Assembly (NCBI GenBank): GCA_004022145.1 | Contig: RCNU01000002.1 | Length of the DNA stretch: 64,000 bases | Direction: 5' to 3' (one strand) | From: Paecilomyces variotii | Taxonomy: Eukaryota | Shown: positions 1-64,000 of the stretch, one piece after another | Layout of the letters: every line of letters starts with the position of its first letter | Numbering within the stretch: position 1 is the first letter of the stretch | Program-made: the position numbers and the translations under genes | The notes under the pieces: model-generated | The model's input: the letters and a program-made list of their open reading frames with translations, nothing else | Told to the model about the DNA's origin: nothing | The model's database searches: none

Positions 1-1603
1 CATGTAACAACGGGCAAAAAGTAGGTACTCCAGTTTCCTGTTTACATGTCAGTAAAGTGTCACTCAGACTAGCAGCCCAGCCACAGCACGATATACTCAC
101 CATTTGCTCCACTGTAGTTCATCATCAGTGTCCAACCAGCGATAAGAAGTCCATAGGCAACTACGCCCAAGTGACTGACTGTAAGGATCTGTCTATCCGA
201 AGCGTTCGGCTTGAAGTATGTCTTGAAGAAGTCTAACGAGACGATACTACTGACTGCAATCATGGACGAAGAGACCGTACTGGTAACGGCCATGAAAGCA
301 AGTACTAAGAAAGCCCTTGTAGCACCGTCGCCAAGTAATGACTTTAAGACGTACGGTAAGACAAGCCCATTCGCGACGTCGGTTTCGCTGAGGATATTGG
401 GATAGGATACGAATACTGGAGTGTGCTCGATTGCCCGACAAGCCAGCCCAACCACCGTGCCAATAGTCCATGGTACAGCGATGATCGCAATGGAAGCAAG
501 GTTGTAACCCGGTACCGTCGCAGAGACTTCGGACGCGAAGCTCTTCTGCCAGAACGCAGTATCCTGAACCAGGAAGGTCAGCCAGAATCATGGTGATACC
601 CGGGAAGATTGGTGCCGCACCATAACTACCAACGCAAGATTTCCGATTCGCAAAACAACACCCCAGATAATTGCGTTATGGGACTTGAAGCTCAGAAGTG
701 AGCCCTTGTAGTTCCCATCAATGTGGACATCGAGTGCTTTCACTTTGTCGTAAAGACCTCCGATGCCCCCAATATGCTCGTTTGTGAGAATCGATAACGT
801 GAAAAAGATCAAGAGGACGAGAGCAATGGTCGTGTGGCAAAAGTCCGTCAAGAACGTAGCTTTCAGACCACCTACAGCGGTGTACAGCATGACTTGTTGG
901 AGGTCAGCGAAGGAGATCAAGCTATGCGAATACTTGCCGACTTACCTCCCAACGGGATCAGGAATGCTGCGGCTACAGGATGCATGCCCCTATTCCCAGA
1001 CACAGTCAGTATCGAGAATTTCGGGAGTGCCAGCTCTGAAAGATACTTACGTTATTCCCTGGAAGAGTAGCATACCCGTCAAAATCATAGATGAGCATCC
1101 GAAGAAATTATTTATCAGGTTGAGAACAATAAAAACCCCATGGCCCATGTTTCCGTAACGTTTCCGTATGAACTCCATTGATGTATGGGCATACGGCACC
1201 CTCAGCTTGGCGATAATACCCATAAAGGCCATTAGGGCAATCTGGCAGCTGAGCGCGCTTGCATACCATACGGGAGCTGCAATCCCCCACCAATAGGCAT
1301 ATGTACAAGCATACACAGTCTCATCGATCCACATCCAACTTGAGAACACGGCAGACGCTGTCAGACCTATACCAACTGATCGGTTGGCAACCATGAACCT
1401 AGAATAACCCCAAACGTCAGATTACACGTCTAGACAGTACGTCCTGGATTCCATACGAACATTTCTGAACGGTTTGTCTCCTCCTCCAAGTAGCGTCTCT
1501 GGATGCGTACTGCGGCGAGAATAATGAGGGCAAAGGCAATGGCAAGCCCGATAAGGAGGCCGTAGCCAGTCCCCTGGTTGAGGAGAATGTCGGTTGCAGC
1601 CAT
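1..1603 (-). CDS. Sodium:solute symporter family urea/polyamine transporter (DUR3-like), multi-exon, 3' end runs off the window
   Basis: ATG at 1603 (MAATDILLNQGTGYGLLIGL...). Exons give MVANRSVGIGLTASAVFSSWMW, YTAVGGLKATFLTDF and FMAVTSTVSSSMIAVSSI, typical of fungal DUR3/UreA-like SSS permeases. GT-AG introns; reading frame still open at position 1. Confidence 0.88.
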
Positions 1604-1845
1604 GGCAGATACCGAGATTCAATTTTGCCTTGTCTTCGCATATGGCAGGTAATCAACGACTTCGAGGAACAGGCGAATTTCTATATCTACATAATGTTTT
1701 GCCTGTGGAGACAATGCTCATGACGCGACGTCGGTGAAGAATCTCCTCATCAGTTGGAAAGCTTTTACATCTCCGCTATTATCAGGCTTCGACCAAGCAG
1801 AAGATATAATGACTCGTCAAATCTAAACTCGCAAGCCATGTGGAA

Positions 1846-2460
1846 ATGTCATAATGTGCCGAGGACAACGTGGGTTCACCTCGACATTACCCACTAGACT
1901 GACTTTGTGGGCTTAGAGCGTATGAGTGCTCACTGCTGCTAACATAATGCTGGCGAAGAAACTAATGAGATTTGTGCACTGCGTAAATATAGAGCATACA
2001 GTAAAAATGCGAAACTACCAGGATGCCTGAGCGTTATAGTGAAAGAACCCATTAAAATTGCGCAATCTGCTTATTATCCCTCAACGGATGTTACTTCCAC
2101 ACCCAATTGAAATTGAAATTCTGGTAACTGCAGAGCACAGAACACATAAATCAGTCTCTATCATTGTGAAAATTGACCTGCGTAGCATTTTTTTGATTGC
2201 ATATGTACTGATACCATCAAGGTGCCTATCGCGTCTTTCCCGATCATGCGTATACTGGAACAAACTTACGCGGAGAACAGATTAAAACATATCAACTGCG
2301 AATTTCAAAAATGCCCCACCAGACGGGCTGTAGGAGATGGCCCCGGTTAAATGACTAGTTCAGGCGTGGGACATATATTTCGTCGTCATCTACGGAGTAC
2401 TCCGCTATGGCATAATAATCTGGCGGTTGAAGGGGATTACCATGTCACGCATGGCGCAAT
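1846..2460. promoter_or_regulatory. Four CYS3/MetR-like bZIP palindromic sites in the DUR3-like/TauD divergent promoter
   Basis: ATGTCATAAT 1846-1855, ATTGCGCAAT 2057-2066 (perfect palindrome), ATGGCATAAT 2407-2416, ATGGCGCAAT 2451-2460. These resemble the CYS3 consensus ATGRYRYCAT. Confidence 0.5.
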
Positions 2461-2598
2461 ATTAATATCTCTCGGTCCGACAAGGTAGCTTAAGCTAGGC
2501 AGACTTGAGGGGTCAGTTCATAAAGATAGCCTTCCTCAGGGATTCTATCTGCACTGTGTGATGATTCTGCGTATCTAATAACATGTTTTCCCGGCGCA

Positions 2599-3947
2599 AT
2601 GCCTGCTCCCGTTGAATCGTCAAACATTAGAGGCGGCCATGAACTAGCACGCCCTCGCCTCTCCAGAAACCTTGAGTATTCTGGTTCGCTAGACTCATAT
2701 TCATATTCAGACTTGACTCCTGTTATCGGTCGAGAATACCAAAGCCTGCAGATTACGGACATATTGGAATCCAAGGACAGCGATCGTTTAATCCGCGATC
2801 TTGCCGTGACCAGTACATGCCTTCTGTTGCGTGGAAGATTTTATAGATGATGAAACGCATGCTAACGGTAGAATTGCTGAAGTTTCCGAAAGAGGAGTTA
2901 TCTTTCTGCGAAATCAGGATGCCTCAACTGAGCAGATGCGTGCATTCATAGAGAAATTGACCTCCTTGGCTGGCTGTGTAAGTACAAGTCCCTTGAGTTT
3001 CGAAGTAATCGGGGCTCATAAACAAGTCCTTGCGGCACATTATTGCTGGGATTGAGCATCAGCTAACGCGTTCACCAAAAGCCCGAATCATCAGGTCTAC
3101 ATATCCACCCTTTAACGGAAGAAGGGAGTGAACTCGGCGATCAAATCAGCGTCATCAGCAGTACAAAACAGAAGAAAGGCGGAGGTCTCACGCACCAACT
3201 CAGTGATACTAGCCGCCTGGCTTCTGTCGGATGGCATTCCGATATCACTTTCGAACCAGTTCCGTCAGATTATGCCACGCTTAAGATTCACACCCTTCCT
3301 GAGACCGGGGGTGACACACTGTGGGCATCTGGTTATGAGATCTACGACCGATTGTCGCCAGAGATGGCTGCTTTCTTAGAGAAATTGACCGCAACACATG
3401 ATGCTAAGTTCTTCCATGATGAGGCGGCTAGGCTGGGAAATCCATTGAGAACAGGTATCCGAGGATCGCCATTGAACCAAGGTGATGAATTAACGGCCGT
3501 ACATCCTGTGATTAGGACAAATCGTACGTTTCATCTCGTCCACTGTCTTTGTCAGAGAGCTAATCTTTGCGATCGCAATAGCGGTCACGGGTTGGAAATC
3601 TGTATTTGTCAACAGAGGCTTCACTCGCCGAATTAATGGAGTAACGAGAGACGAGTCAGATATGCTGCTACATTATCTGTTTAATGTAGGTCTAAATAAT
3701 GAACTTGTCTCTCATAGAATAGGACTAACAGAAAGTCTAGTTGGTTACACAAAACCATGATGCTCAGGTTCGCTTCAAGTGGAGTACGGACGATGTCGCT
3801 ATTTGGGATAATCGCTCAACATGGCACACAGCCACATATGACTATGAAGATGCGCGGGCGGGAGACCGTGTCTGTAGTCTGGGCGAAGCTCCTTATTTGG
3901 ATCTCCGCTCGAAGTCCAGAAGACAAGCTTTAGCAGAAAGAGATTAA
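2599..3947 (+). CDS. TauD/TfdA family Fe(II)/2-oxoglutarate sulfonate (taurine) dioxygenase, 5 exons
   Basis: Spliced product has DLTPVIGRE, SERGVIFLRNQ, GWHSDITFEPVPSDY (HxD), GGDTLWASGY, HPVIRTNPVTGWK and WDNRSTWHTAT (distal His). Confidence 0.92.
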
Positions 3948-4114
3948 GAATATGTATAGATATCTCTTATCTACATGTATCGGCAAACGCATAGATGCTG
4001 TGCGAATACGTCTTACATTTAGTCATTAGCTTAGACACTAATCAGATATTGCCTCATGCTATTGGATATTGGGGATAATACAGAATAATACCAAGATAAA
4101 ACCAGAATAGTTCT

Positions 4115-5083
4115 TTAACTGCCTTCTCTTTCAATTTCTCTTAGGATGGAGTTAAATACCTGACCTTCCCCCTGACTACCATCCACCTCCCTCCATATAC
4201 CCTTTCTCTTATAATAGTCAGGAATAAGTGTCATTCGCTCGCGATATATGTTCAGACGATCCCTCGTATTCTTGACTGTGTCATCTGGACGATGTACAAG
4301 AGGCTCTCCCGTGATATCATCTTTCATGTACTCTTTGGGAGGGTGAAAGATCGTATGATATAAACGGCCCGATGCAAGATGGGTCAGACGCCCTGTTATT
4401 CGTGACTCTAGCAAACCAGTATCAGAAACTCCGAGTTCAATTGCATGATGAAGTCGCTGGTTCTGGGATTCTAGCATTTGATCTAGAAGCCTGGCCTCGG
4501 TGAGGTTGCGTGGAAAATCATCAAGAACAAACCTGGGATGTGTTATTATTCCTCCATATCGGCGTGGTACTGTTTGCGGAAGGAGCGGAGATATACCCAT
4601 TTTTGCATTCCTTATTATTGTTAATTTCGTCGCGGATAAGATCGATCATAGTCTCGTCTGTAACTAAACTACTATGTCCCATTACATCTCTTGCAGACTT
4701 GACTCCTGGAGTTCCTCTAGAGATCTGAGACCGTAAAACTTGTCCAATGGGCTGTAGGATGGCATTAGATTAGCCCTCCAGCTCACGCACTGTTTACATA
4801 TCCACTTACAAGGTGACATATGCAAAACTTGTTCTTAAGCTTTGTCGCCTGAGTTGACTTCCCTTTGTGGTAATATTCATGTTAGAAAATAGTCTCACTG
4901 ATGGAAATAATACAACCGACCTGATCCTGGAGGGCCCACTAGGGCAATACGTATATGCTTATCGATAGGACCATTTTTAGGACCGGTGTCTCCAACAGAA
5001 ATCTTGCTTTCTAGAGTCGAAGCGCGCTGTTCGAGGTCTGAAAGGGTGCTCTGGATGGAGCTGATATCATCACTTCTCCCCAT
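4115..5083 (-). CDS. Adenylate kinase-like protein (long LID type), divergent, 4 exons
   Basis: Hand-spliced: GPPGSGKSTQ (P-loop), HLPIGQVLR, LVTDE, NGFVLDDFPRN, RITGRLTHLASGRLYH (LID), DDITGEPLVHRPDD, RDRL. Frame intact across three GT-AG introns. Confidence 0.88.
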
Positions 5084-6226
5084 TGATTCTGGTCAAGGGC
5101 AACCCAGACTAAGGTCTGACTTCTCCAGCACGTAGATTCGGCAATGGAATTTTATGGCTCAAAGAAATAATAGTGAAAAGAAACCCAGACCGGCAGTTTA
5201 TACCAACGTGAGGGCGACGGAGTAACTGCGCAAAGCTACACATTTCTTGAAGAAGACGAGCAAGTTAGAAATGTAGCGTCTCCCCGGAAAGAAAATGATA
5301 CGTCATGATAATGCCCCTCTGCTGAAATCTTCGTAATATGGACCTGGATTTGGCGCGTCACTGGCTTTCTCTGCCAGCTGTAATATGGTAACTTCGCGGA
5401 TCGCCCGGGCCAAATTACCAGGAAGTAATATTTGGGACCTACTTTATAGATACATGTCAACGCAAAGCTGCTTTCTGCATCGGATGAGCGGCAGATATTA
5501 TTCTATTTGAAATCTCGCTTCGTTCCCTCCTTCGATCAGTTGCATATATATTTCTCGATGTGTCAATAAACGCTGTAAAGCACGGAGCCGCTTTTACCCA
5601 TCGCAGATTCACTGTGATCACCTGAGCATCTACCACCGTCAAGCCAGAGAGTAGATAGATATATGGAAATAATAAAGATCTATTTTTAGGATTATCTCGT
5701 GGCTGGATCTCTCAGAATTGCCTAACTCGCGTTGATGGTCTCACTGCGATTGGTAGCGTCCCCTGTGGCGTTCAACTAAGCTTCGAATACACCTGAATCC
5801 GGATCGGCTGGATTAGGGACTAGTATCATATGTTAATATTCTAGAAGCTCTTAGGAATGTTGTCTTCGCTTAGAGTGTTATTGTCAGGCAATTCACTGAC
5901 TTGCGGCGCCGCCTGATTCGCCGGATAGCCCGGATAAGTATGGTATGGCGGTTAGCATCGTGTGATGATCTTTGCGCATTCCAGGTATGATCGGTATGAT
6001 CTCAACCGCAAGCAACGTGCAAGTTACACATCAGATGACGTTACCGCTACTCTCATTCCGCTTTTAGTAAATTCCGACCATGCCACCCGCATGCTGTGGC
6101 TGAAATAAATATCGAATACTAGTCTTGTATACCATTATCCTGCTCATTTCTCATCTCCAAAGAATATTATCAACAGTCACTCTACCTCCTGCCACACTGA
6201 ATTCTACCGTGAAGGTTGAGCTGAAA

Positions 6227-6611
6227 ATGCCGGTATGTTAGCTACTACCTTTGTGATAGGCGACAGAAGATAACGATCATTGCAGAAAGTAACCGTCTAC
6301 CCAAAGGAGAACGTCCAGGACACAGTTCTGGAGAAAGTAAAACAGTAGGTCAAGCCGCACATTTTTCACCACGGACAGCATCTAATTAGGCCAACAGAAT
6401 TCTCGAAGGGTCAGATAAAGTTCATGCGATTATAACTGCATCTCGTCCGCCAGTGTACTTATCGTATGTTCATAAGTTGATCTCTTCGAACTTCTCACGC
6501 GTAGTGATGCATGACTGATGTTTATTTAGTGGCCGTGATATCAGTCAGAGCGAGGTCGACGAATTAAAATCCCTCCCTGGAATAGAACTGGTGCTCCATG
6601 TTGAGAAGTGA
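6227..6611 (+). CDS. Small 70-aa protein, 4 exons, possible ferredoxin-like/peptidase inhibitor I9-like fold (not in ORF track)
   Basis: Exons 6227-6232, 6286-6344, 6398-6463, 6530-6611. Donors GTATGT/GTAGGT/GTATGT, acceptors CAG/CAG/TAG, branch-like TAAC/CTAAT/CTGAT. Translation: MPKVTVYPKENVQDTVLEKVKQILEGSDKVHAIITASRPPVYLSGRDISQSEVDELKSLPGIELVLHVEK*. Confidence 0.75.
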
Positions 6612-6975
6612 TCATACCGCACTTACAGGTGTTAGTATGGAATATCGGCTCTGCTTATCATTTCAGACTATGGCTAAAGTGCGTTTCATACAACGTGAGA
6701 TTTCTTATGTGTTATTAGTACATACCCGGGGAGCGATGTAATAGAGACAACTTTTGTACGGCTAGTTCTGCGGCCACCTCATCGATAGATGTATATAATA
6801 TACTATTTAGAAATTTCCGGATTATGATGACATGGCATCTGCAAGACGAATGAAATATTCGCTATTACAGACTGAAGAATGTCGTATTCGAAAAGTTCGC
6901 CAACGCAGTCTTCATTCCTCTTGCAGAGCCATCACTCGATCAATGAAGTTCAACCGAGGTAGTTTGTCGTCCAAA

Positions 6976-8487
6976 TTATCTAGCATGGTATGGCAGTCCA
7001 AGTGAGCTATAGTCTACTGTCACGAAACTTCTATCAACCTCCGCTAGCCCTATCTTTCAGATTAGCTGCGGCTAGTGCATGCAAGAGCTTTGTGTACAAA
7101 CCTTCAAAACAGTATTGTATGGTCTGGGCAATATCATGGGCTAGAGGCAGAGGTGTCCTTTCATCTAGTGTGATCTCAACCTCGACAATGATACCATCAC
7201 CAAGATAATAGGCTGTCATCGATTTATACGAATCGACAACAGGAGAGAAACGCCACGCCAGGTATATCAGTTTCTTTGCAGTTTGGGTAGATACCGCGGC
7301 ACCAGTCAGTCTGTTGATTGTTGTGACTGACGTGTGGGCCCAATCATAAATGACATACAGCGATAGCAGTGCGGCCCCAAGAGGATCGAGATACCAGATA
7401 TCGAGCTTGTGGCCGATAAAAGGGAATAACAACGATGATAGGTTGAAATAAACATCCGTCTTGCAATCTTTTAAGAGTTATTATATGGGCTAGTAGTGGA
7501 AGATGTATACCGACCTTGAACTAGAGCTTGGACCTGTGAGTTCTTGACTCTAAAGTAATACAACCCAACGAGTCCTTTAACGACAATATTTCCTGCCATC
7601 GCGCCGATAGCAACAGGTGGCAAAGTGAGAGTATGGTGATCACCAGAAGGGAGTAATTTTGCAGCAGACTCCCGCAGGATCTGCACAAAGGAGACCACCA
7701 TAAGGATCGAAAAGATCAATATACCGAGAGGGCGTAGACGTTGGCGGCCCGCGGGAAATGCCAGTTTCACCGATGCAGTCTGCCAACTAGCTAGCTTGCT
7801 TGTTGACCAAATAATCAGTGTACATAGAAGATCCAATGCCGAGTCTAGAAGCGAAGCAATCAAGGACAGCGAGTGTGTCGATGTCACGGCGACCACCTTT
7901 GCTACCAGCAACAGGACATTTGCCAGTACATTTATCTAGAGTCCAGGTCAACCTAAAGAAGAGCAATTGCATTCAGTTTAACTTACATTCAGTGCTCTCT
8001 GGGCTGTGCGATTGTCTCTGATGCGCTTTTCGCGCTCTTTCCAGGGCAAGAAAGCCTCTAGATCGTAGCCAGTGTGAACAAGTGGCGTGTTTCTATCCAC
8101 AATTCCGTCGCGATTGGCATCTGGATCCATGCTATCGACCACATCGTCTACTAAATCCCAGACAAGGCTATCAACTTCAGCCCAATCATTCAGTTTTTGA
8201 TTTTGTGCTTCATAGAATTCCCGAACGCGTTTGTTTTTAATTGATTTGAGCTCCTCGTCACTCTTCCGATAGTGCTCGACATTGAAGTTCTGTACTCCCG
8301 CAAGAATCTTATTCTTGAGTTCTGTGCGTCTTTTCTCTGCTTCAGTGGCCGCTGTATCATCTCTGAGATGTGACGAGTTTCCAAAGTATTCCCGTCTCAT
8401 CGGATTCGTGGTGCTACTCCGTCTTGCATCCTGGCCATCGGTCGTTCCAGGGCTCGTCCCTAGCATACTCCACTGTCGCGCGACCAT
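6976..8487 (-). CDS. Cation diffusion facilitator, Mn-CDF (plant MTP8-11-like) type, 4 exons
   Basis: N-terminal KNKRVREFYEAQNQKL. TM2 DSALD and TM5 DCKTD (DxxxD/DxxxD). LDPLGAALLS; C-terminal AHDIAQTIQYCFEGLAEVDRSFVTVDY; TAA ends at 6976. Confidence 0.88.
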
Positions 8488-9006
8488 TTTGGTGAGAAAT
8501 TCCAGTACAAAAACTGTCAAGCTTCTTTTCAAGGCTTATGCGTTTCATTTATATGTCACAGTGACTCAGCAAGTTCCTATCCTTATGTTTAATTAGAGTT
8601 CCCACAATGCCTAGACCAACCAGGATAGGATGTATCTCGCTTGTGCCTTGCAGTAGTTGCACGGTGGTTATGATCTAATTACCTGTCCAAACAGTCCTTG
8701 GCATCCAGCGGCTATCCCGGATATACCGGGGTTTCCCCGTACATATGTATGTATGTACATACGTTACGTCTAAGAAGTGAAGGGAGAAACAACGCAAGAC
8801 AACGTGAATATTTAGCCAGTTCCCTGTTTTCATCTGTGCCGCCAACATGATGTCACATTCATACTTACGATCGACGGAGATGAGCGAATCAATAAGAGTC
8901 GTATTCGTCGTTGCTGAAGCATGGCAGTTATAGTCCTTCTGATCAAGAAGTGGAATGGTACATCACCGGGCCAAAGCCAATTCTGAGCGAAAGATAAGCC
9001 AGCAAG

Positions 9007-9030
9007 GGACCATATTGGACCATATTGGAC
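9007..9030 (+). repeat. Short tandem duplication (GGACCATATT)x2 + GGAC in the CDF/phosphatase divergent promoter
   Basis: Read directly: ggaccatattggaccatattggac. Confidence 0.8.
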
Positions 9031-9127
9031 ATTTCACGAGGCGAAGGTTCGGTCTCCCTGGGTTTGTGTAGCCCGGCATCTCCCCGCCATTTTGTGACAT
9101 TTCTTCGTTACCTACGCAGACTTATAC

Positions 9128-10473
9128 ATGTCGCAGAACCCCGTTTCAGCCCTTCGGGGACATCTCGCTGCAATATCTCCATATAGTAACATTTTCAAAC
9201 AACCTCCCCCTCCATCGTCTGGTCAAGTCTATGGGGCAGTCTACCTTTGTCGTCATGGAAGCATCGAGGTATCCTATCATGACTACGCCCACTTCATGGC
9301 GCCATTCCTACAGAAGCTCCGCTCGCTCCAAAGTTCTGGTCGTCCATTTGTGACAGGAAGACTGTCCTTCCTATCCTCATATCAGAGTTGGATTACCGAC
9401 GCACATGTGGGAAATGTCTCTAACGAAGGGCTCAAACAGAGTTTAGACTTAGGTAGAGCATTTCGTGTCCGGTACAAGCAATGGCTAATACCCGCTTCTC
9501 ATTATTCTAAACCTGAATTATATACTTGGACTGATTCGGCCATGCGCTGTCGGAGTTCTGCATTGGCATTTTCCAGCGGTATCCTAGGTACGTCTAAATC
9601 GCCATATTGGTCCCGTTTACATTGTCATACTGAAGGAAAATAGGGAAGAAAGGCAGTCCTACTGGCAATTATGACGACCATCCTCGTCGTGTTGATGTTA
9701 GGGTCAAGGTGTTGCAATGTGAGGACAATTCTCACCAGTGCGATAATCTTCGATGGCATAAAGCTTTCTCTGTCGACCAATCCAGAGGCTCCGACAAATT
9801 TGAGAAGCTGATGCAAGTCACAACACGCCCGATCTACAGACGACTGCATAATGATTGGCATACAGCGACTCCCTTGTCAGCGACGGATATATACGCAATG
9901 CAATTGCTCCATTGTTACGATGCGGTAGCAAACAGGCCGACGCCGTTTGAAAAATGCTTTGAGGCAGATGACTGGCCAGGATTCGAATATCTGAGAGATG
10001 TAAAATATTATTACAGTGAAGGCTACGGCATGCTACAGCCAGGCTTTTACGCAATACCCTGGCTTAAAGCTGCTATGACTGCCTTAAGCAATCCTCCTAG
10101 TCATGGTCCCCAGTTACCTCTGCGGATTGCATTTACGCATCGTGAAGAGATTTTGTATCTCTGCTGTTTGCTCGGTATGAATTTCCATAAGAACTGGGAA
10201 CCCGCCTTGGACAGGGTTGATGAAGATCGACAATGGCGAGCTGCGTTGCTTGCACCGTACCTAGGTCACGTTGGTATAGAATCTTATCCTGGAAGGAATG
10301 GCGAAAAGCGCGTACGGTTCATTCTTAATGGCGATGTTAAGCCGGCTTTTTGGGGAATAACACACCCGGATAGTGATGGGGGATATGGCTTTGATCTAGT
10401 GAGTCAATGGACGGAGGTACAGTGGCGAGCATGGCAAACCTTTAGCCCTTCTCGAATTACATTCCTCAGATAG
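9128..10473 (+). CDS. Histidine acid phosphatase/phytase-like (His_Phos_2), 2 exons, no signal peptide
   Basis: LCRHGS motif, GLKQSLDLGRAFRVRY, DSAMRCRSSA, FEYLRDVKYYYSEGYG, AFTHREE. Intron 9588-9643 joins the two ORFs in frame. Confidence 0.82.
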
Positions 10474-11319
10474 GATTTTATATCTATTAAGAGAATACAA
10501 GATACCAGTATGAACTAAAATCAACGGTGTCTATATACACGAGGAGCGAGATTTTGATGATAAGAGGCTTCAGCATCGCTCTTTAGGCAAGCACCTAGAC
10601 CTTTACCGGACTATAGCCTTGCGTTCCTTGGACCCTAAGAGAGCTACAAATGAAATGATTCCGTGCCGTGTCCGACCCAGCCAAAAAGACCCCAGCTAGT
10701 TTGGCTAGCCTCGTGATATTTCCCAGCGACTACTCATGTTCAAATTCTTTCCTAGGCCAGAATAATTTGGACTGAACCGGCTAGAATACCTGTTTACGTC
10801 CATAGTTCACATTTAATATCCAATTCGCGCCGGGTAAAGCGGTTGGCGCGGTCCCAATGGAGTCGCTTGTAACCGTCCCGCATACTTATATGAATCAAAA
10901 GGGATGGGCTCTCTAAGAGATATATGATTGTATGATGTTCTTGCGAAAGCAGAACTCCTCAAGCAACATTATACCATCACATCATAACGGATTATAGAAG
11001 ACGAAGGACCGAATGCTACAATTATATAATATGCAGTGATGTCAGGAGACAGCTTAACTACTCCGTCTTTCCCGGGCTTCCCGTTGCTTGTCATAGTAGA
11101 TGAAATATTCAAACGGGATTATCGCCTGTTTTATCACAGGCTCGTAGATGCATGATCCTGTTTTCTACACCAAAGTGACGTAAAAGTAAGGAAAGGATGT
11201 ATTCTTTTGGCTACTGAGTCTCTCATAAATATGCTGCGAAACCCAACGTTTCGTCCCCGAAAATCTCACCAACTTCTAAATCTAGTTTGATGGTATTTTC
11301 ATGTCTATTGGTCTACAAA

Positions 11320-12186
11320 ATGGCTTCCAGAATCTTTGTGATACGCCATGGTGAAACTGAATGGTCCAAGGAAGAGCGCCATACGGGATCTACCGACATT
11401 CCCTTGACGGAAAGCGGCGAGCAGGAAGTCAAAGCTACTGCGAATGCCTGGGTAGGCCAAGGCAAGTTAATTCAGCCAAAGAATATTTGTCGGGTGTGAG
11501 TATACATACATTTTAAACGTATCTCGGAGGCTGACTACGCTATAGCTACTGCTCGCCTCGTGCGCGAGCTCGTCAAACGCTAGACCTCTTAGGCTTGGGC
11601 ATTGATTCTGGGTCTATCTCTTCCGTGACGCCGCATCCGACCCTCTGCGTCACTGAGAACTTGCGGGAATGGGGATACGGCGATTATGAGGGCCTCACTA
11701 TAGCAGAAGTCCGGAAGTTGAGAAACTCAAGGGGCCTCGATAAGGACCGACCATGGAACATTTGGAGAGATGGATGTGAAGGTGGAGTGTAAGGGCTTCA
11801 CTTGTAGAAACAGATCCGGTTTATTCAATAGACTAACCAATAATCCCCTCAAAGATCACCAGAAGCTGTCTCTCATCGACTAGATGAGCTGATCAAGGAC
11901 ATGAAGCGATTCACTAAGGGACCACAAGGAAGAGAGAGAGCCCCCGATATTGTTTGCATCGCCCATGGCCACATTCTGTCTGCCCTAGCGCTGAGGTGGG
12001 CTGAACAACCATTGTCGCATGGAATGAGGTTTTTAATTCAAACGGCTGGAGTTGGAATCCTTTGGTAGGTTGCTTGCTTCTCTTGTAATGATCGTTGCTA
12101 ATTATAAAAGCTTTGAACATGATGACCTGAATGAGCCTGCTGTTCTCCTTGGAGCTTCAGGACGGCACTGGACATCTCGTGGCTAG
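11320..12186 (+). CDS. Phosphoglycerate-mutase-superfamily phosphatase, sedoheptulose-1,7-bisphosphatase (SHB17)-like, 4 exons
   Basis: IRHGETEWS, TGSTDIPLT, SPRARARQT, LREWGYGDYEG, RGLDKDRPWNIWRDGCEGG, AHGHIL and FEHDDLNEPA closely match the yeast Shb17 pattern. TAG at 12184-12186. Confidence 0.88.
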
Positions 12187-12897
12187 ATATGGCAACTGTG
12201 TCTTCTCATAGGTATCTTGAGTATCCAGTTTACTCGTGATAAGTCTAGGTAGCCATTGTGGAGATGTATTTGTTTTATATGTCGACGCCAATGACTATAG
12301 GCTAGGAAATAATGAATGTGTGGAATCTCCTGTCCTTCATAGATTGTTATCTATACCATGATATACAACTTTTTCCCAGTTTTAACACTTCACAATATAT
12401 CCCCTGTTCCATGGTCAAATAATTGGGATATAATAATCAGCTTCCACGAATATTTGACCAGGACATTTATCTCACGCCGACTTCATTGACTCTGTCATAT
12501 GGAGGCATAATTGGCGTATTTGACTACCTGACGCGTTCTTTTAATGTTTATGATCTCAATGAGAGCGGGAAACTCGTCGGTTAATAGTGTGCACCTTTCT
12601 ACAAAAACAGAATTGAGTCGAGTGACCTCGTATTGTTTAGGTGGTCGACCAATTATGAATAAACCAAACGCCATATTCGTATGGCGATGCAGCAGATTAT
12701 TTATTCTACCCATTATTTTCCACGTCCAACACTGAAAATGATTTCAACTTTCACATACTCGTGAGCTAAAGGTCATATGCTTGTAGGTAGCTACTGGGGC
12801 CATTAAGCTTGTCCATACCCAAATTAGAAGAATAAGTTAAGGTACGAAGTTCGAGCGAAGAAATAGCGGTGAGTAGATAGAAGTCGTATTTCCATCG

Positions 12898-13786
12898 TTA
12901 TTGACTACCAGCCTTCTTCTCCATTGATTTCCATGTGCCGTGAAAGTGGCTTATGAGTTCAAGAGCGGATCTAAGATATTGTCAGATAACATCCGAAAAG
13001 AAACTGGGAAGTTTAGTGGTAGTAACCTTCGATCTTGAAGCTGCCCACATAGAGCTACTTCGTTTGGAGGCTTTCCCTCAGGGATCTTATACAAGCAATA
13101 CCAGTCTTTGAGCTTTCCCAAGAACTCTGGTAGATGAACCTCTACGTCCGATATATCGGTAAGCTTGCTTGAGAGGGAATCGTTGATATCAACGGCAATT
13201 ATCTTCCAGTCTGTTTGCCCTTGGTCCAAGATGGCTATAGCTCCAAGGACCTTCACCGTCTTGACTTCACCGGGGTAAGCGGGTTCGTTCCCAATCTCAC
13301 AGACATCCAGAGGGTCGTCATCTCCTTGTACACCGGTTTTACCGTCGAGTATGTCGGGACTTTCGTAAGTCTAGATTGAGGATTAGCAGTTAGGAACATA
13401 TCCGACCTTTTCCAAGTCACGTTTTACCTGGGGAAATGCTCCATAGTTGCAGGGATATCCTTTGAAGGGCGGTATATCTGCAAGGTATCTTAGACCACCG
13501 TGGTTGGTATCTTGTTTGATGGGGTTGTAGTCTTCCTCTTTGGAAATCTAGAGATTTCGTAAGCTAACAACATCGTGACACTATTTTCAGAGAACGCGCC
13601 AACCTCCAGCTTCGCATTTGTTCCTTTGGGAATTTCAACGACCATATTTAATAGGCCATTTGCTTCATTGGCGTACAGAGGAATATCATGCCATGGTGAT
13701 ATGCGACGGCCCTTCTCCTCAAAGAAGATACGAGAACCAGTGGGTTCTTGTTCCCCAACCACCTTAATATCATACCTATTATGCAT
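12898..13786 (-). CDS. Soluble inorganic pyrophosphatase, family I (Ipp1-like), 4 exons
   Basis: ISPWHDIPL, VVEIPKGTNAKLEIS, NPIKQD, NYGAFPQTYE, GDDDPLDVCEIG, VKVLG, LDQGQTDWK, YKIPEGKPPN. First ATG at 13786 (13813 is a TTG); TAA ends at 12898. Confidence 0.92.
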
Positions 13787-15089
13787 AGTCACATGCGTCA
13801 GAGTGAATGACAAATGGTTGAGGTGTTTTTTTCTTCAGCTTCTATGAGGATTGTCAACGGTGTGGTTCGAGGGGAAGTCCCTTTACTTATACAAGATAGC
13901 GGGTGCAGCTCAAGGCTATGACGCAGTAATTGTCTGGCGCCTTCTTGGAACAGACAAATTAGTGGTTTTTTTTTTTTCTACGTCTTCCGACATAGGAGTC
14001 CGTTCCCGGGATCACGTATATACTGATACAGCGGAATTACGTCTGTCTTTGAGAAGAAGTTTTGCTTCCTATATTCGATATTTCTTTGTAGCAACGCACA
14101 TAATCTCTAAACATAATGCAAAACGCAAATACTTCATGCCTACTTGAAGCCGATAATCACTCGTCCTTTTAGACATATCTCCTTGGTCATGTTTTCGGTT
14201 GATATGTGGCTCCCGCCGTATCTCGAAACGGCAGCAGAAGGATGATACCTACGCTACGGAAATCATCTATTGCGGTGGCTGAGTGAGTTTACAGCACCGG
14301 AACCTGTTCAATATAGAGATGAAGAGAGAATGGATCGCCATGATCTTCAGGAGCGTCATCCTCGAATGCTTCGCGTCGGTAGAAGCGTAGTACCGTCCGT
14401 TCCGCTCGATCCGGCTCTTCCAGACAATGTCTCACAATCGTCGATTCGAGAATCGAGATATTAGTCTTTGCTTTGGCTAACTATCTCTACGTATCGAAAA
14501 GCCAGATCAATAATGAGGTCATGGCGTTCTATTTCCATCTTCATGGCTAGGTGCCATTTGACCTGGCATACAGCGTGGATGGTAGTACATAGTTATTAAC
14601 CGAGCTGTAACCTGAGTTGGCTCTTGCCTCGCACGAGGCTAAGAGTGCTCGAGCTAGAGGACTATATCGCAAATTTAAGAGGTTCTCGTGTAACATAAAA
14701 CCCTACAGTAGTACAGCAACGAATTAGCTTAGGGCTCTAAACGCCTAGGATAGACTTCAACTCGTATAGTCCTTAGATTAATGCAATCACTGACAAGCTA
14801 GTATACTGGACTTGTACTTCGTGCTCATTGGATGCATGCTGTGTTCAAATCACTTCCGAGCCAGAGTAGTACCGTCTCAAAGGCATACGCCGCCTTAAGC
14901 GTTCAGCCTGCGCCGTGTTTCGCATGGGGCATGCCAGTGAAAAGATTAGCCACAAGTCGAAGATCTCATCACATTTTTTGGGGGGTGACAGAATCGTGAA
15001 AGCGACATAGATGTAGTGGATAGTGATAGAGAGAGCTGGGTTTGCCGCACATGCCACTTTCATGATGAGTCCGAAGAAAAAAACCCCAT

Positions 15090-15914
15090 TTAAACCCTCA
15101 ATATATCCTTAGAATTTTTCACTTCCTCGACACCAGCATTCGACCTCGGAACGGGTCTTTTTATTGACGATATTTCATTGAACGAACTCGTTACCTCATT
15201 TAACTGTGCCTCTCTAAACATGCTGGTGAATGTACCTCTTGGCGTGTGGATCTCTCCAACCACTTTGAATCCAAATTTTGCGTATAAATGAACACCTGCT
15301 GGAGAAGATATCAAAAAAGAATCTCGCCCATGTGCATCTGCCTCTTCAGTTCCCCATTGTAGTAGGATGGAGCCAATACCTTGGCGCTGATATGCCGGGT
15401 TTACTGATATCATATTGAGACCTGCAAGAGATACTTAGAATCGATGCACACGAACTTCGTCATGATGAAACTTACGCCAGATATTCTTGCGATTTTCAAG
15501 GACCCTTTTCTTTTCGTCCCTAAACATTCTCGAGACGCCCACCCAGGTCTTCACATCCAACGTGCTCGGGTGCCAGTAATCGCGTCTTGGGCATTTATTT
15601 GGCTCTTCCCGCTCTTCTGAGACAGCTCCGATATTGGTGGTTTTTCCTTCGTGTGTAGTCTGTTCCAGGCTCCATCCGGCAAATCCAGCAGGTGTGCCGT
15701 CCTCTAAGCAGACCTTACGGAATCCTGCCGATCGCGTTTGGAGTGTCTTTTCTAAGCCCTCAATAGTCCACTTTATCTCTTCCTCCTCCATTTCTTCACA
15801 TGAGTGAGGAAACATTAGAAGATGTAACGGGTTGTCTCGCATTGCTGGAAAATCGCATTTTCGTACTAGGGATTCAGCATCATCAGCATTAACAGGAGAG
15901 AGTGTAAACTTCAT
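15090..15914 (-). CDS. GNAT family N-acetyltransferase, 2 exons
   Basis: Acetyl-CoA motif A VNPAYQRQGIGSILL and motif B SSPAGVHLYAKFGF; AGFAGWS strand; intron at about 15422-15476. Confidence 0.85.
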
Positions 15915-16243
15915 GGTGGCTAAGGATTAAAGATGAATCTCTCAAGAGATGATAACCGCGTGGGTATTGAAAGAAGTTGATCAGTGGGCTGGGTCGAGCA
16001 AGTTATCAGCATAGGTGACTTAGAAACAAGCTTAGGAGATGACAAAAATTCACAAATGGTGACTTGATAACCTTTACTAATTGAGGAAGTAAAGTAATAT
16101 TCCAAGGTTTGCCTTTATTGTTTTCAAATTAATAAGTTCCAAGTCCTTAAGCTGTGCTGAAGACACGTCCCGGTCTTGCTTAACTGTAGCACTGATATTT
16201 AAACCGTGGATAACTTAAGTAGCCGCACCGTCCGCCGTACTCA

Positions 16244-16258
16244 ACGCGTCCGACGCGT
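16244..16258. promoter_or_regulatory. Two MluI cell-cycle boxes (MCB, ACGCGT) upstream of MSH6
   Basis: ACGCGT at 16244-16249 and 16253-16258, about 200 bp before the ATG of an S-phase DNA repair gene. Confidence 0.7.
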
Positions 16259-16460
16259 GAACTCCGTCACGTCCCCTGGCAGAATAACTTACTTAGCTGA
16301 GCATGTCTACATCCAACTCCTTACGATGGGCTTTTCTCTCATATCTCTGTCTGGGGATTATAGTATCTATCCAACAAGTGTATACCGGTATCTCTGCTAA
16401 AGGCTTCTTTGCCCCTCCAATCTTCTAGTCCTGTACCATACTTAATCGTTTGCATCCGCA

Positions 16461-19400
16461 ATGGCGAAGGGAAACGGCGCCGCCTCTTCCCCGACCATCG
16501 CGACCACGCCCTCGTCAGGACCGCTCAAGCGAACCACGTCTAGTACGCAGAATATGAAGAACCAGAGATCCATTCTGGGCTTCTTCCAGAAATCCTCGCC
16601 CTCTACTCCGTCTACAGCACGAAATGCAGAGCCCGCCTCCTCTCCCGCAGAACGCGCGTCGGAGCAGCGAACGGCCAACAGCGCGAAGAGCCAGAAGAAG
16701 GGTCCTGCGAAAGTGTCGCATAACCTGACTCCAGTCCCAAGCAGTGATGCTCCAGAACCAGAAGATGAGACTGGCCAGAATTCTGAACAACTAAATGGCT
16801 CCACAACACCATCACGAAGAGTGAGTTTACCGTAACTTGGTCACAGCTCTAAGACAACGACATATGCTGATAAGACATTGACAGGCTAAGAAGGCTGTGA
16901 AATACGTTGAATCAGATTCTGAGGGCGAAGATGACGACGAGGCGATTTTCCGACCAACGCGAAAAGCTGGCGTTAGTGGCAAGACTGCAAAGAGGAGGAA
17001 GACCTCTCCTGAAAGCGAGGACGATTTCAAGGAGGACGGAGATGCAGGATACTCGGATGATGGTAGGCCCTGATCTGATGCCATTTCAGGTTGGCAAAGC
17101 TAAATTCGGCCATAGAGTTGGATGATTTCGTCGTACCGGACGAGTCAGACGAAGAGCCCAAGCCGTCGAAGAAGAGAAAGAGGCCCTCTATGCCAGCAAA
17201 AAAAGCTTCCTCTGAACCAGCACCACCTCCCTCCGACGGCGATCTTGATCTAGAGCTTCCGGATGCCACGTCAGGGGCAGCCTTGAAATGGATCTACGAT
17301 CCCGAAAATCCAGAGCCTAGAAAGGAACGGGAAACCACGACCGCACCGAAGCCAACACCAGAACAACGACGGGGCAAGGCTCATATGACGGAGCCAGAAC
17401 AGCGATACCCATGGCTTGCCAATATCACCGACATAGACCGAAATCCTCCGGGTCATCCTGATTATGACCCGCGCACCATTTATATCCCGCCATTGGCTTG
17501 GTCCAAGTTTTCTCCTTTTGAAAAGCAGTACTGGGAGATCAAGCAGAAGTTCTGGGACACTATAGTTTTTTTCAAGAAGGGAAAGTTCTACGAGCTGTAC
17601 GAAAACGATGCGACAATTGGTCATCAGCTTTTCGACCTGAAGCTTACGGATAGAGTGAATATGCGCATGGTTGGAGTTCCTGAAATGAGTTTAGACCATT
17701 GGGCAAACCAGTTTGTCGCCAAGGGCTTTAAGATTGCACGTGTGGACCAGTCTGAGTCTGCTCTCAGCAAGGAGATGCGAGAGAGAGACGATAAGAAAGG
17801 CGGAAAGTCTGCTAAAGAAGACAAAATCATCAAGCGCGAGCTCTCGTGTGTCCTCACAGCAGGAACTCTGGTCGACGGATCTATGCTTCAAGATGACATG
17901 TCTACGTACTGTGTTGCTATCAAGGAAGCTATTATCGACAATCATCCAGCCTTCGGGATTGCGTTCGTCGATACGGCCACTGGCCAGTTCCACTTGACTG
18001 AGTTCGTTGACGACGCCGATATGACAAAGTTCGAGACATTTGTCGCCCAGACAAGGCCACAAGAGCTGCTGTTAGAGAAATCGACCGTTTCCCAGAAGGC
18101 TATGCGTATACTCAAGAACAACACTGGTCCGACCACCCTCTGGAACCATCTGAAGCCTGGGAAGGAATTCTGGGAGGCCGACATCACGCTCAAAGAACTT
18201 GATGCCAGCGAATACTTTGTATCAGACGATAAGGACAATGTGGAAGCTTGGCCACCTGTTCTCCGAGACGCTAGAAACAAAGAGCTTCTCATGTCTGCCT
18301 TTGGTGCGCTGGTGCAATATCTGAGAATGCTGAAGATTGAGCGTGATCTAATCACCATCGGCAATTTTACTTGGTATGACCCGATTAAGAAGGCTACCAG
18401 TTTAGTTCTTGATGGACAAACTCTTATCAATCTTGAAGTCTTTGCAAACTCATTCGATGGAGGCTCTGAAGGGACACTATTCCAGCTCCTGAACCGCTGC
18501 ATCACCCCGTTCGGGAAACGTATGTTCAAGCAGTGGGTTTGCCATCCTCTTATGGACAAAAAGAAGATCAACGCCAGATTGGATGCGGTCGATGCCTTGA
18601 ATGCCGATCGTAGCGTTCGCGACCAATTCTCTTCACAGTTGACCAAAATGCCAGACCTGGAACGCCTTATTTCTCGTGTTCATGCAGGTAGCTGCAAGGC
18701 ACAGGATTTCGTCCGTGTCCTTGAGGGTTTCGAACAGATAGACTACACCATGAGCTTACTGAAGGATATTGGCGACGGCGAAGGTGTCATTGGTAAACTT
18801 ATTTCGTCTATGCCTGATCTAGCCTCCCATCTTGAGTATTGGAAGACAGCTTTCGACCGCAGCAAAGCAAAAGAGAACGGGATCCTTGTCCCCCAACCCG
18901 GTATCGAAGAAGACTTCGATGCATCTCAACAACGGATCGATGATATTCACCAAGATCTTGAAAATCTTTTGAAGAAGGCACGCCGTGACCTTGGTTCTAG
19001 CGCCATCTGCTATAGAGACAACGGCAAAGAAATCTACCAGCTTGAAGTCCCGATCAAGGTCAAGAATATCCCAAAGAACTGGGACCAGATGTCTGCAACC
19101 AAGCAAGTGAAGAGATACTACTTCCCGGAGCTGAGAAAATCAATCCGTCAACTGCAAGAGGCCCAGGAAACGCACAGCCAGATCGTCAAGGAAGTTGCTG
19201 GTCGTTTCTATGCCCGGTTTGACGAGAACTACGACACATGGCTTGCTTCCGTGAAGATCATCGCCCAGCTCGACTGCTTGATCAGCTTGGCCAAGGCGTC
19301 GGCATCACTTGGAGAGCCGAGCTGCAGACCTGTATTCGTAGATGATGAACGCAGTATTCTAGAGTTCGAAGAGTTACGCCATCCTTGCATGCTTCCGAAT

Positions 19401-20251
19401 GTGGGAGATTTTATCCCTAACGACGTCAAGCTCGGTGGAGAGACGTCAAATATCAACCTTCTCACCGGTGCCAACGCGGCTGGAAAGTCGACGGTTCTCA
19501 GAATGGTATGTCATCCCCGAATATCAAAGCCACACTTGTGATACTAATCCAATCTCAGACCTGCGTTGCTGTTATTATGGCACAGATTGGCTGCCATATA
19601 CCTTGTCGATCAGCCCGTCTGACGCCAGTTGATCGGATCATGTCGCGTCTTGGTGCAAACGACAACATCTTCGCGGCACAGTCCACCTTCTTTGTCGAGC
19701 TGTCAGAGACGAAGAAGATTTTGTCCGAGGCCACCCCCAGGTCTCTCGTTATCCTGGATGAATTGGGTCGTGGTACCAGCTCTTATGACGGTGTTGCAGT
19801 TGCGCAAGCTGTTCTACATCATATTGCGACTCACATTGGAGCTCTTGGCTTTTTCGCAACCCACTACCACTCCCTCGCTGCCGAATTTGAAGGTCATCCA
19901 GAAATCAGACCACGCCGCATGCGTATCCATGTTGATGAGGAGGAGAAGCGTGTCACCTTCCTCTACAAGCTGGAGGATGGTGTCGCTGAAGGAAGTTTTG
20001 GTATGCACTGCGCCTCCATGTGCGGTATCCCCAAGAAGGTTATCGACACAGCCGAAATGGCTGCCAAGCAGTGGGAGCATACTAGTCGCTTGACTGAAAG
20101 TCTCGAGCGCCGCAAAGGCGGCGGTCTTATTGGACTTGGATGGTGGAGTGATGTCGCCTGGGCTCTCCGCGAGTCCAAGGATGAAGAGACGTCCAATGGC
20201 ATCACTGAGAGAGGACTCGAGGTCCTCCGGAAGGCCATTGAAGCTCTCTGA
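16461..20251 (+). CDS. MSH6: DNA mismatch repair protein MutS homolog 6, 4 exons
   Basis: N-terminal PIP box QRSILGFF, FFKKGKFYELYE mismatch-binding motif, Walker A TGANAAGKST, STFFVEL, ILDELGRGTS, FATHY. Confidence 0.96.
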
Positions 20252-21233
20252 AGGGGCCAAACATTTGAATGATGTGCTCGGACGGTTTATTTCGTTGACT
20301 ATCTTGTTCGATTTTGCCATTGCTGTACAGCCCATAATATTTCGCTGGGGCATGGGGTCTGGAGTTCTATCGGGCATATATATTCCGACGTGCCTATTAT
20401 CTTTTCGTATCGTGTATCTTGACAAGATTGATGTTTCGGTTGGTACAATATGTGTATATGGAACAGATATAGGGCTATAATTAACGTTAGATCTGGTATC
20501 TATATTTATTGTTTCTTCCACGAAAATACCCAATATCTATTATCCATTCAAGTTCTGAGTAACTATCTATCCTTCTCGCCATTTTATATTCATCGATGTC
20601 CTATTGTCTAGTCTCGAAAGACAAATAGTGTAGGAAGAGTGAGAGACGCGATGAATGCGAGCGCAGCAATGCGATGATGTGTGGTAACCTAGTCTCACTT
20701 TCATCTTCTTGTTTATCAAACGAGGAGGCTTGGATCCTACGATAAAATAGAAAAGCGAGATTGAAAAGAACTAAGACTAAGGTAGCAAACTTTGTTTTCT
20801 TTTGGTTTCTGATTTATTTTCCCGAAATCTTTTTCAAGAAAGGAGGATACCCGATTCCATCGATCCCACCCAATCCCAATTCCCAAGTTACATAAAAGCC
20901 AGGCTTAGTTATTCTTGTGACGAACCACAAAAAGATATGAGAAGGGGAAAAAAGTGAGGGATTCAGATCACTCCTTTAATGCCAAATAAGATGAGGGATA
21001 ACAACGCAAAGACGACAAAACGGGGAAGTTCCCGACAAAACTCAAGTGAGAGCTGGATTACATGTCGTGTGTGTGTGATTGGAAAGAAAAACAGAATTCA
21101 GGCCTTCAGGACCGCACTTGTAACTCGGTAGATAAGAGTAGACCAGGGGATAAACGCATGATGATCGTGTAGAGGCACTCTAGAAGAGTGAAGTGGCCAC
21201 GATAACATGATCCGATGCTCTTATTGAGTAGGT

Positions 21234-21993
21234 TTAGTTCCCTTCGCTCTTGAGGAATCTGTCCAGATCAGCAGAAAGAGCGCGGTCTTCCGCATCGAGC
21301 TCGAGAGACGGCAAGGGGTTGCCCATGTCGTCAAGAGTTTCGTGCTTGCCGGTCTCCTCAGCTTTGACCTTGGAGGTTTTGGTGGTCCTATAATCGATGT
21401 AAGCCATATTGATCTGTGGTCAGAGTGGAAGAGCGTAAACTCACTTCTTAGGGCTGCCAACCTTGACGGCAGTTCCCTTCTTGCGTTGACGCTTCGGGGT
21501 GGGAGTCGGGGTTTCGTCGAGATCGTTCAACTGAGCATCAGTAGGGAGATTGCTGTCAGGGGTTTCGTTGTTGTCGGTGATGGCAGGAGTGGCCTTCTTG
21601 CGTTTAGGGGTACCCTTCTTCGAGGCGGGAGTAGCGGTGGATTCGTCATTTTCCCCTTCATTTGCAGCGAGGGTTTTGGACTTTGCGCCGCCAGTAGTAG
21701 CAGAGGCGGAGGAGTCCCCGTGCAGTTTGAGCAGCTTACGACGGGCACCGTTGTAGACGGTAGCCGCTGAGTCTTTAGTCTTGTACCCGCCTTTCTGGGC
21801 AAGAAGCTGGTAATCGACCTGCAAGGAACGAGATAAGCATCATTCATAAATATGGAGAGGTCATCAGAGCTTTATCACATAGCGGACTGACCTTGCCGTC
21901 GGTGGTCGAGACCATGCCGAGGATCAGAATCTTCGCCTCACTCGCGGTGAGACCGAGGACAAGCTCATTCTTGGCAGTAGACGGAGAAGACAT
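21234..21993 (-). CDS. Hypothetical protein: short helical N-terminal domain plus Lys/Thr/Pro-rich disordered tail (probably nuclear), 3 exons
   Basis: ATG at 21993 (CACCATGTC context). KVDYQLLAQKGGYKTKDSAATVYNGARRKLLK followed by TPKRKK and TPKRQRKK. Canonical introns; TAA ends at 21234. Confidence 0.7.
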
Positions 21994-22364
21994 GGTGGTA
22001 GATCTTAATGGCACGTATGATAATGGAATAGGTGTTTGCTTTGAAGTTACCAAGGGACGACTCTTGAAGGATGGTGATGGTACCAGGTAGCTTGTGAGGA
22101 AGAAGAGGGGTGATGAAGTGAAAAATGAGCAGGGAGGAACACCACGAGAAAAAGGCACAAGAAAGTAAACAAGCCATTGTCAGTGAATGAGAGCCCTAGG
22201 GATCTTCCCAGTTCCGGAATCTCACAGAAGAGTGCGGCTGGGAGAAAAGCGGATCCTGTACATTCACATAAGGCCTGCAGAGCTGCACGCAGATTTACTA
22301 GAACAACCTTCTTGAAGATTTGAAACCAGATAAGGGTATCAATATTTCGTACATTGCATGATTA

Positions 22365-23282
22365 TTAGTTCTTCTTTGATGGTACATTCTTTTGAATCTG
22401 GTTGTACACATGTTCCCAGATCTCCGGATAAAAAGTCGATGTCGACTTCGCAGGTTTGCTCTTCTCCGTCGTGTAAAATTTGCGGAGAGTACTCAACTGC
22501 CACCAACGAAGCGGCGCTGGGTTCTGATTTCTGAAGCTGACCGGTCGTAGTAGCTCCTTGTCCGGAACGAGATCGGCAAGCCGTACCTCCGTCTGTCGAG
22601 GGATGGTGGTGAACTTCATCGTGTTGAGATAGAGCGTCGCGCTTGGGGGAAGATTTTTGGCGTATTCAATAGCCGTTTCCCTGGACTTTCGAGCCGCGAC
22701 TGGCAGAGCAAGATGGATATAATTCACGAATGGCCCAGAGGTATAGGCCACAAAGAGTAGAGGAAGAGCTCCACCAATAACAACTATCTCAATCAATCAG
22801 CCATGAACGATGGCCCATCGAATACGGAGACCACGTACCAGCTGGAGCAATATACCACGGGAAATCCGAAGCAAAGAAGGCCGGAGCAACGACCAAGCAC
22901 GAGACTCCGAAGATGAATATCGTGGTGATGCGGAGCATTCCCAGGAAGATTGTCTTTCCCGTTCCTCCATGGTATATCAAAATCCTCTCTGGTGGCCCTA
23001 CAATCCTCTGTCAGCGCCCATTGCTCATTGTGACTGCATCTCGAACCTCATACCTCGCCTAACTGTGGTTTTTGCGTGAGTTGCCGGAGTCGGAGGGGAA
23101 GGGCGCGGAGCTGCAGGAATAGCATTGCTTGTCTTTGTGGGAAGTGCTGACTCTTTAGGAGCTCGAGGGACTCTTGTAGTCGTCTTTAAGCGGAGGAATA
23201 AACGGCTGTTGAGATCTCGTCGCACCCATCGGGGCAAAGACGACATCCGCAGTTGCGGATGGAAGAGAATCTGCGGTCTCAT
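22365..23282 (-). CDS. Conserved hypothetical mitochondrial membrane protein (two TM segments; possibly TMEM70/186/223-like), 3 exons
   Basis: Arg-rich, acid-poor N-terminus; ERILIYHGGTGKTIFLGMLR; two hydrophobic helices; PFVNYIHLALP. Confidence 0.7.
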
Positions 23283-23630
23283 CGACTTGGGCCCTAATCA
23301 CTTCAATTGACGAATAAAGAATCTCCGGTATTATCCGGGGAATAGTTAACTCGCAGTTGCGTTGAATTGAAACCTGTCAACTTGAGAATGCGGCGATAAA
23401 TAAAGATAGCAATAATTACCGTCCAGAGCTCAAGATTCTCCGGCGAAGCTCTGCGGGCCGAAGCACGGCGGTCTTGGCTCGCATCACGGTCTCACCCAGA
23501 GACAGCCTATTGCTCTTTCGCGCGACATTACCTCTGTGCTGCTTATACAGGTCTGTTTGGCCTTCAATATCATATCCACAGCATGTGCAGCCTTCTGTCA
23601 TGACAAGTTCACCCATATACCGTTGAAACT

Positions 23631-24830
23631 ATGGCCTACCCGACTCACTGCGGTGGTCTGCGAGGGGTCCGACGATCATATGCCATATGCCTGGGATTCC
23701 TCTGGCTTGCACTCCTCTGCGGAGCATACCAGACCATATCAGACGAGACATTAAAGAACCTCCCGCAACCAAACGGTGAATTCGACATTCACAATGGCGC
23801 CCTTCTCGCCCCTATCCTTCGACCTCGTGTTCCAGGCACTCCCGGCTCGACAGCCGTCTTGAACCACTTCGTCGACTTCTTCCACACGCAACTCCCCGAC
23901 TGGAAGATTGATTTCCAGAATTCTACATCGAAGACACCAGTCTCAGGAAATAAGGATGTACCATTCGTGAACCTGATTGCGCGTCGCGATCCGCCATGGG
24001 CTGCGCCAGGAGATGTCGGACGGCTGACGCTGGTCGCTCACTACGACAGCAAGTACGAACCGAAGGGTTTCATCGGAGCAACTGATAGTGCTGCACCATG
24101 TGCGATTATCATGCATGCTATGCGCAGCATCGACGCGGCATTAACCAAGAAATGGTCTGCAATGGACGCGCAGGGAGAAACGGACACGGCACTGGAGGAA
24201 CAAAAGGGCATCCAAGTCCTCTTCCTGGACGGAGAGGAAGCATTCAAGAGTTGGACAGCTACAGATTCGCTATACGGAGCGCGCTCCCTGGCAGAGCAGT
24301 GGGATTTTGAAATGAATCCCGCCATGTCGACTTTCAAAACGCCCCTGACTTCAATATCACTCTTCGTCCTCCTGGACCTGCTAGGCGCGAAGGATCCTGG
24401 AATCCGGTCCTACTTCAAGACTACTCACTGGGCGTATCAGAATATGGCCAGTCTTGAGAAACGGCTGCGCGATCTTAAGCAATTCAAATCTTCATCCGAC
24501 AGTGGGAATAGATGGTTCACGGATGCTTCAAAGTCAGAAAATGAGATCATGTCGTGGTCTGGTATCCAAGATGACCATATCCCTTTCCAAGCGCGAGGCG
24601 TTGAAATCCTCCACGTCATAGATACGGGTCATCCTACGGGCTTCCCGTCCGTATGGCACACATTAGATGACGACGGGGAACACTTGGACATCCCCACCGT
24701 CGAAGACTGGAGCCTGCTCGTTACTGCCTTTGCGGCAGAGTGGATGGAACTAGAGGGATACATGGGAGATACCCCGGAGCCGGTTTCAAAGAACAAAGAT
24801 TCAAATTCCAAGAGGAAGACGGAGTTGTAA
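23631..24830 (+). CDS. Glutaminyl-peptide cyclotransferase (peptidase M28 family), secreted or signal-anchored
   Basis: AHYDSK, GATDSAAPCA, LDGEEAF, SLYGAR, LLDLLG, IQDDHIPF and VWHT motifs; N-terminal hydrophobic segment; single exon. Confidence 0.92.
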   Translation: MAYPTHCGGLRGVRRSYAICLGFLWLALLCGAYQTISDETLKNLPQPNGEFDIHNGALLAPILRPRVPGTPGSTAVLNHFVDFFHTQLPDWKIDFQNSTSKTPVSGNKDVPFVNLIARRDPPWAAPGDVGRLTLVAHYDSKYEPKGFIGATDSAAPCAIIMHAMRSIDAALTKKWSAMDAQGETDTALEEQKGIQVLFLDGEEAFKSWTATDSLYGARSLAEQWDFEMNPAMSTFKTPLTSISLFVLLDLLGAKDPGIRSYFKTTHWAYQNMASLEKRLRDLKQFKSSSDSGNRWFTDASKSENEIMSWSGIQDDHIPFQARGVEILHVIDTGHPTGFPSVWHTLDDDGEHLDIPTVEDWSLLVTAFAAEWMELEGYMGDTPEPVSKNKDSNSKRKTEL

Positions 24831-25181
24831 GCTTTCCTTGCTGTTTCTGCTTTCGATACAGTACATATTACTACCATTCCACGTCTTTCTTGTATTCTCA
24901 TTTTGTTGACATGATGTGACGCTTGCTTTCTGCGTCGAGTGAGTGGGAAAGATGCTAACAGATCTCTTTCTTTCATAGTCCATGATTTCTCTTTCTGTCC
25001 CGACATGGTCTTTCCAGCTTGATATGCATAGAAGGCGTTAGGTAACGGGTAATCATTATAGATATTAGTAGTCGTTATTGTATACAACATTATGGTGAAG
25101 TTGAGCTCTGCCTCGGGCGCCGTTTCTGTTCAAAGGCGCAGAGTTGAATGGGAGAAGTATCCCGAACAAGTCCATTTCCTC

Positions 25182-26280
25182 TTATAGGAGGCTTCCCAGC
25201 ATATAGCCACCCATCCACAGAGAACCCCAGATAGGCTGCAGCACTGCCCTCAACGCCGCCGGGCCTGGACACACTCCGCTGAGCCCCCATCCGACTCCAA
25301 ATGCTATTGCGCCAGCTACGAAGCGCCAGTCGATGTCAGCCACGGTGGCTGTGGGTAGGCTCCAGGTCTCCCCCAATGTCGGCTTCTTGATCTCCGCTTC
25401 GGCTCCATTTTCCGACTGTTCCTGTTTCTTTCCCGGCTTCGCAATGAGATAACTGATCAGCGAAGGGCCGATGCCAAAGAGAATAATGAGAGCCAGGGAA
25501 GGGTCGAATCGTGACAGATCAGTCAAGAATGCGAAGAAGCGCTGGACTTTCGCCGGGTCGGCCATTCCAGAGATGATCAGACCAAGCCCGAACTCGATAC
25601 CCGCGAGATAGGAGAAAATCGTGCGGGATTTCTTCGAGCGACTCAGGACGTGCGGGACCAGGACGTAGTTTGTCAGGAAGGACAGGACAGTGGCGGAGGC
25701 GATGAAGGCCAGCTCAGGAGTTGTCGGGTAGCTGGGAGTGTAGCATGGGACTCCGCCCGGACACGCCGGGATGATGCTACTGGAAGTACCGGTTGCAAAG
25801 TTGGCTGTGAGAAGAGCGGTGGTGAAGAAGATGGAGGTTGCGATCAGAGAGCGTGGAGAGAGTCTAGATAGACCACAGAGCATGTGGCCGGACGTGCAGC
25901 CACGACCATTCTAAGCAGATGTCAGTGTGAATGTCATTTTGAGTGAGATATGCCAATCCTGTTTGATAGACAGGATATTTTGTCGTTACCTTCGTGCCCC
26001 AGCCAACCAAGAATCCCAATCCTAGAGTTCCCGCTACCGATCTCAACGAATCCAACACCACCGACGGGTATGAGGGTATCAAGGACGGCGCCAAGAAGTA
26101 GACGGGAACCCAGCTGGATAGCAATCCAGCGATGATGGGAAGGTTGTCTGCACCAGGTTGGAAGATACAGCCGGTCAGGAGAGAGGAGATGCCAAAGATC
26201 TTTCCATTATGGAAGAGGAGACCGGACGAGCCCTGGAAGAGCAGTAGAGCCCCGAGGGACGTATTCACTGGGGTGAACAT
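25182..26280 (-). CDS. YeeE/YedE (thiosulfate/sulfur-compound transporter) family membrane protein, 2 exons
   Basis: [54 protein letters not shown] (conserved cysteines). Confidence 0.88.
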
Positions 26281-28067
26281 CGTGCTATGTCGCTCTTCTC
26301 TTTGCGCTTTCGATAACTGAGAATCAAAGGCGGAGAATTAGGCCATCCAGGGCTTGTTGACTTCGTGAAGGAGCGGTAGGTCTCCGGAAGTATGGGAGTA
26401 TCAAATGCCAGATATCGAAGTATATGCACGGTCTTTCACAGAGCGAATGCCCAAACCTGCGTGCTGCTTCTACCGTTCTGCGCGGAATGTACTGCAGTCC
26501 TTCACGCAGAGTGTAAAATTCTTTGAAAGATGCATTATTGTGAACATGCGAGAGAAAAGATATGTACCTGCGGTTTGGATCGGGGACCATTTCTCTTGCG
26601 CTGATTGTCGGTACCAGCACGAGTGGTCCCCGAACGATGGGGCTTGGCGAGGGATTGCTGGTAAACGGCGAAGTTATCTTTGCTTCCCCGTACAGCCGTC
26701 AAAGTGGCCATTCTGCTCGTTTTGTTTCACCTTGGTATATGCAGAGAAGATTGTCTAGATCGTCTTGACTCTTCAATAATAATAATTACCCCTTGGGGTG
26801 GAAGGAATCCAGCCTGGGTTGCCGCATTCACTTCTCATTTGTAACCCGTCGATCAATCATCACGACTCGGTTAAGCATGTTCTGGAATGTAAAGAGGGTG
26901 TAAACGGGATATGTGAGTGTCTTCTCATAAAATAGAACGACGATCTTCGATCTCGATGTCGTGGCATGATGTGTTTCCATCTGCCCCAATGATGCACAGA
27001 TCGCCAAACTTCCTAGCGACAAGAAGACTTAAAGGAAACTCATAACTCGAATCAATGATCTAGTCTAGTCTCTCGTTGTTGCACGCAAGAGAAAAGGGTT
27101 AGATCGAATGAACGGATGGCTGTAAAGAATGTTGCGGGTTGCTGCTGCTGCTTGCCCTTTCCAACATCTGAACCCTGTTCCTGCGTGTTTGTTGAACTGC
27201 GATCTTCTGTATTGATCCTGCAAGAAGGAAGGTAAGCACTGCAGGAAGATAGCAGGTCGATCATCTGCGATAATCTACGCGATGTCACCCAGCCAGCCGT
27301 TGGCATTATAAGGTGTGGTTCATGCGTCGAGAAGCTGACAACAAACAAGCATCAAGTCGTTACTGAATCATCCCAGTGGCTGGACTAATATTAGAAAACT
27401 GCATCGCTCGAATCGTGGTCGCATTTAGGAGATGACAGGGATCGGAGAATTTGCTATTCGATAACCAACCCTTGGGAACGAAGATCCTGTAATCGAAGAG
27501 AGCGCCAATGATCTCCGCTAGATCCTCTGTTTCCAACTTTCGACAGACTCACTCAACAACGACATTCGCTTTGTTTCAACAAGGCAGTTAGATAGTTATC
27601 TAAGCTCTGCAACCCGACGTCCCGCAACCGATGGATCAAAGAGATCAAACTTCAAAGACGGGGAATCAGGGAATTCCCCCTGTCGATCGACCGCTGATTA
27701 TTGAATTTGTTGAATCTTGACCTACGTGCGCCATAGCCGAAGCCGAGTCAGATCGTCCCAACTCAGCGGTGGGCACCGGTGATCTACCATAAGTAAGCTT
27801 CGCGTCGATGCTGGGGCCTATCGGTTCTACAGGAAGCCCTACAGACTTTGGCTGATCACCACGTCAATTCCAATGGGAAGTGTTTATCATGGCGATGGAT
27901 TGCTTAGCTTCTGCTATCCGTTCCGGGAGCTCCCTCATTCCAAGGAACCTCCCTCCTGTGCCCTACGATGAGAGAGCTGGCCGCCTCGATTTCTCTCTCT
28001 GGCTGTATTCATCTGCTTCCAGTCCTGCCGGTACAAATCGAAAATCTCAACACAGGCATCGTTCACA

Positions 28068-29545
28068 ATGGGAAATACAACAAGCACATCCGCAGGCCAA
28101 TGCCTGTTGTCGGCAGTAGGGGGTAATCCAGCCCTGGTCGCCTTCCAGAATGCGCCGCTCTACCAAGCCGTCGACGTGAGACCCTACAACCTCGATGTTC
28201 CAGTTACGCCAGTTGCAGTCACTACCCCGGAGACGGTGGACCAGGTAGCATCCATAGTGAAGTGCGCTGCGGATGCCGGGTATAAGGTTCAACCCAAGAG
28301 TGGAGGCCATAGTTATGGAAATTATGGTATGTCTATTGTCCTCACTTATTTTGTGGCGTGTCTCACAGGAGTCCAGGACTTGGTGGCGTCGATGGAGAGG
28401 TCGTCGTGGATCTGAAGAACTTCCAGCAGTTCTCAATGAACAATGAAACATGGAGAGCGACAATTGGAGCCGGTACCCTCCTTGGCGACGTCACGACGCG
28501 TCTATACAATGCTGGAGGGAGAGCCATGGCTCATGGAACCTGTCCACAGGTTGGTATCGGTGGGCATGCAACCATTGGAGGACTGGGCCCTACGTCGCGA
28601 TTATGGGGAGCAGCACTCGACCACATTGAAGAAGTCCAGGTTGTTTTGGCCAATTCTAGCATTGTGAGGGCTTCCCAGACAGAGAACCCTGATCTTCTTT
28701 TCGCCTTGAAGGGTGCTGGTGCCAGCTTTGGCATCATCACCGAGTTCACCGTCAGGACGGAGCCGGCGCCAGGTGAAGCCGTACAGTACTCTTATACTTT
28801 CAACTTCGGAGATAATGCCTCAAAAGCGAAGACCTTCAAGGACTGGCAAGCCTTTGTCTCCACGCCCAACCTGAACCGCAAGTTTGCAGCTACTATGACC
28901 GTTTTGGAGGACGCTATAGTCGCGTCAGGAACATTTTTCGGTACGAAAGAGGAGTTCGACGCATTCGAACTCGAGAGTCATTTCCCGGAAAATCAAGGCT
29001 CCAATGTCACCGTGGTCCAGGACTGGCTGGGTCTGGTCGCAGACTGGGCAGAAGATGCTGCCCTCGAGGGCGGCGGTGGCGTCCCTTCTGCATTCTATGC
29101 CAAATCCCTCAATTTCAGCCCAGACACACTCATTCCTAATGACACTATTGACGACATGTTCGACTACTTCAGTACAACGGAAAAGGATGCACTGTTGTGG
29201 TTCGCCATCTTTGACTTGTCTGGCGGTGCAGTCAGCGATGTTCCTGTCCATAGCACATCGTATACCCACCGTGACACCCTGTTTTGGCTACAATCATACG
29301 CCATTTCCGTTGGACCTGTATCCAATACGACGATACAGTTCCTTGACGGTCTCAGTAACCTTCTTACCAGTTCCCAGCCCGAGGTCCATTTTGGCGCCTA
29401 TCCAGGATACGTCGACCCAAAGCTGCCTGACGGACAACTCGCCTACTGGGGTTCCAACTTGCCGAAGCTGGAACAAATCAAAGCAGAAGTCGATCCTAAC
29501 GATGTTTTCCACAACCCTCAAAGCGTGAAGCCAGCCAAACAGTGA
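28068..29545 (+). CDS. FAD-linked BBE-like oxidoreductase (AA7/glucooligosaccharide oxidase-like), 2 exons
   Basis: KSGGHSYGNY (His-FAD), HGTCPQVGIGGH (Cys-FAD), GAGASFGIITEF, C-terminal YPGYVDP...YWGSNLPKLEQIKAEVDPNDVF. Confidence 0.9.
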
Positions 29546-29765
29546 TGGTCTTTAGGCGCCCCCTGAGTATATATTCGGAGATACCCAGATTTGGCTATTT
29601 ACTGTCGGATCACCTTTACTTTCTATGTCGTATATAACACTCAAGACCTGCAAATAGCTATCCTAGCTTCTTACGAATAGTACATATTATGTCCATAATC
29701 CACGAAAGTCAACGCCCAATTTCAACCAATCCCATTTTCAAGTCCAACAATGAAAGCGGGACTAC

Positions 29766-31867
29766 TTAATCAGAACCACCTCCTTCAACCTCCCTCAGAT
29801 ACGCCTCATATCGCCCCTTACACATCCTTCTCCACCGCTTTCCCCAAGTAATCATTGGAACAGCCATCAGCATAGACAACAGAACCAGAATGCCAAAGAA
29901 TGTAAACGCCCAGCCATAGTTCGTCCTATCGATCAACGGCTGTACAGAAAACGACATGGCGAAATTGATCACCGATGAACAGATTGCCAGAACGACAACG
30001 AGTTCACCAGATACCTAGACGCCCCAACTAGTTAGTAGCCATCCGCGTTAAACCAGACATGTTGACTCCCCGGGAAAAGAAAATAAAAAAAAAAAAAAAT
30101 CAAAGCAATAAGAAAGAAATAACGCACCCCATCAAAACACTCCATCGCATACGTCGTCGCAATCGTAGTCGCAGCGACTTGCTGCGCAATCATACATCCG
30201 AGTCCGAAAGCGATACCAATCCACGAGGCGCCTGCTTGCGCACACCATCCATAGGAAAAGTATCCAACACCACCTGCGACGAAGGGCAGGATGAACATCC
30301 AGAGGCGCATTTCGGGTTCTTTAAATCCGTTGTTTCGCCGGGCGAGGAATATAATGAGCGTGTCTGAGAGAGACCCTATTGCCATTCTGTACAGGGTTCG
30401 GTGGGGTCAGTTATGCAAATCCAAAGTACTTAAGTAACACTTGGGTGTGTATCTATAGGTCAAGAGAGTAAATCAGACATATACTACTAACCCGACGAAA
30501 TCCCCCACGATAGCAGCAAGGAACATTAACCCTGCGGCACTAACGCTCCAGTTATACGGAGGTTCAGTCATGATTTCAGATATGGTATTGAACGAGACGA
30601 TACCGGCCGTGCAACCGAAAGCGAACTGGATCCCGCTGAGAACGATATTGGGAAATGCGAACAGATAGAATGGACGACGGAAGTATTGGAACCAGGTAGT
30701 TTTATCGTCGGGGAAGTAGTGCCAGAGAGCGGCTCTTTGGAGATACTTGCGTGGAGGAACGATGATTTCGCCTTCTCCTTGGCTCGGGGTGAGTGATACA
30801 GGGACATGTTTCGTTTTATCGTCGGGTGCTGGTAGAGGCGTTTTATCATCTTGCTGGCTGGGGGGTATGTTTTGAGGCAGTTGATTTTGAGATCGGTGTC
30901 GAGGGAACATCGTATCGTCGAAAGTAAATATGAACAGGACGATGAGGATGCCCTATGCTCATTGTTAGATCCATATCCTTCCCAGTCTATTGGAGTGAGT
31001 CCGGAACCCATACAGCGGCAATGGCTACGAGAGGCGAACTCCATCTCCATCCAATTCCATCGGCGATATAACCGCCTAGAATGAGACCTAGGATGGAACC
31101 TAATTGTTGCCCGAAAATGTATACGGCGACCATTCGACCTCGCTCATGCGCGAAGAACATATCGAATATCTTTGGAATCGTAAGCCTTTCCTTAGAGAAC
31201 AAGAGATCGCAAGACAAACTGCAGCCTGACTTACCGTTAACTGAATCAGCGCCTGGTAGGCGGCTGTTCCAACTCCATTAATCGCAAGCATAATATAATA
31301 CTGTCCTGTTCCGTAGAAGAACCCACCCCATATCCCACTAGCCACAGTGAGACATAGACTGAGAATATATACAATCTTCCGTCCCAGTTTCATGGCGGTG
31401 GGGATCCAGATAATATTGAGGAACCCCAAGAGGAGATAATTGAGAGCTGATCCTCCGTTCATGTTCTCGAGCGTGACGTCTGCTTCCTCGGATATGGTCG
31501 TCCATGCTGCACCCCAGTTGTTTTCGCCGAAGGATTGTACGCAGGCGTATGTAGATATCAGAAATAGAGACCAGTACTTTTTGCACTTGGGCCAGTTCTG
31601 TTTGGACATAATGTCAGCGACTGTATATAACCGCATAGTGATTAATATTCCGCTTACCAGAGGATCTGCAGCTGAGTTTGTCGGTTGGGGAATTAATAAG
31701 ACGTCCTCATTTCTAGCATGTGCAGCGTTTGCTAGACTCCCTGATTCTATCTCCGGTTAGTTAGTTGCTAATCTGCCCAGGGAAAAAGTACTCAAGCGGG
31801 GAGATATACTATCCACTAGGTACACAGTGCCAGGAACATCTGTGACCACGTCCTCCTGATTAACCAT
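29766..31867 (-). CDS. MFS transporter, HOL1-like, multi-exon
   Basis: ATG at 31867 (MVNQEDVVTDVPGTVYLVD); LIPQPTNSAADPLNWP; DMFFAHERGRM; GIGWRWS; RRNNGFKEPEMRLW; TWGKRWR. Confidence 0.85.
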
Positions 31868-31915
31868 TTTGATGAATGCAATCCTAGGCGCAAGTACTCA
31901 TCGGAATCTGGACGA

Positions 31916-32157
31916 CTTATCCAAATGATCCCGCGGGATCAAATGCTTATTATATATTTGACCGCATGTTGCAGCACACTAGATAAGATACGTAAGGTCC
32001 AGGCGAGAAGTGGCTCGGAGACTCCCTAAGAACTGTTGTACTCGCGACCTTGAGTTGAGGAGGACATAAGATAGCTAAAGAGGATTCGATAAGAATGATA
32101 CTAAACATGGTTGGTCCGATAATCTCCCCTTATCCTGGCGTCCCATAAACGTCGATA
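31916..32157. promoter_or_regulatory. Cluster of GATA sites (AreA-type) upstream of the HOL1-like MFS gene
   Basis: About nine GATA/TATC cores in ~240 bp, including GATAA at 31982, 32088 and 32118 and TTATC at 31917 and 32130. Confidence 0.55.
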
Positions 32158-32496
32158 TAGATTACAAGACTGATCCTCAAAGGTACAGAGTATACGAGTT
32201 GTAATTATCTATTCAAGCTATAGCCATTCAACTAAGTCTTGTAAGTAGACGTCTCGTGGAGATCAATAACTGAGGGAAGGTCAAGCCGGATTTAGCGTCA
32301 ACGCCAGTGGTTTAGCATCATCCGTCAACAGACTATGGACGTATGCATTCTAGAAAGAGGCGACTGCACAAGATACAGCTGAGATACCAGAGTCATCGAT
32401 CGAGTAGAGTCGGCGTGTTAGATCATTTAGCTGCTTGATTTGTGTGACAGGATCATTTTTGCTCGCGCAAAATGTTGATCACGCCTCTCAATCTTA

Positions 32497-33453
32497 TCAC
32501 TGGAGCTTCAGGCTGATAGAATCCAAGCGAAAGATGTACGCCTCGATTACGCGCCGCGTGTATCCATTCCATGGTAGAGATGTCGCGTCAAAGGGGAAAT
32601 CTTTGATATCGTCTAAGGCATTTTGATCATCGATTGTATGAGCATGGATACAACATGCGCAGGCTGTGGTGCAGTGCCCCTGGTTATACAAGTGGCGGTT
32701 TGTATCTCTCGGTTTTGCACAACATCCGCAACTTCGTGCGCAACAGCCCCCGCGCCCGGCACAATCCTCCTTCAGCCAAGGAAGTGAAGCCCACATTGAG
32801 CGTTGGTTCGTAACATCGAATGCCCACTTCAGAGGACCGCGCGGCGCTTCAACCCGAAGCTTCCAATGATTTCGATAATGAATAAGATATTCGCGGTTTA
32901 TATTTTGAAGCTCCTCTTCGTAAATCCCAAGCTTGTTATGCTGTTCTTTGTAATGCTCTGGAATACTAGACGTATCGGTATCGGAAAGTGAGGACAGATC
33001 AAGTGATTTTCGCAGAGCATGCATCTGTTCCTTGATGTATATTTCTCGTTGCACAATTTGGCGCCCTAATATATCTGCTTTGACTACCTCTTGGCACCAT
33101 GTGAGTTCACTATCGACACGACGATTGTTAAGATTTTTATGAAACCACTTGTAGCGTATAAACTGGTCCAGTTGTGACAAGCCGGAACGCTCCAGTGCTC
33201 TTATAAGTTGTCTCATCCCGTACTCATCATTGTAGAAAGACAACGGGACCACGTCAAGCACCCTCACCTTTGCCACGAGCGATAGATCCGATGAAAGACA
33301 GGGAGCTATCCAGTCTTTCGTTTTTTTGGAATTTTTGAGTTTTTTGATCCATTCTTCCTCGGTCAACTTCTCGGGCCCCTTGGAGGGTTTTGACTCGACA
33401 AGATCCTTGGAGCGAAATAATTTGAAGCGTTTCAGCGGGTGATCTGGGAGCAT
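32497..33453 (-). CDS. Hypothetical intronless protein with central coiled coil and C-terminal Cys-rich (probable zinc-binding) motif
   Basis: 318-aa ORF with ATG at 33453; EDCAGRGGCCARSCGCCAKPR...GHCTTACACC. Confidence 0.7.
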   Translation of the reverse strand: MLPDHPLKRFKLFRSKDLVESKPSKGPEKLTEEEWIKKLKNSKKTKDWIAPCLSSDLSLVAKVRVLDVVPLSFYNDEYGMRQLIRALERSGLSQLDQFIRYKWFHKNLNNRRVDSELTWCQEVVKADILGRQIVQREIYIKEQMHALRKSLDLSSLSDTDTSSIPEHYKEQHNKLGIYEEELQNINREYLIHYRNHWKLRVEAPRGPLKWAFDVTNQRSMWASLPWLKEDCAGRGGCCARSCGCCAKPRDTNRHLYNQGHCTTACACCIHAHTIDDQNALDDIKDFPFDATSLPWNGYTRRVIEAYIFRLDSISLKLQ

Positions 33454-34211
33454 GATGGCTGCTGCTTATGGATTGTCCAGGTATGTGAATCAGTATCGAG
33501 ATCTTTGTTTGTGAAACCAGAACTTATGCTTAAATACCGGTTCCCTTCAACGGATCACAGTTGCGTAACACTACTGGGCAGATCCCTCAGTACCAATGAG
33601 TTATCTATGACACGAATACATTAGCTGTAGAACATTTCATTTTATAATCATAAAAGGATTTCATTTCAGCCGGCAACTCAATAGTTGTATACGGCGACAT
33701 ATTCTGCGAAGGGAAGACATTGTACCTTCATGACATATATTTCCACATGCTGATGAAGTTGATAGTCAATTTGAACAGAGCCATTACAGAGAACATTTAA
33801 CCTCTTTAGCGAGTTATCTTTGCAATACCATAACAAAGGTCAGAAAGTCTATTTGTAGTCGTGCCTATTGTATAAAGATCATCCACATGTAATGCTCCGT
33901 TGGTGTATTTGCGGCACAAAGTACACTTTCCCGAGTTAGTTCGGCGAAAACTCTACAGCAGCCTCAATATGTTGCTGAGGTTTCCATAGACGTTGTACTG
34001 TACATAAACCATTACGGACAAGAGAACTTCATTTTTAATAAGATATCTGTCAAATCCTAAATTGCACGGGAGGATGGATAGATCGAACCACCTAGCCTAT
34101 ACATACATCTAGGTTGCTTGCTTGATTCTAGGTCTAGGGGAATTTGATCCCTTATTTATCTCCTATGACATACAAAGTTTCTTCTGTCCTTCTGTCAGTC
34201 TGTACTGCTCA

Positions 34212-34685
34212 CTATGAGACGTTTAGGTCGTGTTCCCCTTCTTGCTGTAGTTGTTGCAGCCGCTCTTGCACATTTCCTAGTACCTGCTGCAGCTCCTGCA
34301 ATTGCTGTTGGAGCTGATTTATTCTTCATCACTGCTTTTCTTTTTTGGGCCTTTGGCCTATCCCATTCATTATAGCTATTAGCGATGGAAGTAATTACTT
34401 TTCAAATCAAACTTACCAAGTTTCCATACTTGCTTGCAGCTCTCGATGTCCGGGTTTTCCACGGACTTCATCACTGTCTCAAGAGAGACATATCTACAAT
34501 ATTAGCACATGCACGCGTAAATCAATGACTTTTGCATACCTGCTGTCGACCCATCGGGTGAACCAATACAAGAAGGCTATGCCTCCTATGACAATTAATC
34601 CTCCAATGATTGTGAGGCCGTATATATGGCCAATCTCCCACTGGCTTGCCGAAAAGGAGGCGGTATGAGAAGTAAAGGCGTCCAC
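34212..34685 (-). pseudogene. Probable pseudogene of a small single-TM, coiled-coil protein
   Basis: TATAAAA ~50 bp upstream; CACC-GTG-G where an ATG is expected; TM segment; two canonical introns (GTATGC..TAG, GTAAGT..TAG). In-frame TGA TGA at 34326-34331 precedes a Gln-rich coiled coil ending TAG at 34212. Confidence 0.55.
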
Positions 34686-35923
34686 GGTGTGTGCAGTTTG
34701 TGATTTGTAGTATCGAGATAAGCCGGTCTCTTTTATAAAAGGTATGCAGCGACGCTGTTGATTTCTACCCAGGGACCAGGGTATCTGGATGACTTTTGTA
34801 GGTAGTCTCGGGTCGGATCAGATGTTTAGCTCAATTATAAGCCTGTTATTTCCCAACGTAGAAGGGGCATACCACCATGAGATGGACTATGGAGGAAGTC
34901 TCAGTCTGGTCATTTGTTACAGAACGGGGCGTAGCCAGGGAGCTACCCTATGGAGGGGCACGGAGGTGTCAAGTGGCAGTATCCTATACCGCCTTAGGCT
35001 TAGCTAGTATTTAGTACACCTCTCCAACAGGAGGGGAGAATCCAAGCTTCTTTCCTCCTACTATACCGTTCCATGCCATCATTGAACGACATTTTAGGAA
35101 CTTAATTTTGATTCAAGTTCATTCTTGCCAACTCGATCCTTTCACTGGATAGATAATTCATATATACATACATTCTCAGCACTTGTCCACTAATATAGTC
35201 AATGGCTGTCATCACCAATATAATTTTGAATCAAGTATCGATAGTTCTTATTTCTACTAAGTTCAAAGGGTTTAACGGAAGGAAGCAGCTTCGATCAGTG
35301 ATTCCCGTATTCATCTCTTGACAACATCACTGTCTCCCGGGAACGCTTTCAAATGAAGTGAAACAAACGGCGTGAATGAAGCAAAACAAATTAAGAACTA
35401 CGGAGGAAAGTACGGCGATCGAAGCAGTTGTCTCCGGTGGGAGCTACTACCCACTACCATAAGAGTAATTGAACGCCTTTCTCGAAGAGCCTGTCTGTTG
35501 TGAAACCATCCGTTCACTCTTATCCAGCACAGGCTTCTGGACTCTCCTTGAAACAAGTATATGCTTATGAAGTACCGGATGTTGGGACTTTTCTGGCACC
35601 CCCCAAAAGTGGTAGGTGGCTAACCGCTTAAGCAGCCCGTGAGCTTTGTTACTAAGCACTGTAAGCATCCACATAAACCTTCACCTTTGCTTGAGGGCAA
35701 GCAGGATCATCACTATTATTCAACCGTCCGAAGCATGTCTAGCACTTCTGCTGGCTGTCCAGAAGATAGGAATCAGCCAAGTTCTATAGAGGCGGGCTCC
35801 GGCAGTCGTTGAGCGAAGACCCATCACCGAAGCGAGGCAACGGCAAGACACCACTCATATGTGTGTAAAGAATCAATGTGCACCATGATCCTTTACTTTA
35901 TAAAACGGTAGATATTCCGCAAG

Positions 35924-37478
35924 ATGGAGCCTTCAAGCCACGCAGCTTCTGACGGCGCTCAAGAATTGAACTCGGGGAAGACTGGCTCAGGCCGAAGAGA
36001 TAAATACATGATGCATCTTCCATCTACTCTTCGTACTACCGTATCGCCTCCGAGAAGCCGAAGGACTCTAGAACCCAATCGCAGGGGAAAGGAACGCGGA
36101 CTGTCCATATCTGATGGCGATAACAATGCCTCAAACTCGCCAACGGAAACTCGAGATCTATCGTTGGCCGCAATCGAAGCCGGCGAAGTTCAAGTCAGCG
36201 ATCATCTTTCTATTTTCTCCTCTCGTCTTTCGAAAGCAACTCGACCAATTCAGCCGGGGATTCCTCGACTGTCTCACTCAGAATGGGTAAACATTTACTT
36301 GAGAAATCAACACCCAAAGGGCCATCACTTTGTTATCCATCAACATGATCATCCAGTTGCTGGCCCACATTATGATTTGAGGCTGCAGATTTCAGAGAGT
36401 AGTTCTGTCAGCTGGGCAATTATGTATGGTCTTCCTGGAGATCCAAATAGTCGGAGATTAAACCGAAATGCCACGGAGACGAGGGTGCATTGCCTGTGGG
36501 TGAGTGTACACTTAACTTCCCAGTGAAAATATTCGTATATGCTGATTACTTTGCAGAATCACCTCATCGAGACAGCTTCACCGGCAACAGGAAGTATGAT
36601 TATCTGGGATACTGGCGAGTACTCTGTTTTACCGTATCACCCTCAAATCAAAGAGCCAGAAACAGAGGACTCTGTATCAGACATATCGGAGCCTTCCTCA
36701 AAACCAGATCAAGAGCTCTCGGAGAACGAGAAACTACGACAGGCATTCCAGAATGTACGTGGCAATCTGCAGTTTCATGACGCAAAATAGTGTCTGGTCT
36801 TATGAAGTACTGACTTGGTCATTTTCATAGCGCAAGATTCGCCTACGTCTCCATGGGGCGCGTCTCCCGCCTGATTACACCATCACTATGCGTCTCACAA
36901 CACAGGATAATGTCGTCTCTGGGCCAGCGAAAACTCCGCGCAAACGCAGGAGACGCACAGCACCATCACTTCGCCGGGAGCCTTCTAGCACCCCATCACG
37001 AAGTCCGTCCCCTTCTCCGGATTATCATCATCGCAGAACGTCCTCTGCTGCGGCTGTTCATGTATCAAAGTCATTTTCGACAGATACATCAAAGAATGAA
37101 CACAGAACGGACGAGGCTGGCTCTGCATCAGCGTCGGATGAGGAAGACATCGATGAAATGACTCGCCTCACAAATGCCTACCCTGGAGCGGTGAATTCTG
37201 TCGGATCCATACATCAGCGCAGATGGTTCATCACGCTCGACAGATTAAATTCCGGTTTTGAGCCTTCTACCATGGGTTCTGAATCTGGGAGAAAGTCCTG
37301 GACACGGAAACGCACTCATGATGATAATGGGGGGCTCCTTGGGTTTGAACCATTCTACGTTCGTGGGCCAGAAGTTGAGAGAAGCGTCGTGACTGGACGA
37401 CTAGCAAAAGAAGTTCTAGAAGACGAAGGCGTCGAGGGATTTTCTCGAAGGCGAGGGTGGAAGCCCGTGCTGGAATAA
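35924..37478 (+). CDS. Stand-alone DNA ligase D 3'-phosphoesterase (LigD PE/LigD_N) domain protein, 3 exons
   Basis: FVIHQHDHPVAGPHYDLRLQ, SVSWAIMYGLPGDP, ATETRVH, GSMIIWDTGEY, KIRLRLHGARL, C-terminal ERSVVTGR. Confidence 0.85.
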
Positions 37479-38827
37479 CGTGCGAAAAGGCAACTTCCCG
37501 GTCATCACGAAGAGAAGACTGAACTTCGGACTATGACCTGAATCCTCTCAATGGATTATCTGGCGACGGTATCATGGCCATTGGTGTGGACCTCGTGAAT
37601 ATAAAGAATCGCCAATACGTTACACATGTGTTCTGCGAGCATTCACAAGAGTATGCGCAAATGACTTGGCAGCGAGTAATAGATCACGATTGTCCGCAAT
37701 GGAGATGGTGTCACTTCATGCCAGTAGTGGTGCTATTTGCAGGTAAGCGGTTTATACTTGCCTGCGGATCAGGGACACGTGCTATCGCTGGCTCTGAATA
37801 CTATCATCGCCTCTCGCCCTGGAGCATAAATATGACGATGGACTCGCGCAGCCAGGAATTGTCATCCTCTCTAAAAACGGAGACATCCCGACAGTTGCCT
37901 GGGAAGTGGAAGCCTGACGCCCCCTCCCGACGCCACCAGAACGATATTTTGGCAATGACTCACTTAAAATCGCGTGGAGATGAGATGGATGGCGTCGAGT
38001 CATCATCCATGTAGCCCTTGCATGGATGCAAGATGGACGATAGTGATTGATGGCGCGGTCAAGTTGGTTGCGGAGACCGTCGCATTGTGACGCCAGCCAC
38101 CGTTAACTAAGTAGCGGACAAAGCCCAATCAACGGAGTACTAAGTAGTACTAAAGAATCTGTTCCAGCGCTCGACTCAAAGTCTGGCTATGCGATGACCT
38201 CGAATGGCGGATGATAATGATATTCATCATTGGAACAGGAAAGAAATAGAAATAATGCAGGTACTCGAATAAATAACACGACTCTTGCACATACCTTTGT
38301 TGTTTTGAAAGAGCACAAACGAGACCGACATCTTTGACTCGATGAGACTGGATTTAGTAGGGGGCAAATACTTAAGATGAAGGCATCTTTCACAAAAGAG
38401 GAAGATTCAAGGAAGGCTTGGAAGAATCTATAAGATTGACTCACAATTATTTAGCCTGTGAAATGATATGCTGTACGAGGGCAATCATATCCTTGTAAGG
38501 ATATATTTCAGCAGATCAGCGGGGCTTTTCTTTTTGTTGAAGCAATAATAATAATGCCTACGGAGTATCATTTATTGACTTGGGGGAGGCGGTCGCCGGA
38601 TTGATAACACCATCTAGTCCCCACCGTTAGTAGCTGATAGCGTGCTCGATAACTAGGCTGCTGCACAGCTTACACGCGTCTATACACGCACCTTACATTT
38701 TCTCGCGTTCATATGCTTCAGTTCCTCGTTTGCACCGGGATGCGCGACTGAGTACAATCATTTGTCGCTCCCTCAGATCTGCGTGCCTAGGCACAGCTCT
38801 CCAGAGTAGAGCATCTCGATTGTCAAT

Positions 38828-41800
38828 ATGGCGACAAGCAAGGAAACTGGAGCACTTATCACAGGTGCTCTGGGACTCTCCATTGTCGCTGCGAGCACAG
38901 CACCAGCTCTTATCAGCATTGCGACTCGTTTCTCGCCAAAAGCTCGTCGTCGCGCATCGGAGGCTGTAGAAATTCTCTATGAAGATCAAGATGGAGCTGC
39001 TACACCAGAGTCGGTCCAAGCTTTCACAGATAAACTGCAGAGAGCGTCCATCGCCGCTCTCACTGTCATTGGCTTCTTCACCTCACTGGCTATCGCAATG
39101 CTCACGACTAGAAAAGGGCCTGAGTCGTATCTAATTGAGGCATGGCTCCAGGTTGGAATATGGGTATGTAGCAATATCGAAAGAGCCTCAGAATATGCGT
39201 ATAATTGAATTATTGATTACAGGGATTTCATACAATCCATGCGATTGCACTCTTTGTTGAGCCTTGTCCGAAAAAGCGCTTCTCACTAGGCGGTCATGCA
39301 TTTATTGCCAGTATCATCACCATTGCAATACCATGTATAGAAGCTGTCTTACTGTGGTCTCACGGTCCTCATGAACTGCGCGACAAGGAATTCATAGCAC
39401 TGTTCTGCACATATATTGCTGTTGCGCTCATCAGGGCTCTCCTTACTGTCAGCTTGCCTCGACGTCCTGATGTCTTCAGAAATGGGAAGATTGTCGACAG
39501 GGAGCATACTACCTCAATTATCGGCAGATACGCGTTCTTCTGGGTCGACTCCATCCTGGCATTCGCTATCAAGAACAGAGGTCTCTCCATTAGCGACCTG
39601 CATGAGCTGAACTCCGAGATACGATCAAGAAGTCTGCGCGAGAAGCTCGAGAAAGCGAAGGGATCCCATCGCCTGTGGAAAGCCATCATCGTCGCCAACT
39701 TTGGCGGATTCACTCAGCAGTTGGCGCTTGCAGGAGTAATCTCCGTGTTGAGCTTCGCGCCGCAGATCGCGCTCCTGGGAATCCTGAGGTCATTAGAAGC
39801 CCGCGGAACTGAGTCGTGGAATTCTTACGTCTCTTGGTTTTGGGTATTTGCACTGGGGTTTTTGATGGTTATCACCACTGGTTTTGAACAATGGCTATTC
39901 TGGATCATACAGAGTCGGGTCGGACTCCCCATAACGGAAGGGCTTGCCGCTGTGACATTTGCCAAATCTATGCGCCGAAAGGACGTAAAGCAGACGAAGA
40001 AATCTCGAGAAACAAAGCAGGCCGATTCGGAACTTCCAGAGGAGGCGTCTGACCAGGATTATGCCAATAAACAGGCAGCGGCGACAGACGATGATGATGA
40101 CAGCGATGAACAGAAATCTCGCCAGAGCACCGTGAACCTTGTTGCAGTTGACTCCAAGCGTATCTGGGACTTCTCCACGTACTGGTACATGATACCGCAG
40201 GCAATACTCAAGCTGTTAGTTGCTTGTGGCTTCCTTAGCAGGCTGATCGGTTGGCGCAGTCTCCTTTCAGGACTCGCTGTAACCATCGTGGTAACTCCCA
40301 TCAACATTATCGCATCAAAGAAGTATACATCGACACAAACCGAACTCATGAAATACCGGGACCAGAAGATGGCTGTGGTGAACGAGGTCTTGATGGGCAT
40401 ACGACAGATCAAGTTTTCTGCTTTGGAAGCCCAGTGGCATGCTAAGGTCTCAGCCATCCGTAACATCGAGCTGGGGGCACAGTGGACTGCCTTCCTCTGG
40501 GACGTGGTGCTTCTTTCTATCTGGATTCTCGGCCCGATTATGCTATCCGCGGTCTCCTTGACCGTATACGCCTGGATCCATGGTGGCCTCACGGCATCGG
40601 TCGCTTTCACTGCAATGGCATTATTTGGCGCTCTAGAATCGTCCTTGGCTGTTTTACCGGAGATGATCGCGAACGGTCTTGAGGCCTGGGTCAGTCTCGT
40701 CCGTATCGAAAAGTACCTCGATTCGCCAGAGAAGAAGATTACCACAATTCCAGCGGATCACGTTGCCTTCGAAGAAGCGGCCATCGCATGGCCTACGGAT
40801 GAGGAGGTTGACCCTGAAGATCGTTTTGTACTAAGAAATGTCAACCTGACTTTCCCAACCAAGGGCTTTAGTGTCATAGCTGGTAAGACAGGCTCTGGGA
40901 AGAGTCTGCTCCTTGCTTCGATTCTGGGAGAATGCGATATCCTAGAAGGCGCTATTAAAGTTCCAGTACCTCCAGCTCTTGAGGACCGATTTGATGACCG
41001 TGCTACACCTGCCAATTGGATCATTGATTCTGCAATTGCGTATGTGGCTCAGATCCCTTGGATCGAGAATGCGAGTATCAAAGACAACATTCTCTTCGGA
41101 TTGCCCTACGATGCGCGACGCTACAAAAGAGTGCTATTTGCCTGTGCCCTGGAAAAGGACCTTGATATGCTTCCTGACGGTGACATGACCGATATCGGTG
41201 CCAATGGAATTAATCTCAGCGGTGGTCAGCGATGGCGAATTTCGTTTGCAAGGGCATTGTACTCCAGGGCGGGAATTCTGGTAATGGATGACCTTTTCAG
41301 CGCTTTGGATGCTCACACAGGTCGACACTTGTACGAACATGCCGTTACAGGTGAGCTAGGTACCGGGCGCACCAGGATCCTTGTAACTCACCATGTTGGG
41401 CTATGCCTTCCTCGCACCGACTATCTTGTTTTTCTCGAAGATGGAACAGTCAAACAAGCTGGCACTGTGAGCGACCTGAGAGAGTCAGATAACTTTACCG
41501 ATATCTTATCTCATGAACATGAAGAAGAAACAATCGAGGAAGTGGCAGAGGATAACGGCGATATCCTGGACGCGGAGGAATCCACACTGCAAAAAGTCAT
41601 CTCGAACAGATCACAAAGAAGGGATTCCATCACTGCGAATGGAGATAGTGACTCGAAGCGACCAACACCAAGGAAGTTCGTTGAGGATGAGAAACGAGAA
41701 ACAGGATCTATCAAGCTTGAGGTGTACAAGGCGTATTTCAAGACCGCTGGCCGTATACCCTTCTGGGTATTTGTCGTACTTCTATACGTCAGCTATGTCG

Positions 41801-43763
41801 TGTTGATCATCGGACGGGTGAGTTGATAATCCCTATTACTGAGCTTTTTACGGGCATGAACTGAAGCTTGTTGTGACAGTCTTGGTGGGTCAATATCTGG
41901 ACGAGCTCCTCCTCTACAAAATCCCGCCAACAGGGCTATCTTTCGGTCGCGCAGTCACAACCGGAACAACACCTTCTAACGGCCTACCAGGCAGCCGAAG
42001 GGGTTACCTTAGCAGGCACTGATGACGATCTCTTATTTTACCTGGGCATCTACGTAGGCTTGTCCGTACTAATATGCATTGTCGGGTCACTACGTTATTA
42101 TTTCATTCTGGGCGCAGGGATTCGAGCATCTAGGAACCTCTTCCAGGACCTCGCTTACGCTGTTCTCCGTGCACCGCTCCGATGGCTTGATACTGTCCCT
42201 GTTGGCCGTATACTCAATCGCTTTACCGCTGACTTCCACATGATTGATTCCAGACTGGGCTACGACATCGGCCTCACAGCATACCGGGTGCTTGATGTCC
42301 TTGGTGTTATTGTTGCTGGCGTCCTAGTCTCACCGTTTGTAATGCTCTTCGCTGCTTTACTTCTTGGAGTTTGTCTCCGATATGCATTCATGTACTTGGC
42401 GGGAGCGAGAGAAGTAAAGCGACTGGAGAGCAACGCTAAGAGTCCTATTTACGAACAATTTGGCTCCGCTCTTATCGGTCTTGGGACTATCCGTGCATTT
42501 GGCAAAACCTCGACGTATCTCGAACGGATGTATGCAAAAATTGATGCCCATTGTCAGGCTTGGTGGTATCTATGGCTATTCAATCGATGGCTAAGCTGGC
42601 GTATGAACATGGTTGGTGCACTGTTTGCGACAGTCACGGCGGCCTTGGTGGTATCGATCCCAAGCATAAGTGCTTCTCTGGCAGGCTTCGCACTCAGTTT
42701 CGCGCTACAATACACGGTCTCCATTTCTATGGCACTTCGGATGTATTCCAACCTCGAGCTCGACATGAATGCTGTTGAAAGAGTCACTGAATACTCCAAT
42801 ATTACCATCGAGGACCAGGGAGGAGACGATGCCCCTGCCGCATGGCCGACAGAAGGTCGTGTCGAAGTTGAGGACCTTGTCGTTGGCTATGCCCCCGATC
42901 TCCCACCTGTTCTGAAGGGGCTCAGTTTCACCGTCGAGACAAATCAGAGAGTGGGAGTCGTCGGGCGTACAGGCGCCGGAAAGTCATCTCTCACGCTGGC
43001 TTTATTCCGCTTCCTGGAAGCACGCGAAGGTCACATCTACATCGATGGCCTTGACGTATCGAAAATCAAACTGCATGACTTGCGGAGCAGACTAGCCATT
43101 ATCCCACAAGATCCCGTTCTTTTCTCGGGTACAATCAGGACTAATCTTGACCCGTTCAGCCAATATGGTGACGGTGAGCTATATGATGCTCTGGAGCGTG
43201 TCCATCTGATTTCTAGAAACGAAGACGGAACTATAATTTCGTCCACCAACAGCCCCGGTCATACAGGAGGCACTACTACGCCAGTGGGAACTGGCCCATC
43301 ATCAACGACCGGAAAAAACGCCAATATATTCGCTTCACTGTCCTCTCCTATCTCCGAGGGAGGCCTGAATCTGTCCCAAGGACAACGCCAGCTTCTCTGT
43401 CTTGCTCGAGCCATCGTATCTCGCCCCAAGGTCATGGTCCTTGACGAGGCCACCTCTGCCGTCGATATGTCGACGGACGCGTTGATCCAACAATCCATTC
43501 GTTCAGAATTTGGCCGCAATTCTACGAGTCTCCTCGTCATTGCTCACCGTTTGAGCACAATCGTCGACTTCGACCGCATCCTAGTCATGGATGCCGGCAA
43601 GGCGGTTGAATTCGGTAGTCCGCGAGAGCTGATGGAGATTGAAGGTGGTGTATTCAGGAGTCTGGTGGAGGACTCTGGGGAGAGACGTGTCTTGGAGGGT
43701 ATTATCTTTGGCGAGCAGAGCACAGAGCAGAATGCAGAGGAGGAGGAGGAGGACGCAGAGTAG
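38828..43763 (+). CDS. ABCC (MRP/Ybt1-like) ABC transporter, 3 exons
   Basis: Two TMD-NBD halves. NBD1: [30 protein letters not shown]2: [30 protein letters not shown]. Confidence 0.93.
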
Positions 43764-43818
43764 ATGTCACCACGCGGGCTTGGGGATTGTTGATATTACT
43801 ACAGAAAGTGCAGAAACC

Positions 43819-43843
43819 AAAAAAAAAAAAAAAAAAAAAAAAA
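43819..43843 (+). repeat. Poly(A) homopolymer, 25 nt, 3' of the ABC transporter
   Basis: Read directly. Confidence 0.9.
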
Positions 43844-45044
43844 TGGGAGGGGCAAAATGATTGGCGATGTGGGAGTTCATATAATTTATGTAATTACTTT
43901 ACGAATATAGGTCAGGATATAGATGCAACGGTCTCGGGATGTCGAACCCCTTTCCTTGACTATTATATTGAGAATGAGAATATGAAGGTTTGAAAATTTC
44001 CTGGTATTTGATGACTGTATCTGGCAGAGGCGTTTACATCACTGTAATGATTTTAAAGGAAAGAAAGCAAAATCCAACGGCGTAAGCAGTTCTAACAAGT
44101 TGGCTATTAGAGCCGACGATTTTACTTTCCTACAGGCTATTTGGGCAAAAGCATCCTCGAGGACCATGATCATGACAATAGGTAGTATTCTATGTAAACG
44201 TAAACTCCAATCAAAATAGCACAGGGTATCATCAAACACCAGGCAGCTCCTTTCACAGACACGTCCAGCAAAGGAAGAACGTTGAACGTTGACGAATGCC
44301 AAACCTCGCATTAGAAAAGGACAAGCCATCCATTCATTCATCCATCATCCTTCCCACACACAGACATATCTCAAAGAGCCCTAGCCCTAGGAATACACAC
44401 GAAAAACACACAAAAACAGGACACCTTCCAAGTAATGGTGTGAATCAGAGATGCCTTCATCGCGTCCGCTGAAGTAACAAGGTTGGTGTGCCGAACGCAG
44501 ATCTCATCCTCCCTCCATCTTAGTCTTCCCAGCCACTTAAGCCGCACACCGATTATTTCTCCGAAAGGAGAAATAAAAGGGCGCAGAGAGCCAAGAGGAC
44601 CGAAGAGGAGGGATAGGTTCGAATATAACACACTAGGCTTTCATCATCTGTTTTTTAGGAAATGTTAGTTTTGATTCTTTTGAATCGAGTGTTCTGTTGA
44701 GAATAAAACAGAATGGTATTGATGTTTGGGGAGGAAATTTAGCACTCACTTGTACAAAACTTGGAAGGATGAAGAAAAAAAGGAAGCAGAAAATGATGCG
44801 CTGGGAAACATTTAATTTTCGCTGGCCCGCGGTCGGATCGGAGGAACGTGCAGCCGGGTGTGGTTGGATTGGATTGTTACTTAGCTTCGGAGCTCTGCGG
44901 CGGAATTATTATTGATTTCCGTTGCGATTGTTCAACTCTCTGGTTTACAGGGCCTGGATATAATTTCTGTTTCTGTATCTCGTTTCAATTAGTCGGTGTT
45001 CAATTGATCAGAGGATCAAGGATTCACTCATTTTTCTAGTCGCA

Positions 45045-47218
45045 ATGCTGCTGAGCAGCGTGGGACGAAGCTCCCTCCGTCTCCGCGCAGCTCCCCGCGA
45101 GAGCTACATCGAGATATCAAACTACATCCGTGGCAGACGAACTGGTCTGGTTTCAGCAGTGCGGAACAGACCGCAGCAGTTGCGACAATTCTATGTGCGA
45201 CAGTGTCTATATGATCAGCCGCATATAGAATCGTCGAGACAGCCGTTTTTGGAACAATACAAGAACGCGGGTATGGAAGTCGGTTCTATAGTCGCTAATT
45301 GCAAGCTGATTACTTATTTCAATAGTTGAATTTCCACGCGCCACTTATAATTTCCAAACATTCCTGTCTGAAGCCTCTCCAGGGCAAGAAGTAGTCCTCC
45401 ATGGCTACCTTGGAAACAGAGTCGACTTGTCGAAGAAGCTCTCCTTCGTCCGGTTGACGGACCCTACCATGAAACAGAATATCCAAATCGTCGCGTCGGC
45501 GAAAAGTGGAGCATTTGAGAAACTCAGGTCAATTGCGATGAATAGTCCTGTTGCTGTGCGAGGAATTGTCCAGCAGAAGAAAGGAAGCAAGTCTGAGAGA
45601 GACTCGCCGGATACGGAGAAGATTGAGGCATGGGAAATCAATCTGGAGGAGATACACGCGCTGAATGACTTCCCAAAGGACATTATCATGACGTCCGAAA
45701 CGGTGTTTCCGCCGGAGCAGCGGTATCTGCAACTACGAACGGACGGTGACTTGAGGGAGGCTCTTCGATTCCGAGCACAGGTGCGGAATATCTGCAAAGA
45801 GGAACTGGACCAGTGTCAACCTCCGTTTGTGGAGATTGAGACTCCCTTGCTATTTAAGTCTACTCCGGAGGGCGCTCGTGAGTTCCTGGTCCCGACTCGG
45901 AGACGGGGTATGGCGTATGCGCTTCCGCAAAGTCCCCAGCAGTATAAGCAGATCCTCATGGCTAGTGGGATTCCACGATACTACCAGTTTGCGCGCTGTT
46001 TTAGAGATGAGGACCTGCGAGCTGACAGACAGCCTGAGTTCACGCAGGTGAGTTACACGTTTTCTTTCCTGGCGTCATGAGATTTCTAATGGATTGCAGC
46101 TCGATTTGGAAATGTCGTTTGCGACGGGAGAGGATGTAATGACAGTTATTGAAGGAGTCATTCGCAAACTGTGGTCGACTTTGATGAAGGACCCTGTCCC
46201 GTCTGGCCCCTTCAGACGAATGCCGTATCAAGAAGCCATGCGCCGTTACGGTTCAGACAAGCCCGACACCAGAATCGGAATGGAGATTGCGCCGATCGAC
46301 TACCTTCTACCTGTTGATCTGGTAAGCAAGATCACGCCGCTTGTTGATCCCATCGTGGAGGTCTTTAAGTTCGAAGGAAACGACAACGACCCCAAAGAGA
46401 CGCACCGGTTCATTACAGAGTTCCTAGACTCCCCAGCAGGAGCACCCTTCAATGATAATCCTGAAGGTGGACCGGGTATTTTCATCTATGACGCCAAGAA
46501 GCCACTATGCGGACTGCAGCCTTTCGGCTTCGAAGCTGCGGAGAGAATTGAGGAAATGCTCGAGCCTGACCACGGCGATCTCATCGTCCTGCAGGCTCGA
46601 AAACGAGCCCCATTCTCTGGAGGCTCAACGCCTATAGGTGATCTTCGTCGGGCTCTGTACACTGCTTCTGTGAAGAAAGGCTTCAAACCAGCAGTACAAG
46701 GCTTTGACTTCTTCTGGGTTGTTGACTTCCCTCTCTTTTCGCCCTCGACAGATGCAGAACCTGGCCAGGGAGGTGCTGCTGGAATCTCATCTACGCATCA
46801 TCCTTTTACGGCCCCCAAGACCGCCGCGGATGTAGACATGCTCCTCACGGATCCGACCCAGGTCGTCGCAGACCACTATGATCTCGTCGTCAACGGCGTC
46901 GAACTTGGCGGTGGGAGCCGTCGTATCCACGACGCCAAGGTCCAGGAGTTTATCCTCCGAGATATCCTGAAGATGCCCGCGGAACGACTGGCTGACTTCT
47001 CCCACCTTCTGGAGGCTTTGCGAGCAGGATGTCCTCCCCACGCCGGTATCGCACTGGGCTTCGATCGTCTCGTCGCCGTTATGCTGGGCAAGGACTCGGT
47101 GCGAGACGTCATTGCATTCCCTAAGACCGGCAAAGGTGAAGATCCCATGGTCAAGGCACCGACTCCCATGACGGAGGAATCCCTTGAGACCTACCATCTC
47201 CGACTCCGGGATGAGTAA
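45045..47218 (+). CDS. MSD1: Mitochondrial aspartyl-tRNA synthetase, 3 exons
   Basis: Arg-rich presequence; [68 protein letters not shown]; bacterial-type GAD insertion. Confidence 0.93.
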
Positions 47219-47510
47219 AAACGGCAAGAAACGACTTCTGCCTGTATTATTGCCATGATACCCAACTCTCTTCTCATGTTCTCCATGTCTGTATGTCGCC
47301 ATGGAAAAGGTTTCTTCGGGAGAAATTGTAATTGTATGTATATAGACACTGCTACTGAAAATATGAAGCACGGATGTTTATGCCTCCAATTTCCGAATGG
47401 TATGAATTCATTTTTTCCATATACTGCTTCCATTAGAGAGACAGCAGAATTCGCTATGCTATGCTTTATCAAATCAACAGAACGTAACACTTCTTCGTAG
47501 TCTCGTAACT

Positions 47511-48284
47511 TTAACCGATCTGAGCGTTCGAGAAATCCATCTCTGCAGAACAAAAATCGTTAGCGCACGCCCCAAAGACAAGAGTGAAGGGGGAAAAAAG
47601 AAAAAAGAGAAGATAAAAAAAAAACATACCAGGATGTTCCGCCTGGAACTTCTTCAGAATATCCCTCTTCCTCTGCTCATCACTAGTCAACCCGCCCATC
47701 TCCTTCTGGCGCTGATCATACATCATCTTCTCGACCATCGCTCTCGTCTGGCCATCGAGATCGCTCAGACTCGAGTTCTCAGGCTGGATTTTCGACACGT
47801 CGATCTTAGGCGCGCTCGTTACGATGTGTGCCCACCATTCCATCTTGTTGACTTTGTCCAGGTGGATAGAGATTTCTTTTCCTGGCGGTTGGGAAGTTGT
47901 CTCGAGAGTCCAGGTTGATTCATCGGCGTGAATTGGATGGGGGAAGTCGCCCTATACACCGCAAAAAAAAAGACCATGGTTAATTAAAAAAAGAAACAAC
48001 CCCCAAAAACCAACTGCAAAGCAGGTAGGTTCTTATCTTACCTCCAAAATCGGCTCTTGTCCCTTAACCCCAACCTTGATACTCGTCTTCGTAATCTTAA
48101 CATCTAGATCACGACCCTTCAGATTTCCCGGAACTGGAACCGTCACTTCTGCTTCGCTGATGGTCTGCTTCCATTTATATGGCAGTTGGGCTTGTTCGGC
48201 GTCTTCTTTGGCTTTGCGCTCCTTTTCTTCTTGTTCGCGTTGGGCGATGTCGACGGGCGTGGGGTCTTGTTCGGGGTCGGACAT
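47511..48284 (-). CDS. nudC: Nuclear movement protein NudC (CS/p23 domain), 3 exons
   Basis: [68 protein letters not shown]. Confidence 0.95.
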
Positions 48285-49222
48285 GGTGGGATGAGTGTTT
48301 GGGTATGGGGTTTATTTGGTGAAAATTCTCTTAAGAGGGGGTTGGTCTTGCGAGGTAATGAGTATTTCTTCCGTAGGATGCTCCTGGGGGGAGAAGGCGC
48401 GGGGTATGGAGGGGTTCTGGTTAGAAGGTTATCTTCTGTGTGACCTGATAGGGATGAAGAAGGCCAATTCTCAGTCCCAGAACAAGAAAAAAAAGAAGAT
48501 AGGATCCAAGATACCACTTACTGATCGAGAAGAAGTTAGAAAGCAGAGAGGAATGAAGCTTAAACTTCCAGCTCCGGGACGTCAGGTTCGAGTAACTTCT
48601 CTCAGCAAGGCGGTGGGGATCCCCGCGAATACTCTAAGTAATGCAGTGCTAACTTCTAAATAGCCGCGAGAATCACCCCTAACTATATGTATGTACTTGC
48701 TACACATCAGTATTATCGTCAGTCAACTGGGTTTGGTTCCTCTGTTAACTTATCAACCTCGTGGACTTTTTGGGAGCTTCTTTATTTTAGGGATAATGCT
48801 GAGTATATCAGGTTCACCTTTCCTTGCCCCCATAATACATAATCATCTGTTTGCAGCCACAATACCCGCTATACGTTACGGTATGTACTATGAAGTCTTT
48901 AACTGTCTAAGAGATAGTCTGGAAGATGGATGCCGGAGATGAACGATAGTGTTAATGTATGCGAAGTAAAGATAATATCAGGTTCTTAACTAAGAATCAA
49001 ACAATCATCAGATGAACTCGATACAGCACCGGCTGCAGCTGTGAAACAGATGGCTACTTTTTGTACCAGATATTTAGATGCCTTGAACTCCAGCCAGATA
49101 GTGATGTCCATAAAAGTCAAATCAAGTCGAGATAGATGGCTCGACGTCCCAAAGAATCCATACGCCGGGCTCCCTCCGCCGGTATGGCTCCGCTGCCTAC
49201 CGGGCAGATGCAACTTTGCGCC

Positions 49223-49250
49223 AAGGTAACGACCAGAAGGTAACGACCAG
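49223..49250 (+). repeat. 14-nt tandem duplication (AAGGTAACGACCAG)x2
   Basis: Read directly, just 3' of the 861-aa gene. Confidence 0.8.
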
Positions 49251-49328
49251 AATCAAAGGCAGATAGATGACACAAGTGAGAAGTAAAATCTACGGACAAG
49301 GACAAGGAAGAAGAGCGATACCCGTCTC

Positions 49329-51914
49329 CTATCCGTCCGTGTTCGGAGTCGACATGTCCTCGAGATTCAAATCAGCATCCACAGCCATATCTGACACAAT
49401 ATGATGCTGCTGAGGATGCTGCGGACCGCTATGTGCAGTGTCATGCGGCGCAGTGCTCCGATCCCCATCCTGGATATGGCCGAAGAACTGGCCTGCAAAT
49501 TCGGCAACCTCATTCGCGATCTTCCGCTCGAGGATATCCTCCAACATTTCCATGTCCTTCTTCCACTTCTCCTCCTTCCGCGCTCGTTCTTCTTCCGCCC
49601 GACGGCAAGTGCCATCACGCTCCCGTACCTTCAGACAGTTCGGGCAGAGGTAATTCACCTCGCAGTAGGAACATGTGCAGGGTGGGTTCGCCGCGAAGCA
49701 ATCCTGGCACACGTGGATCGAACAGCTGGTGCACTCTCGCAGGACACTCGCGCAACGTTGTCGTTGGTCTCCCACTGCACGGTACTGGGGGCAGAAGAAA
49801 GACTGGCAGCCTTGCCATCTCGGAACGTCCGTGGCGGCTTCGAAATATACAGACGAGGGAGACGACGAACGCGACCGATTAGAATAAGTCGGCGATCCTG
49901 CTCGAGATGGCCGTCGATTTCGAGTACTCTGCTCTGGCTCATCGAGAAAGCCTTGCATGCCGACCGGAGTATCCGCGGGATGATCACCGACTACACTGCT
50001 GGCTGAAGAATCTCGCATTCTAGCCGCACCAGGAGTATCGTGCTGAGATACAAAGACGTTGAGTCCCGGCAGAGAGGGACCAGCCAAACGTGCCTCCAGA
50101 CTCGCTGCTGTCGGGGTAGGCCTGCTTTGGATCGCCATCTTTTCCAGAGCTAGATCCTTGTATCCGCAGATACGCAGACGGAGACCGCGGAGGTCATGCT
50201 CCATGCAAAGTGGTTTTGAACAGCTCTTACAGTGGACTTTCCACTGCGGAGAATCATAGCATTCCTGACACAAGTTGCGCGGACACGCTGATACCTGGCG
50301 GGTAGGCGGGCCTAACAACCAACGCATCATCTCGATATGACCCGTCTCGAGCGAATAGTCCGGGTTCCGGGGGTCACCATACGCATCCTTAGGGAAGGTC
50401 TTGCTCCATTCATTCGTCGAATATTCAGGGTCTTCCCAACCGTGGCCCCGTGGCAAGGGAACAGCTCGGACGAGGTCAACGTCTCGATTGGCAGTTCCAA
50501 TGCTGATTCCACCACCGCCAGAGAAGATGGGTTCAGTACAGCACCAGTGGAACTTGAGGGATGGATACTGGGCAGGGCCCACTGGATTAGCTGTGTTCAT
50601 TATCACGGCATCCGACGGAGGCTCCTGCATGATGCACGGGGAAATAGTTGCACCAGGCGCCCACCAGAACGTCTCTGCAGGAGCATCATTCGATGTCCGT
50701 GGCCTATACCGATGATACGGCCTATCGTAAGCACAGCTTGCACATAGAGTCTTTCGACATCCAACACAGTGCATCAACACGCTGCATTGCTCGCATCTCT
50801 CGGAGATGTCCTCGAAGCACGAATCGCATTTGATATTCTCGACAAACTGCCTGTGGCTGCGTCTGAGATGCACAGGGGCCATCTTCCCTTCGCCACGTGC
50901 CCTTCCATCTCCCGTTCCCAGCGGTTCTCCATAGCATCCAGACTCATCATGTTCCCAGAGTTTGCCGTCTCTCTTCATCGGGTACTCTCCCTTCTCGCTG
51001 ACAGGACCAATCCAGTTCTTGGACCTCCAGAGTCTGTCGAACACCACCCATACCTCCGGTGCACCTTGCGGGACTCTCATCGAGACATATCCGCGTCGTC
51101 GGAAGCATCGGCCAGCGGGCGTCGTACACCACGCCGTATCCGTCCAGATTCCCAATTTGTGGCACAGGTTGACCAGTTCATGGGTAGGCTCTGAATCCGA
51201 GTCCTTACGCAGCAGAGAGGATGATAGATAAGGCCGTCGTCGGTGATGTCGACATCTGTAGGTGTACAGGCTTTTCAGTGCAAGCTGCTTCGTAGACGCA
51301 GAGCTTCCGATATTCTTCGACATGTCAACATCATATTGGAGCCCGAACATAGTCAGATATGGAATGATATGATATTTGAGGGAGACATTCTTGCAGCCGC
51401 GAACAGAGAGATGTTCCAGTGTTTCTCGTCGGGAGTGTAACACGGTCGAGATGAGGATCTGTCCAGACACCGCTGTATTATCCAGTTCCAAGCTCCTCAG
51501 ACATGGGCTCAACGGTATCACCACGGTCATCAGCAGCTGATCAAGCGCATACGGACGGGATTGTCGTGGAGTGCCAGGATCAGGACTGCCTGGGATCAAC
51601 GGGCGAGTCTGCGTCCCCGACGGGAAGAGTAGACGGAACGATAAGTATTTCCATGCTGTGGGGTACGATTTTAGGAAGTTTCGGAGATACCGGGAGGTGT
51701 GGTAGAGTTGAAAGATGGTATCAGTGGGCGATTGGAGGAGCAGAGATTCGAGGATTGGGGCATGAGTCGAGAACACGCGCTCAAACGTTGACAGCGGGCG
51801 CTCGACGGGAACGGCAGCTGGAGTCTTCGCATTCCCTATGATGGACACCGTCTGCGCGGGCGTCTCAGCCATACGAGCAGCCTCATGTCCGGCGAGGTTG
51901 TTTTCCGGAGACAT
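49329..51914 (-). CDS. Hypothetical 861-aa protein: F-box/LRR-like N-terminal part plus several CxxC arrays
   Basis: Single long ORF; LRSLELDNTAV..LEHLSVRGCKNVS (LRR-like); CxxC clusters CDSC/CEQC/CVGC/CASC, CQEC/CKSC, CTSC/CQDC/CSYC/CPNC. Confidence 0.8.
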   Translation of the reverse strand: MSPENNLAGHEAARMAETPAQTVSIIGNAKTPAAVPVERPLSTFERVFSTHAPILESLLLQSPTDTIFQLYHTSRYLRNFLKSYPTAWKYLSFRLLFPSGTQTRPLIPGSPDPGTPRQSRPYALDQLLMTVVIPLSPCLRSLELDNTAVSGQILISTVLHSRRETLEHLSVRGCKNVSLKYHIIPYLTMFGLQYDVDMSKNIGSSASTKQLALKSLYTYRCRHHRRRPYLSSSLLRKDSDSEPTHELVNLCHKLGIWTDTAWCTTPAGRCFRRRGYVSMRVPQGAPEVWVVFDRLWRSKNWIGPVSEKGEYPMKRDGKLWEHDESGCYGEPLGTGDGRARGEGKMAPVHLRRSHRQFVENIKCDSCFEDISERCEQCSVLMHCVGCRKTLCASCAYDRPYHRYRPRTSNDAPAETFWWAPGATISPCIMQEPPSDAVIMNTANPVGPAQYPSLKFHWCCTEPIFSGGGGISIGTANRDVDLVRAVPLPRGHGWEDPEYSTNEWSKTFPKDAYGDPRNPDYSLETGHIEMMRWLLGPPTRQVSACPRNLCQECYDSPQWKVHCKSCSKPLCMEHDLRGLRLRICGYKDLALEKMAIQSRPTPTAASLEARLAGPSLPGLNVFVSQHDTPGAARMRDSSASSVVGDHPADTPVGMQGFLDEPEQSTRNRRPSRAGSPTYSNRSRSSSPSSVYFEAATDVPRWQGCQSFFCPQYRAVGDQRQRCASVLRECTSCSIHVCQDCFAANPPCTCSYCEVNYLCPNCLKVRERDGTCRRAEEERARKEEKWKKDMEMLEDILERKIANEVAEFAGQFFGHIQDGDRSTAPHDTAHSGPQHPQQHHIVSDMAVDADLNLEDMSTPNTDG

Positions 51915-52688
51915 GGAGGGCGTCTCACGTCGAGTGCAGAGTCGATCGGAGGGTTCGAGGGAGAAGCGTAGGGGGGAGCGCAGACATCATATGGCGGGCA
52001 GAGAGGACGCTGTTGTCGGAGGGTGGGCGACAGAACACACATCCAGGACGTCCACCCTATCTCCAATGAATCGAGCAAGGGGACTGACCTGGCGAGTCGG
52101 GATCTGGTGGCATACAATCGAGCCCAACACGTTGAGCTGGCAGAGCGTCAACAGGAAGTTCGAGACGCTGGTGCCGTCATGTGATAGGGCGGAGGCCCGC
52201 CCGAGGTTTCTTTTGTTAATTAGTTAGTTGTTGAGTTAACCAACTTATCAGTCAGTCCCTTGCCAGCCCCCTTGGGGAGAATACGAACAGTGCTGGTGCC
52301 AATAGTCGCTGTCGATCGGTTGGTTATGCTCTGGAGCAGCGATAGTTCGTCTCCTTTCAGTCCGATCGGTAGGCCATTTGGGCCGCGTGACATCATATAG
52401 CATCAATATTGAGGTTATTATACCTTTTTATCTCTTTGCGTGTTATTGGTCTACTCTATCCAACTGCAGTCTGCAGTTGTTTCCTTTATTAAGAACCATC
52501 CTGATTGATTATAGCATTTCAGATGTAACACTCGAGAGAGAGGGGTAAGATGTATTTTCTTTCCAATCCAATGTTGACAGGAGTATGTATGTATCATGCA
52601 GACAAAAAACCAGACAAAAAAGCCTGAATCATGCATCATATAGAGCAGAGTTATCCGACCAAAATGCATAGAACAATAAGACCATCTA

Positions 52689-55195
52689 TCAAGAGTTCAT
52701 CTTCTCTCTTCCTCTCTCCAACGCCCGTTCTCTCAACATCCACACATAAGCCAGCGCTGCAGGGGAGCCACACAGAGCAGAGACAACAATAACAGAAAGG
52801 AGACCCCCGCGCAGTTCAATCCCAGGAGCCTTAATACGTGCAAGATCCCAAACAGTGAAAACACTCCAGAGGAAGATAGTCGACGTAAGTGAATTCGACG
52901 GTGCAAGAAGATGATAAGCGAGAGAAAGTGAAAGTCCCTCCTGTTGAGCAATCCCCGTAATAATGCGTAACAGAGACGCCGAGCTCGTCAGAACAAGTAC
53001 AAGCGCCAGCGTCCCCCAGAGATATTTAATATCAGAATTCCCTTTAAGAGCGGAAATGTCACGTTCACTGGATAATCTGAACAACTTCATCGTCGCGAAG
53101 ACCATCGCAGGGTAGAGCAATTGTGCTGTTCGCCAGGAATAAGTCATGTTACTGAGGAAAGCGCTCGAGTCGGATAAATTCAACTCAGGTGCAATGGTCG
53201 TGATGGCCGGAGTCGCACATGTCAAGATGAGGACTGGCAAGAATGTTCGCGCTGTTGGAACGGACATGGCTCGGGGCGCGGGGAAGTAGAATGATCTCTT
53301 CTGGCTGACTAGCACGTAGAGGGAAATGTATAATATTGAAACGAGGTCATATCCGAAGATATAGGCCATCGCTGACCAGAACGTAGAACTGTGAAGAAAA
53401 GGTCATATGAGCCACAGGAAGAAGCATCTGATGATAGGATGGGAACCACTCACCTCCAGAGAGGGGTCATGGTAGATCCTACTCTATACGACTCAATTGT
53501 CCATATCACTGAGAGGACTAGTGGATATAGACTAGAATATACTTGCGCGTTTTGTTGTAGCGAGTGATTCAAGTCTGGTTTTGGTAAAGATTCACCAAAC
53601 ACAGAACCCAGACGAGAGATCAGAAAGGTAAGCAAAAGGCCCAGCACGAAGAGCAAGGTGTGCGTTCCCGCGCGTTGTTGAGGTCTCATCCGTATCTCGT
53701 CATCAAACCCCCATGAAGTCGGAATTGAGGGTACCGGAAGGGCTGCAAACCGTTGACCGGCACTGAACCGTGAAGCTGTTTCGGAGATCATGAAGCCCGC
53801 CGGTAATTTTGGGATGACCACGAGCTGCAGGAACTTCGGTATGGGACCGTCGAGCATCTGCATCTTTTGCACCTCATGACCCTGAGCAGAAGCACCTCTT
53901 ACTATTTCCTCTCGGGAATTCTGAAACCGTCGAAACATCTCGGTGATGGAATCCTGGCTAGGATCTGGTTCTTTTTGTAGACCTTCCGCAAGTACGTTTG
54001 CCAGCGCAGCTGCACTTTCAATCGCATGGCCGCCACCTGCGCCGATGATGGGATGGATCTTATGAGCAGCATCTCCCACAAGGACCATTCGGGGACCAAA
54101 CCACTGCTTCATCACGCCCTCCTCCAGGGTGATATAGACGGAGCGCTTCTTGCGCTTGTAGAAATCGCCAAACGTCACGCCGTCCACTACGTGATCACTC
54201 AGATACTTCTGGACGAATTCCTGCTCCTCTTCCGCCGAATATCGCTGCCCATAGGGACCTGATGTGACCTCTTTGCTTGGAATGAAGAAGGCCCAGTACG
54301 TCATCCCATTCTGACTGGGAGAGATGAGATATGTGCGTTTTTCATGGACGGAAAGGTAAAATGCGGTCTCCGATATGGTTGGGACATCGAAAGAGCTTCC
54401 GAATATGCAGCTATAAGTGCTTGACATGGCTATTCATTTGGCACAGATTTTAATCATAGACCTTCCCAGAGCATCATATCGAATTTCGTCGGGGAAATTG
54501 CTACTGGGAAGGTAGGTATTAACGAACTTACATTTTGCGTCTTCTTCTCCTAGGAGATCAGATTTATCTTCTCGTGCAATCCTCCACATCTCTTGTCTGA
54601 CTGCGCTGCGTACCCCGTCTGCCCCGACGACAATATCTCCTGTCCATGTGGAGCCATCCTCGGTCGTGACCGTTACTCCGGATTTAGTCGAGGAGATGTT
54701 CTTTACACGTTGGTTCGGATGCACTCTAGACTTATCTTTCAGGTTTTCGTACAAAATCCGAATGACGTCTCTTCGCGCTATAGAAATCAACGGGTATCCT
54801 ATACTGCAGTCAAAACAATCAGCTAAAAGCCACCGAATATCGAAGCAACAGCTCCCGAAAGAATAAAGCAGTAAGTATATATATCAATATAGGCAAACCA
54901 ACGTTTCAACCGAGTCCCTTCCATGATTCTTCCCATTTAATAATACCTCCCCCGTCGGCCCGATAACATATACTTCTTGAACGAAAATAGAGCATTCTTT
55001 CATCGCATCATAGCAGCCTAGTTGGTGGATGATACGGGTTCCGTCAGGTTGCATCGCCAAGACATAACCCATGTCTGGTGCGATGGTGGGATATGCTTCT
55101 AGTAATTCGTACTCGATCCCATGGTGTTCTAGCATGTTGGCGAGTGCCATGCCAGATACACTGCCTCCGACGATGAGGACTTTGAACGGAGCCAT
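52689..55195 (-). CDS. FAD-dependent monooxygenase (PaxM-like) fused to a C-terminal multi-TM domain, 4 exons
   Basis: IVGGSVSGM (Rossmann), GADGVRS, LVGDAAHKIHP. The intron at ~53391-53453 joins in frame to a hydrophobic domain ending GSPAALAYVWMLRERAL. Confidence 0.85.
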
Positions 55196-55916
55196 TTTTT
55201 TGAGGCAATCTCAAAATTCGAGTTTATGTTGACTTGAGCTTGAAATGGCGGAGCTGTGATCGAATGGAGGAATGGACGCTCTATTGTATTTGTACACACG
55301 AAGTAAAAGAAAATCATCTGATACAATATAATTTCCAACGATATTAGATCTCGATTGGAGAACGCGTTAGCAGCCCAAGGTGAGATTCAAAAAAATCCCC
55401 CAGCTAAATTACGTGGCTCGTCAGTATCCCGAGATTAGGCCAGCTAGTTAGCAGCAGCTAGTGAAGCGATGTCTGAAGGACTGTCCAGTCGATGTCACGA
55501 GCTGGTCAAGCCGGCGAATTTTATTTCTATAGTTCGCTGACTTGGGGGCCGAAATTGACGGGCCGGTCTGAGTGTTTGAATTGGCCCCCATTGTCCGTCT
55601 TTTCTTATACGCGCGTTAGAGCGGGCCTCACAGTTATGAGCCAAACTACAAAGGGATGCAGAAATAGCTTAACTTGTGTGAAGAATGCAAATCCAAAAGA
55701 GATCTATGCACTGGGCACTTCTAATGTTGGATTCTGGTTCAGAAGACCATCAGATGGCGTCAATGGTTCAGATTCATAAGTAACATGCGAGATGAGAATG
55801 CCGATCTATATATTTTGAGAGGTATCGCTGATCATAACGCCCTGTGATGCATTCTATAGAAAACGCCCCAAGTACACTTTTCTTTTATCGTAAATGCTGC
55901 CAGATGCAATGGGCCA

Positions 55917-57632
55917 TTAATGCTTCTCTGCCGAATCTCCCACCGTGTATCCTCTCGCAATGCCCTTGCGGCCTTCCACCACGAGGGTGCTGTCTCGCTC
56001 TTCATCCTCGTCATAGCGAATGTCAAAGTCACTTCCCAGACCCTTCCATGTGCGCTGCGAGCGTAGGAATTCTGCGCCCGGGGACAAAGCCCCTCCAATC
56101 ATGGCAACATCACCCTTCGCTCGTCGCGCCAGAGCTCGAGCTGCTGCAGGACTCCTGGCAGTACCGTCCGATGCAAAAGCAGCGGAGTCTTGCATCGGCC
56201 GCGAATACGAAACGTATCTACCGGTGCGGAGGTCGAATTCAGGCGGTGCTGATTCAGGCTCAGACATATCGTCCTCGTTGACCTCATCACCGGTGGTCTC
56301 GTCGTTGCCAACAGTTTCAGGGCCGTTCTGTTGATCTGCAGGCATGTTCTTCCGAGCTTCAGCATCATCCAGAATAGTCTGGTAGTCACTCCGCCATGCG
56401 CCAGTCCAGACACGGTCCATATCGCCCTTGAGCGCCAATTCCAGCTCATATGGCGTGATGACCGGCTTCCAGAAGTCCTTGCTGTCCACGAGCGAGCTCT
56501 CCCAGCAGCCGATCACGACCCATCCTCCAATCTCGCTAAAGTTGGCTACTTTAGCCGCGTTCAGCTTGCCAACGACGAACATGTAGCTCTTCTTGCCAGC
56601 GGCAGCGATCTTTGATTTCACATGGTCCACGATATGAAGGTAGTTCTTCACACTGAGGGTATTAATGAGGATACCCCAGACAGGGACGGTGGTCAAGGAG
56701 GTCAGGATGGCATAGCGGCGCCGCAGGGCAGCTGCCGTAGAAGCAGGCAAAGACTTTACTTCTTCGTCTGGCTTGTCCGTCGGATAGATATGAATTGCTG
56801 CGACGCGGGAAGACAGCGTCAAAAGGAGCGCGGTGGGTGGATCCGAGATGTGGAAGAGCTGCCACTCTTGCAACGAATCCGCATTCTCTGCCACAGACTC
56901 CGGCACTGTCCTATTCGGTATAGCAGACGAGGGCTCGTGCAGAACCTCCGTCGCAAACAAATTGCTGTATCCCTCCTCCACTAGCCTGGTATACACTAAC
57001 GGCACATGATCAGAGTAGGTCACATCCGCAGCAATGATCACCTTGGTATCTTTTTCCGGATACGTTTCCTTAAATGCCTTTACCAAATTATCCAGCGATA
57101 GCGACTTATGCGTAAACACATATATGACCGGTAGTCGCGCCGTCGGGGACAGACAGGACCGCCCGTAATGCACAACCACGTCGGCGTTGACATGTTCCGC
57201 AGCCACCTCGTCCACGCAGCATGTACCGTAGGATGTGTCGGCCAGAATGTACATTTTTGGAGACTCTTCCTCCGCAACATCGATTGTAACCTGCGATATA
57301 TCCTTCTCAAGACTCTGCATCGTCGATACACCGTTCGTCGTCCCGGTCGCATGGTCATTTGCGCTCGCTACATCCTTTCTCTGCAATCCGCGACTCAGCA
57401 ATTGAAATACCCGCGGTGCATCCGGGAGCATATCATCCGGAAACTGCAGAGCAATACGCTTCCATCGCCCTTGGCGGATCTCTTTCAGAGTACGTTCGAT
57501 ATCGTAGGTGATGGCGAGCTCTTCATCCGATAGCGTCTTGCTCGTATCCGGCGCCACTGCGGGCGTGGTGGCTTCGAGGATATGCGTGTCTGGGGTCGAC
57601 AGGATGGGCGCTGCCTTCATTTCCTCGGCCAT
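55917..57632 (-). CDS. DPH2: Diphthamide biosynthesis protein 2
   Basis: RIALQFPDDML, ILADTSYGTCCVDEVAAEH, VHYGRSCLS, VGKLNAAKVANF, PVITPYEL, RTWKGL, EGRKGIARGY. Likely start MAEEMK at 57632. Confidence 0.93.
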   Translation of the reverse strand: MAEEMKAAPILSTPDTHILEATTPAVAPDTSKTLSDEELAITYDIERTLKEIRQGRWKRIALQFPDDMLPDAPRVFQLLSRGLQRKDVASANDHATGTTNGVSTMQSLEKDISQVTIDVAEEESPKMYILADTSYGTCCVDEVAAEHVNADVVVHYGRSCLSPTARLPVIYVFTHKSLSLDNLVKAFKETYPEKDTKVIIAADVTYSDHVPLVYTRLVEEGYSNLFATEVLHEPSSAIPNRTVPESVAENADSLQEWQLFHISDPPTALLLTLSSRVAAIHIYPTDKPDEEVKSLPASTAAALRRRYAILTSLTTVPVWGILINTLSVKNYLHIVDHVKSKIAAAGKKSYMFVVGKLNAAKVANFSEIGGWVVIGCWESSLVDSKDFWKPVITPYELELALKGDMDRVWTGAWRSDYQTILDDAEARKNMPADQQNGPETVGNDETTGDEVNEDDMSEPESAPPEFDLRTGRYVSYSRPMQDSAAFASDGTARSPAAARALARRAKGDVAMIGGALSPGAEFLRSQRTWKGLGSDFDIRYDEDEERDSTLVVEGRKGIARGYTVGDSAEKH

Positions 57633-58115
57633 CTTGAGCGTAGGTCGTGCCCCTGGTGGGCGTTGATTGTTATTGTTATTTCGCTGTTGGTGATGGCTGT
57701 AGTAGCGGGGTAACTTTTCTGGAAATTTTCCAGGCACTGCCTTTTTTTTTTGGCTTCGGATCGTCCGTGTTCGGGTTACCCCGCGGTCAACAGCAGCCAA
57801 TCGGCGGGGCTGCGAATTAATTATTCTGCCATGCATGCTTACTGGTGATTAACATATTTATTGTGGTATAGTTTTGGTTTCAATGGCTACGAGTCTTTAA
57901 TTTCAGCTATAATATTATTCTCGATGAAATATATTTCTAGTTAAGGAACATGTTGAAAAGTGTTGCTGTATCGTAGACAATTATACCAGCTTTGAGTACG
58001 CCATGCAGTTGAGGATAGAGAATGTCATCCTACATTCTCAGCCATCACATGTACAGTGAGAGGTTTAATTTTAATTATCTTATGGTTCCTCCTATATATA
58101 CATCTGCACATTCCA

Positions 58116-59262
58116 TCACAGATCCGCACGAGCAGGCTCACCAGCCCACACACGACGGATCAGTTCGCGGATGGGAGCTCTCTCGATCTCTCTGGGGTTC
58201 CAGTAAGGGTTGCTGACGGCAATATCTGCTGCCTTGTCGATGTCCTCCTCCTTCATTCCATAGTCCTTCAGACCCCTCTTGACCTGCAGCTTCTCCAGCA
58301 GCACGTTCAGGCCGTGGATAGCATCTCCATTGCTCTCGGGAAGCGCCTCTGCGAGCTTCTTCATGGCCTCGGGGATCTTAGGAGCGTTGTAGGAGATGGC
58401 GTGTGGCAGGACTGCAGTGTGCGTCTCGGCGTGTGGGAGATTGAAGCTTCCACCCAGGGTGTGGCAGAGCTTGTGGTGGATAGACATGCCCACGCTGCCC
58501 AGACATGTTCCGCAGAGCCAGGCACCGTACAGAGCCGAGGAACGCGCCTCAGTAGAAGATGGATCCTGCACGATCTGGGGAAGAGACGAGGCGAGAGCTC
58601 TGGTACCCTCGATGGCCATGAGGTTAATGATAGGGTTTGTGTTGCGAGCGTAGAGCGCCTCGACTATTGCAGACTGTCAACTTCTCTTCTCTTCTCATCA
58701 CTCCATCTGCAAGGCATTATGTCCTGTACTTACCTGCGTGCGCAATGGCGTTGACACCGCTAGTGGCACTCATCGATGCTGGCAGCGTCATGGTCAAGTC
58801 GACATCGTAGATGACAGTACCGGGCAAAATCTTGGGGTCACTGCGCGTCTTCTTGATGCCGTCGGCCGTCTCACCCAGAATGGGCGTCATTTCACTGCCC
58901 GCATACGTCGTCGGGATGCAGATATGCGGCAGACCGGTACGGACACTGATAGCCTTTCCCAACCCGATCGTGCTACCACCGCCAATCGAGATGACAGAGT
59001 CAGCTCCCTGTGCCTTGGCGTACTCGAGCGCCTTGTCTGTGATATGGGTGGGAGTGTGCATAGTGGCCTCGGTGAAGACACCTGCGACTTTCCCCTTGAG
59101 GATCTCCTTGAGTTGCTCTGCTTGGTCGACCTGCTGAGGCGTCGAGAGCAGCAGCGGCGCAGAGAGGTTCAGTCGAGCGATCTCATCAGGAAGCTTCTGC
59201 AGCGTGCCCTGGCCGAAGACAACGCGGCCTGGGTTGGGGTTATACTCGAAGGATCCCACCAT
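58116..59262 (-). CDS. Maleylacetate reductase (iron-containing alcohol dehydrogenase family), 2 exons
   Basis: ATMHTP, GGGSTIGLGKA, PTTYAGSEMT, SGVNAIAHAVEALYA, HHKLCHTLGGSFNLPHAETH. ATG at 59262. Confidence 0.92.
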
Positions 59263-60366
59263 CTTGAACGGGTGTGGTCGTGTAGTCGCAGAGGAAAAGA
59301 ATCGGTATCGAGAAGCTGCAGTTCTCTTAGACCCAGATCTATTAGCAGCAATCGTAGAAGCAAGATTGGAACGAGACAACGACAATGTCAAGCAGTTCGT
59401 ATGCGGAGATAAATATCCACTCGTGGTATTATTATTAGCTCCAGTCCGAGTGATCCAGTACCCCCCAGCAGGAGCAGTTCCCCTCAGACACAGAGTCAGC
59501 ACCCTCATTCTTCTTAAGTTATTAGCGAAGGCGCCTGTAGAACAACCGTTCTCTTTCTCCCCTCCATACTTAGACCCCACCACTCCTTTTTTTCTTCTTT
59601 TTTAAACGTCATTGGGACAATAATATGAAACTTGTGGTCGAGCACGGCGAGGGCAAAACACTTTGCCGTCGATCGTCCCTCTTGCGGGGCAGTTTAAGCA
59701 CCCCGCGACAGTTCCCACACGCAGTATAAATACTCGGGAAGTGTACGATTTTGTCAGATTTCTATACGTTCTTCTATGATAATTGTGTCATTGTATTTGA
59801 TATAAAGCTCTTAAGATACCGTCTTTCCTCAATTATTTCTATGCTCCATGAGAAGAAGCATCATGAAACAATACTGCTCGTGTATATTTGCGCGTTTGAC
59901 CGGCAAAGATGAAGAACTGCATTACCGGAATGCCCCACCATGATCGACTTGGAAGATCTGACTAAGTATTACGGATCTGTCATGCTAAGCTCCAGTAAGT
60001 AGTGGAAGCTTAGAATATAGATATTCGTCTATCTATGCAAATGCAAAATAACTGTCCTGGCTCCAGTAGATGCCTCTTCAAGTCCTCCCGATTGATGAAT
60101 ACTTCGCTGCGCTGAAGGATACAATTATTATCCCTTGGACAATGGCGTAGTCTCCCCTAAGAGGCATTTCATTAATCTACGGGGTGAGAATATCGATACA
60201 GTTGCCATGCAGCTGTACCACAGCAGAATGGTAGCATATGTAGAGTTTTGGTGGGACGCTGTCCATTTCCCTCTCAAAAATATATATCTGAAGACCAGAA
60301 TAAAATCAACACCGATGCTATGCTAGTCAAAGGCACTTTTTTGTCCCCGTCGGGAAAGGAGCGCAA

Positions 60367-61777
60367 CTAGTCAAGGTCCTTGAAGGCCATAACATGGTGA
60401 CCTCCAGAACGGTCTTTTCCCTTGCCCCTCTTCCGCTTCTTGCGTCTTCTCCCGCCCTCCTGTTCCTCGTCACTGTCTTCCATGAACATCCTAGCCTTGG
60501 CACCGTCGCTGTCCTCATCGCTGTCACTGTCCATCATCTGCTTCGCCATGGCGCTTTCCTCACTGATCTCCGCTTCGTGCCAGACCTTGACGACCTGGCC
60601 ACCGCCACTGACCATGCGGCCCTCAACATCGAAGCCCAGACCGACAACGCCCTCAACTTCGTCGTGCATCACCTTCGAGACGACCTTGTTCGCACCGATA
60701 GTGACGAACTCCACACGTCCGTCACCCAGGCCGACAGCGATCATCTTTCCCTTGCCCAGCTCTTCTGGAACCAGAGTGAGAGTCTCGAGGGACTCTCCAC
60801 CTGCAGTGCCGCGGTCAACGATGATTCTCTCATCTTGATCGTCCCACGCGCCCTTCTCCCAGAGCGTCAATACACCACTGGCACCGCCCACAATGACCTT
60901 CTCTCCACGGCTGGAACCGGTGGAAGCGAGACCACCGATGTAAACGGAGCTGATCAATTCTTCCTCTTGGTCCTCACTGCGAACCATGACACCACGGCGG
61001 AGATCCGTGACGGCAAGAGTCGTACCACCCGTAGTCACCCATTGTTTGCTAAACCCAGAAGTACTAGTTTCTGACGGAGGCAGTGGAGTGAGAGAGGAGA
61101 CGTAGTCATCGTGAGGGTGATGTGTCTGCTCCGGCTTTGCAGAGACGGCCGAGTAGGGAATTCGGAGATCATAGAGGTGAAGAGCGCTGGAATCTGTAGC
61201 AAGGATAAGGGTTTGTGGAGAAAGCGCATGGATAACCGTAGGTGCATCCACTTGCGATCCAGTTCTATAGAGCAGGTTAGCTGCTGGAAAGAAAAAAAAT
61301 ATAGACACATCATGCGTAGCTCTGTGGAGTCCCATTAAAAGGTAACAAATACAGACAGACTCTCTTTCAGTGCATTCGAACCTGCTAAAAGCCATTGGCC
61401 ACCTACCTATCGTTCACAGGGGGGATAATGATCTTATTCTCCACGACTCCCGTCTCCGTCTTCGCAGCTTTGACAATCCCGTCCGTGCCCGCAGAATATA
61501 ATGTCTCGCCGTCAATTCCATATGCTAGAGTTCGACAGCTTCCCTTGTGCCGTCTTGTCCGCCACATCGTGTCTATATGGCCGGTGCCATTGGACGACGT
61601 TGCGCTGGGTGCGCCTTCATCGTCACTGTCATCGCCATTGGATTGTTCCGTAGACGGTAGACGGAAGGTCTGCACATGGCCCGAGGACAGCCCAACAGAG
61701 ACCACCGACTGAGTTGGATGGATGGCCTGGGCGAACAGGTCGTGGCTGAGAGGAAGGGTGCAGACCGTGTCGAACAT
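60367..61777 (-). CDS. JIP5: WD40 repeat protein JIP5 (ribosome biogenesis), 2 exons
   Basis: [44 protein letters not shown], acidic/basic tail ending FKDLD. Confidence 0.88.
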
Positions 61778-62404
61778 GGCGGACTGGCGGTGCGAAAGGC
61801 AAGGCGGACTCGCAACTTCAGAGAGCAGGACGATTTCTTGTGGTGCCTGAGGCGGGAAAAAGTTAATGGGGGAGACTTGGCGGTGGAGCGGGCCGGGGAA
61901 TCTTCCGGGGTTATACTGTATTTATGCCATCTTGTATAACTAAGAAACATAACTATATTTTATATTTATTCATTCAGACATGCAAGCCATCTTTCATTTA
62001 GCGAATTCCTTTCTCTTTTAATCTATTGATTGCATAGCTTCATATATCACAGCTTCACCCTGTTGTGTCCCACAGTCCACTTCCACTCTGGCAGGACATG
62101 GAGATATCTCGGAGACGCCCTAGGAGCTCCACCAAAAAGAAGGGCTGGTGGATCCCCTCGGTCGGAGGCTTTATCGTTAGGCTATTTAATCAAAAGCTGA
62201 AGTTCTCCCTATCTAACCTCGGCATCACCCGTCACCACCACACGGGGATCGTAGTAATCAATTAATTCACTACCTAACTAACTAACTGGAGACCAGGTCA
62301 AAGCACTGTCCGAGGAAGCTGGGATCCAGAAGGGTGCAAAACTTCCTTTGCCCTGTTGATCACCACTGTCCTCACCTACAGTCAACCTTCGTATTAACGG
62401 AACA

Positions 62405-63712
62405 ATGGCCTGGTTCACTGAAAACACCTCGTCTTTCCTGTCCGATACCCTTGCCAACCAGCAGACCCGTCTGCCCTTTTTCGCAGTAACGGGCGCGTCG
62501 TTTGCCCTGGGTGTATACTTGCACAGCCTCTTGTCGCGGAAAGACGATACGCCTCGCATCCTCGCCTCCCCGCTAAGCACGCTGGTGCCTTCGTTGACAG
62601 ATGCCGATAAGGCGAAACTGCCCATCCCTCTCGATGTGCTGCCAGGTGCGCGCGACGTCCTCACACCATATGGTTCGATTCGAGTGTATGAATGGGGCCC
62701 GGAACATGGAGAGAAAGTCGTGTTCGTCCATGGTATCACGACCCCGTGTCTGGCAGTAGGTGGAATTGCGCATGAACTGGCAGACAAGGGATGTCGAGTG
62801 ATGCTGTTCGATCTGTATGTCGTCCTTTAATCCTCAACATCGTCTACCCATATCATCGTCAATTTCCCGCGGAAAGCACCTGCTAACAAGTCCAGTTTCG
62901 GTCGCGGCTATTCCGACTCCCCTGGAGACATCCCGCAAGACACGCGCCTCTTCAGCACACAGATCATGCTGGCGCTTTCTTCTTCTCCCATCTCATGGAC
63001 TGGAAATGGCTCCAAGTTCCACTTGGTCGGATACTCCCTGGGTGGTGGAATCGCAGCCGCCTTCGCATCCTACTTCCCCCAGCTCCTGGCGTCTGTGATT
63101 CTTCTGGCGCCCGCAGGCTTGCTCCGCGACACCCATATAAGCTTGCAGTCGCGTCTGCTCTACGAGACCAGCATTATTCCCGAGAACATCCTCGCGTACC
63201 TAGTTGGCCGACGCCTCAAGTCGGGTCCTCTGATCAAGCCCAAGCCACGGAGCCAAATTAAGTCTTCTGGGGGAGAGGAGGTTAAGGACAGCAAATTGAG
63301 TGCTGAAGACGCCCTTACGGAAGAGCTCCAACTCGATGCGCCGCAGCGTCTGTCGAGAGCCTATCCGAACATCACCGTCCCCGCCGCGGTCAACTGGCAG
63401 GTGCACACTCATCAGGGTTTTGTCCAGTCGTTCATGTCCAGCATGCGACACGGACCGATTCTCAAATCGAGACAGTTGAAGACATGGCAGCGGCTGGGTA
63501 AAGCCCTTTCCGATCATTCCGGATTGAAAATCCTTATCCTCTGCGGCGACCATGATAATATCATCATCAGGGACGAGCTCGTGGAAGACGCGACAGCAGT
63601 GCTGGGCAAGGAGAGTGTAGAGTTTGGTTTCTTCGATGCGGGACATGAGTTCCCCAGTACGAAACCAGAGGAGGTGGCTGAAAGGATCCTGTCGTTCTGG
63701 GGCAAGGTGTGA
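62405..63712 (+). CDS. Alpha/beta hydrolase with N-terminal membrane anchor, 2 exons
   Basis: FVHGITTP, FDLFGRGYSD, GYSLGG (GxSxG), GDHDNII, DAGHEFP catalytic triad. Confidence 0.88.
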
Positions 63713-64000
63713 GTTCCAGCCTAGGACTCCATCCTTGGTTACGATTTCCTTCATTCATCCCCCGTCTTGATTCTTCCGCGGTTCCATTTCAACTTAGCGC
63801 TATGCATTACGGTTCATTATTATTGTCATGCCTTGTGTTCTTTCCCATGTACATACACATACACATATAGACCTCTAGAGCAACAACTTCTGCACATGTA
63901 TATACACAGTACACAAATATACATAGAGTAGACATTACATACCACATATTATATCTCTATACAGACATACACAACTCCTTTACCTATTCATGAACTACAC

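What the first reader, a model, noticed from the sequence alone, without database searches (positions are those of the whole stretch)
4115..13786. Candidate undescribed gene cluster: divergent phosphate-handling enzymes plus a Mn-type CDF and a microprotein
Seen: six consecutive genes with intact spliced frames, namely adenylate kinase-like, a 70-aa protein, Mn-CDF, histidine acid phosphatase, SHB17-like phosphatase and family I pyrophosphatase. They are arranged as two divergent pairs plus a convergent pair. Established: ADK1, IPP1 and SHB17 orthologs are highly conserved and not normally neighbours in fungal genomes, and four of the six genes transfer or release phosphate. Inference: these copies are much more divergent than core orthologs should be, so they look like second-copy paralogs assembled into a functional module. 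Possible roles: (i) mobilising Pi/PPi/adenylate energy in dormant or stressed spores, (ii) generating Mn-phosphate complexes as non-enzymatic antioxidants or for Mn sequestration, (iii) tolerating a phosphate analogue or phosphatase inhibitor such as arsenate, vanadate or fluoride. I do not recognise this combination as a characterised cluster.
Basis: partly seen in the sequence, partly recalled or inferred. Interest (0 to 1): 0.82.

Follow-up and report, generated by a model that had tools for sequence, protein, structure and literature searches.

The report
Divergent phosphate-enzyme gene island in Paecilomyces
A common food-spoilage mould carries six neighbouring, transcribed genes, two of which are unusually fast-evolved versions of housekeeping enzymes that handle ATP and pyrophosphate, but nothing yet shows that the six work together.

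Summary
Window 4115-13786 of Paecilomyces variotii carries six intact, spliced genes in the stated orientations. They are an ADK1-type kinase, a 70-aa protein, a Mn-type (DxxxD/DxxxD) CDF, a branch-2 histidine phosphatase, an SHB17-like branch-1 histidine phosphatase and a family I pyrophosphatase. RNA contigs of one run confirm the introns of four genes and one PPase intron.

The kinase and the PPase are extreme outliers. The kinase is 45-51% identical to every core adenylate kinase from bee to ascomycete, and three AMP-base contact positions are replaced. It still shows about 8 synonymous to 3 non-synonymous differences between strains. The PPase keeps all aligned catalytic residues but lacks the C-terminal tail.

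The kinase is present in every named P. variotii strain record. No RIP signature, flanking repeat or mobile-element mark was found.

The "functional module" reading is not shown. 0 of 80 environmental loci with a CDF relative carry any other member, and there is no shared promoter word. Core ADK1/IPP1/SHB17 copies could not be sought because no genome is held.

Verdict: a real, lineage-restricted island of diverged phosphoryl-transfer genes. Joint function is plausible but unproven.

The parts
4115..5083 (-). ADK1-type nucleoside-monophosphate kinase, 262 aa, 4 exons (5083-4921, 4862-4810, 4751-4597, 4532-4115). P-loop, LID arginines and Arg36/Arg88 equivalents are kept. The AMP-base contacts (E. 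coli Thr31, Gly85, Gln92) read Ile, Asp, Glu.
   Evidence: Model. Identical to P0032. Pfam ADK and ADK_lid. TIGR01351 182 bits against cut-off 168. All 3 introns in RNA contigs. Residue changes, with residue roles from passages of PMC3369945.
6227..6611 (+). Gene for a 70-aa protein that starts Met-Pro, 4 exons (6227-6232, 6286-6344, 6398-6463, 6530-6611). Its 3' end overlaps the 3' end of the CDF transcript. Family unknown.
   Evidence: The three GT..AG joints are in an X3 contig of depth about 3014. ORF derived. It could not be searched because it is a spliced protein.
6976..8487 (-). Cation diffusion facilitator, 453 aa, 4 exons (8487-7987, 7935-7515, 7467-7102, 7049-6976). DxxxD in both metal-site helices (DSALD, DCKTD). 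Long cytosolic N-terminus.
   Evidence: Model. Pfam Cation_efflux. All 3 introns in RNA contigs. Relatives at 53-68% identity. D31 and D35 invariant in 16 of 16 sequences.
9047..9136 (+). Intron in the 5' leader of the His_Phos_2 transcript that removes the predicted start codon (9128).
   Evidence: Joint 9044->9135 (cut +2), GT..AG, in an X3 contig. Reading upstream in frame from the sequence gives a stop at 8984-8986 and no ATG.
9128..10473 (+). Branch-2 histidine phosphatase without a signal-peptide-like start, 429 aa, 2 exons (9128-9587, 9644-10473). It has RHGSIEV in place of RHGxRxP and HREE in place of HD.
   Evidence: Model. Pfam His_Phos_2. Full-length relatives P0057 and P0064 are colinear from the start. 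HREE is invariant in 17 of 17 sequences and RHGx[IL]EVS is present in 3 of 3 that cover the N-terminus. The nearest solved structure is A. niger pH 2.5 acid phosphatase, E 1e-10.
11320..12186 (+). SHB17-like branch-1 histidine phosphatase, 234 aa, 4 exons (11320-11495, 11546-11788, 11855-12064, 12111-12186). RHGETEW and AHGH are present.
   Evidence: Model. Pfam His_Phos_1 on 3 exons. All 3 introns in RNA contigs. The best PDB hit of exons 1 and 2 is yeast YKR043C. Exon 3 does not reach it at E 0.1.
12898..13786 (-). Family I inorganic pyrophosphatase, 239 aa, 4 exons (13786-13604, 13547-13428, 13370-13027, 12970-12898). All aligned catalytic positions are kept. It is short at the C-terminus.
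   Evidence: Model. Pfam Pyrophosphatase. 97% identical over exon 3 to the 239-aa P0040. Alignment to yeast PPase. Intron 1 supported by loose ends. Relatives.

Best explanation
This is a real island of six transcribed genes, so far seen only in the Paecilomyces variotii complex. Two of the genes are fast-evolved but selectively maintained descendants of housekeeping phosphoryl-transfer enzymes.

Shown:
- The genes are intact and spliced as modelled, and the kinase is present in all named strain records.
- The kinase derives from an ADK1/AK2-type enzyme. It keeps the phosphoryl-transfer machinery but has replaced the three residues that read the adenine of AMP.
- The pyrophosphatase keeps the full aligned catalytic set but has lost the C-terminal tail.
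- The branch-2 histidine phosphatase belongs to a conserved subfamily with a rewired motif pair (RHGx[IL]EVS, HREE).

Inferred:
- The kinase and the PPase are extra copies beside canonical ADK1 and IPP1, and have taken on changed substrates or properties.
- My most likely mechanism, held at low confidence, is that the four enzymes form an auxiliary nucleotide and phosphate turnover set. The SHB17-type phosphatase would push carbon towards ribose-5-phosphate. The kinase would rephosphorylate a monophosphate other than AMP. The PPase would pull PPi-releasing steps. The cytosolic histidine phosphatase would remove a terminal phosphate.
- The Mn-type CDF and the abundantly transcribed 70-aa protein are passengers or accessories of unknown role.
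For: Intact models and families.

Splicing and transcription of all six genes in one RNA assembly.

Species-wide presence. The 90% cluster of the kinase holds 14 sequences; the 11 named ones are all P. variotii strains and 3 are unnamed fragments. The PPase cluster has 10 members and the His_Phos_2 cluster 22.

Divergence of the kinase:
- The next full-length hit after P. variotii is 53% identical.
- It is 45-51% identical to six core ADKs that are 55-86% identical to one another.
- 17 of 84 columns invariant in those six are changed.
- Its stem branch is 1.75 changes per column, against a median end branch of 0.13.

Constraint. There are 8 synonymous and 3 non-synonymous differences to the strain in run X15, giving pN/pS about 0.11.

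Remodelled AMP pocket. T, G and Q of the core enzymes read I, D and E. The roles of Thr31, Gly85 and Gln92 come from passages of PMC3369945.

PPase. Alignment to yeast PPase over residues 5-232 keeps every catalytic position that I checked.

Theme and background. Four of the six products transfer or release phosphate. [quoted passage not shown]
Against: - The canonical ADK1, IPP1 and SHB17 genes of P. variotii were never found or sought here, so 'extra copy' is an inference.
- There is no conservation of the arrangement. 0 of 80 metagenome loci with a CDF relative carry any other member at E 1e-5 (best weak hit E 0.17). Only 23 of these loci have at least 3 kb upstream, 28 at least 4 kb downstream and 16 both.
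- The related PPases come from Penicillium pulvis, Rasamsonia emersonii and P. alfredii. None of these species appears among the ADK or His_Phos_2 hits. Those searches are word-limited and length-limited.
- No 8-10-mer is shared by the four upstream regions beyond shuffles.
- Contig depths range from about 7-19 (PPase) to about 3014 (70-aa gene), which gives no sign of tight co-regulation. Depth is a poor measure.
- The X3 transcript of the His_Phos_2 gene lacks the start codon.
- The SHB17-like gene and the CDF may simply be the ordinary orthologues.
- The proposed pathway lacks any committed enzyme, such as a phosphoribosyltransferase.
Confidence: 0.4

Rival explanations
1. The block is an accessory gene nursery without a joint function. 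It would be a stretch of lower-GC3, lineage-specific, fast-evolving genes that lie together because of how they arrived or because the region tolerates novelty. On this reading the phosphate theme is partly coincidence, and partly a broad category chosen after the fact.
For: - GC3 of the six genes is 0.40-0.49. The neighbouring TauD and GNAT pieces have 0.46 and 0.36, and eight larger genes further along the window have 0.53-0.60.
- The arrangement is not conserved.
- There is no shared promoter word.
- Contig depths are very unequal.
- The CDF, the His_Phos_2 protein and the SHB17-like protein each belong to ordinary fungal families.
Against: - Four of six products act on phosphate esters or anhydrides.
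- The two most aberrant genes sit 8 kb apart.
- The kinase is under purifying selection.
- The kinase is present in all named strain records.
Confidence: 0.33
2. The block was acquired whole by horizontal transfer, for example as the relic of a Starship or other mobile element, from an unsampled fungus in which the genes already formed a unit.
For: - P. variotii is a known host of active Starships (titles and abstracts listed).
- RIP makes in-genome duplication unlikely (passages of PMC6300479).
- The island has lower GC3 than the flanking housekeeping genes.
- Relatives of the PPase are patchy across three Eurotiales families.
Against: - No flanking direct or inverted repeat of note lies in 1-20000.
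- There is no tRNA or 5S hit in the window.
- No recombinase-type Pfam hit appeared among the 63 translated pieces scanned, which were picked from the window's longer ORFs.
- The kinase is present in all named strain records and on large contigs.
- No donor-like sequence above 53-59% identity was found for the kinase or the PPase.
- The kinase's place in the tree is unresolved.
Confidence: 0.17
3. These are the ordinary orthologues, or the usual organellar isozymes (ADK2/AK3-type, PPA2-type), and merely look divergent.
For: - The core copies were not demonstrated here.
- The SHB17-like central exon is about 55% identical to yeast SHB17 by my hand count, which may be normal for an orthologue.
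Against: - The kinase is less similar to ascomycete ADK1 (50-51%) than bee AK2 is (55-57%).
- It matches AK2/ADK1 structures far better than AK3 structures.
- Neither the kinase nor the PPase has an N-terminal presequence-like extension beyond the core enzymes (read by eye).
- No Aspergillus or Penicillium protein above 53% identity appeared for the kinase, although many such proteomes are in the database.
Confidence: 0.06
4. The genes are decaying duplicates, either RIP-mutated or relaxed pseudogenes that happen to keep open frames.
For: - P. variotii has RIP (passages of PMC6300479).
- The His_Phos_2 transcript lacks its ATG in one assembly.
- Related PPases in P. alfredii and one metagenome sequence have lost catalytic aspartates.
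Against: - There is no RIP signature. TpA/ApT is 0.50-0.79 and (CpA+TpG)/(ApC+GpT) is 0.96-1.58 in the six genes, much as in the neighbours.
- All six frames are open and all introns are canonical.
- pN/pS is about 0.11 for the kinase.
- The catalytic positions of the PPase are kept.
Confidence: 0.04

Closest known systems
Yeast ADK1 / animal AK2 (long-LID adenylate kinases; PDB 1AKY, 1AK2)
   Same: - Full-length alignment with E 1e-64.
- P-loop, the LID motif with its arginines, and the Arg36 and Arg88 equivalents are present.
- It passes Pfam ADK and ADK_lid, and TIGR01351.
- The N-terminal extension resembles that of the Sordariomycete ADK1 sequences.
   Different: - About 50% identity to yeast ADK1 by my hand count.
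- 17 of 84 columns invariant from bee to ascomycete are changed, including the P-loop Gly after Lys, Gly85 to Asp and Gln92 to Glu. Thr31 is also replaced, by Ile.
- The TIGR01351 score is 182 bits, just above the cut-off of 168, against 258 for a core ADK1.
Yeast IPP1 (family I soluble pyrophosphatase; PDB 1E6A, 1WGJ)
   Same: - Alignment over residues 5-232 with E 1e-74.
- All catalytic positions that I recalled are identical: Glu48, Lys56, Glu58, Arg78, Tyr89, Tyr93, Asp115, Asp117, Asp120, Asp147, Asp152, Lys154, Tyr192, Lys193.
   Different: - About 49% identity by my hand count.
- 239 aa against 286 aa, with no C-terminal tail.
- Arg51, Trp52 and His87 read Lys, Gly and Lys. I recall these as dimer-interface residues and did not check that here.
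- DEGETDWK reads DQGQTDWK.
Yeast SHB17 (YKR043C, sedoheptulose-1,7-bisphosphatase; PDB 3F3K)
   Same: It is the best solved match of exons 1 and 2 (E 2.8e-9 and 1.5e-22). RHGxTEWS, SPRxRARQT and the LREWxYGDYEG...RPWNIWRDGCE block are shared.
   Different: It is shorter (234 aa; the solved SHB17 chains are 265-292 aa). The C-terminal exon does not reach SHB17 at E 0.1 and instead matches M. tuberculosis Gpm2. Substrate was not tested.
Fungal histidine acid phosphatases and phytases (A. niger pH 2.5 acid phosphatase, PDB 1QFX)
   Same: Pfam His_Phos_2 fold and the catalytic RHG histidine.
   Different: - No signal-peptide-like start, read by eye.
- The second Arg and the Pro of RHGxRxP are replaced (RHGx[IL]EVS).
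- HD is replaced by HREE, invariant in 17 of 17 relatives.
- Only E 1e-10 to the nearest solved structure.
- HREE recalls the HAE of MINPP-type enzymes. That is my recollection and was not tested.
Mn-type cation diffusion facilitators (plant MTP8-11, bacterial MntE group)
   Same: Cation_efflux domain and DxxxD in both metal-site helices. The link between this motif and Mn is recalled from the CDF classification literature.
   Different: It has a fungal-type long N-terminal cytosolic region that is conserved among relatives. Metal specificity and membrane are untested. Relatives in other fungi are not next to any other island gene.
Fungal metabolic or biosynthetic gene clusters that embed a duplicated housekeeping gene
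   Same: Tight spacing, divergent promoter pairs, and diverged copies of primary-metabolism enzymes.
   Different: Among the pieces scanned there is no backbone or committed enzyme, no transcription factor, and no transporter of organic molecules inside the block. No conservation in other taxa was found.

Membership tests
Adenylate kinase (ADK1/AK2 type) | Family profile above the curated threshold | tested here: met
   Pfam ADK 131.8 bits (cut-off 26.8) and ADK_lid 46.9 bits. TIGR01351 182 bits against a cut-off of 168. None of the NCBIfam models of kind 'equivalog' that matched reaches its own cut-off.
Adenylate kinase (ADK1/AK2 type) | AMP-base recognition residues (E. coli Thr31, Gly85, Gln92) | tested here: not met
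   They read Ile, Asp and Glu. T, G and Q are invariant in 5 of 5 (Thr31) and 6 of 6 (Gly85, Gln92) core sequences aligned. Roles are taken from passages of PMC3369945. 'Adenylate' specificity is therefore doubtful, while NMP-kinase chemistry is likely.
Adenylate kinase (ADK1/AK2 type) | ATP:AMP phosphotransferase activity | not testable with these tools
   Needs an enzyme assay.
Family I inorganic pyrophosphatase | Family profile and catalytic Asp/Glu/Lys/Arg/Tyr set | tested here: met
   Pfam PF00719 147.3 bits. All 14 recalled catalytic positions are identical in the alignment to yeast PPase. The list of positions is recalled.
Family I inorganic pyrophosphatase | Eukaryote-type dimer interface and C-terminal extension | tested here: not met
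   The protein ends about 7 residues after the aligned stretch, whereas yeast PPase has about 55 more. Trp52 and His87 are replaced. Their interface role is recalled.
SHB17 sedoheptulose bisphosphatase | Branch-1 histidine phosphatase core (RHG, second His) and closest similarity to SHB17 | tested here: inconclusive
   Exons 1 and 2 are closest to YKR043C. Exon 3 is not. The RHG and AHGH motifs are present. Substrate-pocket residues were not mapped.
Histidine acid phosphatase (branch 2) | RHGxRxP and HD motifs | tested here: not met
   RHG is present, but the motif reads RHGSIEV. HD reads HR(EE), and this is a family-wide feature, 17 of 17. The fold family itself is met, by Pfam His_Phos_2.
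Mn-type CDF | Cation_efflux domain with DxxxD in transmembrane helices II and V | tested here: met
   Pfam hit of 68.3 bits on exon 2. DSALD and DCKTD are in the model. The two Asp of the first motif are invariant in 16 of 16 sequences. The meaning of the motif for Mn is recalled.
Co-functional (metabolic) gene cluster | The same combination linked in other taxa | tested here: not met
   0 of 80 loci with a CDF relative hold another member. Only the CDF could be used as an anchor, and only 16 loci have ample flanks on both sides.
Co-functional (metabolic) gene cluster | Co-regulation | tested here: inconclusive
   All six genes are present in one RNA assembly. There is no shared upstream word. 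Contigs cannot give expression levels, and no multi-condition data were available.
Starship or other mobile-element cargo | Captain recombinase, terminal repeats or target-site duplication, presence/absence among strains | tested here: not met
   No such Pfam hit among the 63 pieces scanned. No flanking repeats. The kinase is present in all named strain records. The window may not reach the ends of a very large element.
RIP-mutated duplicates | High TpA/ApT and low (CpA+TpG)/(ApC+GpT) | tested here: not met
   The indices are 0.50-0.79 and 0.96-1.58 in the six genes, similar to the neighbours.

The most novel reading that the evidence does not exclude
The island would be a private 'shadow set' of phosphoryl-transfer enzymes built around a nucleotide other than AMP. 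The remodelled kinase would phosphorylate a non-adenine, or modified, nucleoside monophosphate. The tail-less PPase and the two histidine phosphatases would drive and reset that cycle. The Mn-type CDF and the very abundant 70-aa protein would tie it to manganese or stress handling. This would give P. variotii a replacement or parallel pathway when the canonical Mg-dependent enzymes are poisoned, for example by fluoride, arsenate or vanadate, by metal excess or by heat.
Probability: 0.1. Interest if true: 0.8.

Novelty: new variant of a known kind. Interest (0 to 1): 0.47.

Why it matters
ADK1 and IPP1 are among the most conserved and usually single-copy enzymes of eukaryotic energy metabolism. 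Here, a selectively maintained ADK1 descendant has all three adenine-reading positions replaced, and it lies next to a tail-less but catalytically complete pyrophosphatase. Together they offer a natural experiment in how core phosphoryl-transfer enzymes acquire new substrates or properties.

This occurs in a RIP-active genome, where duplicates are normally destroyed, so the origin of the copies is itself a question.

If the six genes do act together, they would define a new kind of accessory phosphate/nucleotide module in a food-spoilage mould known for stress tolerance. If they do not, the island is still a clean example of how a thematic-looking neighbourhood can arise without joint function.

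The conserved HREE subfamily of cytosolic histidine phosphatases and the highly transcribed 70-aa protein are also uncharacterised.

Tried and rejected
- Whole genome.
- RIP as the cause of divergence. Rejected on the dinucleotide indices.
- Mitochondrial isozyme reading. Rejected for the kinase, because AK3-type hits are much weaker and the N-terminus is acidic. It is judged unlikely for the PPase because there is no extension.
- Mobile-element marks. There are only short chance-level repeats, no Rfam hit in the window and no recombinase domain among the 63 pieces scanned.
- Synteny by metagenome contigs. Of 80 loci with a CDF relative, 0 hold another island gene and 0 hold any of 12 flank ORFs.
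- Shared promoter words. None above shuffles.
- Tree of the kinase. 23 rows were used: 21 of the 26 hits plus P0032 and P0001. P0005, P0008, P0025 and P0026 were left out. The position within fungi is unresolved and the branch is long. No Eurotiales core ADK1 was available.
- Atlas look-ups. They gave only the generic families.
- TauD neighbour. It matches generic taurine/sulfonate dioxygenases only, with no link to the island.
- Runs X15 and X16 are labelled RNA, but their contigs run unspliced through introns. They show a strain about 2% diverged and say nothing about expression.
- Run X21 gave no laid contig. This is not evidence of silence.
- Literature. No paper held 'Paecilomyces variotii' together with both enzyme names among the 15 rows listed of 382. 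There were 0 papers for three accession numbers of the kinase, and 0 papers with all five terms 'inorganic pyrophosphatase', 'adenylate kinase', 'gene cluster', 'fungal', 'paralog'. Supplements are closed and may hold expression tables for these genes.
- The 70-aa protein could not be searched or folded, because spliced sequences cannot be handed to those tools. A resemblance to small beta-alpha-beta proteins is only my impression.

Full report
**Organism and observation**

The window is from Paecilomyces variotii. My spliced model of the first gene is identical to the database protein P0032, which a source names adenylate kinase of P. variotii / Byssochlamys spectabilis.

Between 4115 and 13786 I could build six intact gene models with canonical GT..AG introns of 46-66 nt:
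- an ADK-like kinase (-, 262 aa)
- a 70-aa protein (+)
- a CDF transporter (-, 453 aa)
- a branch-2 histidine phosphatase (+, 429 aa)
- an SHB17-like branch-1 histidine phosphatase (+, 234 aa)
- a family I pyrophosphatase (-, 239 aa)

In Pfam, 9 of 13 exon translations hit the expected family. Each of the five enzyme or transporter genes has at least one hit. Four short or N-terminal pieces had none. Annotators of other strains also place six consecutive locus tags here.

**Transcription**

Of four runs laid on 3500-15500, one (X3, same organism label) consists of spliced contigs and is therefore RNA.
- It reproduces all three introns of the kinase, of the 70-aa gene, of the CDF and of the SHB17-like gene.
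- Through loose ends it also reproduces intron 1 of the PPase.
- The remaining PPase introns and the internal intron of the branch-2 phosphatase were not among the rows shown.
- Contig depths are about 30 for the kinase and the two phosphatases, 234 for the CDF, 7-19 for the PPase and about 3014 for the 70-aa gene. The tool warns that such depths cannot rank genes.

Two runs labelled metatranscriptomic (X15, X16) carry unspliced contigs of a strain about 2% diverged, so they say nothing about expression. The fourth run gave nothing.

One surprise: the X3 contig of the branch-2 phosphatase removes a further intron, 9047-9136, which contains the predicted ATG. Upstream in frame there is a stop and no ATG. 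That isoform could only start after the catalytic RHG.

**How divergent are the genes?**

*Kinase.*
- After the P. variotii proteins at 99%, the next full-length hit is 53% identical. There were 26 hits among 408 candidates, and only proteins of 243-2000 aa were searched.
- Over 207 ungapped columns it is 45-51% identical to six core adenylate kinases, from three Sordariomycetes, Malassezia, Gonapodya and a bee. These are 55-86% identical to each other.
- 17 of 84 columns invariant in the six are changed.
- In a 23-row tree its stem branch is 1.75 changes per column, against a median end branch of 0.13. Its position within fungi is unresolved.
- It scores 182 bits on TIGR01351 (cut-off 168), against 258 for a core ADK1.
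- It is an ADK1/AK2-type enzyme, not AK3-type. Its N-terminal extension resembles that of the Sordariomycete ADK1 sequences (by eye).
- The P-loop, the LID arginines and the Arg36/Arg88 equivalents are kept.
- The three positions that read the adenine of AMP in E. coli ADK are Thr31, Gly85 and Gln92 (passages of PMC3369945). Here they are Ile, Asp and Glu.
- Against the strain in X15 I counted 8 synonymous and 3 non-synonymous differences (pN/pS about 0.11). This rests on the table, which was cut at 40 rows and covers the gene only up to 4979.

*PPase.*
- It aligns to yeast PPase over residues 5-232 (E 1e-74).
- By my hand count it is about 49% identical.
- Every catalytic position that I recalled is unchanged.
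- It lacks the C-terminal tail, and Trp52 and His87 are replaced.
- Its nearest named relatives outside the species are from Penicillium pulvis (55% over the full alignment), Rasamsonia emersonii (54%) and P. alfredii (44%).
- The P. alfredii protein and one metagenome protein have lost catalytic aspartates.

*Other three genes.*
- The branch-2 phosphatase belongs to a conserved subfamily known almost only from unnamed assemblies. Of 28 hits, 2 are named, both P. variotii. HREE stands in place of HD in 17 of 17 sequences, and RHGx[IL]EVS is present in 3 of 3 that cover the N-terminus.
- The CDF has many fungal relatives at 53-68% (17 hits below 1e-30) and DxxxD in both metal-site helices.
- The first two exons of the SHB17-like protein are closest to yeast SHB17. 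Its third exon is not.
- For these three genes I cannot say that they are unusually divergent.

**Origin**
- There is no RIP signature.
- There are no flanking repeats, no RNA genes and no recombinase domain among the 63 pieces scanned.
- The kinase is present in all 11 named records of its cluster, all P. variotii strains.
- GC3 of the six genes (0.40-0.49), and of the adjoining TauD and GNAT pieces, is lower than in eight larger genes of the window (0.53-0.60).
- The genome paper reports active RIP and no recent duplications (passages of PMC6300479). An in-genome recent duplication is therefore unlikely. An old paralogue or a transfer remains open.

**Is it a module?**
- I could anchor a synteny test only on the CDF. 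A scan of metagenome contigs returned 80 loci with a relative. None holds any other island gene (best weak hit E 0.17) or any of 12 flank ORFs.
- Only 23 of these loci have at least 3 kb upstream, 28 at least 4 kb downstream and 16 both.
- The species with related PPases do not appear in the kinase or phosphatase searches. Those searches are limited by shared words and by length.
- The four upstream regions share no 8-10-mer beyond shuffles.
- The phosphate theme and the adjacency of the two aberrant genes therefore remain the only arguments for joint function.

**Conclusion**

The claim of divergence is well supported for the kinase and the PPase. The claim of second copies is likely but untested here. 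The functional module is plausible but unproven, and its wider conservation is not supported.

My best reading (0.4) is a lineage-restricted island in which at least the kinase, and probably the PPase, have taken on changed properties, possibly serving nucleotide and phosphate turnover. The main rival (0.33) is an accessory-gene neighbourhood without joint function.

I found no description of this combination in print. Supplements were closed.

Noticed in passing
window 9047-9136: The RNA contig of the branch-2 histidine phosphatase splices out the predicted start codon. Homologues in other fungi keep the same N-terminus with the catalytic RHG. This could reflect two isoforms, two promoters or a regulatory leader.
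   Followed up: partly
window 6227-6611: The gene for the 70-aa protein lies on an RNA contig of depth about 3014, roughly 100 times its neighbours. Its 3' end overlaps the 3' end of the convergent CDF transcript, and one contig merges the two. Its family is unknown.
   Followed up: partly
window 3738-3948 and 4752-4809: Against the strain in run X15, the last TauD exon shows 16 listed differences in about 210 bases and intron 2 of the kinase shows 10 in 58 bases. This is far above the roughly 2% average of that contig.
   Followed up: no
runs X15, X16 on window 3500-15500: Contigs from libraries labelled metatranscriptomic RNA-Seq run unspliced through all introns of the island, so they look like DNA or unprocessed RNA.
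   Followed up: no
P0044 and P0045 (relatives of the PPase): The P. alfredii protein reads GDGG, and one metagenome protein reads GTNT, where the catalytic Asp-x-Asp lies. Some members of this loose group of divergent fungal PPases may therefore be inactive. The P. pulvis model lacks the exon with the EIP..NAKLE motif, which is probably an annotation gap.
   Followed up: partly
window 32000-36000: A second lower-GC stretch (0.44-0.45) contains a 322-aa ORF (32500-33465, -) without a Pfam hit.
   Followed up: no
window 49332-51986 (-): An 885-aa open frame without any Pfam hit, in a GC-richer part of the window.
   Followed up: no
alignment A1 (CDF relatives): Many predicted relatives from metagenomes read through into the intron after the conserved QALxQ. 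The intron position of the CDF therefore seems to be shared widely among fungi.
   Followed up: no
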